Virus record (IMG/VR): IMGVR_UViG_3300044712_001937
Coordinates: 300,703-364,702 of that record
Strand: one strand, 5' to 3'
Length of the DNA: 64,000 nucleotides
Part shown: one piece after another, positions 1-64,000 of the stretch
How the letters are laid out: every line of letters starts with the position of its first letter
Position numbering within the stretch: the stretch's first letter is position 1
Notes under the pieces: generated by a model
The model's input: the letters and a program-made list of their open reading frames with translations, nothing else
What the model was told of the DNA's origin: nothing
Databases searched by the model: none
Made by a program: the position numbers and the translations under genes

Positions 1-2612
1 GATTCACTTAAACCATTTTCATCATTCCATTTAGATTTATTTTTATCATATTGTGTGGTTTTAACTGCAGTAGGTTCAGTTGGTTGAGCATCTTTATTAT
101 ACATAGATTGATGAGATTTATATTCCATTTGTTCTTGTCTCATATCATAAATTTTATCGCCCATATCTGCTTTCATTCTATCTTCAAATTTTTGATTAGG
201 TTTATTATCATAAACCAAACTATGTTGACCATTACGCATCATATCAACTGAATGTTGTTCATCTGAAGTCATATTACGTTTAGGAATTTCATTTCCTTTA
301 TCATTAGCAGAATCACCAACATTTTCAAATGATTGTCCTTTAGTTTTTTTAATCATAGTATCTTCAATATCCTGACCTAATTTTTGTGGGTCATCACCAA
401 TTTCAGTTTGTTGGTCTTTATATTGTAATTCTTTTTGAATATCAATAATTTCTTTAGTTCCACTTTGATTTAAATCTTTTTTGAAATTAGCTTTATTTTC
501 ATCGCCTAATCTATCTTTCATAATTAGTGATGATGGTTTTCTTTCTTCTGCCATAATTTTTAGTTTATTATGAAAAATTGAATATGCTTCCAATTCTTCA
601 TTTATTTCTTTAAATAATTTTTCATTAGCTTCTTCCATAGCACTTCCACCTCCACTTGTAGAAGACATACCCATTTGTAAACCACTTGGTTGGTCTCCTG
701 CTGGTTGTTGTTTATTTGCCATAGTCATTTGAGATGGATTAACCATAGATTGACTATCTTCACCAATAATTTCTAATGCACGTGGGTCTTGTTGCCAATT
801 ATAATTAGATATACTTAATTTTGATTTTAGATTACCTGCAATTTTTTCTGCCTGACCTTGATTACCTTGCTTCATTGCTAAATTATAATCCATACCTGCT
901 TTTTCAATAGCTTGTTTAGGGTCTAAATTTTGATAAAAATTCATTTCTTCGCTCATATTAGGTTGGGGAATTTCTTTATTTTGATTTATAAATTCTAAAA
1001 AATCTGGTGCTATTGTACCAAGCATATATTCAACAGTATTAATGAAATTTACATCATCAAAACTTTCACCCAATTCTTCCATTTTTTCTAAAATTTCAGA
1101 AATTCCTTTCCAGTTTGCATCAGTATAATCTGGATGTATTTCCAAAAATTTAGCAACTAAAGGATGATTAGGTGCTGTTCTTGATATTTGAGCATTTTCA
1201 GCAATTTGAATTAATTCATTAATTCTTGCTTCATTAATTATATTTTTTTTCATATTTTCATTTATATTAGATTCTTGTATATTCATTTCTTCTTGCCATC
1301 TTGAATAATCGTAAACTAAATCAGTACCATATCTATATACTCCGATATCAATTTTTCCATTTGGATATTTTGCATTTACAAATTGCCATCTATCACCACC
1401 CATATTGAACACATTTTCACCATTTCTATCAGAAACATATTCAACAACATCGTGTAAACTTAATACTTCATTTATTTTCTTCTTCTTTTCAGGTAAACCT
1501 TTATGTTTTGTAGATGCAAAATCTTCTACATCAGTAGGGTCTACAGTATTTGCAATTTTTTTAACTGCACCACCAACTTTACTTGGACTTAATTCACCTT
1601 TTTGAACAGCATGAGCCATTCCAAATAATTTTTGTTGAGCTTTAGATTTAGCTTCTTCATCAATACTATTATTTTCTTCCATAGTACTTAAATTAGCTTT
1701 ATCCCAAGTATGAGTTTTCATATCACCATCAATAGTGTTAATATCTTTATTTGACATATTTTTAGTTTCATTTCCATATGCATCTGAATTATTACTAATA
1801 AAATCAATTTTTTCTTCTCTACTATCAATAGATAAATCTGCTTCATTTAACATATTAAAAAATTCTTCAAATCCATTAGTTTCAATTAAATAATTGCTTT
1901 CAGCAATTACACTACCACCTTGCCAAATTGGTTTACGAATAGGATTAGCTCTACCACTACCTTTACCACTTTTTTTAAAATCACCACTTAAATCACCACT
2001 TTTACTCCAAGCAGCAGGACCTGCATATGCACCTGAACTTCCAGCACCTGTAGTTTCATCAACTGCTTTTTGTTGATAACCTAATGACGGAGAAAATGCA
2101 CCTGAACTTGCAGCACCTGTAGACTCATTTTCTTCAGGTTTATATGCTGGATTTTTTGCAGGTTTAAATTTAGGAATTTCACCTACTTTACTTTGAGTTT
2201 CTTCACCTGCTTTTTTTAATTGATTAATTCCGCTTTTATCACGTCTTTTCTTTTTCTTAGGAACAGCCATTTTATATTTTTGCAAATATTTTGGACTATT
2301 AAGAATATAATCATTAAAAATCATATTCATGATAGTTTCATTATAATGATAACCATATTTTTCTTCACCATTTTCAGCCATTTGTTCATAAACTGAAGTA
2401 AGTTTAGGGTCTGAAAATACTAAAGTTTCCATTTTAGCTAAACTAAAAATCTTTTTCTTAATTGATTGTTCAACTTCGCTTAATAATGAATCAGCTTCAT
2501 CTAATTTAACATTATATTTAGCCATAGTACTATCAAAATTTTTTTCAAAATTTTTAGATAATTTACCAACAGGTTTTTTTATCGTAGGTTTAAAATTTTT
2601 AATGTCGCCCAT
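1..2612 (-). CDS. Large acidic hypothetical protein (>870 aa, truncated by the window edge) with an internal DUF3008-like segment
   Basis: Absent from the ORF track because it has no stop inside the window. Manual translation from ATG 2612 (MGDIKNFKPTIKK) stays open to position 1. It contains EAKSKAQQKLFGMAHAVQKGELSPSKVGGAVKKIANTVDPTDVEDFASTKHKGLPEKK (~1485-1655) and repeated E(S/T)TGA(A/G)SSGA(F/Y) motifs. Confidence 0.8.
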   Translation of the reverse strand, partial: MGDIKNFKPTIKKPVGKLSKNFEKNFDSTMAKYNVKLDEADSLLSEVEQSIKKKIFSLAKMETLVFSDPKLTSVYEQMAENGEEKYGYHYNETIMNMIFNDYILNSPKYLQKYKMAVPKKKKRRDKSGINQLKKAGEETQSKVGEIPKFKPAKNPAYKPEENESTGAASSGAFSPSLGYQQKAVDETTGAGSSGAYAGPAAWSKSGDLSGDFKKSGKGSGRANPIRKPIWQGGSVIAESNYLIETNGFEEFFNMLNEADLSIDSREEKIDFISNNSDAYGNETKNMSNKDINTIDGDMKTHTWDKANLSTMEENNSIDEEAKSKAQQKLFGMAHAVQKGELSPSKVGGAVKKIANTVDPTDVEDFASTKHKGLPEKKKKINEVLSLHDVVEYVSDRNGENVFNMGGDRWQFVNAKYPNGKIDIGVYRYGTDLVYDYSRWQEEMNIQESNINENMKKNIINEARINELIQIAENAQISRTAPNHPLVAKFLEIHPDYTDANWKGISEILEKMEELGESFDDVNFINTVEYMLGTIAPDFLEFINQNKEIPQPNMSEEMNFYQNLDPKQAIEKAGMDYNLAMKQGNQGQAEKIAGNLKSKLSISNYNWQQDPRALEIIGEDSQSMVNPSQMTMANKQQPAGDQPSGLQMGMSSTSGGGSAMEEANEKLFKEINEELEAYSIFHNKLKIMAEERKPSSLIMKDRLGDENKANFKKDLNQSGTKEIIDIQKELQYKDQQTEIGDDPQKLGQDIEDTMIKKTKGQSFENVGDSANDKGNEIPKRNMTSDEQHSVDMMRNGQHSLVYDNKPNQKFEDRMKADMGDKIYDMRQEQMEYKSHQSMYNKDAQPTEPTAVKTTQYDKNKSKWNDENGLSE

Positions 2613-2619
2613 TTTATAG

Positions 2620-2826
2620 TTATTTAATATCAGTCTTCCAAAAATCTCTTTTTTGCCATAATACTTTATACACTGATTCTAATGAATCTTTTATTGTTTT
2701 AATCAATTCATCCCTTGATTGAGTGTTTTTATTATGTAGCATGTTTTTTATTTCTTTATCAAGAGAAGTAGTAATGAATTTTTTAAGTTCATCATTAACA
2801 ATCTCTTTAATAGTATTTTTGTCCAT
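2620..2826 (-). CDS. Small hypothetical protein
   Basis: 68-aa ORF preceded by a GTATTTAT motif (2847-2853) and colinear with its neighbours. Confidence 0.7.
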   Translation of the reverse strand: MDKNTIKEIVNDELKKFITTSLDKEIKNMLHNKNTQSRDELIKTIKDSLESVYKVLWQKRDFWKTDIK

Positions 2827-2883
2827 ATATAATTATCAGTTAATCATAAATACTTCCGGAGTACAAAAAATTGATAATAAATA

Positions 2884-2917
2884 AAAAGAACGTATAAATT
2901 TAACTATACGTTCTTTT
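2884..2917. terminator. Intrinsic terminator (probably bidirectional)
   Basis: 13-bp inverted repeat aaaagaacgtata/tatacgttctttt with A and T tails, just downstream of the 2948-3742 gene. Confidence 0.75.
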
Positions 2918-2947
2918 CTTTATGAGAATATATTTGAAATGTAATAT

Positions 2948-3742
2948 TTATTTGATTAAATAAATTCCAATACCTGCACCAACTACACCAGCAATACCAA
3001 CAGAAATCACAGCATTTTTATTTTTATTCGCCCAATTACCTATTTTTTGCCAAAAATTAGGGTCTAAATCAGATTTTTTTAAATTTGGTATAGCATAACT
3101 ATCAATATTTACAACCTTAAAATATTTATTAGAATTACTTACACTAAATGAAATAGGATATCCTTTTTTCTTATCATTTTTCCAATGAAATTCAATAAAT
3201 TGTTTATTAGGCATTTGAAACATATTAAAAGTTAATGTTGGAAGTGTATCTTTATATGCAGGTAAAGCTTTTCCAACAGTAAAAACATATTTTAAATCTT
3301 TCGATGTTGTATCAGAAAATATTATATTTTTTTTACTAATATTAACTTCAGTATTTCCTTTATGAATTAATGAATCAAGAGAAATTTGAGTAGAAATTAA
3401 AGCTGCAGTTATGATTGAATTATCTTTTTGAATTTGTTTAATTCTTGCTAATAATTCTAATTGAGAATTAGTTAAATCACTATTTATTTTTTCAAGATTT
3501 TTTATACTTGCTTGAATTGTTAATTTTTCAGCAACCCATTCTTTTTCTTTATTTTGATAAAAAGTAACTTTATCAAGTAGTGCATCTTTTAATTTCTTCT
3601 CAGCTTCGAGCTTATCTTGTAAGTTATTAACTTTATTTTGATAAAGTTTCCAACCACCACCAAATACTAACAATATTATTGCTGCTATCAGTAATATAGT
3701 TGTTAGATTGACATTTAATTTAATTTCGGTAATTTTTGCCAT
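2948..3742 (-). CDS. Membrane-anchored coiled-coil protein, possibly spanin-like
   Basis: N-terminal TM helix (TTILLIAAIILLVFGGGW), long coiled coil and C-terminal hydrophobic helix (AVISVGIAGVVGAGIGIYLIK); lies near an amidase-like gene. Confidence 0.5.
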   Translation of the reverse strand: MAKITEIKLNVNLTTILLIAAIILLVFGGGWKLYQNKVNNLQDKLEAEKKLKDALLDKVTFYQNKEKEWVAEKLTIQASIKNLEKINSDLTNSQLELLARIKQIQKDNSIITAALISTQISLDSLIHKGNTEVNISKKNIIFSDTTSKDLKYVFTVGKALPAYKDTLPTLTFNMFQMPNKQFIEFHWKNDKKKGYPISFSVSNSNKYFKVVNIDSYAIPNLKKSDLDPNFWQKIGNWANKNKNAVISVGIAGVVGAGIGIYLIK

Positions 3743-3745
3743 ATG

Positions 3746-4240
3746 TTAAGAGTTTTGTTCTAATACATTATCTCTCCAATATTTATAGAATATATCATAA
3801 TAAGATTTAATTCTTTCAATAATTTCTTGATTATCAGGATTATCTTCTGAAAAATCTGGAGTTTTATCTATAGTTACTGTACTTGTTGCTTCATCAGGAG
3901 TTGCTTGAAATGTAAACATAAGTACTCCATCAATTACACCTGTCCAGAGAACAGCATCCGCAAATACTTTTAAATCGCCAAAAATTATATTTACATTAAA
4001 ATCTTTAAAGAATTGTCTAAATTTATCTTCTTCAGCTTTTTGGTCGAAAGCAGTTTCCATATTTTGGGTATTTTCTTCACTATCATTATTAAAATCTTCG
4101 TTTAATCTACGTGTTATTTTAAGCATATCACGCATACTTAGATTTTTATTTTCTTTCTTATCATTTTCACCTATAATATAACCACCTTTTCGCATTTTAG
4201 ATAAAAGTGACCTTGCATCATTATAATTAGTTTTCTTCAT
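3746..4240 (-). CDS. Hypothetical protein
   Basis: 164-aa ORF with an upstream GTATTTAT motif (4256-4262). Confidence 0.75.
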   Translation of the reverse strand: MKKTNYNDARSLLSKMRKGGYIIGENDKKENKNLSMRDMLKITRRLNEDFNNDSEENTQNMETAFDQKAEEDKFRQFFKDFNVNIIFGDLKVFADAVLWTGVIDGVLMFTFQATPDEATSTVTIDKTPDFSEDNPDNQEIIERIKSYYDIFYKYWRDNVLEQNS

Positions 4241-4270
4241 ATATTAAATTTATTATAAATACTAATATTT

Positions 4271-4885
4271 TTAATCCAGCATTTCATGTCTTTCATTTAT
4301 CACATTTTCAAGTAAATTTGCAAGCCATTTCCAAACTTTCTTTTTATCTTCATCATTTATTCTTATTCCCTTTTCTTCTGCTTTAGATATCTCTAAATTA
4401 TCATATGCATACCATTCATATTTATCACCTTTACTACCTTTACGTAATTTATTACCTGCTTCAACAGGAGGTATTATTATATAACAATGATATAAACCTT
4501 TATAATTTCTTTCTAAATCCCAAACATATTCAGGTTTATGTGATTTTTTCCATTCATCACCTTTAATAATACCATATTCATTTTTAAACTCAAGTCTAAA
4601 ATACATAACAGGCATTTCCCAATCACCACCAGCTTCCATAAGCTCGGCATTTATTTCATATTTAACAGGTTGGTCTTTACGTAAATTCTTTTTTAAATAA
4701 AATGTTTTCTTTTGACCTGTAGAATCATCATTCTCTAAATCAAATGCAATTTTCTGAAAATTTTTAGCTTCTTTCATTTTTTCATCCCAAGCATCATTTG
4801 CAATAGAATGATAATCGAAAATTTCCTTTTTTTTATCTTTAGTTATAGCAGAAATTTCTTCATTTATAATTTTAATTAAATCCAT
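4271..4885 (-). CDS. Hypothetical protein
   Basis: 204-aa ORF starting MDLIKIINEEI, with an upstream GTATTTAT motif (4900-4906). Confidence 0.75.
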   Translation of the reverse strand: MDLIKIINEEISAITKDKKKEIFDYHSIANDAWDEKMKEAKNFQKIAFDLENDDSTGQKKTFYLKKNLRKDQPVKYEINAELMEAGGDWEMPVMYFRLEFKNEYGIIKGDEWKKSHKPEYVWDLERNYKGLYHCYIIIPPVEAGNKLRKGSKGDKYEWYAYDNLEISKAEEKGIRINDEDKKKVWKWLANLLENVINERHEMLD

Positions 4886-4908
4886 CTTAAAATTTTTTAT
4901 AAATACTT

Positions 4909-5520
4909 TTAAATAAATTCATTTCTTAGCATTTCATTAAATTTCTGAATATCAAACAACGGACTTATATCGCTACTATCTTCAGCATAATTTCCTCTAA
5001 ATACAATACCCCGGAATTTAATAATATCTTTATGGTAATGATTAAAATCAACACAAATTCTTGGAATATTATGCCTTTCACAAATATCTTTACATAATAG
5101 AAGTAAATTTTCAATTTGTTTATCAGTATAATTCTCCCAATAATTATATGTTAGCCACTTTTTTTCAATCACATTTTCGACATTACAAATTTCATTTAGC
5201 CAATTTACATATCCAATTTCAGGTAATTTATATAATGAACCCATATTTTCAAGAACAATGGATATACTTTGTTTATCAGCTTCTTTTATATTAAGAAAAT
5301 CACTATGTAATTTATCATCATAATGTTGATATATAATTCCATCTCTGGAAATAGTATATGTATTCCATCTTTTAGTTTTACCATAATCTTTATGTAACAA
5401 TCTTTTAATATGATTATTATCTTTACGTAAACTTGATGCAATAATTATTTGCCTTTTAGCTATTTTTGTTTTATAAATATTTTCTTCTTTTACTTGATAT
5501 GTTATATTATCTATAATCAT
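4909..5520 (-). CDS. N-acetylmuramoyl-L-alanine amidase (Amidase_2/T7 lysozyme fold)-like protein with degenerate Zn ligands
   Basis: YTISRDGIIYQ, SISIVLENMG, YTDKQIENLLLLCKDICERHNI and DISPLFD match the amidase_2 layout, but the His ligand positions read IIIASSLR and FRGN. Confidence 0.65.
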   Translation of the reverse strand: MIIDNITYQVKEENIYKTKIAKRQIIIASSLRKDNNHIKRLLHKDYGKTKRWNTYTISRDGIIYQHYDDKLHSDFLNIKEADKQSISIVLENMGSLYKLPEIGYVNWLNEICNVENVIEKKWLTYNYWENYTDKQIENLLLLCKDICERHNIPRICVDFNHYHKDIIKFRGIVFRGNYAEDSSDISPLFDIQKFNEMLRNEFI

Positions 5521-5981
5521 TTTCTATTAGCTTCATAATTCATGTAGATAATTTCTACACCACCTTCTTTTAATTTTTCCCATGCAATCACATGGTCTAA
5601 TGTCCAATTATCCTTTTGAGTCCAATCTGGTTCTTTATCACAAAAAACACGTTTAATACCAGCATTAACAATTTCACCAGCACATCGTGAACATGGAAAC
5701 CAATTTACATACATATCAGTACCTAATGTTCTTTGTCCATTACGAGCAGCATTAACTATAGCATTTTCTTCTGCATGTAGTACCCATGAATATTTAGTTG
5801 GACGTTCATGACGTTCTTCTAAATCATCATCACAACCACGTGGAAATCCATTATACCCCATAGAAATTGGATTTTTATCAGAAACTATAACTGCGCCAAC
5901 TCTGCTACTTCTATCTTTACTCCACTGTGCAATATGGTCAGCTAAAACCATAAATCTTAAATCCCAATTTGTATTACCCAT
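5517..5981 (-). CDS. dCMP deaminase
   Basis: Zn motifs HAEENAI and PCSRC, plus SKD...VGAVIV and GYNGFPRG; the stop overlaps the next start (ATGA). Confidence 0.93.
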   Translation of the reverse strand: MGNTNWDLRFMVLADHIAQWSKDRSSRVGAVIVSDKNPISMGYNGFPRGCDDDLEERHERPTKYSWVLHAEENAIVNAARNGQRTLGTDMYVNWFPCSRCAGEIVNAGIKRVFCDKEPDWTQKDNWTLDHVIAWEKLKEGGVEIIYMNYEANRK

Positions 5982-5992
5982 ATAAATTTATT

Positions 5993-6187
5993 TTAAGTTA
6001 ATTTCCACCATCTGTTTTGTTTAAGCACTCTTGCACGAATTATTAATTTCTGCAATTCTTCAACATCAAAATCATCATTAGTGATATCACCATCAACATC
6101 CGCTAATTCAGATTTGGCTAATTTGTCAACTATTTTTAATGCTTCTTTTAAAATTTTACCTTTTTCTAAAACTTCTACATCTTCCAT
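5993..6187 (-). CDS. Small hypothetical protein
   Basis: 64-aa ORF within a tightly packed operon. Confidence 0.65.
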   Translation of the reverse strand: MEDVEVLEKGKILKEALKIVDKLAKSELADVDGDITNDDFDVEELQKLIIRARVLKQNRWWKLT

Positions 6188-6369
6188 CTTAAAACAATTT
6201 TAACTTTTTCAATATAATTATGTTTAATTAAAATTTCTTTTTTTTGAAATTCATCAAAAGTTATAGTACCATCATTATTTGAAGAAAAATTATTTTTATT
6301 TTCAGCAATAGCATAATAATAATTATCTAATAATTCTCCAATTTTTTCGTTAATATTTTCGTCTCCCAT
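6175..6369 (-). CDS. Small hypothetical protein
   Basis: 64-aa ORF within a tightly packed operon. Confidence 0.6.
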   Translation of the reverse strand: MGDENINEKIGELLDNYYYAIAENKNNFSSNNDGTITFDEFQKKEILIKHNYIEKVKIVLRWKM

Positions 6370-6370
6370 A

Positions 6371-7537
6371 TTATCTCATATTTTCAAGTATTCTATATAC
6401 ATCATCAAACTTATCAATAACAACCTTTGCTTCATTATAAGTTAATGATATATGTCTTCTTTTTCCATTAGTAATAAAAACTCCTAAATTATCCATATCT
6501 TTTAGAAATTCATCAACTAATTTATTAGAGTTAGGAATATTTGCTTTATCCGCAACCAATTCTTTTAACTCAAGTCCACTAATTACCTTATCACCGGGAT
6601 TTGCATTACCATCACGATATATAAATGCAAGTAATGCATTATATCTGTCTTTTCTTTGATATACTTTTTCAAATCTTTGATGATTGATTTCTAATAATTT
6701 ATGTTCATAATATTCTCTAAAATAAATCCCCCATATAATAAGAATTTCATCGCATATTGTTAAAATCATGAATAAAACAATTAACCCAACATCCTTATCT
6801 TTATTTTCTTCTTTTTGAGTATTTGAAGTTAAATTAAGGTTAGTAATTACATTTTTCAATTCATTATCAATATTTTTAATTGACAAATCATTGTTTTTTA
6901 TAACATCAATATTATTATCAATATTTTTCTGATAGCCACTTCGAATATTACTATAAGTAATTGGTGTTTCAATTAATTTACTTCGTAATTCATTATTAAT
7001 TTCACGAAGTTTATTATTATCATTGATATACGATGTTTTTTTATTTTCATAAAACTTAGTTAAACTATCAATTTTACTGTAATTAACATTTTCAATATCA
7101 GCATTAATTTTACCACTTGTAGTAGCTAAATTCATAGAACCACTAATTGCAATATAAAAACTAATACCAATAATAATTAATGTAGTTGATAACTTACCAG
7201 TTATTGCTGGTGTAAATTTTTTATTATTATCAAAATAATCAAGTGAAAAAATTTTAATTACATATCTTTTAATTATTTCAAATATTGTTAATATTAAAAC
7301 TGTTGTAACTAAAGCAATTGAAAGACCCCAAAATCCTGTTAATAAATGAACTGAGATTGCTTTCAATAAAGCTGGGAATATAAAAAAATATGCAAAAAAT
7401 ATTGAGCCGATATTACCTATAAATGATACCCTGAACAACCATTTACTCAATCCTTTGTTTCTACCTTCAAAGTCCTTTTTGTTTTTTTTAGCTTTTAATT
7501 TGTCGTAATCTTTTAAATCCATGATTTGTTTTTTCAA
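6371..7537 (-). CDS. Multi-pass membrane protein with a coiled-coil soluble region
   Basis: Three N-terminal hydrophobic helices, an Asn/Lys-rich coiled coil, a fourth TM (VGLIVLFMILTICDEILIIWGIYF) and a C-terminal soluble domain. Confidence 0.75.
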   Translation of the reverse strand: MKKQIMDLKDYDKLKAKKNKKDFEGRNKGLSKWLFRVSFIGNIGSIFFAYFFIFPALLKAISVHLLTGFWGLSIALVTTVLILTIFEIIKRYVIKIFSLDYFDNNKKFTPAITGKLSTTLIIIGISFYIAISGSMNLATTSGKINADIENVNYSKIDSLTKFYENKKTSYINDNNKLREINNELRSKLIETPITYSNIRSGYQKNIDNNIDVIKNNDLSIKNIDNELKNVITNLNLTSNTQKEENKDKDVGLIVLFMILTICDEILIIWGIYFREYYEHKLLEINHQRFEKVYQRKDRYNALLAFIYRDGNANPGDKVISGLELKELVADKANIPNSNKLVDEFLKDMDNLGVFITNGKRRHISLTYNEAKVVIDKFDDVYRILENMR

Positions 7538-7557
7538 TAAATAGTAAAAATTATAAA

Positions 7558-10287
7558 TTATTCGATAATAAGTGATGATATTCCGTTCTCATCCAATTCA
7601 ACGTTTATAAGGTAATCAGGATTTACTTCGTGAACTTGTTCAACAATTAAAACCTTTTTCATTCCATTTTTTATTAGTTGTAAAATTTCAATAAATTCAT
7701 CAACACTACCCGCTAAATCTAATTTCCCCATTACTTCATCTAATAGAAAAATAGTAGGTTTTGCTTTGACATTAATTTGGTTTAATGCAAATTTTAATAC
7801 TACACTTGAAAATGTTCTTTCTTTTCCACTGGCACTAATACAATCGATTATTGATTTAGGTCTACTATAATACATTAGTTTAGGTCTAAACGTATCTGGG
7901 TCAAGCCAAACTTTAAATTGTGCAACTGATAATATATTTTCCAATGTTGCGTTTATTTTAGGTAATATATAATTCCCTAACATCTGTCTTGGAATGCCAT
8001 CTCTATGAACACATTTTTTATATAAATTCATTACAGTATCCTGATACTCTTGTTCTTTAAAATCAATAATTAATCGTTCATTATATTTGATTGTTTGTTG
8101 TTTATTACCAACATTTGTTTTATTAATAAAAACATTTTCCTTTTCTTCAGATTCTTCTGATTCAAGAACTAATATTTTATCTTTAGCTGCCTTTATCCCT
8201 TTTTCAATATTTTTATTTTCTTCAATTTGTTTTAAACTATTATCATAATTGTCGATTTTTTTCTGAAGAATATCAATTTTAAGCTCTTCATTTTGAATTT
8301 TTGTTGGAATCTGGTCTAATTCATTTTGTAGTTCCTTACGTTTTTCAACATCATTTTTATCATTAGTTAACTCACCTATTTCAATTAATACAGTTTCCAT
8401 TTCAAGAGCTGCTGTTTGAATGTTTTCATTAACTATTGCAATATCTTTTTGTTTAAGAACTATTGATGCTTTATGTGTTAAATCAATTTCGATTTCTTTA
8501 TCTTTTATTATTTTAGCAATTTTAAACATTTCAGTTTCTTTTAACTTTATAACATCATCAATATTATGTTGATGTTCTTCAGTTAAGGGTTGTCCACAAG
8601 TAGGACAAATTTTACTTTCTTTTAATTCACCTATTTCTTTTTTAAACTTAGTACCATCTTGCTTTAATCTGAATATTTCGCCATTAATTATTTCAATTTT
8701 ATGTTCAATATCACGAATTTCCTGTTCAATAGCTTTAATTTTAAGTTTTTCTTGATATTCATTATTTCTATGAATATCTTTCTTTTGAATTAATTCATTT
8801 AATCTTTTATCATCATAAAAAGATTTTAATGGTTCAATACTTTCATTTAAAATCGATTTTCGTGCATTTAATTCAATAATTTTATTTCTATGAACACTTA
8901 TATCATAATTTACATTATCAACCTTTAAATCGTAAATTTCAGGGTCAATTTTAAATAATTTCTTAGTTAAAGTTTCAACATAAGTTCTTCCAGTTAAAAT
9001 TCTATTTTGAATATCTGGCAATTTAACATTTTCAATTTGATTGATATTTTCTTCTAATATCTTTATATCTTGTTGTAAATTTTCAATTTCATTTGTTTTA
9101 GCTTCAACATTACAAGCAACTCTTATTTTTTCATTATTTCGTCTATTAATAATTTTCCAACCATCCATTTTTTTATCAAAAATATCTAAACCTGAATCAA
9201 ATAATATTGAATCAATAAATGTTGACATATCATTCGATAATATTTTATTTAATGAATCTGAAGTAGTCATTACAATACGCATGAAATTATCATATGTACC
9301 AATAATTGAAGTTAACTTCTTTTGAGTTTTAATTCTTTTATCCTCATCCAATTTTTCTAATGATGTATTATCATTCATTTCTTCATCCGGATTAGAAAGA
9401 ATATAATAATTTAATGTTGTAGATGCACCATCAACATCACCATTTTTATCCTTAGAAATTTCAGTTTTCTTTTTAATACCATAATATTCACCATTTGATT
9501 CAATAACAAGATATGTATCACAAGAAAGTGCACCATTTCTATTATTTACGAATCTTGAGTCACCATATTTTTGCCTAAAATCAGTTTCAGGAGCTTTATT
9601 ATAAAGCAAATATGATAAAAGTTTCATTATAGTAGTTTTTCCTGCGGTGTTAATTCCTGTGATTTGAAATAACCCATCCATATCACGCCAATCAATATCT
9701 AATTGTTCATATGACATAAAATTATTACCACCAAATTTAATTACACTCCATTCACCGCCTATTTCATCACTTAAATCAATTTCATTAAGTACTTCTTCAT
9801 CTAATGCAATAACATCTTCAATTAATTTCTTGTCAGTACCAATTTTTTCTAAAAATTCTCTAAAAATTTCATGTTGGATAGATTTATCACTTACATTCTC
9901 CAGAGTTATATTTTTATTAACTTCAATTTTTTCACTTTCAATAAATTCATTCTTATGTAAGATAATAACATTTTTATATTTACTTTTTAAATATTGACTT
10001 AATTTTCTTTCATTTTCATTATTTCTTGTTTGTGGAAGTGTACACCAAATAAATCTAACATGCATTTCTTTAGTAGCATCATCAATATCAAAATCTAAAT
10101 CATCAAAATCAATATACGGTGTTATTTTAACATTATGATATGAATGATAATTTTCAACAGATATTTCTTCACATGACATTGAATCTAAATTCCATAATAA
10201 ATATCCATGAAATTGACCATCACCCTCAGTAATATCTTGTGACACTAAACTACTTGAGTAACCACCAAAAATTTTTTTATTCTCCAT
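7558..10287 (-). CDS. Rad50/SbcC-like ABC-ATPase carrying the C-terminal part of the Mre11/SbcD nuclease at its N-terminus (3' half of a split gene)
   Basis: Walker A GINTAGKTT, Zn hook CPTCGQPL, signature-like SASGKER and Walker B IFLLDEVMGKLD, with long coiled coils. The N-terminal GYSSSLVSQDITEGDGQFHGYLLWNL resembles the post-GHxH YxGS region of SbcD. Confidence 0.88.
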   Translation of the reverse strand: MENKKIFGGYSSSLVSQDITEGDGQFHGYLLWNLDSMSCEEISVENYHSYHNVKITPYIDFDDLDFDIDDATKEMHVRFIWCTLPQTRNNENERKLSQYLKSKYKNVIILHKNEFIESEKIEVNKNITLENVSDKSIQHEIFREFLEKIGTDKKLIEDVIALDEEVLNEIDLSDEIGGEWSVIKFGGNNFMSYEQLDIDWRDMDGLFQITGINTAGKTTIMKLLSYLLYNKAPETDFRQKYGDSRFVNNRNGALSCDTYLVIESNGEYYGIKKKTEISKDKNGDVDGASTTLNYYILSNPDEEMNDNTSLEKLDEDKRIKTQKKLTSIIGTYDNFMRIVMTTSDSLNKILSNDMSTFIDSILFDSGLDIFDKKMDGWKIINRRNNEKIRVACNVEAKTNEIENLQQDIKILEENINQIENVKLPDIQNRILTGRTYVETLTKKLFKIDPEIYDLKVDNVNYDISVHRNKIIELNARKSILNESIEPLKSFYDDKRLNELIQKKDIHRNNEYQEKLKIKAIEQEIRDIEHKIEIINGEIFRLKQDGTKFKKEIGELKESKICPTCGQPLTEEHQHNIDDVIKLKETEMFKIAKIIKDKEIEIDLTHKASIVLKQKDIAIVNENIQTAALEMETVLIEIGELTNDKNDVEKRKELQNELDQIPTKIQNEELKIDILQKKIDNYDNSLKQIEENKNIEKGIKAAKDKILVLESEESEEKENVFINKTNVGNKQQTIKYNERLIIDFKEQEYQDTVMNLYKKCVHRDGIPRQMLGNYILPKINATLENILSVAQFKVWLDPDTFRPKLMYYSRPKSIIDCISASGKERTFSSVVLKFALNQINVKAKPTIFLLDEVMGKLDLAGSVDEFIEILQLIKNGMKKVLIVEQVHEVNPDYLINVELDENGISSLIIE

Positions 10288-11194
10288 CTTTTAAATTTAT
10301 ATCTTTAATTAATTTATCTTTAAAATCATTTAAATAAATTTCATTTTCCCAATATCTAAACAATTTAAAATTATTTTCATTAGCTAATTCATTTTTATAT
10401 AAATCATTTAAAATGGCAATTTTTTGCATTTTATTTGGGTTAGGAAATATCTTTGGATTTCCATGCCAATAATCACCATCAATCTCAATTAAAATATTTT
10501 TTTGAGTAATAAAAAAATCATATGTTTTATATTTATGATTTTTTTTATCATAAAATATTTTAAATTGTTTCATAAAATTAATATTGTTTTCAATTAAAAT
10601 ATTTTCAACAAATTTTTCAGGTTTTGTGTTTTTATTGAAACACATATCCTGTCCCATTTCCCATGAATATTTTCCATATTTTTTTAAACACGTTTTTTTC
10701 CTTTTTTCTTTAGAATCATCATCAGTTCCGAACCAATATCCAAGTTCTTTATATTTTTTAATCGTACCATTTTTTATTTTATTTCTATATTCCTCAGATT
10801 CCCACAATTTTTTTGCTACTATAGAATGTTTTAATTTAGTTTCATTACTATGTTTCAATATTCTATTATCAGGATTATATATTCCCAATTTATTCCCTAT
10901 TTCATATATATTCCTACATTGTTTTGAACAAAATTGTTTATTTTTTCTCAATTTTAATCTTTTAAAATTAATACCACAATTTAAACAATTAATATTTTCC
11001 CATTTTTCATTTTTTATCCCAGAATTACCAATATGTTGACAATTTTCAGAACAATAAACTTTATTTGGTGTAGATTTTCCACATGTTAAACATTTTCTTT
11101 GTTTATTTTTAAAATCAACTGATTGACATTGTTTTGAACAAAATGTTTTATTTTTTGTTTCTTTACCACAAATTATACAATTATGTGCTTCCAT
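10277..11194 (-). mobile_element. Free-standing homing endonuclease (DUF559/Vsr-like PD-(D/E)xK domain with N-terminal Zn-finger repeats) inserted in the SbcD-SbcC gene
   Basis: Three CxxC...(F/Y)CSxxC repeats and a C-terminal KPEKFVENIL...YDFFI...LIEIDGDYWHG; has its own GTATTTAT motif (11219-11225). Confidence 0.82.
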
Positions 11195-11246
11195 AAAATT
11201 TTACTATATTAGTAAATATAAATACTCATTAATATAATAAAATTTT
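11195..11246 (-). promoter_or_regulatory. RNA hairpin covering the endonuclease translation-initiation region, with a late-promoter motif in the loop
   Basis: 17-bp inverted repeat (11195-11211 / 11230-11246). The single mismatch is a G-U pair in the minus-strand mRNA, and the 18-nt loop contains GTATTTATA. Confidence 0.65.
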
Positions 11247-11860
11247 CAAGACCTATAGAATAATTGTTTTTTATGAATGTGTCCAAAAAAAGACAAATCT
11301 CCTTTAAAATCAGATAATTTATAATATGATTTACTTTTCATTTCAAAACCTGTAGTACTTACACAACCATCAATTGAGTCATGAAATAAATCAATATATG
11401 TTTTAGAATTATCTTTATTTTTTAATATTTCTTTACCTTCTTTACTCAACCAAGGATTATTCTTTTTATCACCGTGATGCCAAACACACCAAACTATATT
11501 ATCATCATTATAAAATCCAGTTTTATCATAATATTTAATATTTGGATTATTAAGTGTTTTAACAATAGCTTTAATGCTATCAATACGTTTTATATTTTTA
11601 ACTCGGCAATCGTGATTTCCACGTATTATTATAACAGGAGCTATAGATGCTAAATTAGATAATAATTCACTTACTAAAATTAATTGTTCACCTTGTAAAT
11701 CAAGGTAATCGTGCACTAAATCACCAACAATTGCAATTCTATCTGGTTTATTTTTATCTAATGATTCAATTAAATTCTTAAATACATACTCATATTCATT
11801 ATTTCTTGTAGGAGTTTTACGCACGTGAATGTCTGCGAGATGTGCTATTTTATTTATCAT
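11246..11860 (-). CDS. Mre11/SbcD-like metallophosphoesterase nuclease, N-terminal part (5' half of a split gene)
   Basis: Motifs ADIH, GDLVH, GNHD, FHD and GHIH, then a TGA stop 7 codons after GHIH. The start is placed at ATG 11860 (MINKIAHL) because a TAnnTTTG promoter lies at 11878-11885. Confidence 0.88.
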   Translation of the reverse strand: MINKIAHLADIHVRKTPTRNNEYEYVFKNLIESLDKNKPDRIAIVGDLVHDYLDLQGEQLILVSELLSNLASIAPVIIIRGNHDCRVKNIKRIDSIKAIVKTLNNPNIKYYDKTGFYNDDNIVWCVWHHGDKKNNPWLSKEGKEILKNKDNSKTYIDLFHDSIDGCVSTTGFEMKSKSYYKLSDFKGDLSFFGHIHKKQLFYRS

Positions 11861-11877
11861 CGTTATATAAATTTTCA

Positions 11878-11885
11878 CAAATATA
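11878..11885 (-). promoter_or_regulatory. Bacteroidota-type primary sigma -7 element (TATATTTG)
   Basis: Matches TAnnTTTG just upstream of the SbcD ATG, with TTGCA further upstream at a -33-like distance. Confidence 0.6.
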
Positions 11886-12033
11886 TCTAAATATTGTATA
11901 TAATGCAAGGATTTTTATAATTAGCCATTTTATCTAATATATTATTAATCTAATGCCAATATGTCAGTTATAACAATTTGGTATGATATTAGATAAATAT
12001 TATTTAAAATAATTTTATAAAAAATATAAACAT

Positions 12034-12438
12034 ATGGAAACAACTAAAAATTCATTATTTAATGCTTTATTAGACGATTTATTATCGATACATTACATTA
12101 TTGATAATACTACAACAAATGATAATGTAAAAGCACCAGTTCATGATGTTATTGAAAATAAAGATGAATATATCATTGAAATGTTATTAGCGGGAGTTAA
12201 AAAAGATGATGTATCAATTGATACTGAAAAAAATAAATTAATCATTAAAGCTGAACGTAAAGAAAAAAGTGATGTTAAATATAATAGAAACCAATCATAT
12301 AAAGGAAAGTATGAAAGAATATTCACTTTACCAGATAATGTAGATATTGAAAATATTAATGCTAATATGGAAGATGGAATACTAATCGTTAAAATTCCAA
12401 AAATTGAAATTAATAAGAAAAAAATTGAGATTAAGTAA
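12034..12438 (+). CDS. Small heat-shock protein (Hsp20/alpha-crystallin family)
   Basis: DVIENKDEYIIEMLLAGVKKDDVSI, LIIKAER, GKYERIFTLPDNVD and ANMEDGILIVKIPK. Confidence 0.93.
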   Translation: METTKNSLFNALLDDLLSIHYIIDNTTTNDNVKAPVHDVIENKDEYIIEMLLAGVKKDDVSIDTEKNKLIIKAERKEKSDVKYNRNQSYKGKYERIFTLPDNVDIENINANMEDGILIVKIPKIEINKKKIEIK

Positions 12439-12460
12439 TGTTAATAGTCTCAAAATGATG

Positions 12461-12488
12461 GGGTGACAATATTAGTCACCCATTTTTT
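12461..12488. terminator. Intrinsic terminator between the convergent Hsp20 and sigma genes
   Basis: gggtgac-aatatta-gtcaccc stem-loop followed by atttttt. Confidence 0.7.
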
Positions 12489-13101
12489 ATTCGTTAAATT
12501 GAAATTCCGGAAAATCTTTTTTTAATTTAGTTTTAATATAATTAACTCGATTACTCACTGTACTACTTGATATATTAAATTCTCTACCAATTTCATTATA
12601 ATCATAGCCATAATTATATTTCATATTAAGAAAAGTAAAATCTTGTGGATTTAATTGAGTAGATATAAAATTAACGGAATTACAATTATCAAAAGCTGTT
12701 GAGCTTGAAGTTGTGAAACAATTATTACTCTGCATTAATGTACCAACTGAATTATTTATAATGAAATTTTCAGAATCTATGGAGCTGGTATAACTTATGG
12801 ATGTTGTATTTGAAGTTAAAGAAATTGTATTACATCGCCATTTATCTATCATATAATGATTAGCAATACTATAAACCCAAGGTTTGAATTTTTTTGTGAT
12901 ATCAAACGAATTTAAGTTCAAAAATATCTTAATCATTATTTCTGACACATCATCATCAACATCACAATTATTTGGATATTTACCTTTTATAAAATGTCTG
13001 ACTATTCTACTATATTTTTCATATAAAAGTTTTTGTGCTGCCTGATTTCCAGACAGTACGTTTTGAATCGTTACTAAATCTTCCTCTATAATTGTTGTCA
13101 T
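12487..13101 (-). CDS. ECF-type sigma-70 family RNA polymerase sigma factor
   Basis: Region 2 (AQKLLYEKY, DDVSEIMIKIF, FKPWVYSIANHYMIDKWR) and region 4 HTH (GYDYNEIGREFNISSSTVSNRVNYIKTKLK). Confidence 0.88.
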   Translation of the reverse strand: MTTIIEEDLVTIQNVLSGNQAAQKLLYEKYSRIVRHFIKGKYPNNCDVDDDVSEIMIKIFLNLNSFDITKKFKPWVYSIANHYMIDKWRCNTISLTSNTTSISYTSSIDSENFIINNSVGTLMQSNNCFTTSSSTAFDNCNSVNFISTQLNPQDFTFLNMKYNYGYDYNEIGREFNISSSTVSNRVNYIKTKLKKDFPEFQFNE

Positions 13102-14092
13102 AAGGATTTACCAATTTTTTTATAAAATAATCTTCTGTTATTAAATCCCTTGCACTATATAATGATTTAATTACTTCATCATCGCCATAATTTCTTCGTA
13201 ATTCATCTAAATCATCATTTGTAGGTAATTTAACAATCTTAACCCGTTCTTCACATCCTATATAAATATCATGTAATATAAAATATAAATCGATACAATT
13301 TTTATATGCATCAGGGTCTAATAATACAATAACATTAGGTTTTAATTCTTTCAGTTTTTTAAATAATGCAGTTCCTATTGTTTTTCCTAACATTGGAATT
13401 GCATTTACAGGTAATGATAACATTTCAAAACCACCTTCAACTAAATAAACTGTTGAATCCCAATTAATAAATCCCTCATTAAAAATGATTGAATCTTTAT
13501 CAGATGGTGGATTATCATATTTTTTCTTTTTTACAGTAGGGTCATAAGTTCTTGCAACAAAATAATTTACTTCACCTTTTATATCATAAGAAGGAATTAT
13601 TATTCTCTTTGCATATTTTCCAGTTATACAAAAACCAAGCCGATATTTTAATATAAGCTCTTTAGATATTTTTCTATCAAGAATTAAATAATTATATGCT
13701 TCAATATGTTCTAAATTAGAAATATCCATTTGAGAAAATGGTATCATTTCAATAGGTAATTGAATTGGAATATATTCTTTTTCAAAATCATCAAAATCAT
13801 ATAATGGTAAAGACCCAACATATGATTTATAAATTTCATAATCTGCAAATGTACCGAATTGTCTAATTAATCTACCTAAACTTCCTGAAAATTTTGGTTC
13901 ATCACATTTCCAACATCTAAAATTTCTTTTATATGTGTTTATTTCAAGATTAAATTTACCATCAGGCTCAGATAATCCTTCCATTTCTTGACAAAGTGGA
14001 CAATTTACTTGCAATTGTTCACTTTGCATGTAACCATTCACATCGCCAAAAATACTTTGAATTATAGAATGAAATTCTTGACCTCTTATCAT
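13019..14092 (-). CDS. DnaG-like DNA primase (Zn finger plus TOPRIM)
   Basis: VNCPLCQ...FRCWKC Zn finger; RIIIPSYD..GEVNYFVAR; TOPRIM motifs VYLVEG and LLDPDA. Confidence 0.85.
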   Translation of the reverse strand: MIRGQEFHSIIQSIFGDVNGYMQSEQLQVNCPLCQEMEGLSEPDGKFNLEINTYKRNFRCWKCDEPKFSGSLGRLIRQFGTFADYEIYKSYVGSLPLYDFDDFEKEYIPIQLPIEMIPFSQMDISNLEHIEAYNYLILDRKISKELILKYRLGFCITGKYAKRIIIPSYDIKGEVNYFVARTYDPTVKKKKYDNPPSDKDSIIFNEGFINWDSTVYLVEGGFEMLSLPVNAIPMLGKTIGTALFKKLKELKPNVIVLLDPDAYKNCIDLYFILHDIYIGCEERVKIVKLPTNDDLDELRRNYGDDEVIKSLYSARDLITEDYFIKKLVNPYDNNYRGRFSNDSKRTVWKSGSTKTFI

Positions 14093-14097
14093 GGTTA

Positions 14098-14105
14098 CAA
14101 ATATA
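14098..14105 (-). promoter_or_regulatory. Bacteroidota-type -7 element (TATATTTG)
   Basis: TAnnTTTG ends 5 nt before the primase ATG, implying a nearly leaderless mRNA. Confidence 0.6.
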
Positions 14106-14146
14106 AAAAAACTTTGAATTAATTACAATAAAATTAAATTATTGAA

Positions 14147-14758
14147 TTAAAGTTTTTTTTCATATTCTAAAAAAGGAAAAAACATTATTAATCTATTAAT
14201 AAAAGCAAGTGGATATATTACTAAATCTGATTTTCCAGTTTGAGGATTCATCATTGCAACATAATTAGCTTGAAGTTCAGAAAATAACCTAATAACGGTT
14301 TCTTTAATTGCATCATTAGATTGAATATTAATTACATCATTAGAAAAATGATTATTATCAATTTGATAATTACCACCTTTAATATTTTGAATTTCACTAA
14401 AAATTTTTCTATAATCTTCAACAGCTTGGTCTCTTTCTTGTTGTAATGTTTCATTTAATGATGTTAATAATGCAACTTGTTCACTAAGCCATTCACTACC
14501 TTTACTTTCATTAGAATTATCAATATCCATCTCAAGTAAATCATCACTTTTACTTTTTACAGTTTCTCCAGTATGATTAAGTGGTATATCTTGTAGTAAC
14601 TCTTCTACTCTTTTTTTTGCTTTTAAATTTCTTTCTTCATCAGGAGATAGTGGTTTAACAACTTCTTTATTAGATTTAACTTTAATATTTGCAGGAACTG
14701 TTTTAGTCTTATTTTTACCTTTAGCTATATTTAGCAATTTTTTACTTTTACCTTCCAT
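14147..14758 (-). CDS. Hypothetical protein with a coiled coil
   Basis: 203-aa ORF with an upstream GTATTTAT motif (14797-14803). Confidence 0.75.
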   Translation of the reverse strand: MEGKSKKLLNIAKGKNKTKTVPANIKVKSNKEVVKPLSPDEERNLKAKKRVEELLQDIPLNHTGETVKSKSDDLLEMDIDNSNESKGSEWLSEQVALLTSLNETLQQERDQAVEDYRKIFSEIQNIKGGNYQIDNNHFSNDVINIQSNDAIKETVIRLFSELQANYVAMMNPQTGKSDLVIYPLAFINRLIMFFPFLEYEKKL

Positions 14759-14817
14759 AATATATAATTATTTATAAAAATTTATAATTTTTTACATAAA
14801 TACTATGGAAAATAAAA

Positions 14818-14841
14818 AAAGCTAACATTTCTGTTAGCTTT
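14818..14841. terminator. Intrinsic terminator
   Basis: aaagctaaca-tttc-tgttagcttt hairpin flanked by an A-run (a T-run on the minus strand), downstream of the 14861-16372 gene. Confidence 0.7.
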
Positions 14842-14860
14842 CTATAAAAATATATTAATA

Positions 14861-16372
14861 TTATCCTTCAATATTTAAATTTGAAGTTAATTCGGCAATT
14901 AATCCCAATTCATTGTTCCAAATAAACGCATCTGCTGCTTTAATAGCACCTATAAAACCTTTTCGATAATGCCATTCTTCAGTTCCAGTTAGACTTGATA
15001 AATAACGTATAGTTACACCTAAATCTTCTTTTAATGTTCTATCTTTATTATCTGTAACATTATATTTAACTGTTTTTTTACGATGAATATGACCTAAATG
15101 CCATTCATGAAATACAGTTTCACTCCAATATTTTTTAGAATGACAATCTGTTGCCATAATTAACGGTAATGCACTTTCTTTTTCTTCTGAACCATGAGTG
15201 AAACCAAGTAATACTTTACCAAATTTATAAAATTTACGTTCTGGAGCTGAATTATCAACATTTACCATATTATCATTCCTAAACCATGCTTCTAAAACTG
15301 AACCAATATAATAATTTCGTTCTAAATCGTGATTACCGGGAATTATTATAACATCTATTGGAACACCTTTTAATTTCATTAAATTAATAGCGTCTACAAG
15401 TAATTCAATTGCTACTTTAAAAGTTTTTTTCCAACGTAAATCTTCATCTTGAAATGTACCTTTTGTTGTAGTATTTAAAATTGTATCAGAATTAAGAAAA
15501 TCTGAACCAACAGGAAATAAAATTCGGGAATATTGAAATCCAGATGCTCTTTTAAGTAATGTTTCAATTGAATACATAAATCGTTCACGAGCAATTTTAG
15601 TATCGTAATTTTCACCAGTTTCACCACCCCAAGCTAATTTACCTAAATGTAAATCAAATATACTTATTTCAAGCAAATTATTTTCATTTCCAACTGTAGT
15701 ATTACAATAAAACCCTTCAATTAATGGTGGTTGATAATTTTTAATTAAATCTAAAAATATATCTGCCTGTGATTTTGTTTCTTCATAAACAACATTTTTT
15801 TCGAGTCTTGCTTTAACTTGAAAATTTTGAAGAGTTTGTGGAGTTTCATTTTTCCAACTTGTAACATCCCATTTATTTACTGTATAATCTTTAACTTTCC
15901 AAAGATTTAAATCAACCTCACATATTTTTAATAATTGGTCTAATGTTTTTACATGATTAACTGGATAGTTTGAACCAGTATTCCAAGTAATTTCACCAGT
16001 ATTACCTTTAACATCAAATTTAATTTTTTCATCATCAGGAACTTTAACTTTAATTTCTTTTCCTGAATTTTCAAGCAATCCCTTATCTTTCCACTCTTTT
16101 ACTTTAGCACCCCTAATATCTTTCAAATTATTTAGATTAATATTATCAATTGGGGTTAACTTATCGATATATTTAGAATATGCTTCATTAAATAAATTAA
16201 AATCTTCATCTTCTAAAGTACCATTTTCATAATTTTCATAAACTAAAGCTTTAATGTTTTTTACATAAGTATCAGAATAACCACATTTAACACATGCATC
16301 TTTAACAGATATATTATTTTTTATTGCATAGTTTATTATTTCAACAGCATTCCTAATTCGAGAAATATTCAT
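14861..16372 (-). CDS. Calcineurin-like metallophosphoesterase with an N-terminal extension
   Basis: DLHLGK, GSDFLN, PGNHD, THG and GHIH motifs, plus an N-terminal helical or HTH-like region. Confidence 0.85.
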   Translation of the reverse strand: MNISRIRNAVEIINYAIKNNISVKDACVKCGYSDTYVKNIKALVYENYENGTLEDEDFNLFNEAYSKYIDKLTPIDNINLNNLKDIRGAKVKEWKDKGLLENSGKEIKVKVPDDEKIKFDVKGNTGEITWNTGSNYPVNHVKTLDQLLKICEVDLNLWKVKDYTVNKWDVTSWKNETPQTLQNFQVKARLEKNVVYEETKSQADIFLDLIKNYQPPLIEGFYCNTTVGNENNLLEISIFDLHLGKLAWGGETGENYDTKIARERFMYSIETLLKRASGFQYSRILFPVGSDFLNSDTILNTTTKGTFQDEDLRWKKTFKVAIELLVDAINLMKLKGVPIDVIIIPGNHDLERNYYIGSVLEAWFRNDNMVNVDNSAPERKFYKFGKVLLGFTHGSEEKESALPLIMATDCHSKKYWSETVFHEWHLGHIHRKKTVKYNVTDNKDRTLKEDLGVTIRYLSSLTGTEEWHYRKGFIGAIKAADAFIWNNELGLIAELTSNLNIEG

Positions 16373-16408
16373 ATTAGATAAATTAAATATTATTATTTAA
16401 AATTTCAT

Positions 16409-16416
16409 CAAACTTA
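16409..16416 (-). promoter_or_regulatory. Bacteroidota-type -7 element (TAAGTTTG)
   Basis: TAnnTTTG in the intergenic region upstream of the metallophosphoesterase gene. Confidence 0.5.
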
Positions 16417-16445
16417 AATCAAAATAGATTAAAAGACAAGAGTTT

Positions 16446-16754
16446 TTATATAAATAGAGAATTATTTTTTTTTAAAAATAATAACGTATCCTCAATTTCT
16501 TTACAATATTTTGTAAATTCACATTCTTCTTTAATAGACATATCAAACCATTCACCCATTTTTTTGAAATGAGAAAATCTTCTATGTAAAACTCCTTCGA
16601 TATAAAAATAATTTCCAGTTAAATATTTATCTATTAACTTTAATTGACCAGAAGACCCTGTTTGTAGTTGTGTAAGTCTTTTTTCAGGATGTTTAGATAT
16701 ACCAATTTTATATCGACCATCTTCTAAACATTGAATTAGATAAATATATTTCAT
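16446..16754 (-). CDS. GIY-YIG (T5orf172/MUG113-like) nuclease
   Basis: YIYLIQ...YKIGIS..PEKRLTQLQTG...EGVLH..F......GEWF. Confidence 0.85.
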   Translation of the reverse strand: MKYIYLIQCLEDGRYKIGISKHPEKRLTQLQTGSSGQLKLIDKYLTGNYFYIEGVLHRRFSHFKKMGEWFDMSIKEECEFTKYCKEIEDTLLFLKKNNSLFI

Positions 16755-16757
16755 AAA

Positions 16758-16919
16758 TTATTTGAACATTTCATCAGATAATTTATTTAATTGTTCAATA
16801 ACTTCATAAGGTGTTTTATCTGTTTGACTTTCAGTAGTTATTTTAGCAAGAGCAGCTAATAATAACTTACCTTCAGGTATGTTAGTATTAATATCAACAA
16901 TATCTACAATTTTTTTCAT
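16758..16919 (-). CDS. Small hypothetical protein (53 aa; below the ORF-track cutoff)
   Basis: Manual translation MKKIVDIVDINTNIPEGKLLLAALAKITTESQTDKTPYEVIEQLNKLSDEMFK fills the gap between two coupled genes almost exactly. Confidence 0.6.
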   Translation of the reverse strand: MKKIVDIVDINTNIPEGKLLLAALAKITTESQTDKTPYEVIEQLNKLSDEMFK

Positions 16920-16927
16920 TATCTAAA

Positions 16928-17539
16928 TTATTTTAAAATTCCAAGTAATTTAAGTCCTGCATGACCGACAGCATAAGCATCTGACATATCAAAACACATC
17001 TCTTTAGGTTCAGTAGAATTTTTCTTATAAAACCATTCAATTTGCGGTTCTAATTTACATACTTTTTCCCAAATATACAACTTTTTATCTTTTAAATATT
17101 CTTTAGGAAATGATAATGTCTCAACCTTTTCACCTTTTTTATATGTAGTTTTAACCAATTCAGTTAGAAATAATTTACGTGAATCGTAAACACTGATTTT
17201 CTTGGGGTATATTCCAAATATTTCAAATAATATATATCTACAAATTCCATTAAATCCAAATAATAATGAAACTGTGTTTTGATTATTACTACCACCTAAT
17301 GGCTCTTCAACAATTATATGTATTATTTCACCATTCAATTCTTTTGATATTCGTTCTTTATAATCAATAGCATATGCTTTAAACATTTCAGCTTTATGAA
17401 TATCTCTATCTTCAACATTAACATCTTTATCGATTTTTAATTCAAGATGTTTTAATTCAATCAATTTACCCTTTGAATCCCATAAAGCACTACCAATATT
17501 AGTAGTACTTATATCTAATGACCATATATACTTTGCCAT
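16928..17539 (-). CDS. RuvC-like Holliday junction resolvase
   Basis: SLDISTTNIG (catalytic Asp), IIVEEP (Glu) and DMSDAYAV (two Asp residues). Confidence 0.8.
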   Translation of the reverse strand: MAKYIWSLDISTTNIGSALWDSKGKLIELKHLELKIDKDVNVEDRDIHKAEMFKAYAIDYKERISKELNGEIIHIIVEEPLGGSNNQNTVSLLFGFNGICRYILFEIFGIYPKKISVYDSRKLFLTELVKTTYKKGEKVETLSFPKEYLKDKKLYIWEKVCKLEPQIEWFYKKNSTEPKEMCFDMSDAYAVGHAGLKLLGILK

Positions 17540-17553
17540 ATAAGTACCACTAA

Positions 17554-17742
17554 TTAATTATTCTTATTTTTATCAATTAAATCTTGAACAACTTTTGGAT
17601 TGCTGATATATAATTGAATTAAATCTTCTATAAGTCCACCGATTTTTAAACTCTTACCTTTACAAAGTATTTTAAATCTATAATGAAGATTACCATCAAT
17701 TATAATAGATTTTGGTTTAGTTTCATTTAATGTAAGTTCCAT
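17554..17742 (-). CDS. Putative ribbon-helix-helix DNA-binding protein
   Basis: Pattern KSIIID-GNLHYRFKILCKGK-SLKIGGLIEDLIQLYI; upstream GTATTTAT motif (17774-17780). Confidence 0.5.
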   Translation of the reverse strand: MELTLNETKPKSIIIDGNLHYRFKILCKGKSLKIGGLIEDLIQLYISNPKVVQDLIDKNKNN

Positions 17743-17817
17743 ATTATTACTATAAATTATTAATTATTTATAATAAATACTATGAAATTATAAAAAAATA
17801 TAAAATTTTATGATTTT

Positions 17818-18537
17818 TTAAAAATCTATTGCAAATACAATAGTTCTTGATATTGTTGGGTCTTTAAAGACTGGATTGTTTAATTTACCTATGGCAACTA
17901 AATTTTTATTTGTATCATATATTCCAATTTCACTAATATATACACCATTTGTATTCCATGTTGCATTATTTGATGTATTAAATTGATTTAACGGCATATT
18001 AATTGCAAGGTCTGTAGTATATGCAATAGCTTCTACATCAGTGGTAACATTACCAAAAAAATATTGTTCATCACCAAAACATAATTCATTTTCACTATTA
18101 ACATTAGGATAATCAATATATGTTAAATCGTAATTATCCATAGTGTTATATAAATATATTGGTACTTTAAATACCGTTGATGTTATGTCAATAGATGATA
18201 TGTTTCTTGTAGAACCTGTAGGATAATTTAATATTTGATGAGTAACATCATAAATCTTCCATTTATTAGAAATTGGCTTAATTTCACTTTCATCAGTAAC
18301 TAACGAATTATTTATTAATTGAACTAACATAAATAGTTTTGTTGCACTATATCCAGTACTACTACCACTAACTGATAAAAATTTAAAATCTTCAGGGTCT
18401 TCAAAATTAATATTAACCTCTTTATTGATTAAAGTTTCAATAGTTGTTGAATTAATATAATTACAATGAATTGCATCACTATATCCACTATTAGATTTTA
18501 ATATGTATGAGAAAAAAACTGTATACCCGTTTGCCAT
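17818..18537 (-). CDS. Virion structural protein (tail collar/baseplate-associated)
   Basis: The C-terminal YISEIGIYDTNKNLVAIGKL motif is typical of tail-collar fibre or baseplate proteins; upstream late motif (18554-18560). Confidence 0.6.
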   Translation of the reverse strand: MANGYTVFFSYILKSNSGYSDAIHCNYINSTTIETLINKEVNINFEDPEDFKFLSVSGSSTGYSATKLFMLVQLINNSLVTDESEIKPISNKWKIYDVTHQILNYPTGSTRNISSIDITSTVFKVPIYLYNTMDNYDLTYIDYPNVNSENELCFGDEQYFFGNVTTDVEAIAYTTDLAINMPLNQFNTSNNATWNTNGVYISEIGIYDTNKNLVAIGKLNNPVFKDPTISRTIVFAIDF

Positions 18538-18560
18538 ATATTTTTATTTTAAATAAATAC

Positions 18561-19304
18561 TTAAAATTTCATATTTATATCTATTAATCCATTATTCAAA
18601 TCTTCAATTATACTTTCAACACCATATGGTGTATAAATCTCATCAGTTAAATCTAACTTATTATATAAATCACCAATACTTCCTTCAATTTTTATAAATA
18701 AATCTTGATTTGATGGATTTTTTATAAATGTATATTTAACATATGTTTCAATGAAATTTTTCTTCAAAATTAATTGTCCATTTATAACTGCAGTACCTGA
18801 ACCATTTAAGTTATAAATTTCAGTATTAATTTCATCACTTAATAATTGACCACTTGATAAATTAAAAGAAATTGTTGTACCTATATTTCCACTAATACTA
18901 AAATTAAGTATTTTAGTTGATGTTAATGGCTTACCATCTAAAGTTTTAAACCATAAATATAATTCAACAATATTTTCATCAGGATAACCAATATAATGTG
19001 AACTTCTATTAGTTGAATTTTCATCAAAAATTAATAAACTATCTTGAACTTGACCCACCACAATTGAATCACCATTAGGTGCTTTTGTTGTAGTTGTTGT
19101 AGTTATATTAGGATTAACAGTAATCCATTCAGAATATGCACAATTATTTGAATCAGTTATTGTTAATTTATATGTTCCATTAGGTATATTTACAAATTCA
19201 TAAGTACCAACAGCATTATGTATATTAGGTTCAACTATTTCTGGAACTAATTCAGCAACAAACGGTGCAGCACCACTTACTATTGTATATTTAATATTTC
19301 CCAT
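18561..19304 (-). CDS. Putative virion protein with an SprB-like Ig repeat and a poly-Thr linker
   Basis: Likely start MGNIKYTIVSG at 19304, which removes the overlap with the upstream gene; contains GTYKLTITDSNNC and PNITTTTTTKAP. Confidence 0.6.
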   Translation of the reverse strand: MGNIKYTIVSGAAPFVAELVPEIVEPNIHNAVGTYEFVNIPNGTYKLTITDSNNCAYSEWITVNPNITTTTTTKAPNGDSIVVGQVQDSLLIFDENSTNRSSHYIGYPDENIVELYLWFKTLDGKPLTSTKILNFSISGNIGTTISFNLSSGQLLSDEINTEIYNLNGSGTAVINGQLILKKNFIETYVKYTFIKNPSNQDLFIKIEGSIGDLYNKLDLTDEIYTPYGVESIIEDLNNGLIDINMKF

Positions 19305-19312
19305 TTTTACTA

Positions 19313-20980
19313 TTATTGATATGAAACTGATTGAGCAAGACAATAAGATGAATAATCTACAGCATATTCTCCACAAACAGCACAACTAATTCCAGTTAAT
19401 TCAACACATGCATTTAAAACAAGTGAAGCTCCAGATTCAACATAATGAGTTTGAGATAATTGAAAATTCATTGAGTTAATATTGCTTGGATTAACTAAAT
19501 ATTCATAATATTCATAATTTGTACGCATCGCACATGTTTCAGGAGTTCCTTCACCAGCAGCTAACATAGATGATGAATCATTTGTATATATACCACAAAC
19601 ACCACAAGCCATTGAACACACATCATTTTCTAACATACTACCTCCAGATTCAACACATGTGAATGTCAAAAACATTAATTTAAATGATTGTCCTATACTT
19701 AATGAAGGATTGGTGCATATTTTAGCATAGTTATTATAAACTCTCATTGTACAACATCCATCAGGAACTTCTTCATAACTTGATGTTACATCATATAAGC
19801 ATATTTGTATTGGTCTATTAATATTTTCAATATCTTGACATATATTAGTACCTTTTATTGCATTTACACCATTATTTCCAATAAGACCATCAATTACACC
19901 ATGTACACAAGCAGTACCTGTACCTGTAGTAACACAAGCCACTTCTTTATATTTTATAGTATCACCATTACACATATAAAATGTTATATAATCTGAATTT
20001 TCTGATGTTGAACTATTAAAAACTCCTACTATGTTACCTAATTGATAATTATCTGATTGTCTAACAATTTCGATACAACCTGCAGCATTTGTTGCTTTAC
20101 ATATATTACAATTAGTATTATAAATTCCACAAAATATACCTGAAACTGTAACTTCAACACATTTTCCAACAGGAATTTCAGGCGATGCTACAATACATCC
20201 ACAATTTATACATTCAATTCCATTTACATAACATGATTTAGGTACGAAATTAATATATACTGTATCTACTGGAACTGTTTCAGAACAATAATAAGTCATT
20301 CCAATTGTTGATGATGGAAGTGCAATATTAATATTTTTAGAACCGATAGATGTTGGATTTAAAGCTTCGATACATACCGAACCTGAACTTTCAACATAAT
20401 TTGAAGTGCAACACATAAATATATCATAACAAATTTCATCACCACAATTAATAGTAACCGGATAACATGTACTTGTTGGTATTGTTGTTGAAAATAATTG
20501 AATTCTTGGTTGACCATTTGGTTTAATATACGCTGTAATTCCTTGAGTTGTATTAACATTACTTCCACCAACTACTGGATGTAAACACATTGAAATTGTT
20601 TCATTTGCACTAAGATTAGGTATAACAATTTTATTTAATCCACTTGATGTTGTTGAATCAATCATACAATATGAAGTACCTGCTATTTTTGATGAAACAC
20701 CGCATAAATAAATAGTTCTTGTATCTATTACTGATGGTGTTATAGCTAAATCATTAGGAGTACAGAATCCTTGCCATGCAATTTTTCCAATAGCATCTGT
20801 AATTTTCAACTGATAACAAGTATTTGCATTTAAACAACTAAATACATTTATCGAATTTGAATAAGTAGTTCCAGAATGACTAATAATATCACTCTGAAGA
20901 ATGGTTGTACAAGTACTATTATGTAATTGTGCTAAAAATGGTGGACAATTACCACGTATGTTATATCTAATATCACTCAT
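19313..20980 (-). CDS. Cys-rich putative virion fibre or decoration protein with three ~120-aa repeats
   Basis: About 41 Cys in 555 aa (hand count); the N-terminus is paralogous to the downstream gene; lies in the structural operon. Confidence 0.65.
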   Translation of the reverse strand: MSDIRYNIRGNCPPFLAQLHNSTCTTILQSDIISHSGTTYSNSINVFSCLNANTCYQLKITDAIGKIAWQGFCTPNDLAITPSVIDTRTIYLCGVSSKIAGTSYCMIDSTTSSGLNKIVIPNLSANETISMCLHPVVGGSNVNTTQGITAYIKPNGQPRIQLFSTTIPTSTCYPVTINCGDEICYDIFMCCTSNYVESSGSVCIEALNPTSIGSKNINIALPSSTIGMTYYCSETVPVDTVYINFVPKSCYVNGIECINCGCIVASPEIPVGKCVEVTVSGIFCGIYNTNCNICKATNAAGCIEIVRQSDNYQLGNIVGVFNSSTSENSDYITFYMCNGDTIKYKEVACVTTGTGTACVHGVIDGLIGNNGVNAIKGTNICQDIENINRPIQICLYDVTSSYEEVPDGCCTMRVYNNYAKICTNPSLSIGQSFKLMFLTFTCVESGGSMLENDVCSMACGVCGIYTNDSSSMLAAGEGTPETCAMRTNYEYYEYLVNPSNINSMNFQLSQTHYVESGASLVLNACVELTGISCAVCGEYAVDYSSYCLAQSVSYQ

Positions 20981-20981
20981 T

Positions 20982-23249
20982 TTATATCAATGTTATTGTT
21001 TTTGAAACTTTAAAAATTTCAATATTATTATAAAATTCTCTAACTTGAACTGTATAATTACCTATTTCAGTTGAATTAGTATAAAACTTCTTAGTTGTAC
21101 CAACTACACTACCAATTGGTAATTCTTCCCATTTTGTTGGACGTAACGAATTTGTAGGATATGCTGTAAATTGAATATTACCTATAATTGGATTTAATCC
21201 AGCATTAATAGATGCTAAATAATTACTAATTAAAACATATTTTCCATTAACATCACTTCCTTGACCAGTACTAAATGCAGAGTTTAAAGGATTTCCAACT
21301 GCAACATATGGTTTACTAACTTTTGACACAATAGCTTCCGGTGCAGTATTTGGTGATGTAGTACCAGTTACATCAGCTAATGTAATAATATATGATGATA
21401 AGAATGAAAATTGACTACTTAATGACCAAACACCACTTGAAGGACTATACCAAGAAATTGTATTTGGTGTTTCAAACTTACTTATTCCAAGATATGGACT
21501 ACCGTATGTAGTACCAATATTTTCAGGATTACTATAAACATTTATCGATGTAGGATTTCCTTGTAAAATTTGGAAATTAGAATTCAAATGACTATAAGTT
21601 GATATATTATTTATTATTTGTAAAATACTGTTTGGTAATTCAATTGTCGTAACACCAGTATATCTACAAGCTGGTGAACCAAAATCATTAATACTAATAA
21701 AATAATCACCAGCAGTTAAATTAGGTATTGTTATTATTGTATCAGGAGTAAATTCTTCGTAATAATAATCAGCATCATTAGTGTAAAAATGTTGTGAGAA
21801 TATTTTAGGTTTACCTTCAACTGAATATGCAAATACTTCTACCAATACATCACCAGTATTAACTACATTAGTAATTGTAATTTTTCCATCACTATTACTA
21901 TATGAAGTTGGAGATGTAAATTTAATATCTACAGAACTTAAATAACATGCTGTACATCCAATAGAAACATTATCGTTTATTCCGAATTTATAATTAGGTA
22001 ATGTCCAAGACCTATTAGACTTATATGACATTGCAAATAATAATTCTTGGTCTTCAATCACAAATAATTTTAAATCATTAAATATTTTACCAACAACATT
22101 ACCTACAGTATCAACCAAATCATAATAATTTGTATTTAATGATTTTGTGTTACCAGTTAACAATTTAGAACTACCATTAGCAGTTAATGTTAAACCCATT
22201 TTAGCTATTGGTGATTTATGCCACATGATAGTAGGTAATGTTAATATTGGCGTATTTTGATATAATTCTTCAGCATATGTGTTTGAAGGAGATGAATTAG
22301 TATAATGAATTATTCCTAATTTTTTTATTACTGGAGCTTGATTTTGAATATATGAAATAAATCCAGCGTAACTTGAACTATTATATTGGCTAAAACTTTT
22401 TTGAGTTAATGGGTCTACACCTATAATATCTTCGGTATATACTATCGATAAATTCCAAAAAGGAAATGTTATCGTAGGACATTGACAATTTTGTTTAAAA
22501 GCTAATAGTGCATCATCTACATATTCCGTTGAATAATTATCGTAAATTGTACTTGCTCCTGAATAATTTATATAATTATAATATACAATAGCTCCTGCCC
22601 ATACATTTTCTGGAGAATCTGTAAAATCGGGTAAGTTTCTATCTACTTTAATTCTTAAATTATTTGTAACTAATTTACCTGATACAATTTCATCAATTCT
22701 ATATATTAAATAAGGTGTTGGATAATTGCTATTCACAGTATAACCAGTCGTACTTATATTAGAAAAACCATTTACCCATTTTACTAAAATATAATCACCA
22801 ACAGCAGGTTCATTTACATTTCCTAAATATGTTGGTGCTTTACGTAAATTTAAATATTTACCACCTTGAACACCCGGTGCATATATCATAACATCAGGTT
22901 GTTTTACATGGTCACCATCAATGTTAAATGTAGTCACATTATTACTTATAGTAAAAAAACCTAATGGTTCTGCCGTGTTTTGAATTATTGTTGGAGACGA
23001 AGACACAGCAGAAATTATATTAAAATAATCTCCACCTGAATTTTTAGGAATAAATGATAAAATACTTGGATTTTTATCTGCAGGTCTCAATATATTAGAT
23101 AAATGAATATTAGTTAAATTATAATCTATTTCACTATCACCAACAGCATAATATTTAAATCCTAAACTACCTTTTGATAATAATTCTCTACCTTTTGAAG
23201 TAAGTTTAATATTTAAAACTACCGGGTCTTTTTTATCTATAAATGCCAT
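20982..23249 (-). CDS. Virion structural protein (baseplate/tail-associated)
   Basis: The N-terminal KLTSKGRELL..GSLGFKYYAVGDSEIDY is typical of large-myovirus baseplate-region proteins; SprB-like segment SNSDGKITI...NLTAGDYFISIND; late motif (23266-23272). Confidence 0.65.
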   Translation of the reverse strand: MAFIDKKDPVVLNIKLTSKGRELLSKGSLGFKYYAVGDSEIDYNLTNIHLSNILRPADKNPSILSFIPKNSGGDYFNIISAVSSSPTIIQNTAEPLGFFTISNNVTTFNIDGDHVKQPDVMIYAPGVQGGKYLNLRKAPTYLGNVNEPAVGDYILVKWVNGFSNISTTGYTVNSNYPTPYLIYRIDEIVSGKLVTNNLRIKVDRNLPDFTDSPENVWAGAIVYYNYINYSGASTIYDNYSTEYVDDALLAFKQNCQCPTITFPFWNLSIVYTEDIIGVDPLTQKSFSQYNSSSYAGFISYIQNQAPVIKKLGIIHYTNSSPSNTYAEELYQNTPILTLPTIMWHKSPIAKMGLTLTANGSSKLLTGNTKSLNTNYYDLVDTVGNVVGKIFNDLKLFVIEDQELLFAMSYKSNRSWTLPNYKFGINDNVSIGCTACYLSSVDIKFTSPTSYSNSDGKITITNVVNTGDVLVEVFAYSVEGKPKIFSQHFYTNDADYYYEEFTPDTIITIPNLTAGDYFISINDFGSPACRYTGVTTIELPNSILQIINNISTYSHLNSNFQILQGNPTSINVYSNPENIGTTYGSPYLGISKFETPNTISWYSPSSGVWSLSSQFSFLSSYIITLADVTGTTSPNTAPEAIVSKVSKPYVAVGNPLNSAFSTGQGSDVNGKYVLISNYLASINAGLNPIIGNIQFTAYPTNSLRPTKWEELPIGSVVGTTKKFYTNSTEIGNYTVQVREFYNNIEIFKVSKTITLI

Positions 23250-23294
23250 TTATTTAAATTTAATATAAATACACTAATTTTTAATTTATTAACC

Positions 23295-25298
23295 TTACGG
23301 TTGACAAAGAGTTCTTGATGTTGTTGTAGTCACAATATAATCATTATTTTGTGGTACACCATTTGAGCAAAATATATATGGTATTATTTTACCATTTCCA
23401 TATGGATATGCATCTGAAACACATAATATTTTTAAACAAGTTTGATTATACATACCTGCATACAATTTATAACAAATTTTATCTCCATATACAAATGTAA
23501 ATGAACTTTTTGCGTTGTTTCCAACAGTACAATAACAATTTAATGTTGATGGTAATTGACCAGTCGATAAATTGGTATGACATGCAATTTTTTTAGAGAC
23601 TGTAGGATTACTATATGGTGAACACCAAATTTCAACAGTACTTGGAACTGATGGAGTATTACCTCCACATTTTAACGTTACTGTATCGTAACAAATACAT
23701 ACTCTTCTATATAAATTACCTGACACATCTGACACGGAAGCAATACTACTACCTAATTCAAATGTACCTATTTCACAAGAACAATAATTTAAAGTATTTC
23801 CTACATTACTTTCATGATAAGGTATAATTGGTTTTATTAAAACCGGAACATTAACTTTTGTAGCTGTTACTGCAAAACTATCTCTATCAGGTGTGCTTAT
23901 TTGAGGTAGAATAGTTGTTGAAGTACTTGAAACTGAACTTATTCTAATTCCACTTGATAAATTACCTGCATATGCTGTGCCACCAATATTATAACATACT
24001 GAATCACCAGATGTAATTGTGAATTCATAATAAAAATTAGGTTTTGAAGTTGTACCTTCACAAGTACCAAGAGAAACATAACCCGGTTCAGTACCACATG
24101 ATTTATATACCGTAATATACATTGCACCAGTAGATGGTGAATGTTGTGGAGTTGTACCACTTAATACTATATTTACAATGTCACTATTATTAGATATTGG
24201 TGGATTAATTAACAAATTACCACATTTTGTACCAGCATCTACATCAGGTGGATTACTCCATTCAATCGTACTATTACCTAATGCAAAATATATAGGTTGA
24301 ATTGCTTTAGCATAGCTAATATATTTTTCACAAAGACTACTATTAACAGTACTAATATTAGTATTACATCCATCAACAGAATCTATTTTTAAATATGCGT
24401 TACTACTTTCACCACCATTAAAAGCTGAAGCAGATAAACTATAACACATTGATTGATTTTGACATAAAATAAATGAACCTGTTGGAGATACACCGTTTTT
24501 ACTTGTAATATATGCATATTGAACATAATTACCATCACCACTATTACATTTTAATTCTACAGACCCTAAACTATTAGTACCAACATTAGCTACAGTTACA
24601 TTATAATTAACTCTCATACATTCACCATTAGATAATGGTTGGGTAATTTGAAATAAACCTTTTTCAAAACAACCACTACCTGTTAAAGTTTTATATGTTT
24701 CATTTAATGAAATTGTTCTAACACCTTTAGTTGTTGTTGTACTTGGAAGTATTAATGGTAATGAGATTATTTTTTCATATTCACAAACAACTGCATTATA
24801 ACCGGGTGAATAGTCTCTTATTTTAAAAACATAAACTCCATTCATATCTAAATCAGTAAATGTACAATAAGATTGCCAAGGATAATCATCTTCATTACTA
24901 TTTAAAGGATATGCTTTATATTCTAATCTACATCCTACATTACTTTCACCAACATTAATTACACGAACACCATTTAAAAATTTATATACTAAAAATTCTG
25001 GATTTAATTTACAATATAATGGAATACAATCTGAATCATTTTCAGTTGCTCCTGAAAATAAAATTTGTTTTTCAGTATCACTACCAATATCAATATAGTC
25101 TAAATAACTTAAAACTCTATTATCATAATCAATATTATTTAACTTTGATAATTCGTCTACAGTTAATTGTGGAAATGCTACACCTTCATTAACAAATGAA
25201 TTTAATAAATTATATGTTTGACCAATATTAGTACATGAACCTAATCCGCAACTAATTTTGTTACATATGTTTAATATATATTTTCTACTATTTGCCAT
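23295..25298 (-). CDS. Cys-rich putative virion fibre or decoration protein with three ~120-aa repeats and Thr runs
   Basis: About 33 Cys (hand count); repeat motif F-x-x-x-x-G/N-D/Q-x-x-C-Y shared with 19313-20980; contains PSTTTTKG and VTTTTSRT. Confidence 0.65.
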   Translation of the reverse strand: MANSRKYILNICNKISCGLGSCTNIGQTYNLLNSFVNEGVAFPQLTVDELSKLNNIDYDNRVLSYLDYIDIGSDTEKQILFSGATENDSDCIPLYCKLNPEFLVYKFLNGVRVINVGESNVGCRLEYKAYPLNSNEDDYPWQSYCTFTDLDMNGVYVFKIRDYSPGYNAVVCEYEKIISLPLILPSTTTTKGVRTISLNETYKTLTGSGCFEKGLFQITQPLSNGECMRVNYNVTVANVGTNSLGSVELKCNSGDGNYVQYAYITSKNGVSPTGSFILCQNQSMCYSLSASAFNGGESSNAYLKIDSVDGCNTNISTVNSSLCEKYISYAKAIQPIYFALGNSTIEWSNPPDVDAGTKCGNLLINPPISNNSDIVNIVLSGTTPQHSPSTGAMYITVYKSCGTEPGYVSLGTCEGTTSKPNFYYEFTITSGDSVCYNIGGTAYAGNLSSGIRISSVSSTSTTILPQISTPDRDSFAVTATKVNVPVLIKPIIPYHESNVGNTLNYCSCEIGTFELGSSIASVSDVSGNLYRRVCICYDTVTLKCGGNTPSVPSTVEIWCSPYSNPTVSKKIACHTNLSTGQLPSTLNCYCTVGNNAKSSFTFVYGDKICYKLYAGMYNQTCLKILCVSDAYPYGNGKIIPYIFCSNGVPQNNDYIVTTTTSRTLCQP

Positions 25299-25300
25299 AA

Positions 25301-26218
25301 TTAAAATAATATATTTGAAAAACTTTTTTCAGTTTCTTTAATTTCTTTCACGTAGTTAAATGAACAATATTCATCGCTACATTTTAATTCTTGATTAAAT
25401 GGTGATTTTTGATAATTAGTTTTTAAAAAATACAATCCATTATCAATAACAGCACCTGCATTATGATATATATACGTACTTTTCCATCTTTTTATTGAAT
25501 CAGTTGCCCATGAAAAATCTAATTTTTTTATGATTTTAGTATCATGACCAAAATACCATGCATTCCATAAAACAGCCCACATATCTGCAGTCCATGCTTG
25601 AATTGGATGTTCTGGACTATATTTAATAGAAGTTTCAATCATGTATTTATATAATTCTTCAGAATCTTTTTCAACCTTTTTCCAAAATTCACTATTTATG
25701 CCTTTCATTAAATATTGTGCTCCACCAGCATTTTTATCATTATCTTCAACAATTTTTGAGTCAATACCAACTATTTTGCACATATCAATAAACAGGTCAT
25801 TACTTTTACTTTTAATATATTTACTATCAATATATGAACAAGTATCGCTTAAATACCAAATATTATCGTTTAAATATTCATCAAATTTTAATTTTTTAGT
25901 AAATAAAACATCAGGGTCTACATAAAAAAATGTTTCTTTTGACATTTCAGGATATTTTTCAAAAAATTTAGCTAATATATGGGGGCGCATTGATGATGAA
26001 TATTTTGGATATTCTCTTTCATCATTAAAAACATAAAATTTACATTTTAAACCGCCATATGTTATTATTCTGTTTAAAACATCACTTTTTTGTAAATTAT
26101 GTTTACCAATAACATAAATCGTATCTTCTTCATAACCAAATTTTCTAAAATTATAAATTTGTACAAGCATTTGCCATAAAAAATAATTCACATCTGGTAA
26201 CACTACTAATATTTTCAT
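25301..26218 (-). CDS. GT-A glycosyltransferase-like protein resembling peptide O-glycosyltransferases (HPAT/SERGT type)
   Basis: RPHIL..F, DxD motif YVDPDVLF, GGAQYL, QAWTADMWAVLWN and YHNAG; coupled between two structural genes. Confidence 0.6.
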   Translation of the reverse strand: MKILVVLPDVNYFLWQMLVQIYNFRKFGYEEDTIYVIGKHNLQKSDVLNRIITYGGLKCKFYVFNDEREYPKYSSSMRPHILAKFFEKYPEMSKETFFYVDPDVLFTKKLKFDEYLNDNIWYLSDTCSYIDSKYIKSKSNDLFIDMCKIVGIDSKIVEDNDKNAGGAQYLMKGINSEFWKKVEKDSEELYKYMIETSIKYSPEHPIQAWTADMWAVLWNAWYFGHDTKIIKKLDFSWATDSIKRWKSTYIYHNAGAVIDNGLYFLKTNYQKSPFNQELKCSDEYCSFNYVKEIKETEKSFSNILF

Positions 26219-26219
26219 T

Positions 26220-29200
26220 TTATAAAGTTGATGTTGAAATTACCATATTATTTATTTGTGCTGGAACTAATATTGCATTACCATTAGGAGTTATACCAGC
26301 TCTAATATCCCCCACAGTTGTTGATGTTACAGTACCTGCTGGATAACCCGGTTCTTGTACTACTTCATTTCTAAGAATAATATGAATAACATCACCAACT
26401 TCCATTTTAATTAAAGCTGTTTCATAAATATAGTCATCAGCAAGATAATCATCTGAAATTTCATATTTACTATAATCTCTCGCATATACAGAAATTCCAT
26501 TATTTGTAATTATAATACTTGCTTTTGATGTTGAAGTAGTTCCTGAACTACCTGAAGCTATGTATAATAAAGTTGAGAAATCAAAATAAATTAAAGCTGT
26601 ATAGCTTGGAATTAATCCTTCTTGACTAATACCATACGTAATTTCACTTAAACCATCACCAGCTTCAGAATCAATTTCTTTAGTAGTTAAAACAACTGTC
26701 AAAGGACGCATTGTTGTTGTAGTGGTAGTTATTGGATATGTTACAGTCACATTGTTTACGACAAAATTTTCACATAGATTACTAACACAAATTTTATCAT
26801 CAGGATTTTCACTCCATGCACCTACTTTTGTCAATGGAAATTTTAAATAAGTTGCACCATCATCACCATGATATAAAAAGTTATTATCTGTTTTATATGT
26901 GGTTAAACCATCACTATTTCGAGTATTAATAATTCCCATATATACACCACGTTTATATGTGAATTTTTGCCTTGTAAATACAGTATTTCTCACCATTAAT
27001 CCACCTTTTCTCATTATAACTGTTGCAGACAATAATTGGTCTACAAATTTTTGAAAAAATGAATTATATTTACTTAAAAACGAATATAAATTATTAAAAG
27101 TATAACCATTAGAATGTAAAGGATTATCATCAGGAAGTGTACTTCTTTTTAAATAAGTTATATAAATATTTAATAAAGTAGGATACCAACCACCTTTAAA
27201 ATCAGTAATAGTTTTTCTATTAGTTGCATTTATCATTCTTCTTTGAATTAATTCAATAAATTCAAGAAAAGATAATTTACTAATATCACCAATACCAAAA
27301 TCATTAGATATAATTGGGTCAAAAAAATCATTACCTGCAACAATATAATATGCACTAAGAACTGTACCGTATCTTAATCCATTTGGTAAATAAATTTCAT
27401 AAGGGTTACTTGAGTTTAAAGTATAATCAGTTCCGGGTTCTAATGCTAAACCATTTATTAATATTTTAACATTTTCAATATTATTTATTTTATAATTAAG
27501 TTTATATACATATTTGTTTGCTGATTCATTATAATAAATTTTTCCAGTATTAAAACTATCAATTCTAAGAATTTCACTTCTCATACCAATACTTGAACCA
27601 CCTACCACATTTAAATATGAAACTTGTATAATTGGATTTATTGCTAAATACGCAATAACTTCTTGATTTTGAATTATAATTTGATTCGAATTATTTGGGT
27701 CAACAATATAGTCTCCGATAAATTGATTAGTTCCCTTAGTTAATGCAATGCCATTTAAAGTTAATTGAACATCACCACTTGCTGTATTAGGAAGAGGAAT
27801 TATTGTACCTATTGAAGTTGCGTTAATTCTTGTAACCATATAAGTTAAATTAAGACCTGCTACTACCGCAGTATATCCAGTTTCTATATATGTTATTTGA
27901 ACTATATCTCTATTAACACCATCGTTATTAGCATATTCATTAAGAATTAAATTACTTCCACTAATATAATAATCTCCGGGCACTGTTTGCATTCCTGAAA
28001 TTGTATCATATTCTTTAGGTGCTGCTAATAATATACCATTAAGACGTACCTCTAACTCACCAGCACCCTCTTTATAATTTGTGGGTAATTGAAAGACATT
28101 ATAATTCATTCCTCCAACTGGTAATGATAAGTTAATATATGTAATAGGTAATGTATAACCACTTGAATTTGCAGTAAAATCTTTAGTTTTAACATAATCA
28201 TACACATCATATTCAATACCTGACGATGTATCAAGAGTAACATCAATTTCTTTCGTATTTATAACAAGTTTACTATCTGCTTGATAATATTGAGATGTTG
28301 TATCATCAACTCTATATGTTGAGCCAGTTTGAATCCAAGATTTTTTATTATCAACTGTTTGATTTAAATTAAATCCAACCATTCTAAATACATTAAGATA
28401 CGCTTGTCCACTATCGGTATCACCAGACATTTGAAAATAAAAATCAGATGTTTCTAATGGAGCTACTGGATAACCACTTGTATCATATGGTAATGATTGT
28501 GATGGAAAATCTAATTCAGTTAATGTCACTGTACGTGGGTCAATAATACCATCAACAGTATAAACATATTCCGTTATATTTATAAATGGTTCAGGAATAC
28601 CTATTAAAAGAAACATTGATTTTAAAGCTTCTCTTGTACCCTTCCCCTTCCAAAAATAATTAGTATTCATAATAATTCTTCGCCATAATTCAATATCTAT
28701 TTCTGCTGGCATTAAATCAGTATGTAAATTTCTTTCTTTATCATCAATTGTTAAAAAACTTTCGACTAACTCACCTTCATTAACTAATGAAAAATAATTC
28801 CATCCTAATGTTTTAGCTAAATTACTAACTAATTGGTCTGGAATATTATTTATTTTATCATAAGTTACTTTATTTATATAAACTAAAGAATCAATAAATT
28901 CTCTCATTTGGTCAAATTCTCTACCATATATTTTTAACAATTTACTCATTTTACCTTCTGCAGTAAGGTCATAAGTTCTTAACGATGCAGGTGTTAAAAA
29001 TCTGGCAATTAAATCAGTTTTAATTTGGTCATATTTCATACCAATTGTAAGAATTGACTCTAAAAAATTTCTATATGTTGCAGTATTAATATCGAGATTA
29101 TATCCATCATTCGTATTCCAAAACATTAATGAATCATTGTAAATTATCTCTCCACTATCAAGCAAAGTTGGAGTTTTTAAAGTAAATTTAAAACCTTTAT

Positions 29201-29987
29201 TATCTTCTCTTTCTGAAATTACATATTTTTCATAATCACTTAATTGTGCTCTAAATTCTTCAAAAACTAACGTATTTGGTTTAATATGAAAATCAACATT
29301 ACCTGCACTACCGCTAATTGTTGGAAAAGGATTTCCAGTAACTTGAACTTTAACATATCTTCTACTTGAGGTATATCCTGTAAATCCAAGTAAAGAACAA
29401 CTATTTAAATCAGGGTTTAATGATGACCAAATATTAAATTTATCATATGAAATATTTAAATTTCTCAATTCATTATTATCAGGTAATTGTGAATTACCAT
29501 CATTTATTACAATACCATAAGTATTTACAATATAATCAACAGGTATGTTAAATATTGAAATATTAGTCAATTCATTATATGAGAATCCTGAATACGTTAA
29601 ATTTCCACTTCTTTTTATTTTTGAACTAACAAATAAACTTGCAGGATAATCTAATATTATATTTTCAATTGTTATTCTTAAAAATTCATATGCAGAACCA
29701 TAACGAATAAAAGTGTTTAAATCTGATTTATCTAAATTTAAAACAGCATTTGTTGTTTTATCTTGCATTAATTCAGATTGAACATCTGAAATATTCATAG
29801 TTTCGAGTGTTATTGGATAAACAAAACTACTTAAAGTATTACTATAATCTACAAATTTTTTACTATCAAAATTTGATGTAACAGAAAAACTTCCGAATGA
29901 GAATACTACATTAGATGCTGTGTTATCAAAACTATCACCATTTAAATTAGAATCAAGATTGTTATTTACTACTTTAACTTTTGCCAC
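26220..29987 (-). CDS. Large baseplate wedge/tail protein (P2 gpI/T4 gp7-like region)
   Basis: LAKTLGW...WRRII.N..YFWKGKGT motif of tail protein I-like domains; repeated Ig-like V.LNGI.L....DY segments; late motif (30006-30012). Confidence 0.7.
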   Translation of the reverse strand: MAKVKVVNNNLDSNLNGDSFDNTASNVVFSFGSFSVTSNFDSKKFVDYSNTLSSFVYPITLETMNISDVQSELMQDKTTNAVLNLDKSDLNTFIRYGSAYEFLRITIENIILDYPASLFVSSKIKRSGNLTYSGFSYNELTNISIFNIPVDYIVNTYGIVINDGNSQLPDNNELRNLNISYDKFNIWSSLNPDLNSCSLLGFTGYTSSRRYVKVQVTGNPFPTISGSAGNVDFHIKPNTLVFEEFRAQLSDYEKYVISEREDNKGFKFTLKTPTLLDSGEIIYNDSLMFWNTNDGYNLDINTATYRNFLESILTIGMKYDQIKTDLIARFLTPASLRTYDLTAEGKMSKLLKIYGREFDQMREFIDSLVYINKVTYDKINNIPDQLVSNLAKTLGWNYFSLVNEGELVESFLTIDDKERNLHTDLMPAEIDIELWRRIIMNTNYFWKGKGTREALKSMFLLIGIPEPFINITEYVYTVDGIIDPRTVTLTELDFPSQSLPYDTSGYPVAPLETSDFYFQMSGDTDSGQAYLNVFRMVGFNLNQTVDNKKSWIQTGSTYRVDDTTSQYYQADSKLVINTKEIDVTLDTSSGIEYDVYDYVKTKDFTANSSGYTLPITYINLSLPVGGMNYNVFQLPTNYKEGAGELEVRLNGILLAAPKEYDTISGMQTVPGDYYISGSNLILNEYANNDGVNRDIVQITYIETGYTAVVAGLNLTYMVTRINATSIGTIIPLPNTASGDVQLTLNGIALTKGTNQFIGDYIVDPNNSNQIIIQNQEVIAYLAINPIIQVSYLNVVGGSSIGMRSEILRIDSFNTGKIYYNESANKYVYKLNYKINNIENVKILINGLALEPGTDYTLNSSNPYEIYLPNGLRYGTVLSAYYIVAGNDFFDPIISNDFGIGDISKLSFLEFIELIQRRMINATNRKTITDFKGGWYPTLLNIYITYLKRSTLPDDNPLHSNGYTFNNLYSFLSKYNSFFQKFVDQLLSATVIMRKGGLMVRNTVFTRQKFTYKRGVYMGIINTRNSDGLTTYKTDNNFLYHGDDGATYLKFPLTKVGAWSENPDDKICVSNLCENFVVNNVTVTYPITTTTTTMRPLTVVLTTKEIDSEAGDGLSEITYGISQEGLIPSYTALIYFDFSTLLYIASGSSGTTSTSKASIIITNNGISVYARDYSKYEISDDYLADDYIYETALIKMEVGDVIHIILRNEVVQEPGYPAGTVTSTTVGDIRAGITPNGNAILVPAQINNMVISTSTL

Positions 29988-30021
29988 AGGATAATATTTT
30001 ATCTATAAATACGATAAAATA

Positions 30022-30052
30022 AAAAATCCCTGTAAATTAACAAGGATTTTTT
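30022..30052. terminator. Possible intrinsic terminator
   Basis: Imperfect hairpin aaaaaatccctgt...acaaggatttttt between structural genes. Confidence 0.45.
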
Positions 30053-30058
30053 ATTTTA

Positions 30059-30958
30059 TTATATACCGCCTATAACTTCATCAAAATTTTGATTTTCATC
30101 AATATTTGTTCGTTTTTCTTTTACTTCAAACAATGGCACATCTGTAACGTCATCTTTAATATTAAATAAATCAAATTGTTTAGTAATTACTCTATCTTTA
30201 TCATAATGTGTTAATATACCTTTCTTAACATCTTTTACTTGTTCACCAGCAACAATATCCATCAATGTATCGATTGTGTTTTCAACCATTTCTATTTCAA
30301 TAACCAATGGTTCAAAATTAGTATTTAATAATAAAATTTCTTGTCCAGCATTTCCAATAAAAGGTGTTGCATTTGGTTTAACATCTGAACTTGAACTTGG
30401 AGTTACTTGTAAGAATATTTTTGTTCCAGCATCATCAAAACGCCATCTCGTTGCTTTTTGAGTAGTATTACCAACATTTTCTGTAATAGGAGAAACTTTA
30501 TTTGAAGTAACTATATATCTTACAACATTTCTCATTTTAGTACCATCACTGTTAATATATTCGATTCTATACCCTTGTAATGCATTGTTTGAAGTTAAAT
30601 TAGCTGGTAATTTATTTACATCAACTAATATTCCTTTAACTGTTGGTAATGCAGATAAAACTCCACAATCATTAATTGTAGTCAGAATTATTTTAGGTCT
30701 AAGATAAATCGTATAAAAACCTAATTGATTAAATATAGTTGCAGGTAAATTTAAATTATAAATTCCTTCTAATAAATTTTCATGGTTTACTAATTGTTCA
30801 TCTGTGGGCAAATAATTATATGTTATAATATCTGTTGCATTTAATCTAATAAACACATCATTTTTAGTTTCTCTATTTGCTGTATAATTATAAAATGCAT
30901 CAATATCATCAATGCTTACATCTGCTGCTCTTATTGTTCCGTATGTACCTACTGCCAT
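30059..30958 (-). CDS. Putative structural protein
   Basis: 299-aa beta-rich ORF within the baseplate operon. Confidence 0.7.
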   Translation of the reverse strand: MAVGTYGTIRAADVSIDDIDAFYNYTANRETKNDVFIRLNATDIITYNYLPTDEQLVNHENLLEGIYNLNLPATIFNQLGFYTIYLRPKIILTTINDCGVLSALPTVKGILVDVNKLPANLTSNNALQGYRIEYINSDGTKMRNVVRYIVTSNKVSPITENVGNTTQKATRWRFDDAGTKIFLQVTPSSSSDVKPNATPFIGNAGQEILLLNTNFEPLVIEIEMVENTIDTLMDIVAGEQVKDVKKGILTHYDKDRVITKQFDLFNIKDDVTDVPLFEVKEKRTNIDENQNFDEVIGGI

Positions 30959-30959
30959 A

Positions 30960-31418
30960 TTATGTATTATTTTTTATGTAAAAATATTTACCGCCAGCAT
31001 ATAATTTAAAATCACTTAATGATTTAACATGCTCTAAACGATAAAATTTATCAAAAACAGATAATTCTTGTCTTTCTATAAATACATCATCAACTGTTTT
31101 TGGATTGCTTATGATATTATCCTTAATTGGATTTTTATAAATTGGAGCATTAATAAAATTTGGACTATCATATCCAACTCCAATAAATGAATATTTAGTA
31201 ATTTTTGAATTACCTGTAGTTGAAGTAATGATAATATCGTTATATTTAATTCCATCGATATAATAAATAACATTATCAGTATTTGAAATATCATAATCAA
31301 CACCATTAACAATATCACTACCATTACCAAAATATTGTTCCGTAAATATAGAGGTAACTTTATATTTCTTTAATTCATTTAATCTACTGGTACATTCACC
31401 TGTTACTACGTATGACAT
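30960..31418 (-). CDS. Hypothetical protein (baseplate operon)
   Basis: 152-aa ORF tightly coupled to its neighbours. Confidence 0.7.
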   Translation of the reverse strand: MSYVVTGECTSRLNELKKYKVTSIFTEQYFGNGSDIVNGVDYDISNTDNVIYYIDGIKYNDIIITSTTGNSKITKYSFIGVGYDSPNFINAPIYKNPIKDNIISNPKTVDDVFIERQELSVFDKFYRLEHVKSLSDFKLYAGGKYFYIKNNT

Positions 31419-31458
31419 TTAAATTTTAAATTTAAGTAATAATACTATATTAATCATA

Positions 31459-31647
31459 TTAAATAGTATTATTTGATTCATCAAAATAAGCATTAAAAAA
31501 TCCAATATCTTGTAATTCCGAAATTAATCCAAATTTAATATGATAAACAGCATTTAAATCTGGAATAATTATATGACATTTTTCATCACATTCATCTGTG
31601 GTTGTAGTAGTCATTTTACGAAATATTGTTTTTTTAATTTTTTCCAT
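31459..31647 (-). CDS. Small hypothetical protein with a poly-Thr run
   Basis: 62 aa; the start overlaps the stop of the baseplate wedge gene; contains KMTTTTTDEC. Confidence 0.6.
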   Translation of the reverse strand: MEKIKKTIFRKMTTTTTDECDEKCHIIIPDLNAVYHIKFGLISELQDIGFFNAYFDESNNTI

Positions 31648-33491
31648 TATTCATTTCTTTTTCTTAAATAAACTCTAATATCTTTTTCTGGATATTTAAT
31701 TTCAAACATTGAATCTGGCTCAGAATATATGGTATTGTTAACAATTTTAATTTGACCAGTTTTATCATCACTAATTGTTTGAGAAATAGGGTTAATTGAA
31801 TATTGTCCTCCAATTTTATTATAAATTTTTAATTCAATAATATTTATAACTCCATTAGCATTAAGAATTTCTTTTTGAAGTTTTCCTAAGAAAATATCTT
31901 GATTCATTTCTTGTTTAGTGATATCAAAATAATCTTTTACTAATGTTATAATACTATTTGCAACTTGATTATCATTAATATTTTCAATATATACATCAAC
32001 ATCAATTGCTAAATTAAATATTTTCCCATCTGTTACTTCAATAAAATCGTTTATCATTCTATATTGAGTAAGATATTCAGCAATATTTTCTTTTAATAAA
32101 GTATTACTTGAATTTGATAATTTACCATCACTCGCAATATCGAGAACAGATATTATTATTTTATTATTCTTTTTAAATACATTTGCACGATATGGTGAAC
32201 CAAATTTACCCGGCATTTTATATAACTGCATTAAATAATCAGTTAGTGTAACATCTCTATTTTGACTTGAGAAATTATACTTAATTAATTGTCTTATTTG
32301 TTCAACACTTAATCCATCATTACCACCAATAGCTGGAATTGGATTATTAACTTTTAAACTCTTTTCAACTAATTTATTATTATCTTGTCGAGAGCCATTT
32401 GCTTTTATTGTATATGAACCAAGAGTATTGATAGTACCAGTTCCCACATTTGAATTTATACCGCCACCAGTACGATATTTAATAAATAAAGTATAACCAC
32501 CTTTAAGTCTTTCTCCTAATGCTGTATTATTTAAGAAATTTTCAAGAAATGCTCTATTATCAACACCTTCTTTTAAGAAACCTTCTTTAAAAGCATTGGT
32601 TTCAACATCTCCAGAACCAAATGTAATTTTACAATAACCATTAGGTGTAAATTCTTTAATGAATTTTTTAGTTACATCAATCCATGTAGCTGCTTTAATT
32701 CCACTTGTTTGTTTATTATTACCCGATTTATTACTATCTTCAATAAAAACTCTTTGTTGTGCCAAATAATCAACCTCATAATATCTATTATCATGATTAT
32801 AAAAATCATTAATTGTTGGGTTTGTGGTGAAATTAGTTCCTTCTAATAAGATAATACTATCAATTTCAATAATATTCATATCAGGTAATACTATTGAGAA
32901 AAATGGAATAACATCGTTACTTGTAATAACTCTTTTATAGATATTTGATGAACCATTTATAACAATTTCTCTTTTAGTTACAGTATAATTCTGTAATATT
33001 CCATTGGAGTCAAAATTTGGTAATATTGAGCGATTTGGGTCACCTAAACTACTTACTGAAGAACTCCAATCAATAGCATATTGTGTTTCAAAAACATTTC
33101 CAGCTCCAATTGTTTGTGCTCCAACAAATAATAATGGATAATATGATGCATCTGGACTATCACCAAGTACAGGTATTTTTACTGAAAAATCCACAACAGT
33201 TACTGAAGGTCGTTTTGCAGGAATATTAAAACCCATATTTTTTGCAATATTTAATATGGATGATTTTTGTCGAGCATATTCTAACTGTGTTTCTTGAAAT
33301 ACTCTATCAGTATTTATCGATAAATTATTACCAACACCTGCATTTAAATCAAGTAGCATTGCGCCAACACTTGAGTCTGAAAAATCACTAATAACTTCTG
33401 GATATGATTGTTTAATTAATGTAATTAAATCATTCCTGATTTCACCAAAAGTTCTACTACCATATTTTACTACATTTGTACTATCTGCCAT
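31647..33491 (-). CDS. Baseplate wedge subunit (T4 gp6/baseplate J-like)
   Basis: SRTFGEIRNDLI..., DFSDSSVG..LLDL.A and A.GG.D..S.E.IR......SQNRDVT..DY; immediately follows the gp25-like gene. Confidence 0.85.
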   Translation of the reverse strand: MADSTNVVKYGSRTFGEIRNDLITLIKQSYPEVISDFSDSSVGAMLLDLNAGVGNNLSINTDRVFQETQLEYARQKSSILNIAKNMGFNIPAKRPSVTVVDFSVKIPVLGDSPDASYYPLLFVGAQTIGAGNVFETQYAIDWSSSVSSLGDPNRSILPNFDSNGILQNYTVTKREIVINGSSNIYKRVITSNDVIPFFSIVLPDMNIIEIDSIILLEGTNFTTNPTINDFYNHDNRYYEVDYLAQQRVFIEDSNKSGNNKQTSGIKAATWIDVTKKFIKEFTPNGYCKITFGSGDVETNAFKEGFLKEGVDNRAFLENFLNNTALGERLKGGYTLFIKYRTGGGINSNVGTGTINTLGSYTIKANGSRQDNNKLVEKSLKVNNPIPAIGGNDGLSVEQIRQLIKYNFSSQNRDVTLTDYLMQLYKMPGKFGSPYRANVFKKNNKIIISVLDIASDGKLSNSSNTLLKENIAEYLTQYRMINDFIEVTDGKIFNLAIDVDVYIENINDNQVANSIITLVKDYFDITKQEMNQDIFLGKLQKEILNANGVINIIELKIYNKIGGQYSINPISQTISDDKTGQIKIVNNTIYSEPDSMFEIKYPEKDIRVYLRKRNE

Positions 33492-33502
33492 ATCTTATAT
33501 TC

Positions 33503-33901
33503 TTAAAAATTTAAATCTAATTCACCTTGTTCTGAAAAAACATCCTCACTATATGTAAATTTAATATTCACATTTAATTGATTATCTGAAATAATATTAC
33601 CATAATCATCAGTATTTCTATTAAATGTAACTGAATTTACTGTTAAAGCAGGTATATATAATGCAACAGTTTTTTTAATATCTTGCTCTACATCAACTGC
33701 AGTCATATTATCATTAGGTTCAAAAATATATTTTAATAAATTTGTCCCATAATCAGGTTGATAATATCTTTCACCTTTTTGAGTTAGTAATAATAGCAAT
33801 AAATCTGAAGAAAAAGCTTCTTTAGTTAATGTACTTAACTGAAAATAAGTATTATTAACACTATCATCATTAAGTGGGAATTTAATATTAAACGTTGGCA
33901 T
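33503..33901 (-). CDS. Baseplate wedge subunit, T4 gp25/GPW-like
   Basis: LLLLLTQKGERYYQPDYGTNLLKYIFEP motif; late motif (33919-33925). Confidence 0.88.
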   Translation of the reverse strand: MPTFNIKFPLNDDSVNNTYFQLSTLTKEAFSSDLLLLLLTQKGERYYQPDYGTNLLKYIFEPNDNMTAVDVEQDIKKTVALYIPALTVNSVTFNRNTDDYGNIISDNQLNVNIKFTYSEDVFSEQGELDLNF

Positions 33902-33937
33902 TATAATTTAATTTTCTATAAATACTTATAAATAAAA

Positions 33938-33962
33938 AAATCCCGACAACTTGCCGGGATTT
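33938..33962. terminator. Intrinsic terminator
   Basis: aaatcccg...cgggattt stem preceded by an A-run (a T-run on the minus strand), downstream of the 33990-34445 gene. Confidence 0.65.
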
Positions 33963-33989
33963 ATATGTATCATTTAAAATGTCAAATAA

Positions 33990-34445
33990 TTATTTCTTTT
34001 TACCTCGCTTACCTTTAGTTAAAGCTTTAGCTTCATCTTCTTCTTGTTTTTTTGCATCAAAAAGAGATTTCACTGACTCATGCAATATTACAATAGACTC
34101 ATGACCAAATTTTTCCAACACACCCCGATATGTACTAAAATTAGGTTTTTCTAATGAAACTGCATCACTTTCAGATACACTTACACCTGCAAGGCATTCT
34201 ATAATAGCCATTTCTTGATGGTCAGCAGGTAATTTATCAAACACTTCTTCATTAAATACAACTGCGAAATTTACACCTTCAGTAATAATTTCAACAAGGT
34301 CGCTCATTTTTACAATTTTATAAAGTTCTTTCTGCTTATTATTACATAGAACTTCAAACTGAATCCAATGAGGAATAGCTGTTTTATCTTTAACACTATC
34401 AAATAACTCAACCATTTCTTCAGATGCTTTTTCAATCTTTGCCAT
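33990..34445 (-). CDS. Hypothetical protein, possibly a degenerate phage metallopeptidase-like fold
   Basis: The FAVVFNEEVFDKLPADHQEMAIIECLAG layout resembles phage metallopeptidases but lacks HExxH; basic C-terminal tail. Confidence 0.45.
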   Translation of the reverse strand: MAKIEKASEEMVELFDSVKDKTAIPHWIQFEVLCNNKQKELYKIVKMSDLVEIITEGVNFAVVFNEEVFDKLPADHQEMAIIECLAGVSVSESDAVSLEKPNFSTYRGVLEKFGHESIVILHESVKSLFDAKKQEEDEAKALTKGKRGKKK

Positions 34446-34456
34446 AAAATTTAATT

Positions 34457-34918
34457 TTAATTGTTAATAATAGAACTATATTTAGATTTAATTTCATCAA
34501 CTTTTAATTTTAAGCTTGTATATATTGGATTATCCCATTTATCTTTTAAATTGTCATCAAGCTCATTAACATAAGAGAACATATCGATAACACAAGCCAT
34601 TACAGTGTCTTCAATATCTATTAAGTTAGCTAAAAATTTATTAGCTGCATCTTTTTGTCTAATTAATTCCATTTCTTTATCATATTTTGAATTAATCTCT
34701 GCAACTTCTTCTTTACTAACTGTTTTTACACCATCAGCTTTAGCAGTTTCAATTATTTTTTCATTTAAAGCACTTAATTCTTCTTCAGAAGAAAAATTAA
34801 CACCAAATTTTTTAGTTGCCAATTCGTCAACTTCATTAATTTTTTTTGCAGCATCTGAATTAAATTCTCCAGTATCCACTGCTTTTTTCAAATTGTTTAA
34901 AAAATCACTACCAGCCAT
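34457..34918 (-). CDS. Hypothetical helical protein
   Basis: 153-aa ORF in an operon. Confidence 0.7.
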   Translation of the reverse strand: MAGSDFLNNLKKAVDTGEFNSDAAKKINEVDELATKKFGVNFSSEEELSALNEKIIETAKADGVKTVSKEEVAEINSKYDKEMELIRQKDAANKFLANLIDIEDTVMACVIDMFSYVNELDDNLKDKWDNPIYTSLKLKVDEIKSKYSSIINN

Positions 34919-34931
34919 TTTATTTTCACTT

Positions 34932-35885
34932 TTATTTTACGCTTACAGTTTCCATCTCAATTCCTTGAAATTTCAATACATCATAAGCATCATTATGTTT
35001 AATTCTTTTTTTAAATTCGATAATACCAAAACCCATTAATTCTCCATAATCATTTCTGACAAATATACTTTTAATATTTATAATTTCCTTAAAAATTTCT
35101 GAATTTTCATCTAATTCATCAGTTTTAAATTTCAAAGGTATAAAAAATTCTAATTGTCTATATTCAAAACCAATTTTCTTTACATGTAAAAATTCACTTA
35201 ATTGTTCAATTTTATTTACAACATCATTATTATCTCGTTGAACCTTAATTGGAAATTTAAACGATTTAGATTTATTAGCGATATCCATAACTTGATATTC
35301 ATCGCTTTCAACATCTTCATCTAAACAAGATTCTGCAGGTTCAATTATTTTATTACCACTTTTTTCAACAACGCTCATAATATCTGCTAAACCTACTTCA
35401 ATTGGGTGATTATTAAATATATAAACTAATTCGTAATCATCGTCTTTAGTTCGTCTGGCTTCTGTTTCAATTGCCAAAACTTCACCTAAAGTTTTTCCAG
35501 CATGTTTATGTTTATCATCAAAAAACCCAAAATGTTCATAACGTCTACCCCAAGCATCTTTATCTTGACCATATGACATATGATATTTATCTGCAGTAGT
35601 TGCAATTTTACGTGGAGATGCTTTTTTCATAAATGCATCCGCTTTTTTCAACACCTCATAATAATCTTTTGTATATTTTTCATCAGTTTGACCTGCATAA
35701 AATTTTTCAAGTACCGGATTATGATGAAGTTTTCTTGTCTCTTTTTTATCTGTTTCCTTTAAATCATTAGGGTCAGCTTTAAGAATGTCTACTTCAGTAT
35801 TACGTAATGCAATACTGAAATAAACCATAATTGTACGAAATTTAATATAAAGCCAAAGTATGAAATTTTGAATAATTCTTTTCAA
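34932..35885 (-). CDS. Hypothetical protein
   Basis: 317-aa ORF with a hydrophobic N-terminus. Confidence 0.75.
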   Translation of the reverse strand: MKRIIQNFILWLYIKFRTIMVYFSIALRNTEVDILKADPNDLKETDKKETRKLHHNPVLEKFYAGQTDEKYTKDYYEVLKKADAFMKKASPRKIATTADKYHMSYGQDKDAWGRRYEHFGFFDDKHKHAGKTLGEVLAIETEARRTKDDDYELVYIFNNHPIEVGLADIMSVVEKSGNKIIEPAESCLDEDVESDEYQVMDIANKSKSFKFPIKVQRDNNDVVNKIEQLSEFLHVKKIGFEYRQLEFFIPLKFKTDELDENSEIFKEIINIKSIFVRNDYGELMGFGIIEFKKRIKHNDAYDVLKFQGIEMETVSVK

Positions 35886-35895
35886 TTTTTTTATT

Positions 35896-37284
35896 TTAAG
35901 ATACTATTAATGTTTTTGCAACAGCAGCTTCATAAAATTCAACACGTTTTTTAGTAACCTCTGCTAAATTATATTTAACTTTAAAATCTTCATATAAATT
36001 ATCACCTAATTGTTTTCTTAAATCAGCATTTAATATTAATTTTTTAAGATATTTATGCCAATATTTATGTGCATTATCCTTTGCAGGTATTAATACACAA
36101 TTTTCCATATGTTTACCATGAACATTATAAGGAGGTATGTCTGAACATAAGATTGGTAATTTACGTGTCCAACATTCTACTTGTTTTAAGTTAGATTTCA
36201 TTCTATTAAATGAATTATCTGCTAATGGAGCTATAACTATATCAGTTTCATCTAAAACAGTTGCATATGAATTTGCTTTTTGAGTCCAACGTCTTGCAAA
36301 ATTACCTTCATCCTCATACTTAATATTTCTTTCAAAATTCATTAACCATTGAAGATAATCTTGATTTTTAATCATATTATGATTATTTGTTAATATTTTT
36401 TCATAATTATAGTAAACGCTTTCTTCACTTCTAATATCTCTTTGTTGTGATTTAAATACATTACCACGATATTTATCTTTCATATCTTGAGGTAGTTTAG
36501 GAATTTGGTCAACGTCACCTCTTGTTTTATTAATTGCTTTTACAACTTCTGTAGTCCATAATCCCTTTCTTTGTAGTTCAGTAGCAAATTCTTGATTAAA
36601 AGTGATATCAGTAGTATTACCTTCAGTATCCCAACCTGCAATAATTACTTTAAACTTATCTTTCAATTCCGGGTCATTAGATAATACATTAAATACACCT
36701 TCAAGTTGCTCAACATCACCCATATGAGAAGAACCTGCCATATATGTAATTCTTACACGACCATCAGGGTCAGCTTTCCAATTATTTTGGAATTGTTTCA
36801 TCCATATTGGGTCTATTGAGTTATAAAATACACCAATTTTATCGATAGATTTTCCACTTACTTTAGAAATTTCATTTGCAAATAAATCAGTTGTGGTTGT
36901 AACATAATCAGCAATTTTTAAATTTTCAATAATTGGAATATGTAACTTTTTCTCTAAGCTTAAACTATAAAAAGGATGTTTTTTATTTAATTCCCAATAG
37001 TCATCGATATCAGCAATTAAAATAGTTCCAGATTCTCTTAATTCTTTTGCTAATTGAACCATTTGTCTGGTGTCAGATAAAAACTGACGATGATAGTGAA
37101 TTATATGGAATGTTTTTAAATAATCAACAAATTTAGGGTCATTAAAATCTATTTGAGGGTTGATTTCAACATAAAATTTATCTGAATGATTTCTTTCAAT
37201 TTCCATTGCTGGAGTTAGTGTACGAAAATAATTTACACCTGCACCATCAAGATTGTAAAATAAAATTCTAATTTTTCCGTCCAT
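35896..37284 (-). CDS. GT-B glycosyltransferase (GT4-like)
   Basis: N-terminal GVNYFRTLTPA, DIDDYW and TTT..FA; C-terminal DIVIAPLADNSFNRMKSNLKQVE and PILCSDIPPY. Confidence 0.8.
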   Translation of the reverse strand: MDGKIRILFYNLDGAGVNYFRTLTPAMEIERNHSDKFYVEINPQIDFNDPKFVDYLKTFHIIHYHRQFLSDTRQMVQLAKELRESGTILIADIDDYWELNKKHPFYSLSLEKKLHIPIIENLKIADYVTTTTDLFANEISKVSGKSIDKIGVFYNSIDPIWMKQFQNNWKADPDGRVRITYMAGSSHMGDVEQLEGVFNVLSNDPELKDKFKVIIAGWDTEGNTTDITFNQEFATELQRKGLWTTEVVKAINKTRGDVDQIPKLPQDMKDKYRGNVFKSQQRDIRSEESVYYNYEKILTNNHNMIKNQDYLQWLMNFERNIKYEDEGNFARRWTQKANSYATVLDETDIVIAPLADNSFNRMKSNLKQVECWTRKLPILCSDIPPYNVHGKHMENCVLIPAKDNAHKYWHKYLKKLILNADLRKQLGDNLYEDFKVKYNLAEVTKKRVEFYEAAVAKTLIVS

Positions 37285-37362
37285 ATTAGCTATAATATTA
37301 TAATATAATGTAATTTACAGTTAATACGAATTCAATTAATTTATCTTGAATTAATAATTAAA

Positions 37363-37387
37363 AAAGCCAGTAAAATTTACTGGCTTT
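37363..37387. terminator. Intrinsic terminator
   Basis: Inverted repeat aaagccagtaaa/tttactggcttt. Confidence 0.7.
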
Positions 37388-37407
37388 AAAAATAATTCAA
37401 TTTAAAA

Positions 37408-37755
37408 TTATTCAGTTTCTTTTCTCACTTCTCTTTTTTTTATATTTGTTTTAGGAGGTTCTTCAATTTTTTCATTTACATTATTTACTACATTATTAAT
37501 TTTAGGTAATGATATTTCAATCATTGCAGATAAATCAGATTGACTAACTTCAATAACAGTTATTAAATTTTTTACTCTTAATCTATGTACCGATAATGGT
37601 AGTGTTGGTACTGTTAAATAAACAAATTCTCCGGGTTTAATATTTAATGATTTTTTTGTAATTCCATCAACATAATCAACAGTTAATATTGAATTATTTT
37701 TTAATTCACGTTTTCCGAGTGTATTTGTAATGTTTGTTATTTTATATGTGCTCAT
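37408..37755 (-). CDS. Hypothetical protein
   Basis: 115-aa ORF. Confidence 0.7.
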   Translation of the reverse strand: MSTYKITNITNTLGKRELKNNSILTVDYVDGITKKSLNIKPGEFVYLTVPTLPLSVHRLRVKNLITVIEVSQSDLSAMIEISLPKINNVVNNVNEKIEEPPKTNIKKREVRKETE

Positions 37756-37761
37756 ATTTAA

Positions 37762-38592
37762 TTATTTTAATCCTTGTATTAGGTTATCGCCATATTTTAT
37801 ACCATCATAACCATACTTCATTGCTTTTTCAGCAATTGCTTTAGCTTTTAAATTATTTGACGGTACATTATTTTGGCTACTTATTTTTTCAAAATTTATA
37901 TTTGGAAACCATATTTTTGCTAATATATCAACAGGTTGTTGACTTTTTTTTAAAACTAATCCTAATTCATGAGTATCTAATAAATTTTCAAAATCAATTT
38001 GATATCTATCAAATCCATCAATAGGTGCTAATGTAAAGAAATTACCTACTACAGAATTTTCAGAAATAGGTTCTTTTCTATAACCAATAATGGTTTTCTG
38101 ATTTTTCGTTGGATTTTCAATTTGAATATTTTTATTATCTTCTTCTAACGTTGCTAAAAATTCACTATCGCTATTACCCGAATTAATTTGATTATCTTGA
38201 TTAATTACATCTTGTGTTTCAACTTCTTCTAATGAACGAGATTGTTCATACTCAAAAATGTCTTGTATTTTATTCAACAATCTACAAGCATCTTTAAAAT
38301 TCATATCAAGTTTAACGGCTTTTAATGGTTTTTTATCATAAAGAGCACGAGCAAATCTATGATGACCATCACATATTTTATTATCTTCAGCAATCCAAAT
38401 AGGATTTTTATCATCTAAAGTACATTTACCAACTTCATCAGAAAATGTTATTCCTTGAGATGGTTGTAATTCATCCGGAGTTACTTCAATAAAATTATAA
38501 CCAATACCTTCATCATCTAATTTCTGCACAATAACATCATATGGCGCAGACATTTGTGGAAGAAAATATGGTTTATATCTTAAATCAATCAT
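37762..38592 (-). CDS. ParB/sulfiredoxin-like N-terminal domain protein with a second C-terminal domain
   Basis: ELQPSQ...PIWIAEDNKICDGHHRF; the C-terminal region ends KAMKYGYDGIKY; late motif (38610-38616). Confidence 0.7.
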   Translation of the reverse strand: MIDLRYKPYFLPQMSAPYDVIVQKLDDEGIGYNFIEVTPDELQPSQGITFSDEVGKCTLDDKNPIWIAEDNKICDGHHRFARALYDKKPLKAVKLDMNFKDACRLLNKIQDIFEYEQSRSLEEVETQDVINQDNQINSGNSDSEFLATLEEDNKNIQIENPTKNQKTIIGYRKEPISENSVVGNFFTLAPIDGFDRYQIDFENLLDTHELGLVLKKSQQPVDILAKIWFPNINFEKISSQNNVPSNNLKAKAIAEKAMKYGYDGIKYGDNLIQGLK

Positions 38593-38623
38593 CGTATTAT
38601 ATTTTCATATAAATACGATGATT

Positions 38624-39193
38624 TTATTTTTTTATTAAATTTTGAATTTCCTCATTAATGATAGATAAAATACTGTTTTTAGTCGATGAAATTAATTCCA
38701 ATTCTCCTTTATCAGCATGATAAATATTAAACACAATACCTTGAGGAATTAAAGGAATTGTTTGCATATAAGATTCAATATCCGAATCTCTATCATCATA
38801 AACATTAATTTCTTCTAATTCAGGATATTTTTTCAAATATTCAAGAATCCTATCACCCTTTGTAAGTTCAATAGTTTTCATATCAACTTTATCAACATTA
38901 ATCATGTTAATATCTAAAACTGCTTGAAGACTTGGGCGTAGTTTCTCTCGTCTGGATGTTAATATTATCACTAATGATTCATCATCTTTAATCGCATCAT
39001 TTAAAATACTAAATATTTTTGGAAATGGTTTAATATTAAATACTGTTAAATCTAAACTTTCAGGTCTTCCCCACCAACCAGAATATGTATAAATTTTATT
39101 ATAAAACTTTTCCCATATCAATTTTCCCTTTTCAAAATTTAAAGTATTAATTAATGTTCCATCAAAGTCGAATGCATATAATCTTTTAATCAT
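38624..39193 (-). CDS. HAD phosphatase of the Swiss Army Knife RNA-repair type (HAD_SAK-like)
   Basis: Motif I FDFDGTL, WWGRPESL insert, motif II ILTSR, motif III Lys (TKGD) and motif IV INVYDDR. Confidence 0.8.
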   Translation of the reverse strand: MIKRLYAFDFDGTLINTLNFEKGKLIWEKFYNKIYTYSGWWGRPESLDLTVFNIKPFPKIFSILNDAIKDDESLVIILTSRREKLRPSLQAVLDINMINVDKVDMKTIELTKGDRILEYLKKYPELEEINVYDDRDSDIESYMQTIPLIPQGIVFNIYHADKGELELISSTKNSILSIINEEIQNLIKK

Positions 39194-39909
39194 AATAATT
39201 CTTTTTTTAATTTTTCAACAATATTTTCATAATACAATATTCTTATTAATTTAATATTTTCATTAATAACAAAATTATTTTTTATATTATCTCTTATTTT
39301 CTGTAAATCAAATCTGTCTTTTGCTCTCTCTATCGAAATTCCTCCAAAATTTTTAGGTATTAAATGTTGTTCTCCATCATATTCAATTAGAATATTTTTT
39401 TTAATTAAATAAAAATCAAAAGATAATTCTTTAATATTATGGCATTTTACAAATCTTTTATTTATTTCATATTCTATATTATTTTCATCTAGCCAATTTT
39501 TTATTTTTAGTTCGCCATTTGACTTTTTACAAATAGGACATCCATAACCTTTTAAATGACTATGTGGCTGTTGATTAAACCATATTTTATGAATATTACA
39601 AAAAATTTCCATATTATGATTAGTGCCAGAATATGATAGTTTATTATATAAGTAAGAATTACCATGTATTTTCTTAAATCTAAAAAGCATAACATCGTAA
39701 TCAAGCCGTCTTAATTCATCAGAGCATTTCCTACAACCTCTTCCTATTAAATGTTTATAAGGCATTTGTTGAAAAATACCATGTTTATTACAAATTATAT
39801 TAATTTTAGTATGTGCATTAATGTAATTAACTAAATCATAATTATATTTATTATTATGAATATAATTTGCATTTTTTATAAATTTATCAGTTTTAGATTC
39901 ATAAATCAT
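39190..39909 (-). mobile_element. Putative homing endonuclease (DUF723-like Zn repeats plus Vsr/DUF559-like domain)
   Basis: IIC.KHGIFQQMPYKHL.GRGCRKC and C..H..WFNQQPHSHLKGYGCPIC repeats; SNGELKI...FDFYL...ILIEYDGEQH; overlaps both neighbours by 4 nt. Confidence 0.8.
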
Positions 39910-40415
39910 ATATTCAAACTATCATAAGTTAAATTATTAATACTACCAATCTCAATACAATATTTAATGAATATTCGTTTTGGGATTAAATAAATATCCA
40001 TTTCTTTCCAAACACCATTTTCTTGCTCGACATTGCATTTATTTTTTTTCCAAACACCATTATTTAAATTTTCAACAATACAATCATTAATTTTTTGTTT
40101 TTCAATTATAAAACTTTCTTCACCATCAGATATAATCCAGTAATTTGCTTTACTAATTGTAAGTCCAGACAATCTACCATTACATCCTACTTCAATACAA
40201 ATATTTTGTGTTTCTTTAGCTTTATAATCAAATTTACACTCAATAGTTTTAATATTATTTGGATTATTTTCACTTGGAATTATAATATCATAAAAAGAAA
40301 AATCTTCCTTCTTCATATTTTTATATGCTAAAGGAAATTTTTTTTCATTCAAATCTAAAAGACAAAAATCTTCAAATTCAAATCCCATTTTAGATGATAC
40401 TTTCCAATCTGCCAT
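39906..40415 (-). CDS. PD-(D/E)xK nuclease-like protein
   Basis: GFEFE...YDIII...TIECKFD...NICIEV..NGRLSGLTISKANYW. Confidence 0.65.
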   Translation of the reverse strand: MADWKVSSKMGFEFEDFCLLDLNEKKFPLAYKNMKKEDFSFYDIIIPSENNPNNIKTIECKFDYKAKETQNICIEVGCNGRLSGLTISKANYWIISDGEESFIIEKQKINDCIVENLNNGVWKKNKCNVEQENGVWKEMDIYLIPKRIFIKYCIEIGSINNLTYDSLNI

Positions 40416-40416
40416 A

Positions 40417-40827
40417 TTATGCAGGTTTTAATGCAGATGCAATTATTTCAGTCGGTTTACCTACAACCATAAATGGTCGTTTTAATGGTTTCCAATCTGT
40501 TAATTCATTCGACATTTTTGGTGTTGCTCCAATCATACGATTAACTGCAATAGTGATATGTGGTTTATTATTTTTACTTGGAAACCCCGATACACCAACT
40601 GCAATAACTTTATCATTTATCGCATAGTCATTAACCATTAATGGAATATTAATACCTTTATTTTTTTCAAACATTGGTTGAATTTCTGGGTCAATATCAC
40701 CTAAATTAATAGTCATATGATGTGCAATAATTTCAAAATTTTCTGGAATTATAGCTTTAAAATATTTAATTAACTTTTCTCTTGAATGTTCATCAAGAAC
40801 AACTGCAGTATAAAGCACTTTGCTCAT
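40417..40827 (-). CDS. 2H phosphoesterase (tRNA-ligase cyclic-phosphodiesterase-like)
   Basis: Two HxT motifs, HHMTI and PHITI, followed by the PKMSN tail typical of this family. Confidence 0.82.
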   Translation of the reverse strand: MSKVLYTAVVLDEHSREKLIKYFKAIIPENFEIIAHHMTINLGDIDPEIQPMFEKNKGINIPLMVNDYAINDKVIAVGVSGFPSKNNKPHITIAVNRMIGATPKMSNELTDWKPLKRPFMVVGKPTEIIASALKPA

Positions 40828-40888
40828 AAAAAAATGATTGATAAATTTTATTTAGATTAGGTACGATTTTATTTAAAAATTGTTTCAA

Positions 40889-43132
40889 TTATCCAGTACT
40901 TTCAATAAAATTAATATCTTTTACAGATATTTTTTCAGGTAATTCATATGATTTACATCTTGCTCGATGTGTATAACAATAAAATCCATTCTTATCAGCA
41001 CCTAAACTAACTCCACTTGATTTTGGAGTCTTTTCCGTAAACTCTTTAGGCTTCATTAAACCATGAATATGTCCACCTTCATGATATGTCGAACCACCAG
41101 TAAGATACTTTGAAATTAATTCTTTCATTTCTTTACTAATAGATTTTGAACGCATTAAAGATGCTTTTACATCAGTATATGATTCATTTAAACTTTCTTT
41201 CTGATTTAATGAATTCAATAACATTTCTTCATTATTAGCAACTTTATCGCTATATATTTTAATTAATAAATTTTTTTGAGCATCACCTATTTCTTTACCT
41301 TTTAAACCAATCTGCATCAAATCACCACCATTAACAGCTAATTCATTAACAGTTTTAGGGTATTTACCCTGTAACAACTCATTAGCTGCAATTTTAATTC
41401 CACTTGGTAATATTTTACTTTGTAATGCTAATGGAGATATTAAATACATATTATGAGCTACAGCTCTTGCTTTAGCAGGGTTAGTTTCTTCATAATTTTG
41501 ATATGCTAATTCTAATGCTTTTATTTCTTTATATGAATCTAAATCACCTTTTAAATTATTTTTATAAAATTCAGAAGGATTTGATAACATTCTGGATAAT
41601 AAAAATATAAATTCACCCATTGAGACAATTTCTTCAAATGGACTTCTATCTATTGTTGATTGTTTTAAATCAAAGCCAAAAATATTATTAAATAATCCGG
41701 TATTCTTTAACAATTGAGCACCTAAACGTTTATTTCCTTTATGAATTATTTTATCAAATTCTGTCAATATTCTTTCAGGTGGAATTTCTTTAATTCTACT
41801 TGCATTATCCTGAATCATTTTCATTGTTAATGGTTCAATAGTAAATCCAAAACGTGATGCAAATTGTACAGCACGTAACATACGAAGTGGGTCATCAGAA
41901 AATGCTTCCGGATTAACTACACGAATAATTTTATCTTTCAAATCTTTTTGTCCACCATATGGGTCTACAATATTACCATTAATATCTTTAGCAATTGCAT
42001 TAATCGTAAAATCTCTACGTTTTAAATCAGCTTCAATAGGTAAATCATGGTCTGACTTTACTTCAAAACCTCTATGTCCACCTTCTCCAGTCGCACTTTC
42101 TGACCTTGGAATTGCAATATCTATATCATCAGTAGCACCTTTAGGTTTAAATTTTAAAATTCCGAATGATTTACCTACTGCATCAACTTTACCATATCGT
42201 GCTAAAATTAATTCAAGTTTATCCATAGGAATTCCAGTAATAAGAATATCTAAATCCTTACTTTCTTTACCTAAAAATTCATCTCGAACTGCACCACCTA
42301 CAGAAAATATTTTACCACCAAGTTGTTCTATTTCTTGTTTAAATGGTAAATCCTGTAAAGATATTAACTGCGCCTCATTCATTATTTCTTCTTTATATAA
42401 GTGAAAATCGTGTACTTCTTCGTTTGTTTTTTCTTTTATTATTTTAATTTGCCTTGGGTTAAATACGAAATAATCATCATAAAGTTTCGCTCCGTCATAT
42501 CCCATATCTTGAAGTTGACCTAAACCATATTTTTCATATTCATTCCAACCAGCCATTTTTTGTATTGATAAATATGCTGGAATTATTCTGCTTCTACCAG
42601 CAGCACCAGATTCACCACGCATTATTTTATCTTTATCAGCAGAAAACCAAATAATTGGTTGTGCTGCATTATTTAAACTAAATCTGGTAAAATCTTTATT
42701 TGTGCCATGATAAACTATTAAGGGTTTGCCTTGAGCATCTACAACTTTTGAATTTTTAAACCAATCATAAAACCTATTTGACAAATTTAATGATTCTTCT
42801 TTAATAATTTCAATTAAATTACATTCTTTTAAAGGTTTAATTTCAAAATTATTAATATCACCTTGATTACATGCTGAAGATGTGTTACCTAATCCACCTA
42901 ATCTACATTTTTTCTTTACATTAACAGTGGAACTACCATTCATTGAGGATAATATACGTTCAACAATCATATCAATGTCAGATTCTGTAATTTCATACTC
43001 ATCTTGAGTTGCATCACCATTAACATGATTATATTCTAAATCTTCATCGACTATATTATTGTTATATGTTGGAAAATCATCCTGACCAATAGTATTATCA
43101 GTTGAAAATTTTGAAGTTGAGTCTTCATTCAT
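40889..43132 (-). CDS. cca: Multidomain protein: ART-PolyVal-like domain, class II CCA-adding tRNA nucleotidyltransferase and an unknown C-terminal domain
   Basis: NTase motifs VGGAVRD..LG...KDLD, DLKRRDFTINA, DPYGGQKDL and FSDDPLRMLRAVQF, with the flexible loop present and no GRRF poly(A)-polymerase signature. The N-terminal NSKVVD..GKPLIVYHGT...GYDG...FNPRQIK occupies ~42440-42770. Confidence 0.88.
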   Translation of the reverse strand: MNEDSTSKFSTDNTIGQDDFPTYNNNIVDEDLEYNHVNGDATQDEYEITESDIDMIVERILSSMNGSSTVNVKKKCRLGGLGNTSSACNQGDINNFEIKPLKECNLIEIIKEESLNLSNRFYDWFKNSKVVDAQGKPLIVYHGTNKDFTRFSLNNAAQPIIWFSADKDKIMRGESGAAGRSRIIPAYLSIQKMAGWNEYEKYGLGQLQDMGYDGAKLYDDYFVFNPRQIKIIKEKTNEEVHDFHLYKEEIMNEAQLISLQDLPFKQEIEQLGGKIFSVGGAVRDEFLGKESKDLDILITGIPMDKLELILARYGKVDAVGKSFGILKFKPKGATDDIDIAIPRSESATGEGGHRGFEVKSDHDLPIEADLKRRDFTINAIAKDINGNIVDPYGGQKDLKDKIIRVVNPEAFSDDPLRMLRAVQFASRFGFTIEPLTMKMIQDNASRIKEIPPERILTEFDKIIHKGNKRLGAQLLKNTGLFNNIFGFDLKQSTIDRSPFEEIVSMGEFIFLLSRMLSNPSEFYKNNLKGDLDSYKEIKALELAYQNYEETNPAKARAVAHNMYLISPLALQSKILPSGIKIAANELLQGKYPKTVNELAVNGGDLMQIGLKGKEIGDAQKNLLIKIYSDKVANNEEMLLNSLNQKESLNESYTDVKASLMRSKSISKEMKELISKYLTGGSTYHEGGHIHGLMKPKEFTEKTPKSSGVSLGADKNGFYCYTHRARCKSYELPEKISVKDINFIESTG

Positions 43133-43172
43133 ATAAATTTACTTTTATATAAATACAATATTATAAATAAAA

Positions 43173-43191
43173 AAGCGCAATTAATGCGCTT
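43173..43191. terminator. Possible intrinsic terminator
   Basis: aagcgca-attaa-tgcgctt hairpin with an upstream A-run, overlapping the stop of the 43181-43870 gene. Confidence 0.5.
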
Positions 43192-43870
43192 GTTGTTTTG
43201 CTATTTTTGCTTTATTTTTATCTTGAATTTCTCTAAGCGTTTCATATATAATAGATTTTATAATCTCTTTATTTTCTTGTAACACTTTTTTTATTCGTTC
43301 AACAGCATACATTTCAAGAATAACATTTTTAGTAGATTCTTCATTAATCATTTCTAAATTTTCTGCCAAATAATTAATCACAATGTTTTTAACATTTTCA
43401 ACTAATAAACCTTCATTAATTGCTTGTCCACCTGATTGATTATATCTTGGTTGATTGTTTGTTTGTTTACCTGATATAGCTTCAATAGACTCAGCTAATG
43501 TCATTTTATTATTTTGTTGAAATTTATTAAACATTTCTTCTTCTCTTGAACTATCATCTTCATTAATTAAAATAGGTTTTCTATTGTAATTATTATATTG
43601 ATTATTCATTGGAATTGAAGTATTTTCTGTTTGTTCTGAAATTGTTAATTTTTTATCACCACCTTTTTTATCGGTCGCTTTATTTGCAACCTGTTTTAAA
43701 TGATTAATAGCTGTATTTTGTCTACCTGTTTGTAATGATTCAAGTAAACCATTTAAAAATGCATCTTTAGGAACAGAAGCAGAATTACCAAAACTTTCTT
43801 GGTTTTTATTTTTCTTACGAGATTCAATCTCACCTTTAAGATTATTTAAATCTAATTTTTGATTTGCCAT
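43181..43870 (-). CDS. Hypothetical protein
   Basis: 229-aa ORF with a late motif (43895-43901) and several (I/L)xE motifs. Confidence 0.75.
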   Translation of the reverse strand: MANQKLDLNNLKGEIESRKKNKNQESFGNSASVPKDAFLNGLLESLQTGRQNTAINHLKQVANKATDKKGGDKKLTISEQTENTSIPMNNQYNNYNRKPILINEDDSSREEEMFNKFQQNNKMTLAESIEAISGKQTNNQPRYNQSGGQAINEGLLVENVKNIVINYLAENLEMINEESTKNVILEMYAVERIKKVLQENKEIIKSIIYETLREIQDKNKAKIAKQQAH

Positions 43871-43902
43871 TTTATAAAATATTATATTTTTTTATAAATA
43901 CT

Positions 43903-44985
43903 TTACGTTTTGAAAAAAGTCTTTCTTTCAATAGTAGGATTTTCAATTTCTTTAATATCCTTTTTATTTATAATTTCTTTAGATATAGGTTGATTTGGTG
44001 TAACAGGTTTATTTGCTATTGGTTCACTGTTTGTAACAGGTTTATTTACAGTATTTTTTTGAGCTAATGTTTTTCTTAACTCAGCTTCTCTTCTTTGTTG
44101 TTGTGTTTGAATTAATTTATGATAATTTTGCGGAAAATATTTTGAATAAAAATGAGATAAATTTCCTAAAACAGATTCAGGTGGAACTTTATCTTGATAT
44201 TTTTTTTCAATAGCTTCTAATTCGTTTCGTTTATTAGCAACAATAATATAATTATCGATAGAACCTTTCCAAACAACTTTAACTTGATTAACTAAATTTT
44301 CAATATCATTTTTAGTTTCCCTTCTATTTAAAGCATTAGCACCTGCAAATCTTTCCCAACTACGCTTAATTTGAGGACGTTTATATGCAGGAATTTCAGT
44401 TGAAGTAGCACCACTTTTTTGAATCTTAGTTGTCAATACATCTGGTTTATTTACAGTATCAGTACCATCAGCAGCATATTTAACATCAGCAGCACTAATT
44501 TTTGCAATAATACCATACATTTGTTTGTCATTTTCATTATAATATTCTCCTGTAGGTATTAAAACTTTACCATCATCATCATTAAATTTAACACCTCTGG
44601 GAATAAATTGTGTAATTTTCTCGATAAAAAATAATCTCCATCCCGGTTTTGTTTGATTATCATCATCATCTTGATGATATTCATGTTTAAATCTTGGAAT
44701 TCTTTTTAAACCACTTAAACTTTCGCTATTTCCAACATCTTGCCATGCTCTTAACACATACTTACCCTTATTAGGATTACTTTTACTTGCAGTAAGTAGT
44801 CTTCCTAATACAAAAGGTCTTATTGTTCTTGCGCCTTTAGCATTATTATCATCACCAGCATAATAAATAACAGCATATTCATGATTCTTTATAGCATCGC
44901 TAATTGTTTTAGCATTGATGTTTTCAGTAATTAAACCACGAAATTCTTTAATATTTTCGATTAATATTCTATCTTCTTTTAACAT
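43903..44985 (-). CDS. WYL-domain protein
   Basis: DAIKNHEYAVIYY...RTIRPFVLG...YVLRAW...WRLFFIEKI follows the WYL SH3-like pattern; low-complexity C-terminus. Confidence 0.65.
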   Translation of the reverse strand: MLKEDRILIENIKEFRGLITENINAKTISDAIKNHEYAVIYYAGDDNNAKGARTIRPFVLGRLLTASKSNPNKGKYVLRAWQDVGNSESLSGLKRIPRFKHEYHQDDDDNQTKPGWRLFFIEKITQFIPRGVKFNDDDGKVLIPTGEYYNENDKQMYGIIAKISAADVKYAADGTDTVNKPDVLTTKIQKSGATSTEIPAYKRPQIKRSWERFAGANALNRRETKNDIENLVNQVKVVWKGSIDNYIIVANKRNELEAIEKKYQDKVPPESVLGNLSHFYSKYFPQNYHKLIQTQQQRREAELRKTLAQKNTVNKPVTNSEPIANKPVTPNQPISKEIINKKDIKEIENPTIERKTFFKT

Positions 44986-45224
44986 TACGCAGTTGCAGAA
45001 TTGTATTCATTAGTTGGTGTGTATTTATTTTTTACAGCCAATTTTTCACGAGTTTTAATATCTGTTGCACCACCAACTTGATTATTATTTTCACCCTTAC
45101 CTTTTTCATCACCAGTTGATAATGCATTTGGATTTGCTACGTTATAATCATCATTGTTATCATAACTATTTCTGGCAATATTGTTTTTTCTGAAGCTTAT
45201 ACTTGAATCTTCTAATCTACTCAT
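44985..45224 (-). CDS. Small hypothetical protein
   Basis: 79 aa; late motif (45257-45263); the stop overlaps the next start. Confidence 0.75.
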   Translation of the reverse strand: MSRLEDSSISFRKNNIARNSYDNNDDYNVANPNALSTGDEKGKGENNNQVGGATDIKTREKLAVKNKYTPTNEYNSATA

Positions 45225-45267
45225 TTGATTTAGTTTTTATTTAATGTTATTTACTATAAATACAAGA

Positions 45268-46038
45268 TTATTCATATTTTTTAAATACAAGAGTAATATA
45301 TTCCATTAAATTAGGAACAGTATCTAAATATTTCATTTCACTTGTATCATACCATCCATAATTAGTATTTTCTTCATTAAGTACTACATCTGTAGGTTCA
45401 CCTTTATATCTGCAAGCAAATACATGTTCAATACTATCAGATTTTCTTTGTATTGAGAATGATTTAATAAATTTACTTACGTCTAAACCAGTCTCTTCAC
45501 TAATTTCTCTCTTACATGCTTTTTCAGGAGTTTCACCTTTTTCAATACCACCACCAACTAAACCCCACTTACCGGGCATCCACATTTCTTTTATATTAGC
45601 TCGTTTTAATAATAAAATTTTATTATCATTATTTACAATTACAGCAACTGCATTTTTTATTAAATCATTAGTTGATTCATTTATAGCATTTGCATTATAA
45701 GCATTAACATCAGAATTAGTATTTACTGTCATATCACGAGTCACATTTTTATTTACTTTTACTGCATTTCTATCAGTATTTAATGTAGTTTCAATAAAAT
45801 TTCTCATTAAATCACCTCCAGCTAATGCATATTGTATTTTACTATCAGTTTGCGGATTAAAATAATCAAAAAAATTTTTTAACCTTTTTAATACTTGATA
45901 TGTAACACTACCATTTTTTAACATAAATTTAGCACGTTTAACACCTTCACCACTTGGGTTTGATACCAATGTAGCCTGAATAAATTTAATAACATCAGAT
46001 GGTAATTGATATTGTTTATCGTATAATTGTGAATTCAT
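45268..46038 (-). CDS. Nudix hydrolase with an N-terminal unknown domain
   Basis: Nudix box GGIEKGETPEKACKREISEETGL. Confidence 0.9.
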   Translation of the reverse strand: MNSQLYDKQYQLPSDVIKFIQATLVSNPSGEGVKRAKFMLKNGSVTYQVLKRLKNFFDYFNPQTDSKIQYALAGGDLMRNFIETTLNTDRNAVKVNKNVTRDMTVNTNSDVNAYNANAINESTNDLIKNAVAVIVNNDNKILLLKRANIKEMWMPGKWGLVGGGIEKGETPEKACKREISEETGLDVSKFIKSFSIQRKSDSIEHVFACRYKGEPTDVVLNEENTNYGWYDTSEMKYLDTVPNLMEYITLVFKKYE

Positions 46039-46040
46039 AA

Positions 46041-46661
46041 TTAAATTTCTTTTCTTTCTAAAAGATTCATTAATTTATCAACATCTTTTTTATCTAATTT
46101 ATTTATTAATCCGGCAATTTTTTCAATTTTTTTCTCTTTTACATCACCATCATCATTTTTATTAGATATTTCATCTTCATTTTTATCATTAACTACTTTA
46201 TCTTCAACAACATTAGATTCGTCAAGAGTATCAGGTTTAAATGCATTTTCAAAATGTTTTTCAACTATTTTTATTATTTTTTTAGCATATTCAACATTAA
46301 CTTCTTTTTTAGGGTCGCTTTCTCCAGTTGATAATTTACGGAAATCAGATTTTAATTTATTTGGATTTCTATAATAAAATTCGAGAATTTCTTTATATCT
46401 ATCATACATTAAATTTATTAAATCAGTAAGCATTTCACTTTGACCTTGATTTTCTTTTCCTTCAAAAAATGGTAATAATGTAAAACCAAATCGACCAAGC
46501 ATATCATATCTAAATGGTTGAGCTGATTTATTAACATTCATATCAGTAGTACCATTTGCCTGACTTTCCAAATCACTACCATTTTTTGGAAGTGCATCTG
46601 CACCTATTAATTCACCATTAGAATCTATAATTTCGTCTATTTTATTTTTTGTAAATTTCAT
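46041..46661 (-). CDS. Hypothetical protein
   Basis: 206-aa ORF with a late motif (46679-46685). Confidence 0.75.
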   Translation of the reverse strand: MKFTKNKIDEIIDSNGELIGADALPKNGSDLESQANGTTDMNVNKSAQPFRYDMLGRFGFTLLPFFEGKENQGQSEMLTDLINLMYDRYKEILEFYYRNPNKLKSDFRKLSTGESDPKKEVNVEYAKKIIKIVEKHFENAFKPDTLDESNVVEDKVVNDKNEDEISNKNDDGDVKEKKIEKIAGLINKLDKKDVDKLMNLLERKEI

Positions 46662-46702
46662 CTGACTATATTTTAATATAAATACTAACTAAATATTAAT
46701 CA

Positions 46703-49700
46703 TCATGATTCTTCATTAAAATTATCAATAGAACCAACATCATTCAACCCATCATCTTCAGAATTATCATTTAAAACTTCATCAATACGAAGTGAAACTA
46801 ATTCTTCAAAAACTTCTTTAGATTTATCAATCTGCTTAAACACTTGTTCCATTGTCGAGTCTTTTGGAAGACCATATGCTAATTTAAATTCTGAAAATAC
46901 TCTTCCCCTAAATAATATTTCACTTTCTTCCAATAATTCTTTATCTGATTTTTCATTTAACTGTGCAATTTCCAAGTCCTGAAGTCTTTTTTCTTCTTCT
47001 TCTCTTATTTTATCAAGTTCAAGTTCTATTTCACATTTAGGAATTGGAATATCTGTCCTAATAATTTCGATATATATACCATTATATGCACCAAGATTGT
47101 AACTACTACCATCTTTAATCAACACAAAATCACCATCTTCATATTTATCATTAATAGATTTAATTAATGGTTTATTACTCTTTTTCATTAAATCATTAAG
47201 ATAATTTAAAGCATTATCATATATTTCATAATATATTTTATGTTCATAATCATCATATAATTTAAAACCATCCCATATTAATCTTGGGTCATATCCGGTT
47301 TTATTCCAAAAAATTACTTCCATCTTTTCCATATGCATAGATTCATCAAAAGTATCTAATTCAAAACTTTTCAATTCTAATTGGTCAGATGTAAACATTT
47401 CTTTTTTCAAATTACCAGTTTTTTTATCTAATTTCACTAATATATTTTTTCGAACTTCTGGTTCGAAACCTAATAGCAAAGTTTCAACACGTTTATTAAA
47501 AGCATCCAAATATTTAACATAGTTATATTCATCAGTCATATTAGGATTATTTAATAAATCTTCATGACTAATTAATTTAGCACATAATCTATCTTCACCA
47601 GTTTTTTTATCTTTAATAATACGTGAGTCTCCATGAGATTTCAAATATCCGGTATTAACATAGTAAACCATACTATCTAATTCAGGTTCAGGTGGCATAT
47701 GGTTAATAACCAACTTCATCTTATCATCAATACTTAATTTTTCTTCTGATTTAGTATAAATTAAAGAATGTTTATGCTCTTGGAATAATTTTTCAGCAAT
47801 TAATTCACGTTTTTTAATTAATAATTCCATATGTGCTTGCATTCCTTTATCTCTACCATTTTTATCTTTACCTCTTTTTTTATATGCACTAAGTGAAATT
47901 TTAACTTTACTTTTACTCGCAATTTTCTTTAAAGGAATTTGCATATATCGAATATTTTCAGCATAATCATAGTAATAATCGACAAATTCTTTGCCTTTTC
48001 CATGAAGAATCATATCCAATCCTTTATCGATAAAATCTTCAATATATTCAGGCATCGTTTTAGACTTAATAGTATTTCCAGTTAATTTAATTTTTTCTTT
48101 CATATTACCAGTCTTTTTATCTTTAGCTAAAGATAACGTAGCATAATTAATTCTTGATAAATTAAGGCAAGCCAATGATTCACCATCATTATCAACTGAC
48201 ATAAATGGTGGTTTCATTTCTTCAACATTATATTTTTCAATAATTGCAGGTACACCACTTAATCCATGATATTTCCACATATCTTCAATCAATCCTTCTT
48301 GTTCTTCTACAAAAACACCTTCATCTGTAACACGAATATTTGTATAATCTGGAATAGAAAAATTTATACCATCAGTAACTGCTAATAATGGGATTAATTT
48401 ATAATAACTAAACCATTTTACAGCATGACGTAAATGAATACGACCTGTACATGTGATACGAGCAGCACAAACATTATCAGACCAGTTAAACGATATACCA
48501 GAACCTAATGCACCGAATAATGAATTGTTTAAAATTTTTATAGGTAATTGTTTAATTTTAAACAACGCTTTATCTTCTGAAGTAATTTGATTATTAATAA
48601 GTTTTAAATAAGTTTCATGGTCAATTTCTTTTAATAATTGAATTTCTTCTTCTTTTAAACTATCACCACTTGCTAATCTCTTATATATATTACGAGTTGT
48701 AGTAAGATATAAAAGCATTTTTTTAATAACACCTGTTATATCAAACATTGGGAATATATCTTCAGTTAATTGTGTCATAGGATAAAGTGAAGCATAGTCA
48801 ATTTTTACAATTCGCTTCGAATATCCAATTCTATAACATCTTGCTAAACCACCTGAAAAGCCATTTTTAGCTTCTGAAAATGGAATTGCAATATCATTTT
48901 CATAACTCCATGCTGTTAAAAGTAAATTCCAAATAGCTGCAGTTCCCATTGTACATACACGTTGATATGTTGTAGGAATTATTTTTGCTAATGAAAATGA
49001 AGATTGATTATATAATTCATCAATTTGTTCAGTTTCCCATAAGTCATCTAATAAATATTGTTTTACGAGTTTTTTCCCGCCAATAAACGATGTCATTTTT
49101 TGTGGAATAGCTTCTTTTCTAAGCCAATCTACGAAATTTGGATTGCTATCGAGATATTCTTTTCTAAATGAATTATATTTTTCAACGCTTAACCTATCTT
49201 TATTAGCTTGTAGTGTATATAATTTCTTTGCAGTATCTTGATATTCATCTAAAATTTCTAAATATTCATTATTTTCATTAATAACAAATATTTTATTTTC
49301 ATTATAATATCTACCAATATTATTATCTTCACCTGAAATATAAGTTCTATTAGGTTTTGCAACTTTTTCAAATTTTGCTAAATATTTTAATTTAGTTTCT
49401 TTCATATCGCTATTTAAAGCAGCAGTTTTTTTAGCTGCATGTAAAATATCGATAATTGAATACCCCCACATTTCAGTTGCTGTATATTTTTCAGCAGTAC
49501 TTCCATGTTTAAAAGTACTATTACCTCTTCTTTTTAATTGAATATCTTGATTCAATGTAGTTGGAATCGCAGATAAATCCATTTTAAGAATTTTGGCTCT
49601 TCCTAATATAAAATCAAAGTCAAAATTTTCACTGTTAAAACCTGAAATAACTGCAGGTTTAATTATATTTATTAAATTGAAGAAATCTTGAATTAATTTA

Positions 49701-50395
49701 ATTTCAGAATCATTATCATCAGGTTTATATACTTCTAATATAGTCTCAAAACCACGATTATCACGAACACCTATTGCAAATAATCTATGAATTTGATAAC
49801 GTAAACCAGTTGTTTCACAGTCAAATGTTAATTTATGTACATCTTTATATTCTTCAAAACCTTTAAATAACCTACTTCTTGTTGATATAAAAAATTGTTC
49901 ATTAGTTCTTGGAGAATAAAATAAATCACGATATTTATACATAACATCGCCTTTTTTATCCTTTAAAAAATTTCCATCACCATCACAAAGTTTTTCATAA
50001 GGACTAATACCACCATCTCTTAAATAATTAATAATAGAATTATAGCCATATTTACTTGTGATTTTATAACAAAATCCATCTACAAGTCTTTTCTGACCAC
50101 CAGTTTTTAATGGAATTATTTTAATTCCATATTTAATCCTCATGCTATGTATGAATTCAGGAGAATTTCCATTATATAAAACATGTCCTAATTTTCCTAA
50201 ATCTTTCATATACATAAAAGGTTCATAATCTATTTGAACTATTTTAGGTTTTTGACCGGGTTCATGTATTACACAATCGGCATAACTTTTACTTGGGTCT
50301 GTTTCAACATTCACCAAATATTTGATGTTATCATTATACCCTTCAAGGAAACCTTTAATTTCTCCTAATATTTCTTTTTTATCAAACTTACTCAT
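46703..50395 (-). CDS. Family B DNA polymerase
   Basis: Exonuclease motifs FDCETTG, GFNSENFDFDFI and YLLDD; polymerase motifs IDYASLYP, KILNNSLFG and AVTDG. Confidence 0.95.
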   Translation of the reverse strand: MSKFDKKEILGEIKGFLEGYNDNIKYLVNVETDPSKSYADCVIHEPGQKPKIVQIDYEPFMYMKDLGKLGHVLYNGNSPEFIHSMRIKYGIKIIPLKTGGQKRLVDGFCYKITSKYGYNSIINYLRDGGISPYEKLCDGDGNFLKDKKGDVMYKYRDLFYSPRTNEQFFISTRSRLFKGFEEYKDVHKLTFDCETTGLRYQIHRLFAIGVRDNRGFETILEVYKPDDNDSEIKLIQDFFNLINIIKPAVISGFNSENFDFDFILGRAKILKMDLSAIPTTLNQDIQLKRRGNSTFKHGSTAEKYTATEMWGYSIIDILHAAKKTAALNSDMKETKLKYLAKFEKVAKPNRTYISGEDNNIGRYYNENKIFVINENNEYLEILDEYQDTAKKLYTLQANKDRLSVEKYNSFRKEYLDSNPNFVDWLRKEAIPQKMTSFIGGKKLVKQYLLDDLWETEQIDELYNQSSFSLAKIIPTTYQRVCTMGTAAIWNLLLTAWSYENDIAIPFSEAKNGFSGGLARCYRIGYSKRIVKIDYASLYPMTQLTEDIFPMFDITGVIKKMLLYLTTTRNIYKRLASGDSLKEEEIQLLKEIDHETYLKLINNQITSEDKALFKIKQLPIKILNNSLFGALGSGISFNWSDNVCAARITCTGRIHLRHAVKWFSYYKLIPLLAVTDGINFSIPDYTNIRVTDEGVFVEEQEGLIEDMWKYHGLSGVPAIIEKYNVEEMKPPFMSVDNDGESLACLNLSRINYATLSLAKDKKTGNMKEKIKLTGNTIKSKTMPEYIEDFIDKGLDMILHGKGKEFVDYYYDYAENIRYMQIPLKKIASKSKVKISLSAYKKRGKDKNGRDKGMQAHMELLIKKRELIAEKLFQEHKHSLIYTKSEEKLSIDDKMKLVINHMPPEPELDSMVYYVNTGYLKSHGDSRIIKDKKTGEDRLCAKLISHEDLLNNPNMTDEYNYVKYLDAFNKRVETLLLGFEPEVRKNILVKLDKKTGNLKKEMFTSDQLELKSFELDTFDESMHMEKMEVIFWNKTGYDPRLIWDGFKLYDDYEHKIYYEIYDNALNYLNDLMKKSNKPLIKSINDKYEDGDFVLIKDGSSYNLGAYNGIYIEIIRTDIPIPKCEIELELDKIREEEEKRLQDLEIAQLNEKSDKELLEESEILFRGRVFSEFKLAYGLPKDSTMEQVFKQIDKSKEVFEELVSLRIDEVLNDNSEDDGLNDVGSIDNFNEES

Positions 50396-50408
50396 ATTTT
50401 AAATTTAA

Positions 50409-51242
50409 TTAATTACCTATGTCGTTTTTTTCATTATAATAATCATCATGTGATAGCGATGAATACCAATTAAAATCTAACTTCAATTGAAATGGTTCTC
50501 TTTTAGGACATTCCCAATTTTCACGTTTAATTTCATCACCATTTTCATTAAAAATTTTATATCCTATATTTTGCAATTCTTTAATTTTATTTTTTTTAAT
50601 TTCTTCACGATAATAATCTGGGAAACTATTCATTCCATAATAATCAGAATTAATAATTCTTTTACATGCAGTACATTCACAACATGGTTTATATTTAATA
50701 ATCTTTTCATTTGAATTTATAATAGTAGGATTTTCACAACTAACTATCAAATTAAAATACTTTGATGGTAATTCATGTGCCATTTCAACCTTAAAAGCTT
50801 TTTTTAATGGAAATTTTAATGGAACTAATTTATTATTTGCATATATTGTTTTATATGAATTATAAATTTTCTGAATATCATCTAAATATGACAATGCATC
50901 ATCATTACCCACATAACCAATTTGAATTTCATCAATTCTTTCTTGATAAAAAAGTAAACCAAATATCCATATTGGCATTTGTTTAAACATTAATTCACCA
51001 TAACAACAATGATTAACATTTACACTTAATATTGTTTCAATCCGATTAATATTAAATCCAAATTCTTCGTAAAATAATTCAAATAATAAATTAATTCTAT
51101 TTTTTTCTAACAAAACTTTTTCATTATTATTACTAATTTCAATATATATGGGATAAACTCGATTACCTTCTTTTAGATTTTTCCAAACTAAATATGTTGA
51201 ATCTAATCCTCCTGAAAACAAAACAGCAACACTTTTACTCAT
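50409..51242 (-). CDS. QueC-like (7-cyano-7-deazaguanine synthase/PP-loop ATPase) protein
   Basis: VAVLFSGGLDSTY PP-loop and a C-terminal Zn motif VSCENP...PCCECTAC. Confidence 0.75.
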   Translation of the reverse strand: MSKSVAVLFSGGLDSTYLVWKNLKEGNRVYPIYIEISNNNEKVLLEKNRINLLFELFYEEFGFNINRIETILSVNVNHCCYGELMFKQMPIWIFGLLFYQERIDEIQIGYVGNDDALSYLDDIQKIYNSYKTIYANNKLVPLKFPLKKAFKVEMAHELPSKYFNLIVSCENPTIINSNEKIIKYKPCCECTACKRIINSDYYGMNSFPDYYREEIKKNKIKELQNIGYKIFNENGDEIKRENWECPKREPFQLKLDFNWYSSLSHDDYYNEKNDIGN

Positions 51243-51272
51243 TTTTAGTAGCTTTTGTAGTTTTTTTAAATT

Positions 51273-51611
51273 TTAACTTTTTTGTTTTTTATTATAAACC
51301 AAATAACCATCACCACAATTAAATTCACTTTTATGCATAGTATCAATAACATTATCCGGAAACACACCAGATAACCATAGTGCTGTAATAAAATTATTTG
51401 CAACTAATTCATATTTGCAACCTAATACCTCAATATCAAAATTCAAATATACGATATCACTTTTATTTTGCAAATAATTTACAATTACTTGTGTAAAAAC
51501 TCCATTTAATTTAGGTTTAAAATTAACATCACTCACATCTATTTCATTTAATAATGCATTTATTAATACATCTTGAAATATGTTATATCCCCAATAATAT
51601 TCACTTCCCAT
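51273..51611 (-). CDS. Hypothetical protein
   Basis: 112-aa ORF coupled to the helicase gene. Confidence 0.7.
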   Translation of the reverse strand: MGSEYYWGYNIFQDVLINALLNEIDVSDVNFKPKLNGVFTQVIVNYLQNKSDIVYLNFDIEVLGCKYELVANNFITALWLSGVFPDNVIDTMHKSEFNCGDGYLVYNKKQKS

Positions 51612-53385
51612 GTTTTTTCTTTATAATATTAATTAAATCATTAATTATACTTTGATTAATATCAGATTCATATTTTTCGCCATCTATAACTTGAGTAATT
51701 TCGCTCCTTTTTCCTTCAATTAAATTAAATATATATTCATCAATAGTATCTTTATAAATAAATAAATATGCATTAACTGCATTTTTTTGTCCAATTCTTG
51801 CAACTCTATCTGTACATTGGTCTAAAGTTCCGGGTGTCCAAGGCATCGTAGTTAATCCAACTTTACTTGCTGCAGTTAATGTTAATCCTTCTTTAGTTGT
51901 ATTTTCACTACCAAAAAATAATTTATATTTACTATTCTCATCTTGAAATAATTTAACTGCTTCAGCACGTTCAAAATCTTTTTGGTCTCCAGTATGAATT
52001 ACAGATATATCAGAATATTTTTCATATAATTTATATAAACTTTTTTTATAATAATCAATGATAACAAATTTTTCATTTGATTCTAATATTGAATCTATTA
52101 ATTCATTTACATTATTAATTTTTAAAAAAGAAGTATATTCTCTTAATTTACCCATAATCACTAAAGGATTATTAATTTCTCTATTACAAAATTCATTAGC
52201 AATACCTTCTTCAAGATTATAATAAATTTCATATTCTTCAGGAGTCATTTCAAGTATAACTTTTTGATATGATTTTTCGGGTAAATCTTTCAAAACCTCA
52301 GATTTCTTTTTTCTATATGTAAATGGTGAAATTTTATTAAATAATTCTTCAAATTTAGTATTTTCTTCATCAACAGTCCAACCATATCCATTTATTTGAT
52401 AACTCATTCCACAATAATATTCATAAAAATATTTTTTTGTTGGAAATTCAATGGGTGAAATTTGATTTAACACTGTATATAATTCTGCTGCTTTCGATGG
52501 TGCTGGAGTTCCACTCATAAAAATTTTTGATACTTTTTTATTTCTAAAAACATTTTCATTAAATATTTTTTTTATTGCCTTAAAAGTATTGCTACTATTT
52601 GATTTAATTCGGTGAGATTCATCACAAATCAACACATCTATTTTACCTATATTTAATTTTTCAAATTTATCGAATGTTTTATTAAAATTTGATGAATTAA
52701 AATATTCATAATTTGTTATAATATATTTAGCATCTTCAATTAAACACTTATTTTTTTTACCAATAATATACACATTAGAATTTGTAAATTTTTCGACTTC
52801 ATTATAATAATTATATTTTAATGAATTTGGTGTAATAACAAAAACTTTTTTAAAATCATTCATTTCAACATAAGCAATTGATATTAAAGATTTTCCAGTA
52901 CCCATATCTAACGCTAATAATACGTTTCTAACCACATTTAAAAACATAACACCTATAACCTGATGTGGATATAAAGAAATATTAGATTTTAAATATTTAT
53001 GAACATTATCAATATACTTATAATATGATTTTTCAAGTTCTTTCTTATATTCGACCCACTCTTCTTTTTTTATATTTAATTCTGCAATAAATTTACGTTT
53101 ATCTTCTTCACGAGAATCTATTTTTATTATTTGTTGAATAAAAATATTTTTACTTTCATTACTACCAAAATCAAAATGAATTTTATTAGAATTTTTATAA
53201 AATTTAATTAAATTATATAAACCAGCAGTGGTCAATTCCCAAGCTAATATAGATGGATTCCATTTACGTGTTTCACGAGGTAAATTTTTTATTCTATCAG
53301 TTAATTGATTATTTGGGAAATATCTAATACAATATAAATTTTTATTCCTTATTCTTTCACAATTAACTATAAATACATCATTCAT
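51601..53385 (-). CDS. SNF2-family helicase with an N-terminal HARP-like domain (SMARCAL1-like)
   Basis: ALDMGTGKS, ICDESHRIK, MSGTP, EGLTLTAA and QCTDRVARIGQ; N-terminal IKNLPRETRKWNPSILAWEL. The start is placed at ATG 53385, downstream of the TAnnTTTG element (53403-53410). Confidence 0.9.
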   Translation of the reverse strand: MNDVFIVNCERIRNKNLYCIRYFPNNQLTDRIKNLPRETRKWNPSILAWELTTAGLYNLIKFYKNSNKIHFDFGSNESKNIFIQQIIKIDSREEDKRKFIAELNIKKEEWVEYKKELEKSYYKYIDNVHKYLKSNISLYPHQVIGVMFLNVVRNVLLALDMGTGKSLISIAYVEMNDFKKVFVITPNSLKYNYYNEVEKFTNSNVYIIGKKNKCLIEDAKYIITNYEYFNSSNFNKTFDKFEKLNIGKIDVLICDESHRIKSNSSNTFKAIKKIFNENVFRNKKVSKIFMSGTPAPSKAAELYTVLNQISPIEFPTKKYFYEYYCGMSYQINGYGWTVDEENTKFEELFNKISPFTYRKKKSEVLKDLPEKSYQKVILEMTPEEYEIYYNLEEGIANEFCNREINNPLVIMGKLREYTSFLKINNVNELIDSILESNEKFVIIDYYKKSLYKLYEKYSDISVIHTGDQKDFERAEAVKLFQDENSKYKLFFGSENTTKEGLTLTAASKVGLTTMPWTPGTLDQCTDRVARIGQKNAVNAYLFIYKDTIDEYIFNLIEGKRSEITQVIDGEKYESDINQSIINDLINIIKKKHGK

Positions 53386-53402
53386 AACTAAATCATATTT
53401 GA

Positions 53403-53410
53403 CAAATATA
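53403..53410 (-). promoter_or_regulatory. Bacteroidota-type -7 element (TATATTTG)
   Basis: TAnnTTTG upstream of the helicase ATG. Confidence 0.55.
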
Positions 53411-53478
53411 TTATTATTTTGATATAAATACAAGAAAATAAAATTATATCCACGTATTTATATAAAATTATTGCTGCT

Positions 53479-54372
53479 ATGAATATTTGGACTTTTGATA
53501 GATGTAAAGATGAAGCATTAAAATATTATACAAAAAAAGATTTTACTAAAAATTCAGGAAGTGCATATAATGCTGCATATAAAAATTGTTGGTTAAATGA
53601 TATTTGTAAACATATGATAATATTTACAAAACCTAAAAGCTATTGGACTTTTGATAAGTGTAAAGATGAAGCATTAAAATATTATACAAAAAAAGATTTT
53701 AGAAATTATTCTAATTCTGCTTATCAAATAGCAAAAAAGGGGAAATTTTTGGATGAAATATGTACTCATATGATACTATTAGGAAATAGTCATAATAAAA
53801 CAATTTATGTATATGAATTTTCTGACAATCATGCATATATTGGAATTACTTATAACATAATAAAAAGAAATTATGAACATTTAAGTGATATTAAAAGTCC
53901 TGTATATAAATACATAAATAAAACTAATTTAATTCCAATAAAAAAAATATTAACAAATTATTTGGTTGAAAATATTAAAGCAAAATCTCTTGAAATTTAT
54001 TGGATAGATTATTATAAATCTAATAATTGGATTTTATTAAATAAAGCTAAAGGAGGTGCTTTAGGTGGTAATAAAATTTATTGGACATTTGAAAAATGTA
54101 AAGAAGAAGCATTAAAATATAATACAAGATATTTATTTCAAAAAAATTCAGGAAGTGCATATAATGCATCTTTAAAAAATGAATGGCTAAATGATATATG
54201 TAAACATATGATAAAAACACAAAAACCAACAAGCTACTGGACTTTTGATAGATGTAAAATAGAAGCATTAAAATATAATAGAAGATTTTTATTTCAAAAA
54301 AATTCTATTAGTGCATATAATGCTGCATATAAAAAAAAATGGCTAAATGATATATGTAAACATATGATTTAA
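53479..54372 (+). mobile_element. GIY-YIG homing endonuclease with four ~45-aa repeats, on the opposite strand
   Basis: IYVYEFSDNHAYIGIT...R...H...E...N core; four WTF(D/E)xCK.EALKY...SAY..A.K..(W/F)L..IC.HM repeats; own GTATTTATA on the plus strand (53454-53462). Confidence 0.82.
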
Positions 54373-54785
54373 ATAACACTTGTTTTAGTTAAACTATCAG
54401 TAATAATAATGTTTATATAACTTTCAGTAGGTAATGTTATTTTTCCACAATCTCCTTCACCTAAAAAATCTAATTTAAATTCACCTTGGAATCTACCTGC
54501 TATTTTAGTATCTTTTAGATTAAATTTATAAGTTAAAGAATATTTTTCTTCATCAGGATATAATTCTCTATCATTATTTATCACAAGATTTGCTGCAACA
54601 TTTGCTATACGATATATACCTGTTTCAACATCAATCATAGAAAATGTCACAGCTATATTATCCAACATATCATCAGTTAAATCATATTTTTCTCTAATTT
54701 GCTGAATTAAAGGATATTTTAAAATAGGTAAAGTACTATCTTTTTTTATAAAAAAATTTTTATTATCAAATGTTGAATAATTCAT
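54369..54785 (-). CDS. BppU N-terminal (baseplate upper protein)-like domain protein
   Basis: FFIKKDSTLP.L...VTFSMID...YSLTYKF...DT...GRFQGEF...ITLPT pattern. Confidence 0.55.
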   Translation of the reverse strand: MNYSTFDNKNFFIKKDSTLPILKYPLIQQIREKYDLTDDMLDNIAVTFSMIDVETGIYRIANVAANLVINNDRELYPDEEKYSLTYKFNLKDTKIAGRFQGEFKLDFLGEGDCGKITLPTESYINIIITDSLTKTSVI

Positions 54786-55180
54786 TATCCTACGTTGTTA
54801 TTATTATCTTGATTTAATTCTTTCATTATTTTACACCTATCTGCTTTCAAAGCATCAATTTTTTCTTTAGCATTAGCTCCAATACCATCTCCAATTAAAC
54901 CTAATAATAATGCTTCTAAATTAGTAAATGGATGACCTTGTATTTCAATATAAAACCTAAATAATATATATGTTGCAAGAATTGATGCTAAATATCTTTT
55001 CCAATTATCTTTTAGCCAAAATATCCAACTCCATTTTTGGGGTGTGTTTGGACTATTAACATCTCGTTTACGAGTTTCATTTAGAGAATAAAATACATAT
55101 CCTATTATAAAAAACCACACAAATCCAAATAATTCTAATAAAGAATAACTTCCGAATATAATTTTTAAAATTTCTATCAT
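54785..55180 (-). CDS. Small membrane protein (holin-like)
   Basis: Two or three hydrophobic helices and a charged C-terminus. Confidence 0.5.
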   Translation of the reverse strand: MIEILKIIFGSYSLLELFGFVWFFIIGYVFYSLNETRKRDVNSPNTPQKWSWIFWLKDNWKRYLASILATYILFRFYIEIQGHPFTNLEALLLGLIGDGIGANAKEKIDALKADRCKIMKELNQDNNNNVG

Positions 55181-55206
55181 ATTATTATGTTTTTATATAT
55201 TTTTGT

Positions 55207-55222
55207 TATTTATATATAAATA
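55207..55222. promoter_or_regulatory. Palindromic, probably bidirectional late-promoter element
   Basis: Perfect 16-bp palindrome TATTTATATATAAATA between divergent genes. Confidence 0.55.
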
Positions 55223-55226
55223 CTTT

Positions 55227-55919
55227 ATGATAAAATTAAAAGAATATAAAATGGATGATATTTCATTTCATTTAACAGATGATTGTAATATTAGATGTAA
55301 AGAATGTCATTGGTTCTCAGATAAAATAATGAATTCAGGTTATATACCATATAATGTTTATATTGATTGGATAAATAATAATATTCAACAAATTAAACGA
55401 ATTAGGTTAACTGGTGGAGAACCTACTATGTATAAAGATTTCGTAAATTTAGTTAATAATATTCCAGATAAAATATGGATTAGAGTTAATTCAAACGGAT
55501 TAAATATTGATAAATTAAGTCAAATAAAAAACAGAAATAAACTTGAATTAGTTATAAGTATTAATAGACCAATAACTTCAGAATTTAAACAAAAAATTTT
55601 AGATTTAGAAATTTACGAAACGAGATTTGTAACATTTCATGGTGATAATCCTGATATGACTAATGAAGTTACGAATGCTAAACAATTTGAATTACAAAAT
55701 ATTGAAAATAAAAAATGTAAATGTCGTAGTAAATTAATTAGATTTGGTAGTGATGGTTATGCATATAACTGTGAAATAGGATTAAGAACTAAAAATCCAA
55801 ATTTAAGAACAGGTTTATCATTATGGAATAACAATTTTTGTGATAATATCAATTGTGCAATCACAAAAAATTGCTATTCTAATTTCGTATCAGAAAATAA
55901 ATTTGAATTATTAAAGTAA
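55227..55919 (+). CDS. Radical SAM protein with a Cys-rich C-terminal (twitch/SPASM-like) region
   Basis: CNIRCKEC (CxxxCxxC), LTGGEPT and NSNG; C-terminal C...FGSDGYAYNC...C...C...C. The ATG is at 55227 (the track start is a TTG). Confidence 0.88.
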   Translation: MIKLKEYKMDDISFHLTDDCNIRCKECHWFSDKIMNSGYIPYNVYIDWINNNIQQIKRIRLTGGEPTMYKDFVNLVNNIPDKIWIRVNSNGLNIDKLSQIKNRNKLELVISINRPITSEFKQKILDLEIYETRFVTFHGDNPDMTNEVTNAKQFELQNIENKKCKCRSKLIRFGSDGYAYNCEIGLRTKNPNLRTGLSLWNNNFCDNINCAITKNCYSNFVSENKFELLK

Positions 55920-56549
55920 TTTAGGTGGCATATCAACATGCCATGTACGGTCGTATGTATGAACAACATATTGTTCATCATTACTAATATCAACTTTTAA
56001 ATTAAAATGAATTGGGTCTAATATTAAAAGATTATTTGCTAAATTTTCTTCTATTAATTTATTTATATATTTTCCTAATGTAATTATTCCAAATGGTTCT
56101 ACAGGTAATTGCATTAAATCATTTCTATTTATAGCAAATTCCATAATATCAATCCAAAAAGAAATATTAGGTTTAGCTATTGCAATAGCTGCATTATAAG
56201 CTGTATTACCACCAGTTTTTCTTCTTGTAATTGAAATATCGTATTCTGTTTCAAGAAATTTATCAATAGGTTTTAATGGATATGAATCAGTATCAACATA
56301 TATTCCACCAATTTTATGCATAATCAAATATCTACCAATATTTGATTTATTTGTCATATTTGATGATAAATAATTTGATATATATTGTGGATAAAAATCA
56401 TTAATAAATGAAGTTAATGAGTAATCATCCCATAATTTATATTCATAATTAGGATGTTTTTCTTTCCATAAATTACTATAATTTAAATATCGTTCAGGTA
56501 AATCACCTTCTCCTTGAACCCATATTTGATGAATCTTTTTAGGAATCAT
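55911..56549 (-). CDS. DxD glycosyltransferase (GT32/Och1-like)
   Basis: MIPKKIHQIW, YEYKLWDD, GGIYVDTD and H.Y..TW. Confidence 0.88.
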   Translation of the reverse strand: MIPKKIHQIWVQGEGDLPERYLNYSNLWKEKHPNYEYKLWDDYSLTSFINDFYPQYISNYLSSNMTNKSNIGRYLIMHKIGGIYVDTDSYPLKPIDKFLETEYDISITRRKTGGNTAYNAAIAIAKPNISFWIDIMEFAINRNDLMQLPVEPFGIITLGKYINKLIEENLANNLLILDPIHFNLKVDISNDEQYVVHTYDRTWHVDMPPKLL

Positions 56550-56570
56550 ATATTTTAAATTTAATTACTG

Positions 56571-56578
56571 CAAATATA
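56571..56578 (-). promoter_or_regulatory. Bacteroidota-type -7 element (TATATTTG)
   Basis: TAnnTTTG upstream of the GT32-like gene. Confidence 0.55.
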
Positions 56579-56605
56579 TATTTATTTATTTAAATATTGT
56601 AACAT

Positions 56606-59600
56606 TTATATTGCAGTTATTGATAATGTACCACCATCAGCTACAGTTAATCTATATTTAGTACCGTTTGGAGAATACATAATAATACCACCACTAGTAC
56701 CTGTACAATGTACAACTAATTTAGGTACAATAACACTTTCAGTATAACAATTAGATGGAATTACAATACTATTACCACCTAACATTACTGAACAAGTATT
56801 TCCTGAACATAATGTATTTGAAACACCACCAATAATTACAGAATTATTACTTATAACAGTATTACAACAACCCATACTAATAGAATATATACCACATGCA
56901 ATACCACCTGCCATTACTACCGAACATTGACCACATGCAATACCACCTCCAACAAGCGACATTACAAATCCCTTATCAACTAATGAACGGTCTGTATAGC
57001 TTGCGCAATAATTAGCAGCATATTGAACACCTTTAAAATTTGCATTACCTGACGATATTGTAATACCACTTCTTGAGCATATTTTTGTACCAGTAGAATC
57101 TAAAGTAATTTTTTCAATATCACTACCATTACCACTTACATTTTGATGAAATAAATTTAAACAACTTTGTTGTACAATTACACTACTTTGTAATGCATTA
57201 ATTGCTGAACTTTGAGTTAAAGCTAAAATATTGCGAGTAATGCACATTTCCACATTATTTGTTGCATCAGTCCAATTATTAACTGAAAAACAATTATTAT
57301 CTACACAAATATTAGTATTATTTGTTAATATACCCCCTAATACAACATTATTATTATTAATATTTAATCCATTTGTTGCTCCTGTTATTCCACTACCACC
57401 AACAAGTGTCATTACAAATCCCTTATCAACTAATGAACGGTCTGTATAGTTTGTTGAATAATCACCACAATATTGAATACCTGAAAAATCAACAGCACTA
57501 CCACAAATCATTAATGTACTACTACCAACATTTAATTGAGTTTTATTTCCGATACTATTATCTGCAGTTATTTCCACACCACTTGCACATGTCCAAATAA
57601 AATTATTATAACAAATATTATTACTACAAACACTATTCATACACGCTTCTGCTGGGGTAATGTATAATTGAGTAAATCTTGTTGGGGAAGATTTTTGTGT
57701 TATATCAGTAGTACCAGCATATTGTTCAATATAACTTGAGTAATCAGAAAGTGTACCAATTTTTACACATGCTGGTGTGTAAAGAATTCCAATATTCGTA
57801 CCACCGCTAATTGTAATGTTTTTTGTATTTAATCCAATATTAGTATTACCTGTTAATGTACCCCCTAATACAACATTTTGTCCAACTTTACTCAATCCAT
57901 TTGTTGCTCCTGTTATTGCAGAATTTAATACTGTACTTCCTGCAATTGCCTTAACTGTACAATCTGTCGAATTCCATGTTAATATGTTATCACTTAAACT
58001 TCCTACTGATGGTGTGCATCTTAATTTTAAATATGGTAATATTATACATTCATTAGGAGTTGTCATATCACCCATTATAAGTGATGTACTTCCAGTACCA
58101 ATATAAAGTTTACCTGAACCTGTTTCACTTAATCCTGCATTAGAACCTAAAAAAATGTTTGTAGAACCAGTTGAAGCACAACCTGCAAACATACCTATAG
58201 CTACGCTATTATTACCATATTTGTTACAAAATAAAACACTTGTACCAATACCGATATTACTAATTCCATTAACATTATTAAATAATGCTCCATTACCAAA
58301 ACCTATATTAGACCTACCTGTAGTATTACCGCTTAACGAACAATTACCGATTGCAATATTATTACTAACTAAATTTCTATACAATGCTTTATCACCAATT
58401 GCAATATTTGATGAACCTGTTAAATTTAAATATCCTGAATTATTACCGATTCCAATATTTGTATTACCTGAAGTATTACAATATAAAGCACAATAACCAT
58501 AAGCTAAATTATAACTTCCAGAAATATTTCGATATAATGTAGTCACACCATTAGCAACATTATAACAACCTGAAATATTATTTAACATAGTATTATATCC
58601 TATTGCAACATTAGAACGACCTGAAATATTATTATTCATAGTAGATGTACCTAATGAAATATTAGCAAATCCACAAATATTTTTAGATAAACTTCTATAG
58701 CCAATTGCAATATTATTATTACAAGTATTTGCACTTAATGCACTACAACCAATGGCAATATTATTTAAACCCGTTAAATTTGAATATAGCGAATTTAAAC
58801 CTATTGCAATATTATTAACACCTGTACTATTATTAATTAATGCATTTTGACCTATTCTAACATTACTTAAACTATTTCTTCCAGCATCAAAAAATGTTAC
58901 TCCTGAAATCTGATATCCACAAGTTGTATTTAATTTAGCACCACTACAAATATTTAAACTGTAATTTCCAGTTAAACTCGTATTTCCTGTTAATGCTCCA
59001 CCCAATACAACACTACTACCAACTTTACTTAAACCATTATTTAAACATATATTTTCAGCAATACCTGATGAATTAAAACCTGCAAGGGAATTATTAGTGC
59101 CAATATGACCACTATCACTCCAATTTAAATTTGTAAGATTAGCATGATTATTTGAACTAACCCCAACTAAACTTATAGTAGACATTTTACTACCTGTAAT
59201 ATAAGTTATACCATTAGTCGGAATTGTTACTTTACCATAATTAGTATTTCCATTTGCAGTAAAATATGTAATACGTGCATAAAGAACAAATTCCGCACTT
59301 CTATTACTTAAATCACCTAAATACAACCCACGAGTATCTTCAGCTTGAGCCGTAGCTAATGTTGTATATGTAGCTTGTGGTTGTATAAAAACCATTCGGT
59401 ATCTTTGAGAATTAACATCAGATGTTGTAGGAATTAAAAGTTGATATACATTATAATATCTATTATTAACACCTACAGTCATAGCACCAGTAGTAGGAGT
59501 ATTTACATATATAAATTGATTTGTTCCGGGAGCTGAAAATGGACGTGCTGCACTATATGTATAAACACTTGAGTTTCCACTTACATGCATTAAAGTATAA

Positions 59601-60283
59601 CCATTAACTTTATCTAAATAAGGAATTGTTGTAGATAAATCTTCATCTTTAATAACTGCAACACCAAAACTTGGTGATACAGCATAATCAGTAGCTGTAT
59701 TAGCTGTATACGAATATGCTTGTCCTCCTGATTTTAAATATGTTCCAACATTAGTATGAAAATCTTCATGTGAAGTATAATCCATTAATTCATGAGTCTC
59801 ACGTATAGCAAATGTTCTACTTGCAGTAGCACCACTATAATATAACGCAGCTATTTGTATATCATAAAAATTCCAAGGACTTTGACTCCATATAATATCA
59901 TTTCCATTAGATGAATATAAATACCAATTACCAATCGTTGCAGTATGCCCAGATGATGTCCAAGGAGAATTTAATGATTTTTTTATTCCTCTCCAATAAT
60001 ACGATAAATCACCTGTTAATGTAACAGTTCTATTACTATAATTATATGAAATATCTATATTTGAGCCATTAACAAAGCCTGTAGGGTTTTTATTATCTAA
60101 ATATACTGATGTTCTATATATTTGACCATTCGAATTAATATCAATTCCTCCAGAAGTACTTCCAGAAACATTGTTAATATTTAATGTACCACATATATTA
60201 GTAGTTCCAGATAAATTTAATATATCATCAATATTTTGAATATATCTATTATTCGATAAATTTCTTTTAGTATTAAATCCCAT
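56606..60283 (-). CDS. Tail-fibre/adhesin-like protein with YadA-head-like N-x-A/G-I-G repeats
   Basis: Array of 14-17-aa NxAIGxxxLxxNxxG repeats, repeated ATNGLSKVG..VVLGG.LTGNT modules and many Cys; late motif (60320-60326). Confidence 0.8.
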   Translation of the reverse strand: MGFNTKRNLSNNRYIQNIDDILNLSGTTNICGTLNINNVSGSTSGGIDINSNGQIYRTSVYLDNKNPTGFVNGSNIDISYNYSNRTVTLTGDLSYYWRGIKKSLNSPWTSSGHTATIGNWYLYSSNGNDIIWSQSPWNFYDIQIAALYYSGATASRTFAIRETHELMDYTSHEDFHTNVGTYLKSGGQAYSYTANTATDYAVSPSFGVAVIKDEDLSTTIPYLDKVNGYTLMHVSGNSSVYTYSAARPFSAPGTNQFIYVNTPTTGAMTVGVNNRYYNVYQLLIPTTSDVNSQRYRMVFIQPQATYTTLATAQAEDTRGLYLGDLSNRSAEFVLYARITYFTANGNTNYGKVTIPTNGITYITGSKMSTISLVGVSSNNHANLTNLNWSDSGHIGTNNSLAGFNSSGIAENICLNNGLSKVGSSVVLGGALTGNTSLTGNYSLNICSGAKLNTTCGYQISGVTFFDAGRNSLSNVRIGQNALINNSTGVNNIAIGLNSLYSNLTGLNNIAIGCSALSANTCNNNIAIGYRSLSKNICGFANISLGTSTMNNNISGRSNVAIGYNTMLNNISGCYNVANGVTTLYRNISGSYNLAYGYCALYCNTSGNTNIGIGNNSGYLNLTGSSNIAIGDKALYRNLVSNNIAIGNCSLSGNTTGRSNIGFGNGALFNNVNGISNIGIGTSVLFCNKYGNNSVAIGMFAGCASTGSTNIFLGSNAGLSETGSGKLYIGTGSTSLIMGDMTTPNECIILPYLKLRCTPSVGSLSDNILTWNSTDCTVKAIAGSTVLNSAITGATNGLSKVGQNVVLGGTLTGNTNIGLNTKNITISGGTNIGILYTPACVKIGTLSDYSSYIEQYAGTTDITQKSSPTRFTQLYITPAEACMNSVCSNNICYNNFIWTCASGVEITADNSIGNKTQLNVGSSTLMICGSAVDFSGIQYCGDYSTNYTDRSLVDKGFVMTLVGGSGITGATNGLNINNNNVVLGGILTNNTNICVDNNCFSVNNWTDATNNVEMCITRNILALTQSSAINALQSSVIVQQSCLNLFHQNVSGNGSDIEKITLDSTGTKICSRSGITISSGNANFKGVQYAANYCASYTDRSLVDKGFVMSLVGGGIACGQCSVVMAGGIACGIYSISMGCCNTVISNNSVIIGGVSNTLCSGNTCSVMLGGNSIVIPSNCYTESVIVPKLVVHCTGTSGGIIMYSPNGTKYRLTVADGGTLSITAI
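56960..57449. repeat. Internal 40-bp perfect direct repeat (56960-56999 = 57410-57449)
   Basis: cattacaaatcccttatcaactaatgaacggtctgtatag occurs twice, 450 bp apart, encoding YTDRSLVDKGFVM. Confidence 0.9.
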
Positions 60284-60372
60284 TTTTTCTAATTAAAAAT
60301 TTAAGTTTATTATTTTAAATAAATACTATTAAACTAATACTTAATTCACAATTAGTAAAAAATAAAATAAAA

Positions 60373-60396
60373 AACCCATCAGTTAACTGATGGGTT
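60373..60396. terminator. Perfect 24-bp palindrome, probably a terminator
   Basis: aacccatcagttaactgatgggtt flanked by A-runs, downstream of the GT9-like gene. Confidence 0.7.
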
Positions 60397-60418
60397 AAAA
60401 AAAATAACAAGATTAAAT

Positions 60419-61330
60419 TTATTTCTGACTATTAACGGCATCTATAATTTTATTAATATCAAATACATTTACAGTATCATATGGAAACTGTTGAATTTGT
60501 CCATCTATTGAGAAATCTTCAAGATAAGAAAATTTAGTCAACTCATTAACATAATTAGCACTTGGTAGTACGTTAATATGTTCAGGATAACCAAATATTT
60601 CAGGTTTATTTCCAATCCAAACAACTGTTGATTGTAAACCTAACGCTGCTGCTGTATGTTGTGCAAAACTATCAATAAATAATCTTTTTGTACTTAATGG
60701 AAATACAGCATATAATTCACGTAATGGTAATGTTAATGGTTCAACATTTTGTAATGTTGGTTGTTCTGGTGATTTTATATGTAAAACACGATATGATTTA
60801 GCAAAATAATTTGCTAATTTTTGTGCAATTTCAATTGGCATATCTCTAAACCATGATTTTTTAGAGTATTGGGTATTAGGAGAGCCACCATGAGTTTGTA
60901 ATAACATAATTGGTCTACCATCAGGTTTTATTTTATCTTTTGCAATTTCAAGTTCTCTTGGGTTAATATATAATTCAGGAGTACAACCATCAAAAGGAAT
61001 ATTATACATATCACACCAAGATTGAGTTAAATGTTTACGTTTTAAAATATGGTCTTCAGTATGATATACTTCTTGTCTAAAAATTATTGTATCTTCTTTA
61101 ATATAATCTGTAAAAAAGTATTGCATCTGATTAAATGTAAAGAATCTAAATACGTTTGGGTTATAAAAGGCAGGAGCATCCCATGATGTAACCCATATTA
61201 TTTTTCTATCCGGATACGCTTTTTTTATTGCTCTAATAACTGCTGTTGCTTGAATTTGCTTACCATGTCCACCTTCTGAGCTAAATATCACGTACTTATC
61301 ATCATCTTTAATTCTTGTATCTTTATTCAT
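60419..61330 (-). CDS. GT9-like (heptosyltransferase-like GT-B) glycosyltransferase
   Basis: EGGHGKQIQATAVIRAIKKAYPDRKI and LFIDSFAQHTAAALG..STVVW; likely start MNKDTRIK at 61330. Confidence 0.75.
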   Translation of the reverse strand: MNKDTRIKDDDKYVIFSSEGGHGKQIQATAVIRAIKKAYPDRKIIWVTSWDAPAFYNPNVFRFFTFNQMQYFFTDYIKEDTIIFRQEVYHTEDHILKRKHLTQSWCDMYNIPFDGCTPELYINPRELEIAKDKIKPDGRPIMLLQTHGGSPNTQYSKKSWFRDMPIEIAQKLANYFAKSYRVLHIKSPEQPTLQNVEPLTLPLRELYAVFPLSTKRLFIDSFAQHTAAALGLQSTVVWIGNKPEIFGYPEHINVLPSANYVNELTKFSYLEDFSIDGQIQQFPYDTVNVFDINKIIDAVNSQK

Positions 61331-61346
61331 ATTTTTAATATTTATA

Positions 61347-62249
61347 TTAATTATTTTTATATTTCCACTTAAATCCACCTGAAGTTTTACATTTACCATT
61401 TAAACATTTATAAATGCTATTTGATTTATATTTATTTAATTCAATTGCTTTATTAATAGAATCATATTCTTCAATCAAATTATCATTAATATCAAATTTA
61501 ACAATAGATTTATATTTTATATTCTTATACTTTTTAATTTCTTTAGGTAATTTATTTTCATAAAACCACATATAACCACCTGCTTGATTATATCCATCTT
61601 TTCTTAAACATTTATTAATTAATTTACATTTAACACCAGTTTTATTTTCAGCATCACCTTGACCATTAAATTTATTTAAAAAAATACCATCTAAAGAATA
61701 TTGTAATATTAATATATTTCTTTTTGCTGCTTTTCTAAACTTAATATTTTCTTTTGATTGTAAATTTGTAAACCAATAACAATTGGCTGAACTTTTATTA
61801 ATTTTCTGATTTAACGCAAGTGAAATTTTAGAAATACTAACATGCACATCTTCACTTGCTTCAGTTAATGAATTGTATTTTTTTTTAAAATCACCATTTT
61901 CATCATAACGATATATTTCAATAGTTTCTCTACCAGATAAACCACCACCATTAGTTAAATTACTTAATTTAATACCCTCATTTTTATATTTTTTAATGTA
62001 ATATATTTCCAATCTTTCATGTTCATACATTTTAAATTTTTCATTATATACATATTCACACTCATCAATAATATTTAAAATTGGTCTTTTATTATTTAAT
62101 AAAATATCATCAATAATCAAATCTTTATTTAAATTATACTTATCACTAATATGTTCATTTAGTCTTTTCTTTGGATTATTAGTATAACCCACATAAAATA
62201 TTTGTTTATTTAATGGATTTATTAAAACGTATATAAATACCTTTTTCAT
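61347..62249 (-). mobile_element. GIY-YIG homing endonuclease with three NUMOD1-like DNA-binding repeats
   Basis: FIYVLINP...FYVGYT..PKKRLNEH...E..YI...N core; repeats I..(Y/F)D/S.(N/D)G/D.......S...A; GGYMW and GGFKWKY; own late motif (62280-62286). Confidence 0.85.
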
Positions 62250-62319
62250 TATTGTATTATAAATTTTTATACTTTTTTATAAATACGGTGATTATCATAA
62301 AAATCTTGAATTACTACAA

Positions 62320-62352
62320 AAAAAATGGGAGTTTTTTAAACCCCCATTTTTT
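62320..62352. terminator. Intrinsic terminator
   Basis: aaaaaatggg...cccatttttt stem downstream of the second fibre gene. Confidence 0.65.
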
Positions 62353-62368
62353 AATTGTTTTATTTTGA

Positions 62369-64000
62369 TTAGTTAATAAATGCTAATGTATACCAAGCAT
62401 TCAATCCTAAATTATAAACTAATTCCATTGCACCATAATCTGTGTTTATTAATGCTGTTGAGAATCCATCAATATTTCTACCATTACCACTAATAGTAAT
62501 ATTATATGTTAAAGCTTGACCACTCACATCTTTAAATTTAAATGCTTCACCTGTTATTGGTGTTGCAGGTAATGTAATTGTCACTGCAGCAGTTGGACTA
62601 TTAATTAACAATACATATGAACTACCTGTATTTAATATAGCATTTGTAGTTACAGCAGATGTTGAATAAAAATTATTTTTATCTCCTAATGCTGCACCTG
62701 ATATTGTTTTAATTAATTTATCTGTAGAATTCCAAACTAATATAGAATCTGATATTGAGCCTACTTGTGGAGTACATCTTAATTTTAAATAAGGTAATAT
62801 TATACATTCATTAGGAGTTGTCATATCACCCATTATAAGTGATGTACTTCCACTACCGATATAAAGCTTACCTGAACCAGTTTCATTATAACCTGCACAA
62901 TTACCAATTGCAATATTAGTACTACCTGTAGAATTATATAACGACCTATAACCAACACCAATATTATTATCTAATTTACTATTACTTAATGCACCCATAC
63001 CAACAGCAATATTTCTATTACCTATACAATTAAATTGTAATGAAAATTGACCTACTGCAACATTACCCATTCCACTAATATTTGCTGAAAGTGCACCATT
63101 TCCTATTGCAGCATTTTGATATCCAATAGTATTTGAACACATTGTTTGATAACCTATTGCAGTATTTCTACAACCCGTTGTATTTCTTAAAAGAGTTTGA
63201 AATCCAACACTCACATTATTACAACCAGTAGTATTACCACTTAATGAACAATTACCGATAGCTATATTATTACTAACTAAATTACTATATAATGCTTTAT
63301 CACCAATTGCAATATTTGATGAACCTGTTAAATTTAAATATCCTGAATTATTACCGATTCCAATATTTGTGTTTCCTGAAGTATTACATCTTAACGAACA
63401 AATCCCAATAGCTATATTATTATTACCAGATAAATTACATTGTAGTGAATATGTACCAACACCTACATTATAATTTCCAGATACATTTTGACACATTGAT
63501 AAATAACCAACACCAGTATTAAAACATCCATTAACATTATTTTTTAATACTGATGTACCTATTGCAACATTAGCTAATCCAACAGAATTTGAATATAACG
63601 TACAACCACCTAAACCAACATTATTATTTCCAGATACATTGTTACTTAATGAACATATTCCTAAACCAACATTATTATTTCCAGATACATTGTTACTTAA
63701 TGAACATATTCCTATTCCAATATTTTTACAACCTGTTGTATTTCCACTTAATGAATATTGACCAATCGCAATATTACAAAGTCCAGTACTATTATTAATT
63801 AAAGCATTTTGACCTATTCTAACATTACTTAAACTATTTCTTGTTGCATCAAAAAATGTTACTCCTGAAATCTGATATCCACAAGTTGTATTTAATTTAG
63901 CACCACTACAAATATTTAAACTGTAATTTCCAGTTAAACTCGTATTTCCTGTTAATGCTCCACCCAATACAACACTACTACCAACTTTACTTAAACCATT
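62369..64000 (-). CDS. Second tail-fibre/adhesin-like paralog (start lies beyond the window end)
   Basis: The frame is open to position 64000 (NGLSKVGSSVVLGG...). It has 17-aa NxAIG repeats and a C-terminal TITLPA...GEAFKFKD...ITI.GNG..IDG.......YG.MELVY T4-like fibre module. Confidence 0.82.
   Translation of the reverse strand, partial: NGLSKVGSSVVLGGALTGNTSLTGNYSLNICSGAKLNTTCGYQISGVTFFDATRNSLSNVRIGQNALINNSTGLCNIAIGQYSLSGNTTGCKNIGIGICSLSNNVSGNNNVGLGICSLSNNVSGNNNVGLGGCTLYSNSVGLANVAIGTSVLKNNVNGCFNTGVGYLSMCQNVSGNYNVGVGTYSLQCNLSGNNNIAIGICSLRCNTSGNTNIGIGNNSGYLNLTGSSNIAIGDKALYSNLVSNNIAIGNCSLSGNTTGCNNVSVGFQTLLRNTTGCRNTAIGYQTMCSNTIGYQNAAIGNGALSANISGMGNVAVGQFSLQFNCIGNRNIAVGMGALSNSKLDNNIGVGYRSLYNSTGSTNIAIGNCAGYNETGSGKLYIGSGSTSLIMGDMTTPNECIILPYLKLRCTPQVGSISDSILVWNSTDKLIKTISGAALGDKNNFYSTSAVTTNAILNTGSSYVLLINSPTAAVTITLPATPITGEAFKFKDVSGQALTYNITISGNGRNIDGFSTALINTDYGAMELVYNLGLNAWYTLAFIN
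63609..63710. repeat. Perfect tandem duplication of a 51-bp (17-aa) unit
   Basis: ICSLSNNVSGNNNVGLG is encoded twice with identical DNA. Confidence 0.9.

What the first reader, a model, noticed from the sequence alone, without database searches (positions are those of the whole stretch)
11195..11246. T4-style translational hairpin with a late promoter in its loop controls the inserted endonuclease
Seen: the whole spacer between the SbcD stop and the endonuclease ATG is a 17-bp inverted repeat (mRNA arms AAAAUUUUAUUAUAUUA / UAAUAUAGUAAAAUUUU, one G-U pair). Its 18-nt loop holds GTATTTATA, and the 3' arm abuts the ATG. Established: T4 and Aeh1 endonuclease genes (I-TevI, mobE) are silenced on early read-through transcripts by such a hairpin and expressed from a late promoter inside it. 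Inference: the same logic operates in an unrelated Shine-Dalgarno-less system, occluding an A-rich leader instead of an SD. This independently supports GTATTTAT as the late promoter. The stem is almost all A-U, so it is weak.
Basis: partly seen in the sequence, partly recalled or inferred. Interest (0 to 1): 0.6.

Follow-up and report, generated by a model that had tools for sequence, protein, structure and literature searches.

The report
Promoter-in-hairpin switch before a homing endonuclease
A selfish endonuclease gene has split a DNA-repair gene of a 365-kb phage, and it is preceded by an RNA hairpin that hides its start site and holds the phage's late-gene promoter motif in its loop; this is the arrangement phage T4 uses, found here in a phage group that does not use Shine-Dalgarno sequences.

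Summary
On the minus strand, 11246-11195 forms a 17-bp stem with one G-U pair and an 18-nt loop that holds GTATTTATA. The 3' arm ends one base before the endonuclease ATG. The fold is -18 kcal/mol, z = -5, and no shuffle of 200 matches it.

GTATTTAT is the most enriched word upstream of genes in this genome (73 of 481 ORFs, 4.6 expected). It usually lies 14-17 nt before the ATG and precedes the terminase, portal and tail-sheath genes, so it is very probably a late-type promoter.

The "SbcD stop" is really the break point of a fused SbcD-SbcC gene, which a related phage carries uninterrupted.

The T4-style reading is supported indirectly, by two lines of evidence:
- Within this genome, five of the six motif genes whose start site is most strongly occluded only on read-through RNA are homing endonucleases. 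They belong to three nuclease families.
- Homologues of this endonuclease in other phages, often at the same site, carry hairpins with unrelated arm sequences and TATTTAT in the loop.

No RNA data exist, so the transcription start and the timing remain inferred. I rate it a convergent variant of a known mechanism, of moderate interest.

The parts
11878..11885 (-). TATATTTG, a Bacteroidetes-type -7 box (TAnnTTTG), 17 nt before the ATG of the N-terminal fragment. It is the presumed early or host-type promoter of the split sbcDC unit.
   Evidence: It is the only TAnnTTTG on this strand between 12040 and 10200. The word is enriched upstream of genes (21 genes, 2.9 expected).
11246..11860 (-). N-terminal fragment (metallophosphatase motifs I-V, ending just after GHIH) of a fused SbcD-SbcC (Mre11-Rad50-like) gene. 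The likely start is ATG 11860 and the stop is TGA 11248-11246.
   Evidence: Pfam Metallophos 9.8e-16. PHROG 35725 and 100. 68% identity to residues 6-201 of the uninterrupted 1110-aa gene in L001.
10288..11260 (-). Inserted endonuclease cassette of about 970 nt: a short new tail with the stop codon, the hairpin and promoter motif, and the endonuclease ORF. None of it has a counterpart in the intact gene of L001.
   Evidence: DNA and protein alignments with L001. The boundaries are accurate to a few bases.
11230..11246 (-). 5' arm of the hairpin (17 nt). It starts at the last base of the upstream stop codon.
11212..11229 (-). 18-nt loop. It forms a weak 6-bp inner helix of its own.
11217..11225 (-). 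GTATTTATA, the late-type promoter motif. The 8-mer GTATTTAT ends 23 nt before the ATG.
   Evidence: The same word precedes the terminase, portal, tail sheath and virion protein genes.
11195..11211 (-). 3' arm of the hairpin (17 nt). It covers positions -17 to -1 of the endonuclease start region.
10277..11194 (-). Free-standing homing endonuclease of 305 aa. It has N-terminal treble-clef zinc ribbons and a C-terminal Vsr/DUF559-like PD-(D/E)xK nuclease domain. E237, D239 and H244 are invariant in the family.
   Evidence: PHROG 9084 and 559. 38 homologues. Pfam DUF559 in 12 of 23 and Vsr in 9 of 23 family members. Invariant columns.
7558..10287 (-). C-terminal fragment of 909 aa: the SbcD capping part plus the SbcC/Rad50 ATPase with its zinc hook. 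Its ATG overlaps the end of the endonuclease ORF by 11 nt.
   Evidence: Pfam AAA_23 and Rad50_zn_hook. 59% identity to residues 208-1107 of the L001 gene. Junction read.

Best explanation
The hairpin is a translational gate on a free-standing homing endonuclease that has inserted into, and split, a fused sbcD-sbcC gene.

The two halves of the repair gene have to be transcribed together from the host-type promoter upstream of the N-terminal fragment. The endonuclease ORF therefore rides on that read-through mRNA. On it, the 17-bp stem and its extensions bury the A/U-rich leader (-17 to -1) and flank the AUG. In a Shine-Dalgarno-less, Bacteroidetes-type system, an unstructured leader is the main determinant of initiation, so the endonuclease is kept silent.

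The loop carries the phage's late-type promoter word, GTATTTAT. RNA that starts a few bases after it lacks the 5' arm, has an open 15-20-nt leader, and is translated.

Shown here:
- the structure and its statistics;
- the identity and distribution of the motif;
- the insertion;
- the recurrence of the design.

Inferred, not shown:
- that the motif is a promoter active late;
- that transcription starts inside the hairpin;
- that structure blocks initiation in vivo.
For: Structure:
- -18 kcal/mol, z = -5, 0 of 200 shuffles.
- Opening cost is 15.9 kcal/mol on long RNA and 0.5-3.8 kcal/mol on RNA starting 0-12 nt after the motif.

Motif:
- GTATTTAT lies upstream of 73 of 481 ORFs, with 4.6 expected. 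The usual gap to the ATG is 14-17 nt.
- It often lies directly after G+C-stem/T-run terminators.
- It precedes the terminase large subunit, portal, tail sheath, virion and tail-spike-like proteins and an endolysin-domain protein.

Transcription unit:
- One TAnnTTTG box upstream, none inside, and no terminator-like site in the unit.

Recurrence in this genome:
- Over 71 motif genes I compared the start-region opening cost on long and short RNA. Five of the top six are homing endonucleases: HNH at 112397 and 144463, GIY-YIG at 140226 and 291614, and this one.
- The endonuclease median is 12.2 kcal/mol and the median of the rest is 2.7 (Mann-Whitney p = 4e-4, hypergeometric p = 5.5e-5). The result holds for assumed start offsets of 3, 6 and 9 nt.

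Recurrence in homologues:
- The same endonuclease family sits at the same sbcD site in L018, L020, L021, L022, L026 and others.
- Their hairpins have unrelated arm sequences and a TATTTAT-type word in the loop: L021, a perfect 16-17 bp stem, z = -8.6; L022, z = -5.7; L018, z = -4.8; L026, z = -4.9.
- Of 39 non-redundant upstream regions, 24 have TATTTAT within 45 nt of the ATG. In those, the flanks are complementary well beyond permuted pairs: median -13.05 against -5.85 kcal/mol, p = 5e-8, and 16 of 24 at -10 or below against 4.6 expected.

RNA level rather than DNA level:
- The sense fold is more stable than the antisense fold in 36 of 39 regions. The background rate in this genome is 60%.
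- For the window the values are -18.0 and -8.3 kcal/mol.

Host system:
- SD-like words occur in 3.7% of genes. A is enriched at -3 and at -11 to -13.
- In Flavobacterium johnsoniae, initiation is tuned by mRNA structure and by A at -3 (PMC6847099).

Precedent:
- T4 I-TevI, I-TevII, I-TevIII and segB, and Aeh1 mobE (PMC2988022).
Against: - There is no transcript evidence. No public RNA run holds this DNA, and the DNA runs show no variants in the hairpin.
- "Late" rests only on the kinds of genes behind the motif. The motif also precedes a helicase and a tRNA nucleotidyltransferase.
- The 5' arm begins at the stop codon of the upstream fragment. Each terminating ribosome should melt part of it, so silencing may be leaky or may be a form of coupling.
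- The closest homologue with DNA (L020, 72% identity) has two mismatches in the stem (z about -1) and GTTTTTAT in place of the motif.
- 15 of 39 homologue upstream regions lack an exact TATTTAT, and about half have z above -2.
- Within the TTTTGTTG/CAACAAAA subfamily only one compensatory pair was found.
- It is not known how the C-terminal fragment is translated when the endonuclease is silent. Its own start region is open, at 3.7 kcal/mol.
Confidence: 0.7

Rival explanations
1. The hairpin is a translational coupling device. It keeps the endonuclease start closed unless a ribosome finishing the N-terminal fragment melts the 5' arm. Endonuclease synthesis would then be tied at a low ratio to translation of the repair gene, not to the time of infection.
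For: The 5' arm starts at the last base of the stop codon in the window and in L020. It starts within 0-7 nt of the stop in L018, L021, L022 and L026. The spacer is exactly 51 nt in five related contigs.
Against: This reading does not explain why the promoter word sits in the loop in 24 of 39 homologues. The same design occurs before endonuclease genes that follow tRNA genes, where no upstream ORF is translated: genome 140226 and 112397. Local hairpins refold much faster than 30S subunits bind; this last point is general knowledge, not tested here.
Confidence: 0.12
2. The inverted repeat acts as DNA. It would be a palindromic operator around the promoter for a dimeric regulator, or for the endonuclease itself in the way I-TevI represses its own late promoter.
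For: The arms flank the promoter word symmetrically. I-TevI autorepression at its late promoter is established (PMC2988022). The TTTTGTTG/CAACAAAA arms are conserved as sequence in one subfamily.
Against: The arms are unrelated in sequence between subfamilies although the protein family is the same. The 3' arm is positioned relative to the ATG, which it abuts or includes, rather than at a fixed distance from the motif. G-U pairs make the sense RNA more stable than the antisense in 36 of 39 regions. The region shows no similarity to the rebuilt homing site (score 11 against 9.9 +/- 1.7; 144 of 500 shuffles as good).
Confidence: 0.08
3. The hairpin is an intrinsic terminator, attenuator, or RNA processing and stability element at the 3' end of the N-terminal fragment message.
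For: It lies directly after a stop codon, and its 3' arm ends in UUUU.
Against: Terminators in this genome have G+C-containing stems followed by runs of 6 or more T. The consensus scan reports none here. The homologous hairpins in L021, L022 and L026 have no U tract. Termination here would cut off the C-terminal 909-aa fragment of the same enzyme, which has no other promoter box.
Confidence: 0.05
4. The hairpin is a chance palindrome in 23% G+C DNA.
For: The stem contains no G-C pair, and AT-rich sequence folds back easily.
Against: 0 of 200 dinucleotide shuffles fold as well. First-order Markov copies of the genome yield 2-6 perfect stems of 12 bp or more, against 50 in the real genome. The design recurs in homologues and in other endonuclease genes.
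Confidence: 0.02

Closest known systems
Phage T4 I-TevI in the td intron (also I-TevII and I-TevIII): a late or middle promoter placed so that only read-through RNA forms the hairpin that hides the ribosome binding site
   Same: The endonuclease ORF is embedded in an earlier transcription unit. A hairpin occludes its start region on long RNA. A late-type promoter lies inside or next to the hairpin, so late RNA lacks the 5' arm (PMC2988022).
   Different: Here the endonuclease is free-standing and not in an intron (no Rfam hit). It is Vsr/DUF559-like, not GIY-YIG or HNH. The promoter word is GTATTTAT, not TATAAATA. There is no Shine-Dalgarno sequence to hide, so the A/U-rich leader is hidden instead. 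No operator resembling the homing site was found.
Phage Aeh1 mobE, which splits nrdA into two genes (a genes-in-pieces arrangement with a regulatory hairpin)
   Same: A free-standing endonuclease splits an essential or conserved enzyme gene into two ORFs that must both be expressed. A hairpin sequesters the endonuclease start region and a late promoter is associated with it (PMC2988022; PMC3045599 listed).
   Different: The target gene is a fused sbcD-sbcC, cut just after metallophosphatase motif V. The nuclease family and the phage lineage differ, and so does the host translation system. Whether the two fragments reassemble has not been tested.
Phage T4 segB, a GIY-YIG endonuclease in the tRNA gene cluster
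   Same: Two endonucleases in this genome, GIY-YIG at 140226 and HNH at 112397, sit directly 3' of tRNA genes. Both have the motif-in-hairpin design.
   Different: These are other loci of the genome, not the locus of the finding. Homology to segB itself was not tested.
T4 late genes e, soc, 25 and 26, whose ribosome binding sites are hidden on early read-through RNA
   Same: The general principle is the same: long early transcripts are silent and short late transcripts are translated (PMC2988022). A few non-endonuclease genes here show it too, for example window 14147-14758 and 37762-38592.
   Different: In this genome the effect is concentrated in endonuclease genes.
Vsr/DUF559-type PD-(D/E)xK homing endonucleases, such as the EDxHD family member I-Bth0305I (named from my own knowledge, not checked here)
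   Same: The C-terminal E-x-D-G-D-Y-W-H-G block is invariant in the family. Pfam DUF559, Vsr, PvuRts1I-like and MTES_1575 match many members, and NUMOD3 matches some.
   Different: No solved structure matches by sequence. The window protein itself reaches Pfam only through its zinc ribbon. Membership of the EDxHD family was not tested.

Membership tests
T4-type promoter-in-hairpin translational control of homing endonucleases | The endonuclease ORF lies on read-through transcripts of an earlier-expressed host gene. | tested here: met
   Met at sequence level only. There is one TAnnTTTG box upstream of the N-terminal fragment, none inside the unit, and no terminator-like site. The C-terminal fragment of the same enzyme lies downstream.
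T4-type promoter-in-hairpin translational control of homing endonucleases | A stable hairpin occludes the translation initiation region on the long RNA. | tested here: met
   -18 kcal/mol, z = -5. The opening cost is 15.9 kcal/mol, against 3.7-6.2 for the neighbouring starts.
T4-type promoter-in-hairpin translational control of homing endonucleases | A late promoter is placed so that late RNA lacks the 5' arm. | tested here: inconclusive
   The genome's structural-gene upstream word lies in the loop. Any start 0-12 nt after it frees the start region. No transcription start data exist.
T4-type promoter-in-hairpin translational control of homing endonucleases | The Shine-Dalgarno sequence is the sequestered element. 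| tested here: not met
   There is no SD before this gene, and the genome is SD-less. The A/U-rich leader is sequestered instead. One homologue, L027, does pair GAGGAG with CUCUCC.
T4-type promoter-in-hairpin translational control of homing endonucleases | The endonuclease is translated late only. | not testable with these tools
   This needs infection time courses or reporter assays.
Free-standing homing endonuclease | A nuclease domain of a family known among homing endonucleases. | tested here: met
   PHROG 9084 "homing endonuclease" 2.5e-13. At family level, DUF559, Vsr and NUMOD3. E237, D239 and H244 are invariant.
Free-standing homing endonuclease | Presence/absence polymorphism at a conserved site of a conserved gene. 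| tested here: met
   L001 has the uninterrupted 1110-aa gene. The window copy is interrupted between residues about 201 and 208.
Free-standing homing endonuclease | The same endonuclease family occupies the same site in diverged hosts. | tested here: met
   L018: the sbcD fragment is 36% identical and the endonuclease 37% identical, at the same site. L020, L021, L022, L025, L026 and L027 have the same gene order.
Free-standing homing endonuclease | Site-specific cleavage of the allele that lacks the endonuclease. | not testable with these tools
   This is a biochemical assay.
Intron-encoded endonuclease (group I intron) | A structured intron RNA surrounds the ORF and restores the reading frame by splicing. 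| tested here: not met
   No Rfam match at E up to 1 in 9800-12100. Only about 66 nt lie between the point where homology to the intact gene ends and the ATG. The ORF end overlaps the downstream ATG.
Intrinsic terminator | A G+C-rich stem followed by a U tract. | tested here: not met
   The stem has no G-C pair. The terminator scan does not report it. The genome's real terminators look different.

The most novel reading that the evidence does not exclude
The promoter-in-hairpin unit may be a portable module that travels with homing endonuclease cassettes through a large, uncultivated clade of AT-rich phages that probably infect Bacteroidetes. Unrelated nuclease families (Vsr-like, GIY-YIG, HNH) would have acquired it independently. 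That would make timed, structure-only translational gating a general condition for endonuclease persistence that does not depend on Shine-Dalgarno pairing. It would also identify TATTTAT as the late promoter of the whole clade.
Probability: 0.45. Interest if true: 0.6.

Novelty: new variant of a known kind. Interest (0 to 1): 0.5.

Why it matters
- It extends a regulatory design known only from T-even-type phages to an unrelated group of uncultivated jumbo phages. Every part is different: the promoter word, the nuclease family, the target gene, and a translation system without Shine-Dalgarno pairing. This argues that the design is a convergent requirement for selfish endonucleases that sit inside useful genes.
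- It gives a concrete, testable late-promoter candidate, GTATTTAT, for these phages.
- It offers a natural example of translation control by structure alone in a Bacteroidetes-type system.
- It documents a new genes-in-pieces case, a split Mre11-Rad50-like fusion.

Tried and rejected
- **Transcript evidence.** One search of public runs found four DNA metagenome runs (rhizosphere) and no RNA run. The contigs were identical across the hairpin and showed no endonuclease-free variant.
- **Group I intron or other known RNA.** No Rfam match.
- **I-TevI-like operator.** There is no significant similarity between the rebuilt homing site and the promoter/hairpin region.
- **Terminator reading.** Rejected; see the rival explanations.
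- **Close relatives in the GenBank phage collection.** No match.
- **Single-protein scan of IMG/VR for the endonuclease.** None found. The profile scan found 80 loci.
- **Paralogues of this endonuclease in the genome by tblastn.** Only itself. PHROG profiles found more distant copies.
- **Solved structures by sequence.** Nothing below E = 0.1.
- **Classical covariation.** RNAalifold on the TTTTGTTG subfamily gave 6 conserved pairs and one compensatory change, which is weak. The structural argument rests on arm turnover between subfamilies instead.
- **DNA for three close homologues (P0004, P0005, P0006).** Not available. Only gene coordinates were returned.
- **Not used.** The large representative-protein search, structure prediction and complex prediction were not needed. 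No alternative genetic code was used.

Full report
**Setting**

The window is the last 64 kb of a single 364,702-bp virus record with direct terminal repeats. It is rated complete and has 26% G+C. Public runs that hold it are rhizosphere metagenomes. Genes around the finding lie on the minus strand.

**The observation**

Reading the minus strand gives this order:
- stop codon TGA at 11248-11246;
- a 17-nt 5' arm at 11246-11230;
- an 18-nt loop at 11229-11212, with GTATTTATA at 11225-11217;
- a 17-nt 3' arm at 11211-11195;
- ATG at 11194.

All 17 positions pair, one of them as U-G. The fold is -18.0 kcal/mol against -7.5 +/- 2.1 for dinucleotide shuffles (z = -5.0, 0 of 200 as good). It includes a small inner helix made by the motif itself and a 3-bp outer helix that takes in the G of the AUG. 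The stem is not especially weak in effect. Freeing positions -15 to +5 costs 15.9 kcal/mol on read-through RNA, while the starts of the two flanking fragments cost 6.2 and 3.7.

**What the flanking genes are**

- The upstream ORF is a metallophosphatase (Pfam Metallophos, PHROG SbcD-like). It stops a few codons after motif V, GHIH.
- The downstream 909-aa ORF carries AAA_23 and the Rad50 zinc hook. Its first roughly 180 residues continue the SbcD fold.
- A related IMG/VR phage contig, L001, has one uninterrupted 1110-aa gene. The window's N-terminal fragment matches residues 6-201 (68% identity) and the C-terminal fragment matches residues 208-1107 (59%).
- So the "SbcD stop" is the break point of a fused sbcD-sbcC gene, and a cassette of about 970 nt (about 11260-10288) has been inserted.
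- The cassette encodes a 305-aa protein with treble-clef zinc ribbons and a C-terminal nuclease block. PHROG calls it a homing endonuclease. Its homologues match Pfam DUF559, Vsr and related PD-(D/E)xK families, and sometimes NUMOD3.
- The end of the endonuclease ORF overlaps the ATG of the C-terminal fragment by 11 nt.
- No Rfam family, including group I introns, matches the region. This is a free-standing endonuclease that has made a gene in pieces.

**The motif**

- GTATTTATA occurs 22 times in the window against 4.5 expected, 19 times on the coding strand.
- In the whole genome, GTATTTAT is the most enriched 8-mer in the 60 nt upstream of ORFs: 73 of 481 ORFs against 4.6 expected.
- The distance to the ATG is sharply peaked at 14-17 nt.
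- In several places it is the only conserved element between a G+C-stem/T-run terminator and the next ATG. That is what a promoter should look like.
- Genes behind it include the terminase large subunit, portal, tail sheath, virion and tail-spike-like proteins and a large endolysin-domain protein. They also include a helicase and a tRNA nucleotidyltransferase.
- I therefore accept "late-type promoter" as the best reading, but the timing is inferred.
- The split repair gene has a different upstream element: TATATTTG at 11885-11878. This fits the Bacteroidetes -7 box TAnnTTTG (the consensus is from my own knowledge). It is the only such box on this strand between 12040 and 10200, and the word is itself enriched upstream of genes.
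- The genome lacks Shine-Dalgarno sequences. SD-like 4-mers occur before 3.7% of genes against 5.5% in random windows. G is 5-8% in the leader. A is enriched at -3 and at -11 to -13. This matches what is described for Flavobacterium johnsoniae, where initiation is tuned by mRNA structure and A at -3 (PMC6847099).

**Does the T4 logic apply?**

For I-TevI the inhibitory structure forms only on transcripts from upstream promoters, and a late promoter is placed so that late RNA cannot form it. Similar arrangements exist for I-TevII, I-TevIII, segB and Aeh1 mobE (PMC2988022).

At this locus, any RNA that starts 0-12 nt after the 8-mer has a start-region opening cost of 0.5-3.8 kcal/mol, against 15.9 on long RNA. 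The C-terminal fragment has no promoter box of its own and there is no terminator in the unit. Read-through across the endonuclease ORF is therefore required for the repair enzyme to be made. That read-through creates the need to silence the endonuclease.

**Internal replication in this genome**

- PHROG profiles find at least 14 endonuclease-like ORFs in the genome.
- For the 71 genes preceded by the motif, I computed the start-region opening cost on an RNA starting 80 nt upstream of the ATG, minus the cost on an RNA starting just after the motif.
- Five of the six largest values belong to homing endonuclease genes of three nuclease families: HNH at 112397, a GIY-YIG fragment at 291614, this gene, GIY-YIG at 140226, and HNH at 144463.
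- The endonuclease median is 12.2 kcal/mol and the median of the others is 2.7 (Mann-Whitney p = 4e-4, hypergeometric p = 5.5e-5 for the top six). The result is stable for assumed start offsets of 3, 6 and 9 nt.
- The short-RNA cost does not differ between the two groups.
- Pairing each upstream flank with the downstream flank of another gene gives far fewer strong duplexes: 7 observed at -10 kcal/mol or below, against 1.4 expected.
- The GIY-YIG fragment has a perfect 15-bp stem and again an 18-nt loop with the motif, and its 3' arm contains the ATG.

**External replication in homologues**

- The word search found 38 homologues of the endonuclease.
- Every homologue whose context could be read at 48-72% identity sits between a roughly 200-aa metallophosphatase fragment and a roughly 900-aa AAA_23 protein. 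Four of them have a spacer of exactly 51 nt, like the window.
- More distant members (34-40% identity) occupy the same site in sbcD genes that are only 36% identical to this one.
- Their upstream regions fold into hairpins with arms unrelated in sequence to the window's. L021 has a perfect 16-17 bp stem that includes the AUG, with GTATTTAT in the loop (z = -8.6). L022 has z = -5.7, L018 z = -4.8 with CTATTTAT in the loop, and L026 z = -4.9.
- One homologue, L027, pairs CUCUCC with a true GAGGAG just before its ATG.
- A profile scan of IMG/VR added 80 loci.
- Of 39 non-redundant upstream regions with a reliable start, 24 have TATTTAT within 45 nt of the ATG. In those, the flanks of the motif are complementary far beyond permuted pairs: median -13.05 against -5.85 kcal/mol, p = 5e-8, and 16 of 24 at -10 or below against 4.6 expected.
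- The sense strand folds better than the antisense strand in 36 of 39. The background rate over all upstream regions of this genome is 60%. This favours an RNA structure over a DNA palindrome.

**Weak points**

- There are no RNA data, and the DNA runs show no variation in the hairpin.
- The closest homologue with DNA, L020, keeps the 5' arm but has three changes in the 3' arm. One preserves pairing as G-U and two break it. It also has GTTTTTAT for the motif, and its fold is not significant. The module can therefore decay.
- Inside the TTTTGTTG/CAACAAAA subfamily the arms are conserved as sequence, with only one compensatory pair. Classical covariation is thin, and the structural argument rests on turnover between subfamilies.
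- The 5' arm begins in the stop codon of the N-terminal fragment. Terminating ribosomes should open it, so I keep translational coupling as the main rival. Against that rival, the same design occurs before endonuclease genes that follow tRNA genes, where nothing is translated upstream.
- I found no I-TevI-like operator.

**Verdict**

The mechanism is a known kind, built here from entirely different parts and in a Shine-Dalgarno-less setting. I rate it a new variant of a known kind, with interest 0.5 and confidence 0.7 in the mechanism.

Noticed in passing
window 7558-11860 (-); L001:5986-9318: sbcD and sbcC form one fused 1110-aa gene in a related phage. Here the endonuclease splits the gene a few codons after metallophosphatase motif V (GHIH). 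This is a genes-in-pieces case like Aeh1 nrdA/mobE. The end of the endonuclease ORF overlaps the ATG of the downstream fragment in the window and in all homologous loci read.
   Followed up: yes
genome G000:C1 140226-140906 (+) and 112397-112951 (+) (L009, L007): A GIY-YIG and an HNH homing endonuclease sit directly 3' of tRNA genes, as T4 segB does. Each has GTATTTAT flanked by arms that bury its ATG.
   Followed up: partly
genome G000:C1 291571-291618 (+): A truncated GIY-YIG gene (57 codons, then stops) keeps a perfect 15-bp stem with an 18-nt loop holding the motif. Its 3' arm contains the ATG.
   Followed up: partly
genome G000:C1 159451-159496 (+): A perfect 17-bp hairpin ends 2 nt before the ATG of gene 159499-160521. 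Its 12-nt loop holds TAAATTTG, the host-type TAnnTTTG box. This is the same architecture with the other promoter class. The gene was not annotated.
   Followed up: no
genome G000:C1 upstream of 176768, 208507, 209027 (+): A second conserved upstream word, TTTTCGTATATAGAT, lies directly after terminators and precedes about 18 genes. It is probably another promoter class.
   Followed up: no
window 11217-11225 and all motif sites: The reverse complement of GTATTTATA is TATAAATAC, which contains the T4 late promoter consensus TATAAATA. Strand bias and the position before ATGs fix the functional orientation as GTATTTATA, so the resemblance may be coincidental.
   Followed up: no
window 37762-38592 (-): A 276-aa protein with a ParB/sulfiredoxin-like DGHHR motif has its ATG paired with the CATCGTAT of its own promoter word. 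Compared with other motif genes that have CATAGTAT...ATACTATG, this is a both-sided change. It ranks among the six most occluded starts.
   Followed up: partly
whole genome, positions -30 to +6 of 481 ORFs: There is no Shine-Dalgarno signal. A is enriched at -3 (0.64) and at -11 to -13 (0.62-0.65), and G is at 5-8%. This Bacteroidetes-like initiation signature suggests the host phylum.
   Followed up: partly
L027:2430-2503: In one homologue the hairpin pairs CUCUCC with GAGGAG 5 nt before the ATG. This is classical Shine-Dalgarno sequestration within the same endonuclease family, presumably in a phage of an SD-using host.
   Followed up: no
window 12034-13101; contig of P0004: The gene order sigma-70/ECF-like factor, divergent Hsp20, split sbcD, endonuclease, sbcC is conserved in a relative. 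The phage sigma factor next door is a candidate reader of GTATTTAT.
   Followed up: no
genome G000:C1 100143-100194: A 15-bp perfect palindrome is formed by two divergent copies of the promoter word. Some palindromes in this genome are therefore back-to-back promoters and not RNA hairpins.
   Followed up: no

Follow-up and report, generated by a model that had tools for sequence, protein, structure and literature searches.

A 365-kb uncultured phage carries, among its baseplate/tail genes, a predicted GT-A glycosyltransferase (GT) whose homologues in unrelated phages are found next to runs of threonine far beyond chance, suggesting that the enzyme probably glycosylates poly-Thr stretches of the phage's own virion proteins, although no glycan has been observed and the evidence is comparative throughout. 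We analyzed a 64,000-nucleotide stretch of this genome (hereafter the window; positions 300,703 to 364,702 of the IMG/VR record IMGVR_UViG_3300044712_001937), and the features discussed below are listed in Table 1. In the literature that could be searched, we found no description of this protein family or of poly-Thr tags in phages.

Table 1 Features of the GT region, in window coordinates.
Coordinates	Strand	Feature	Observations
18561..19385	-	Small two-domain tail protein (274-aa ORF)	Real start probably the ATG at 19304, giving 247 aa; T6 linker after an Ig-like N-terminal domain; weak CarboxypepD_reg/SdrD_B hits on residues 54-97; orthologue in locus L007
19086..19103	-	T6 run in the small two-domain tail protein	Conserved in the one orthologue found
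19313..23249	-	755-aa and 555-aa distal tail proteins	No Thr runs; the 555-aa protein is 7.4% Cys and has no homologues in sister contigs; context only
23295..25298	-	667-aa variable tail protein, immediately downstream of the GT	Cys-rich (4.9%); T4 runs at 24729-24740 and 23319-23330, not conserved as runs
25301..26218	-	Predicted soluble GT-A glycosyltransferase-like enzyme, 305 aa (PHROG 4417)	ATG start; invariant D101-x-D103, G165-G-A-Q168, Q207, M213-W214, H252-N253
26220..29987	-	1255-aa baseplate-module protein, immediately upstream of the GT	Conserved body (about residues 1-1070), T6 linker and C-terminal beta-sandwich domain (about 1095-1255)
26712..26729	-	T6 run, residues 1087-1092 of the 1255-aa protein	Motif Y-P-x-T6-x-x-P; best candidate acceptor site; four invariant Thr columns among 9 orthologues only 32-41% identical around it; synonymous ACA/ACT/ACC/ACG variation; run length 5-23 in wider orthologues
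30059..30958	-	299-aa conserved baseplate-module protein	Lineage marker; 52-66% identity in the alignment; 589 relatives in IMG/VR
31459..31647	-	62-aa ORF	T5 run at 31597-31611, interrupted in all orthologues and probably incidental
31647..33491	-	Baseplate wedge subunit (gp6-like), 614 aa	phrog_219, E 1.2e-19
33503..33901	-	Baseplate wedge subunit (gp25-like), 132 aa	phrog_261, E 2.2e-16; phrog_43, E 1.6e-11
36889..36900		T4 run	Outside the region of interest

To characterize the enzyme, we examined its gene junctions, its family profile, and its predicted structure. The GT gene is tightly packed between its two neighbors, with the upstream stop TAA separated by one base from the ATG of the GT, and the TAA of the GT separated by two bases (TT) from the ATG of the 667-aa gene, which is consistent with translational coupling. 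The protein matches PHROG 4417, a phage family of unknown function, over its full length (E 2.4e-66, residues 1-297 on profile 1-292/293), and it models confidently as a single Rossmann-like alpha/beta/alpha domain superposable on solved GT-A enzymes, with the D101-P102-D103 motif following the strand at residues 96-100. D101, D103, Q207, M213 and W214 are invariant in 34 homologues of 36-71% identity, the last two belonging to the WTADMW motif (residues 209-214). It is nearest to the retaining GT8/GT24 enzymes, but no Pfam hit was found for the window protein at E<=0.1, no GT8 hit was found in any of 34 family members at E<=5, and the PDB sequence search gave nothing usable, while the PDB profile search gave only TALE-repeat (Hax3) hits that come from a short 'NxGGxQ' resemblance repeated 11 times and are chance. 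The initial annotation suggested a likeness of the DPD and WTADMW motifs to plant peptide O-glycosyltransferases, and this has weak but real support. Pfam HPAT (PF23452; hydroxyproline O-arabinosyltransferases) is the most frequent weak hit among family members, detected in 3 of 34 though not in the window protein itself, and the best member aligns exactly over the WTADMW region (residues 201-247 on profile 180-226/307, E 0.0035), but its 17.2 bits remain below the gathering cut-off of 23.9. In addition, the model superposes on a Chlorophyta cluster that is 100% HPAT with a TM of 0.77 (279 residues, rmsd 3.2) and on a second HPAT-family Atlas cluster with a TM of 0.76, both sides of these comparisons being predicted models. 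The genome contains a single GT copy; another 305-aa ORF, at 10277-11194, is not a paralogue and has only a treble-clef hit.

All five Thr runs noted in the initial annotation are present in the sequence. The runs are encoded by mixed ACT/ACA/ACC codons and are not a simple DNA homopolymer. In the window (20,391 aa, Thr 6.0%) there are 7 runs of T4 or more against about 0.25 expected, and in the whole 364,702-bp genome (540 ORFs, 111,552 aa) there are 8 such runs, 6 of them in the 18.7 kb around the GT, with all three T5+ runs lying within 7 kb of it. However, only the two T6 runs are conserved in orthologues, whereas the T5 run of the 62-aa ORF and both T4 runs of the 667-aa protein are broken up in sister phages, so that three of the five runs may be incidental. 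The T6 run of the 1255-aa protein is the most conserved feature of its C-terminal 260 aa and is kept through synonymous changes, indicating selection on Thr identity. Chance and DNA slippage were rejected as explanations for the runs because of the mixed codons, this conservation, and the enrichment described below. We also predicted the complex of the enzyme with residues 1070-1110 of the 1255-aa protein, but it gave no verdict (score 0.01, mark 0.34) and is neither for nor against binding. Because tblastn of the 1255-aa and 755-aa proteins against sequenced phages and megablast of the region found nothing, the tagged proteins of this phage are called structural by neighborhood only.

To determine if the association between the enzyme and Thr runs extends beyond this phage, we examined 80 IMG/VR loci carrying a homologue. 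ORFs within 10 kb of the GT hold 384 Thr runs of 5 or more, against 1.5 expected and at most 6 for any other residue, and 68 of the 80 loci have at least one. Of 378 runs, 218 (58%) are in the gene immediately upstream of the GT and 375 are on its strand. All 7 cultured phages inspected (phiFL1A, iLp84, MA9V-3, 1706, VPE25, Semele and RQ1) show the pattern. Interestingly, in 1706, orf10 and orf13, which the GenBank record annotates as capsid protein/protease and major structural protein, end in T9-HHD and T10-HHD, with the GT as orf14. The gene is also next to the tail-tube or capsid genes in phiFL1A, iLp84 and RQ1, and temperate 36-40 kb phages carry it in the middle of the head-tail operon, where DNA-hypermodification or serotype-conversion genes would not generally be expected. 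A sublineage with the enzyme (loci L013-L016, L020 and L063) and a few other loci have no Thr run within 10 kb, and, starting from poly-T7 codon runs in viral contigs, only 3 of 53 loci and 7 of 44 whole records carry this enzyme, though most of the records are fragments. The tag is therefore not exclusive to this enzyme. One 77-kb record has T5/T12/T13-tailed capsid, decoration-like and tail-tube-like proteins but no homologue.

We next compared phages with and without the enzyme. Within the lineage of the window, defined by the 299-aa marker, 8 phages have both the GT and the runs, 1 has the GT without runs (a truncated contig), 2 have runs without the GT, and 23 have neither (Fisher p = 2e-5), and the run density is 61 against 1.2 per 100,000 aa. 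The phylogenetically independent test on the marker tree is underpowered, with 4 pairs in which the Thr runs change the same way in about 2.6 and the opposite way in about 0 (sign-test median p 0.25). In Firmicutes siphophages, the tail-tube and capsid orthologues in five complete GT-less genomes (Javan47/505/311, cIP1 and phiJL-1) stop where the poly-Thr tails of the GT-carrying phages phiFL1A and R3.3 begin. The joint presence and absence in two unrelated phage groups, together with the gene adjacency, strongly supports the inference of the initial annotation that the enzyme acts on poly-Thr stretches of the phage's own virion proteins.

From these results, we propose that the gene encodes a cytoplasmic, metal-dependent GT-A glycosyltransferase, of GT8-like architecture and distantly related to HPAT-type peptide O-glycosyltransferases, which is made together with the late structural proteins and transfers a sugar from a nucleotide-sugar donor onto the hydroxyls of consecutive threonines in short, exposed poly-Thr stretches of virion proteins, before or during assembly. 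We consider this the probable explanation; that Thr is the acceptor, that the product is an O-glycan, and that the modified proteins are in the virion of this particular phage are all inferred. In this jumbo phage the tags would be the two T6 interdomain linkers, whereas in Firmicutes siphophages and herelleviruses with the same enzyme they are C-terminal tails of capsid, tail-tube and decoration proteins. The modification might provide a stiff, protease-resistant, hydrated linker or mask the particle surface, but these benefits, like the protease resistance, host-glycan mimicry and shielding suggested in the initial annotation, remain guesses. It is somewhat more likely than not that poly-Thr is a portable 'glyco-tag' read by a dedicated HPAT-like cytoplasmic peptide O-glycosyltransferase and shared by thousands of phages, from 36-kb temperate siphophages of lactic acid bacteria, enterococci and staphylococci to 365-kb jumbo phages, which would then wear mucin-like sugar brushes on capsids, tail tubes and baseplate linkers, as a bacterial-virus counterpart of mucin-type O-glycosylation evolved separately from the mycobacteriophage system. 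At least 1,615 proteins matched in the protein search, at least 583 IMG/VR loci encode a relative, and 77 sequenced phages carry the gene, including therapy-relevant Enterococcus and Staphylococcus phages and dairy Lactococcus and Lactobacillus phages. If the pairing is real, self-glycosylation is widespread, and such a coat would bear on phage immunogenicity, stability, adsorption and mucus binding, would give a function to PHROG 4417 and link it evolutionarily to plant and algal peptide O-glycosyltransferases, and a tag of 5-10 threonines plus one enzyme could serve for glyco-engineering in bacteria.

Other explanations appear unlikely but were considered. The enzyme might glycosylate phage DNA bases or host wall or teichoic-acid polymers, to evade restriction or exclude other phages, with the Thr runs being ordinary flexible linkers that happen to be common in structural proteins. 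This does not explain why Thr runs, and only Thr, are about 260-fold over-represented next to the gene, why the runs vanish from orthologous proteins when the gene is absent, or why the gene sits inside head-tail operons of temperate phages, and low-complexity regions (LCRs) of phage proteins are in general enriched in Ala/Gly/Pro, not Thr (PMC6821194). It is similarly doubtful that the enzyme and the Thr-linked modules merely travel together as a recombination cassette, or that the enzyme modifies the adjacent variable domains while the run serves only as a spacer or docking element. In the jumbo lineage the run does mark the boundary between a conserved body and swappable C-terminal domains, and both the gene and the runs have patchy distributions that need at least 4-5 changes on the marker tree. 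In siphophages, however, the tags are bare C-terminal tails with no domain after them, and they sit on several different proteins (capsid, tail tube, decoration) that are kilobases apart and on both sides of the gene, so there is no shared cassette and no other target domain. A different transfer onto Thr by the GT-A scaffold, for example of a sugar-1-phosphate (phosphoglycosylation) rather than a simple O-glycoside, seems a still more remote possibility.

Among known systems, virion glycosylation of the mycobacteriophages Che8, Corndog and Myrna (Freeman et al. 2023, cited in PMC12619734 and PMC10877033; key mycobacteriophage paper PMC10527164; Corndog gene map in PMC4351075), which alters antibody recognition, is the only described case of phage-encoded virion glycosylation that we found in the literature searched. 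There, phage-encoded glycosyltransferases, in Corndog placed inside the structural operon, are held to decorate the capsid and tail-tube subunits near their C-termini. That system, however, is found in phages of Actinobacteria rather than in Bacteroidota-type jumbo phages and Firmicutes phages, uses several GTs plus a methyltransferase rather than one PHROG 4417 enzyme, and has no poly-Thr tag reported in the papers we could read. The HPATs of plants and green algae (CAZy GT95), the nearest named family by shape (279-282 residues aligned) and the only recurrent Pfam hit, are peptide-directed O-glycosyltransferases acting on runs of hydroxylated residues in extended, Pro-rich peptides, but they are Golgi membrane-anchored, while the phage protein begins directly with the first Rossmann strand (residues 2-8) without an N-terminal helix, and its acceptor would be Thr, not hydroxyproline. 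The GT8/GT24 enzymes Gat1 (Skp1 glycosylation), glycogenin, UGGT, LgtC, and GlyE of the streptococcal serine-rich-repeat-protein pathway show only 8-12% identity; GlyE and Gat1 extend an existing sugar, whereas a first-sugar transfer to Thr is proposed here, and no GtfA/B-like primer enzyme was seen next to the GT. The capsid glycosyltransferase A64R of chlorovirus PBCV-1 is from a eukaryotic giant virus and is part of a pathway building N-linked atypical glycans, with no poly-Thr acceptor involved.

To place the glycosyltransferase-like gene in its genomic setting, we examined the surrounding genes, nearly all of which are on the minus strand. The gene lies in a baseplate/tail block that, in order of transcription, holds a gp25-like wedge, a gp6-like wedge, small ORFs, a conserved 299-aa protein, a 1255-aa protein, the glycosyltransferase-like gene, and 667-, 755-, 555-, 247- and 239-aa proteins. 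No sequenced phage is related at the DNA level or through the large tail proteins, although sister contigs of 300-360 kb are common in metagenomes. All of the coordinates that the initial annotation had assigned to the enzyme gene and the Thr runs are right, and the junctions of the gene with its neighbors read TAA-A-ATG and TAA-TT-ATG. The window has 7 Thr runs of 4 or more where composition predicts about 0.25, and the whole genome has 8 such runs, six of which lie within 18.7 kb around the enzyme gene, as do all three runs of 5 or more. The runs use mixed Thr codons.

Coordinates of features in the window and in two further loci
Sequence	Coordinates	Strand	Feature
Window	33503-33901		gp25-like baseplate wedge (phrog_261, E 2e-16)
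Window	31647-33491		gp6-like baseplate wedge (phrog_219, E 1e-19)
Window	35896-37284	-	462-aa protein matching phrog_7162 'glycosyltransferase'
Window	36889-36900		T4 run in the 462-aa protein
Window	19313-20980 and 23295-25298	-	555-aa and 667-aa Cys-rich tail proteins (41 and 33 cysteines; 7.4% and 4.9%)
Window	56606-60283 and 62369-64000	-	Two paralogous large genes
Window	38624-43132	-	RNA-repair-like cluster: a tRNA nucleotidyltransferase domain in a 747-aa protein (phrog_2244, E 2e-67), a HAD_SAK_1 phosphatase, and a weak tRNA-ligase cyclic-phosphodiesterase hit
Window	61347-62249 and 53479-54372	- and +	GIY-YIG homing-endonuclease genes, one with NUMOD domains; the second is one of the few genes on the plus strand
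Window	7558-10287, 13019-14092, 14861-16372, 46703-50395, 51601-53433	-	Replication and repair set: a Rad50/SbcC-like ATPase with zinc hook, a primase-like protein, an SbcD-like exonuclease, a DNA polymerase and a helicase
IMG/VR locus L091	4643-8486		HK97-type capsid protein, decoration-like protein and tail-tube-like protein ending in T5, T12 and T13
Locus L285 (Staphylococcus phage RQ1)	6229-6931		Tail-tube gene ending in T7-P, overlapping a 103-aa ORF that is 49% Thr

To examine the nature of the enzyme, we searched profile databases and built a structural model. Pfam finds nothing, whereas PHROG 4417, a family of unknown function, matches end to end, and a word-based protein search returned 1,615 relatives, almost all about 305 aa, unnamed and from viral contigs. 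An AlphaFold2 model built on 30 homologues has a pLDDT of 95.4, and Foldseek places it among GT-A enzymes of families GT8, GT24 and GT6 (E about 1e-6). The invariant residues in a 34-member alignment down to 36% identity are D101, D103, G165-G-A-Q168, Q207, M213, W214, H252, N253, G255 and a few aromatic residues, which, in the absence of a residue-level superposition, is consistent with a metal-dependent retaining-type active site. The modeled protein begins directly with the first Rossmann strand and has no membrane anchor. The likeness to plant peptide O-glycosyltransferases proposed in the initial annotation is not empty, because Pfam HPAT (PF23452) is the commonest weak hit among family members and aligns exactly over the Q-x-W-T-A-D-M-W segment, although it stays below threshold (17.2 against 23.9 bits), and ESM Atlas clusters of green-algal HPAT proteins superpose on the model at TM 0.76-0.77 over about 280 residues. 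Interestingly, a Bacteroidota protein cluster (581 aa) in the ESM Atlas has a domain almost identical in shape to this enzyme (TM 0.94) fused to a second glycosyltransferase domain, Glyco_transf_7C, which hints at a two-step glycan in bacteria.

Our main result is the link between the enzyme and poly-threonine. All seven homologue contexts that we opened in cultured phages show poly-Thr on neighboring virion proteins. In Enterococcus phiFL1A, the capsid protein ends in three Thr runs and the tail-tube protein in T5-S-T6-SS-T7, and the enzyme gene is the next gene. In Lacticaseibacillus iLp84, capsid and tail tube both end in T7-S-K, a 126-aa protein is 34% Thr, and the enzyme gene lies between them. 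In Lactococcus 1706, orf10 and orf13, annotated in the GenBank record as capsid protein/protease and major structural protein, end in T9-HHD and T10-HHD, and the enzyme is orf14. The tail tube of Enterococcus VPE25 ends in T10-AGK, and that of Staphylococcus RQ1 is followed by a Thr-rich ORF; the overlap of the two may represent a frameshift-extended tail-tube form carrying a long tag. The herellevirus Semele and the Chryseobacterium phage MA9V-3 show the same pattern. To quantify the association, we fetched 80 IMG/VR loci with the enzyme alignment (36-100% identity) and found that ORFs within 10 kb contain 384 Thr runs of 5 or more, whereas 1.5 are expected from composition and no other residue has more than 6 (Ser, equally abundant, has 2). 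Sixty-eight loci have at least one run, 218 of 378 mapped runs are in the gene immediately upstream of the enzyme gene, 375 are on its strand, and the residue before a run is most often Pro. We also performed the reverse test and found that 7 of 44 viral records sampled only for an in-frame T7 carry the enzyme. This is far above any plausible base rate, but it also shows that the tag exists without this enzyme, as in L091, an IMG/VR locus whose 76.8-kb record has no PHROG-4417 homologue.

To determine if the runs are lost where the enzyme is absent, we compared phages with and without the gene in two groups. Within the window's own lineage, we used the conserved 299-aa neighbor as a lineage marker and checked whole records. 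Eight loci have both enzyme and runs, one truncated locus has the enzyme only, two have a single T5 without a detected enzyme (one is a 24-kb fragment and one was not searchable), and 23 have neither (Fisher p = 2e-5), with run densities of 61 against 1.2 per 100,000 aa. The contigs counted are related to one another and the p-value therefore overstates independence. On the marker tree the trait needs at least 4-5 changes, and the independent-pairs test points the right way but has too few pairs. Several enzyme-less contigs are closer to the window (65-71% in the marker) than many enzyme-bearing ones. In Firmicutes siphophages, we compared tail-tube orthologues at 50-60% identity, which carry T-tails in the enzyme-bearing phiFL1A and R3.3. 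In five complete genomes without the enzyme (Streptococcus Javan505, Javan311 and Javan47, Pediococcus cIP1, and Lactobacillus phiJL-1), the orthologues end, or continue with unrelated residues, exactly where the tail would start, and the capsid orthologues behave the same way.

We next asked whether the runs are under selection and where they sit in this phage. In nine orthologues of the 1255-aa protein that share only 32-41% identity over the last 260 residues, the segment Y-P-x-T(5-7)-x-x-P contains four invariant Thr columns, which are encoded by all four Thr codons in varying order. In more distant orthologues, the run is at the same boundary but 5 to 23 residues long, or is moved to a separate small protein. 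Orthologues of the 1255-aa protein share residues 1 to about 1070 and then diverge, and the T6 is therefore a linker to a variable distal domain. The T6 of the small 247-aa protein follows an Ig-like N-terminal domain (weak hits) and is conserved in the single orthologue found. In contrast, the T5 in the 62-aa ORF and both T4 runs in the 667-aa protein, which the initial annotation had counted among the mucin-like runs, are interrupted in sister phages, and we regard them as weak or incidental. The 555-aa and 667-aa tail proteins are unusually Cys-rich and have few or no homologues even in sister contigs, implying that they are hypervariable distal tail proteins.

The simplest account of these comparative data, which are not experimental, is an enzyme-substrate pair in which a soluble late-expressed glycosyltransferase decorates poly-Thr tags on virion proteins, although the structural role of the tagged proteins in this phage rests on neighborhood. 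The alternative of a DNA or host-envelope target is disfavored by the position of the gene inside head-tail operons of small temperate phages, by the specificity for Thr over Ser, and by the tags on several unlinked virion proteins flanking the gene. The exceptions are worth noting. A sublineage of IMG/VR loci (L013-L016, L020 and L063; 57-58% identical enzyme, contigs of 92-256 kb) has the glycosyltransferase but no Thr run within 10 kb, and other phages have runs without the enzyme, suggesting targets elsewhere in some genomes and other enzymes, or none, in other phages.

Phage-encoded virion glycosylation is described for mycobacteriophages (cited in PMC12619734 and PMC10877033; the operon of Corndog in PMC4351075). 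The present enzyme family, its proposed poly-Thr acceptor tag and its breadth of hosts are not described in any paper that we could search, in a literature set lacking most subscription journals. We do not assign the enzyme to GT8 or GT95, since both fail the sequence test, and by inference it works most like a cytoplasmic peptide O-glycosyltransferase.

Elsewhere in the window, the 462-aa protein could be a second sugar-adding enzyme near the baseplate genes; its C-terminal third gives the phrog_7162 match (E 8e-29). By tblastn it resembles phi92 gp164-like proteins, and it has no Pfam hit. The two paralogous large genes share blocks of 240-300 nt at 78-85% identity and contain 48-51-nt periodic repeats. 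The genome ends overlap by exactly 127 nt, so the second of these genes continues at the start of the contig.

What the first reader, a model, noticed from the sequence alone, without database searches (positions are those of the whole stretch)
40889..43132. CCA enzyme embedded in a three-domain polyprotein with an ART-PolyVal-like domain and (I/L)xE linkers
Seen: an acidic leader, then an ADP-ribosyltransferase-like domain (NSKVVDAQGKPLIVYHGT...IIWFS...GYDG...FNPRQIK, ~42440-42770), then the CCA domain, then a ~95-aa unknown domain (GVSLGADKNGFYCYTHRARCKSY). The boundaries carry IKEES, IMNEA and LNES, and the gene has the late motif at 43150. Established: ART-PolyVal domains occur in phage and plasmid polyvalent proteins thought to be delivered into host cells, and the T4 prohead protease gp21 cleaves after (L/I)xE. 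Inference: a late-made polyprotein is packaged in the head, processed and injected, delivering tRNA repair and an ART activity at the start of infection.
Basis: partly seen in the sequence, partly recalled or inferred. Interest (0 to 1): 0.65.

Follow-up and report, generated by a model that had tools for sequence, protein, structure and literature searches.

The report
Phage CCA-enzyme polyprotein with cleavage-site linkers
A giant uncultured phage encodes one protein that strings together an ADP-ribosyltransferase, a tRNA CCA-adding enzyme and two unknown modules, and every joint carries a conserved site of the kind cut by T4-type head proteases, so it is probably cut into separate enzymes, perhaps inside the virus head.

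Summary
The ORF (40889-43132, minus strand, 747 aa) and its domains are real. They are an acidic N-terminus plus a conserved 50-aa Cys module (aa 55-103), an ART-PolyVal domain (aa 113-240, PARP-like fold), a full class II CCA-adding enzyme (aa 262-646) and a confidently folding C-terminal domain with no known relative (aa 651-747).

Within this protein alone, (L/I)xE is not enriched (10 observed, 10.4 expected). Comparison with about 300 relatives changes the picture. In 93% of junction windows a [LIVM]-x-E (mostly phi-N-E) sits just before each domain, against 29% of random windows. The downstream genes for a 136-aa domain and a HAD phosphatase are fused to the CCA protein in relatives behind the same motif. 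The phage (364.7 kb, rhizosphere) has a T4 gp21-type protease, and its capsid protein propeptide ends in a conserved (I/L)NE.

The "late motif" is GTATTTATA on the gene strand, not T4's TATAAATA. It precedes terminase, portal and sheath genes, but also the helicase gene.

Cleavage is plausible and packaging is unproven. The phage also has 49 tRNA genes without an encoded CCA end, which gives the enzyme an ordinary cytoplasmic role. I rate it a new variant of polyvalent proteins.

The parts
43148..43156 (-). Promoter-like motif GTATTTATA, starting 24 nt before the ATG. It is the phage's commonest upstream motif and is of late type.
   Evidence: The same motif precedes the terminase, portal and sheath genes and the gene before the capsid protein gene.
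43173..43191 (-). Intrinsic-terminator-like hairpin plus T-run that ends the upstream gene. The target gene therefore starts its own transcription unit.
40889..43132 (-). ORF of 747 aa (84 kDa) with a TAA stop.
42971..43132 (-). aa 1-54, an acidic segment predicted to be disordered (16 D+E, 1 K+R). It aligns to interior parts of longer relatives.
42824..42970 (-). aa 55-103, a conserved two-Cys module (consensus core KC.LGG.G.TS.ACNQGD) that ends in LKE101-103. It is predicted as a beta-hairpin with a long loop and has no known family.
42797..42832 (-). aa 101-112, three consecutive phi-x-E sites (LKE, LIE, IKE) between the module and the ART domain.
42413..42796 (-). aa 113-240, the ART-PolyVal domain. 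It has H142 in strand 1, W162 where relatives have Tyr in strand 2, and D219/D220 at strand 5.
42374..42412 (-). aa 241-253, a low-confidence linker that ends in MNE251-253. This phi-N-E position is conserved in 102 of the ~117 unique sequences in which the CCA domain is internal.
41183..42373 (-). aa 254-650, the class II CCA-adding enzyme. The motifs GGAVRD, DLD, RRD and DDPLR can be read directly in the sequence.
40892..41182 (-). aa 651-747, a C-terminal alpha+beta domain of unknown function. It is always at the C-terminus in relatives and is preceded by a conserved LNE.
40417..40827 (-). Downstream gene of 136 aa with two HxT motifs (2H-phosphoesterase-like, read by eye; no Pfam match). 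In relatives it is fused to the CCA protein behind a phi-x-E.
38624..39193 (-). Gene for a HAD_SAK_1 phosphatase (similar to the phosphatase part of polynucleotide kinase). It is fused to the CCA protein in relatives behind a phi-x-E.

Best explanation
The gene encodes a short member of a family of cassette-like polyvalent proteins. The family is confined to a clade of uncultured T4-like jumbo phages of about 320-370 kb.

The protein joins a conserved Cys module, an NAD-dependent ART domain, a complete CCA-adding enzyme and an unknown C-terminal domain. Flexible linkers connect them, and each linker carries a conserved (L/I/M/V)-x-E site.

The most likely mechanism is as follows. The protein is made from the phage's late-type promoter and taken into the prohead. 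There the phage's gp21-type protease cuts it after E103 and/or E112, E253 and E650, giving pieces of about 11, 17, 44 and 11 kDa. The enzymes then enter the next host cell with the DNA. In that cell the CCA enzyme completes or repairs tRNA 3' ends, including those of the phage's own 49 tRNAs whose genes lack a CCA end, and the ART domain modifies a host target.

Shown: the domains, the conserved junction motif, the protease gene and the promoter class. Inferred: cleavage, packaging, injection and the targets.
For: - Domains.
- Junction motif: 167 of 180 junction windows (93%) hold [LIVM]xE, against 29% of random windows from the same proteins. P3 is L/I/M/V in 96/57/31/11 windows, and P2 is Asn in 96. 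116 of 120 module instances end in [LIVM]xE.
- phi-N-E lies 11-12 aa before the CCA domain in 102 of ~117 cases where that domain is internal. In proteins that begin with the CCA domain it is absent, apart from one that starts MNE.
- LNE opens the C-terminal domain in most relatives, whatever precedes it.
- Genes that are separate in this window are fused in relatives behind the same motif, and some of the fused copies keep their own Met.
- The sites lie in low-pLDDT linkers.
- An S77 protease is present in this genome and in five related complete genomes.
- The capsid protein propeptide ends in a conserved (I/L)NE in all six genomes.
- No embedded peptidase was found by Pfam in 39 sampled module-bearing proteins or in five long ORFs.
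- The promoter motif is shared with terminase, portal and sheath genes. A second motif class precedes rIIB-like and NAMPT genes.
- T4 gp21 cuts after L/I-X-E and processes the head-packaged ART Alt at both ends (PMC9026906).
Against: - There is no direct evidence of cleavage or of presence in virions. The clade has no cultured member.
- P0001 lacks the 550-850-aa N-terminal region of its long relatives, whose start MTY.EF resembles T4's capsid targeting sequence. It therefore has no recognisable targeting signal.
- The Cys module occurs only once in the genome, so it is not a general head-targeting tag.
- (L/I)xE is not enriched in the protein as such.
- The promoter class also precedes the helicase gene and is interspersed with the tRNA clusters.
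- Neighbouring genes are for RNA repair and replication, not for head proteins.
- The related sequences are not statistically independent.
- Asn-Glu after a hydrophobic residue could in part be a helix-start signal.
Confidence: 0.5

Rival explanations
1. The protein is an uncleaved cytoplasmic multi-domain enzyme. It works intact in the infected cell, adding CA or CCA to the phage's own tRNAs and repairing damaged tRNA ends together with the neighbouring 136-aa and HAD phosphatase proteins. The domain fusions only serve co-localisation, as in 'Swiss-army-knife' RNA repair proteins.
For: - The genome has 49 tRNA genes and a tmRNA gene. No tRNA gene has an encoded CCA following the discriminator.
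- The tRNA clusters lie among promoters of the same class as this gene's promoter.
- The operon includes a HAD_SAK_1 gene and a 2H-like gene.
- Rnl1- and Rnl2-type RNA ligases are encoded elsewhere in the genome.
- Fusion and fission of these domains among relatives is the classic sign of a functional link.
Against: - This reading does not explain why a Glu-specific phi-x-E motif is kept at every junction in many different sequence contexts.
- It does not explain why the motif is absent, one MNE start apart, when the CCA domain is N-terminal.
- ART and GNAT domains are not RNA-repair components in any described system.
Confidence: 0.3
2. The protein is a polyprotein used only as an expression strategy. 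It is cut at the phi-x-E sites in the cytoplasm, by the prohead protease or by another Glu-specific protease, and its products act late in the same infection without being packaged.
For: - The junction motif is conserved.
- A preprint reports that T4 gp21 triggers a cytoplasmic CBASS enzyme whose activation loop carries an LPE motif. The proposed mechanism, cleavage of that loop, implies some activity outside the head (PMC12991175).
Against: - gp21-type proteases are assembled into the prohead core as zymogens and act there (PMC9026906).
- No second protease candidate was found by Pfam in the family.
- Separate genes achieve the same result in this very phage.
Confidence: 0.1
3. This concerns the ART domain only and is independent of packaging. 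The domain may act on nucleic-acid ends, for example ADP-ribosylating a tRNA or RNA phosphate end, as a partner of the CCA and phosphoesterase domains. It would then not modify a host protein in the way T4 Alt does.
For: - In this family the ART is fused almost only to RNA-end enzymes: CCA, 2H, tRNA_lig_CPD and HAD.
- The Tyr-to-Trp change in strand 2 is specific to this subfamily and conserved within it.
Against: - The fold and sequence place the domain in the PARP-like H-Y-[ED] clade, not in the KptA/Tpt1 H-H-h clade used in RNA repair (PMC9503650).
- Close relatives of the ART domain are fused to MuF head proteins and to GNATs, and Iyer et al. predict protein targets for that clade (PMC5512222).
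Confidence: 0.25

Closest known systems
Polyvalent proteins of phages and conjugative elements (Iyer, Burroughs, Anand, de Souza, Aravind 2017, PMC5512222)
   Same: Several unrelated effector domains sit in one phage polypeptide. They include the same ART clade (H-Y-D, Pfam ART-PolyVal), GNAT, 2H and kinase-like domains. Those authors predicted delivery with the DNA and processing into separate units.
   Different: - The core here is a CCA-adding enzyme. The term CCA does not occur in that paper, and it lists pol-beta NTases only for conjugative elements.
- No embedded metallopeptidase is present. The junctions instead carry a site that fits the trans-acting prohead protease.
- The family has its own Cys module and C-terminal domain.
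- The same genome also holds a classical polyvalent protein with an HExxH motif.
T4 Alt and internal proteins IPI-III (capsid targeting sequence plus gp21 processing)
   Same: An ART enzyme made late, in a phage with a gp21-type protease that cuts after (L/I)-x-E. In T4 a conserved leader with variable cargo is the rule for the internal proteins.
   Different: - Alt belongs to the R-S-E clade and is trimmed only at its ends.
- Here the sites lie between whole enzymes.
- The 10-aa T4 targeting sequence is absent from this protein. Only its long relatives begin with a similar MTY.EF.
Stand-alone CCA-adding enzymes of jumbo phages (for example the 121Q/Rak2 group and Brevundimonas phages)
   Same: The class II nucleotidyltransferase head and neck domains, in a phage with many tRNA genes.
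   Different: Those are single-function proteins, or are fused only to an HD phosphohydrolase. Identity to them is 24-40% and covers the CCA part only.
Swiss-army-knife (SAK) RNA repair proteins (name from the Pfam HAD_SAK_1 description; Burroughs and Aravind 2016, recalled from memory because the paper is not held)
   Same: CCA-type nucleotidyltransferase, HAD phosphatase and 2H/CPD phosphoesterase domains are combined in one protein or one operon.
   Different: SAK proteins are not described with ART or GNAT domains, nor with protease-site linkers. No RNA ligase is part of this operon. The ligases lie elsewhere in the genome.
Ejection and inner-body proteins of phiKZ / SPN3US giant phages
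   Same: Many head-internal proteins are cut after Glu by a diverged gp21 homologue and enter the host.
   Different: Those are mostly propeptide removals from non-enzymatic proteins or RNA polymerase subunits, in an unrelated phage lineage with a different P3 preference.

Membership tests
ART-PolyVal (Pfam PF18760; Tox-ART-HYD2 clade) | Match to the family profile above its gathering score | tested here: met
   52 bits against a cut-off of 31.2 for aa 132-193. With the second piece the total is 57.6 bits.
ART-PolyVal (Pfam PF18760; Tox-ART-HYD2 clade) | ART fold | tested here: met
   AlphaFold model of the core, aa 126-235, has pLDDT 88-97. All 48 matches listed by Foldseek in the PDB are PARP4, tankyrase or PARP2 catalytic domains, with probability up to 0.98 and E-values from 5e-3.
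ART-PolyVal (Pfam PF18760; Tox-ART-HYD2 clade) | Active-site His (strand 1), Tyr (strand 2) and Asp (strand 5) | tested here: inconclusive
   H142 and D219/D220 are present. The Tyr position is W162, a substitution conserved within this subfamily (definition from PMC5512222).
ART-PolyVal (Pfam PF18760; Tox-ART-HYD2 clade) | NAD+-dependent ADP-ribosyl transfer | not testable with these tools
   This needs an enzyme assay.
Class II CCA-adding enzyme | Head and neck domains with the motifs GGxVRD, DxD, RRD and [ED]DxxR | tested here: met
   PF01743 at 82 bits and PF12627 at 59 bits. The motifs GGAVRD, DLD, RRD and DDPLR were read in the translation.
Class II CCA-adding enzyme | Equivalog-level match to a CCA tRNA nucleotidyltransferase model | tested here: not met
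   NF009814 aligns end to end (aa 262-646 to model positions 10-394 of 396), but at 168 bits against a cut-off of 290. The family is clear. CCA-adding, CA/A-adding and poly(A) specificities cannot be told apart.
Polyvalent proteins (Iyer et al. 2017) | Two or more unrelated effector domains in one polypeptide of a phage with portal-terminase packaging | tested here: met
Polyvalent proteins (Iyer et al. 2017) | Link to virion genes or fusion to MuF, portal or similar proteins | tested here: not met
   Local neighbours are RNA-repair, NUDIX and replication genes. Only distant ART relatives are fused to MuF (P0134, P0136).
Polyvalent proteins (Iyer et al. 2017) | Embedded peptidase for self-processing | tested here: not met
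   Pfam finds no peptidase in P0001, in five long relatives or in 39 sampled module-bearing proteins.
Substrates of the T4-type (S77) prohead protease | Protease gene present with catalytic His and Ser | tested here: met
   PF03420 at 60.6 bits. The HPD and SSRG motifs were read in the 239-aa ORF.
Substrates of the T4-type (S77) prohead protease | Accessible (L/I)-x-E sites | tested here: met
   The sites are conserved at all junctions and lie in low-confidence linkers.
Substrates of the T4-type (S77) prohead protease | Incorporation into the prohead core and actual cleavage | not testable with these tools
   No virion proteome exists for the clade. The complex prediction gave no verdict.

The most novel reading that the evidence does not exclude
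This clade of T4-like jumbo phages may have a general cargo-cassette system. Arbitrary enzyme domains (CCA-adding enzyme, ART, GNAT, 2H/Acb1-like, HAD, kinase-like) would be strung behind a dedicated Cys module and separated by phi-N-E sites. The string would be loaded into the head as one polyprotein and released as individual enzymes by the prohead protease. That would be a natural counterpart of RNA-virus polyproteins and of the engineered T4 targeting-sequence delivery system, and it would include the first virion-delivered tRNA CCA-adding enzyme.
Probability: 0.4. Interest if true: 0.8.

Novelty: new variant of a known kind. Interest (0 to 1): 0.66.

Why it matters
Polyproteins released by a viral protease are a hallmark of RNA viruses and are hardly documented in tailed phages. 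Processing of polyvalent proteins has been predicted to rely on embedded metallopeptidases.

Here the comparative signal points to a different solution, in which the head maturation protease serves as the release enzyme. The cut positions are exact and testable, and separate genes in one phage correspond to fused domains in its relatives.

If confirmed, it would show how jumbo phages pre-load tRNA maturation or repair enzymes and host-modifying enzymes for the first minutes of infection. It would define two new domains, the Cys module and the C-terminal domain. It would also give a natural design rule for packing foreign enzymes into T4-like heads. If the protein is not cleaved, it remains an unusual ART-CCA fusion that links NAD chemistry to tRNA end maintenance.

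Tried and rejected
1. T4 late promoter TATAAATA. It lies on the wrong strand and is not above chance in the window. I replaced it with the motif GTATTTAT found by k-mer enrichment.
2. Enrichment of (L/I)xE inside the protein. There is none.
3. The junction motif as a relic of start codons of fused genes. I rejected this. Leu codons at P3 follow bulk usage (TTA 52%, TTG 13%). MNE is not a common N-terminus in this phage. Fused domains keep their own Met downstream of the phi-x-E.
4. The Cys module as a general head-targeting tag. It occurs only once in the genome.
5. A search of the genome for the N-terminal domain of the long relatives found nothing.
6. Fold and feature searches for the C-terminal domain and the module gave no usable match. 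Foldseek's best E-value was 1.3, VIA-align's best Z was 3.2, and the ESM Atlas gave nothing.
7. A complex prediction of the protease with aa 55-125 gave no verdict. It is evidence neither for nor against binding.
8. The ART profile did not match the neighbouring 276-aa ORF, although that ORF carries a GYDG-like C-terminus.
9. Sequencing runs: four rhizosphere DNA metagenomes hold at least 46% of the stretch's sampled words and two other runs hold about 5%; none is on record as RNA.
10. The paper by Burroughs and Aravind (2016) is not held in the library.
Full report
**Setting.** The window is bases 300703-364702 of a 364,702-bp IMG/VR phage record. The record is rated complete, has a direct terminal repeat of about 5.1 kb, and has 26% G+C. 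The phage has T4-type head genes: a Gp23-family capsid protein (249 bits), a portal, a large terminase, a sheath, and a Peptidase_S77 (gp21-type) protease of 239 aa in which the HPD and SSRG motifs can be read. The closest cultured capsid protein is only 34% identical (Flavobacterium phage immuto). Of the six DNA runs that hold part of the stretch, four are rhizosphere metagenomes holding at least 46% of its sampled words; none is on record as RNA.

**The observation.** ORF 40889..43132 on the minus strand encodes 747 aa.
- Pfam finds ART-PolyVal (52 bits against a cut-off of 31.2; with a second piece 57.6 bits), the PolyA_pol head domain and its RNA-binding neck.
- NCBIfam aligns aa 262-646 to the whole length of a CCA tRNA nucleotidyltransferase model, at 168 bits, below the equivalog cut-off of 290.
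- The motifs GGAVRD, DLD, RRD and DDPLR are present.
- An AlphaFold model of aa 1-262 built on 75 sequences gives a disordered acidic stretch (aa 1-60), a confident small beta-hairpin module (aa 65-100, pLDDT about 90), a confident ART core (aa 126-235, pLDDT 88-97) and a low-confidence linker (aa 238-262).
- All 48 PDB matches listed by Foldseek are PARP4, tankyrase or PARP2 catalytic domains.
- In an alignment of 25 ART-PolyVal segments, His142 is conserved. The strand-2 aromatic residue is Trp162 in this subfamily where others have Tyr. An acidic residue (D219/D220) opens strand 5. This compares with the H-Y-D site that defines the polyvalent-protein ARTs (PMC5512222).
- The C-terminal 97 aa fold confidently (pLDDT 84). 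The 13 residues before the domain are disordered. No match turned up in the PDB or the ESM Atlas. Only a 62-aa PHROG family of unknown function matches it.

**The promoter.** On the gene strand the sequence is GTATTTATA, starting 24 nt before the ATG and preceded by a terminator-like hairpin.
- GTATTTAT is enriched 15-fold upstream of genes. It is found before 70 of 411 ORFs, with a sharp peak 22-26 nt before the start codon.
- It precedes the terminase, portal and sheath genes and the gene before the capsid protein gene.
- A second motif (TTTCGTATATA) precedes an rIIB-like gene, a nicotinamide phosphoribosyltransferase gene, a glycosyltransferase gene and unknown genes, none of them structural.
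- GTATTTAT is therefore a late-type signal. It also precedes the helicase gene and is interspersed with the tRNA clusters, so it does not by itself imply a virion protein.
- By the positions of the terminators, the transcription unit runs from 43156 to about 37363. It includes a 136-aa protein with two HxT motifs, a homing endonuclease and a HAD_SAK_1 phosphatase.

**The linkers.**
- Counted in this protein alone, (L/I)xE is at chance level: 10 observed against 10.4 +/- 2.7.
- The comparative picture is different. The word search found 3,569 relatives of the CCA part. The best 120 are mostly from large phage contigs and are fused in many different ways to ART-PolyVal, GNAT, 2H/Acb1-like, tRNA_lig_CPD, HAD_SAK_1 and NUDIX domains.
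- The so-called leader is homologous to interior parts of these proteins.
- Its core, aa 55-103, is a conserved module with two invariant or near-invariant Cys residues (alignment A1).
- The module occurs in 193 of 1.84 billion representative clusters, almost always inside proteins of up to 2,332 aa. In IMG/VR it occurs in 80 loci, within ORFs of up to 2,693 aa. It occurs once in this genome.
- 116 of 120 distinct module copies end in [LIVM]-x-E, followed by unrelated sequence.

**The same motif marks every other junction.**
- It lies 11-12 residues before the CCA domain in 102 of about 117 proteins where that domain is internal. In proteins that begin with the CCA domain it is absent, apart from one (P0037) that starts MNE.
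- It opens the C-terminal domain as LNE in most relatives, regardless of what precedes it.
- It lies 3-10 residues before the fused copies of the 136-aa and HAD proteins, which this phage encodes as separate genes.
- It lies a few residues before the ART domain in the phage-clade members.
- Overall, 167 of 180 distinct junction windows (93%) contain [LIVM]xE, against 29% of random windows from the same proteins. Leu, Ile or Met dominate at P3 and Asn at P2.
- [LIVM]NE is 2.6-fold over-represented in the family, against 1.4-fold in the whole proteome.
- A relic-start-codon origin is excluded by codon usage and by the retained internal Met residues.

**Link to the protease.**
- T4 gp21 cuts after L/I-X-E and trims the packaged ART Alt at both ends. 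T4 internal proteins combine a conserved cleavable leader with variable cargo (PMC9026906 and PMC8442874).
- In this clade the capsid protein, which is 79-85% identical across six complete genomes, has six phi-x-E sites in its first 60 residues and none in the next 250. The last site is a conserved (I/L)NE followed by Ser, 17 residues before the conserved core. That is where a T4-like propeptide would be removed.
- All five related genomes tested have the S77 protease.
- Pfam finds no peptidase inside the polyproteins.
- The predicted products of P0001 are aa 1-103 (11 kDa), 104/113-253 (about 17 kDa), 254-650 (44 kDa) and 651-747 (11 kDa).

**What argues for caution.**
- No data on cleavage or on the virion exist.
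- P0001 lacks the 550-850-aa N-terminal part of the long relatives. That part begins MTY.EF, reminiscent of the T4 targeting sequence MKTYQEFIAE. It contains a PHROG of unknown function and, judging by eye from the consensus, kinase-like motifs. It has no counterpart in this genome.
- The genome has 49 tRNA genes and a tmRNA gene. All tRNA genes end in discriminator plus C, and none encodes a CCA after the discriminator. It also has Rnl1- and Rnl2-type RNA ligases. The CCA enzyme therefore has an obvious cytoplasmic job whether or not it is packaged.
- The complex prediction of the protease with the module region returned no verdict.

**Conclusion.** I put 0.5 on prohead-protease processing with delivery, 0.3 on an uncleaved cytoplasmic enzyme and 0.1 on cleavage without packaging. 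Compared with the literature, this is a new variant of polyvalent proteins. It is centred on a CCA-adding enzyme, lacks an embedded peptidase, has protease-type sites at every junction, and has two undescribed modules.

Noticed in passing
outside the window: genome 165512-168574 (+) = L009:5512-8574: A 1020-aa ORF with an HExxH motif (HELQH) and an ART-PolyVal domain at its C-terminus; a second ART-like stretch in the middle (read by eye as HGT ... WTT ... GYDG) scores only weakly (domain E 0.23). It is a classical polyvalent protein in the same phage, with GTATTTAT 13 nt before the start. LNE857-859 lies directly before its C-terminal ART domain. The next ORF (212 aa) is a domain that recurs, up to three times, inside the long CCA polyproteins of relatives.
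   Followed up: partly
outside the window: genome 104-148 kb (plus single genes at 10.5, 164 and 219 kb): There are 49 tRNA genes and one tmRNA gene. Every tRNA gene ends in discriminator plus C and is then followed by non-CA bases, so C74 seems to be encoded while C75-A76 are not. One tRNA has a CUA (amber-reading) anticodon, yet TAG is used as a stop codon in 20 of 411 ORFs.
   Followed up: partly
whole genome; in the window for example 38607-38615, 43148-43156 and 43892-43900: There are two classes of promoter-like motif. GTATTTAT(A/T)..AAAA precedes 70 ORFs (structural genes, the helicase gene, and small genes among the tRNA clusters). TTTCGTATATA precedes 28 ORFs, mostly at 165-290 kb (rIIB-like, NAMPT, glycosyltransferase). 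Sigma-70-like sites are not above chance near the gene.
   Followed up: partly
window 39190-39909 (-): A homing endonuclease (PHROG families annotated HNH or homing endonuclease) sits inside the RNA-repair operon, between the 136-aa and 169-aa genes and the HAD gene. Further homing endonuclease genes lie next to the prohead protease (GIY-YIG-like, read by eye) and near the sheath gene.
   Followed up: no
window 37762-38592 (-): A 276-aa ORF has a ParB-like DGHHR motif near its N-terminus and a C-terminus ending KYGYDGIKYG that recalls the GYDG stretch of the ART domain. It has its own GTATTTAT motif. It matches no Pfam family and is not matched by the ART profile. Only phrog_2859 (unknown function) matches it.
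   Followed up: partly
related loci, for example L014:3709-5988, L071:3415-5988 and alignment A4: Long relatives start with a conserved MTY.EF, similar to the T4 capsid targeting sequence. They carry a phrog_4301 domain and two regions whose consensus looks kinase-like (Gly-rich loop, VxK, DxG). They have the same GTATTTAT motif before their start codons.
   Followed up: partly
related loci L096, L097 and L098: Small ORFs in related genomes contain a stretch 36-49% identical to the capsid protein propeptide (W.K.GLLEGL.GN). One of them lies directly downstream of that genome's CCA polyprotein gene. No such paralogue was found in this genome.
   Followed up: partly
window 45268-46038 (-): A NUDIX hydrolase with an unexplained 125-aa N-terminal extension. 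Its NUDIX part also matches a PHROG family annotated as portal protein (profile positions 511-632 of 794; E = 1e-16).
   Followed up: no
window 58911-64000: This stretch equals the first ~5,090 bases of the genome record, because it is the direct terminal repeat. The last genes of the window are therefore duplicated at the other end.
   Followed up: no
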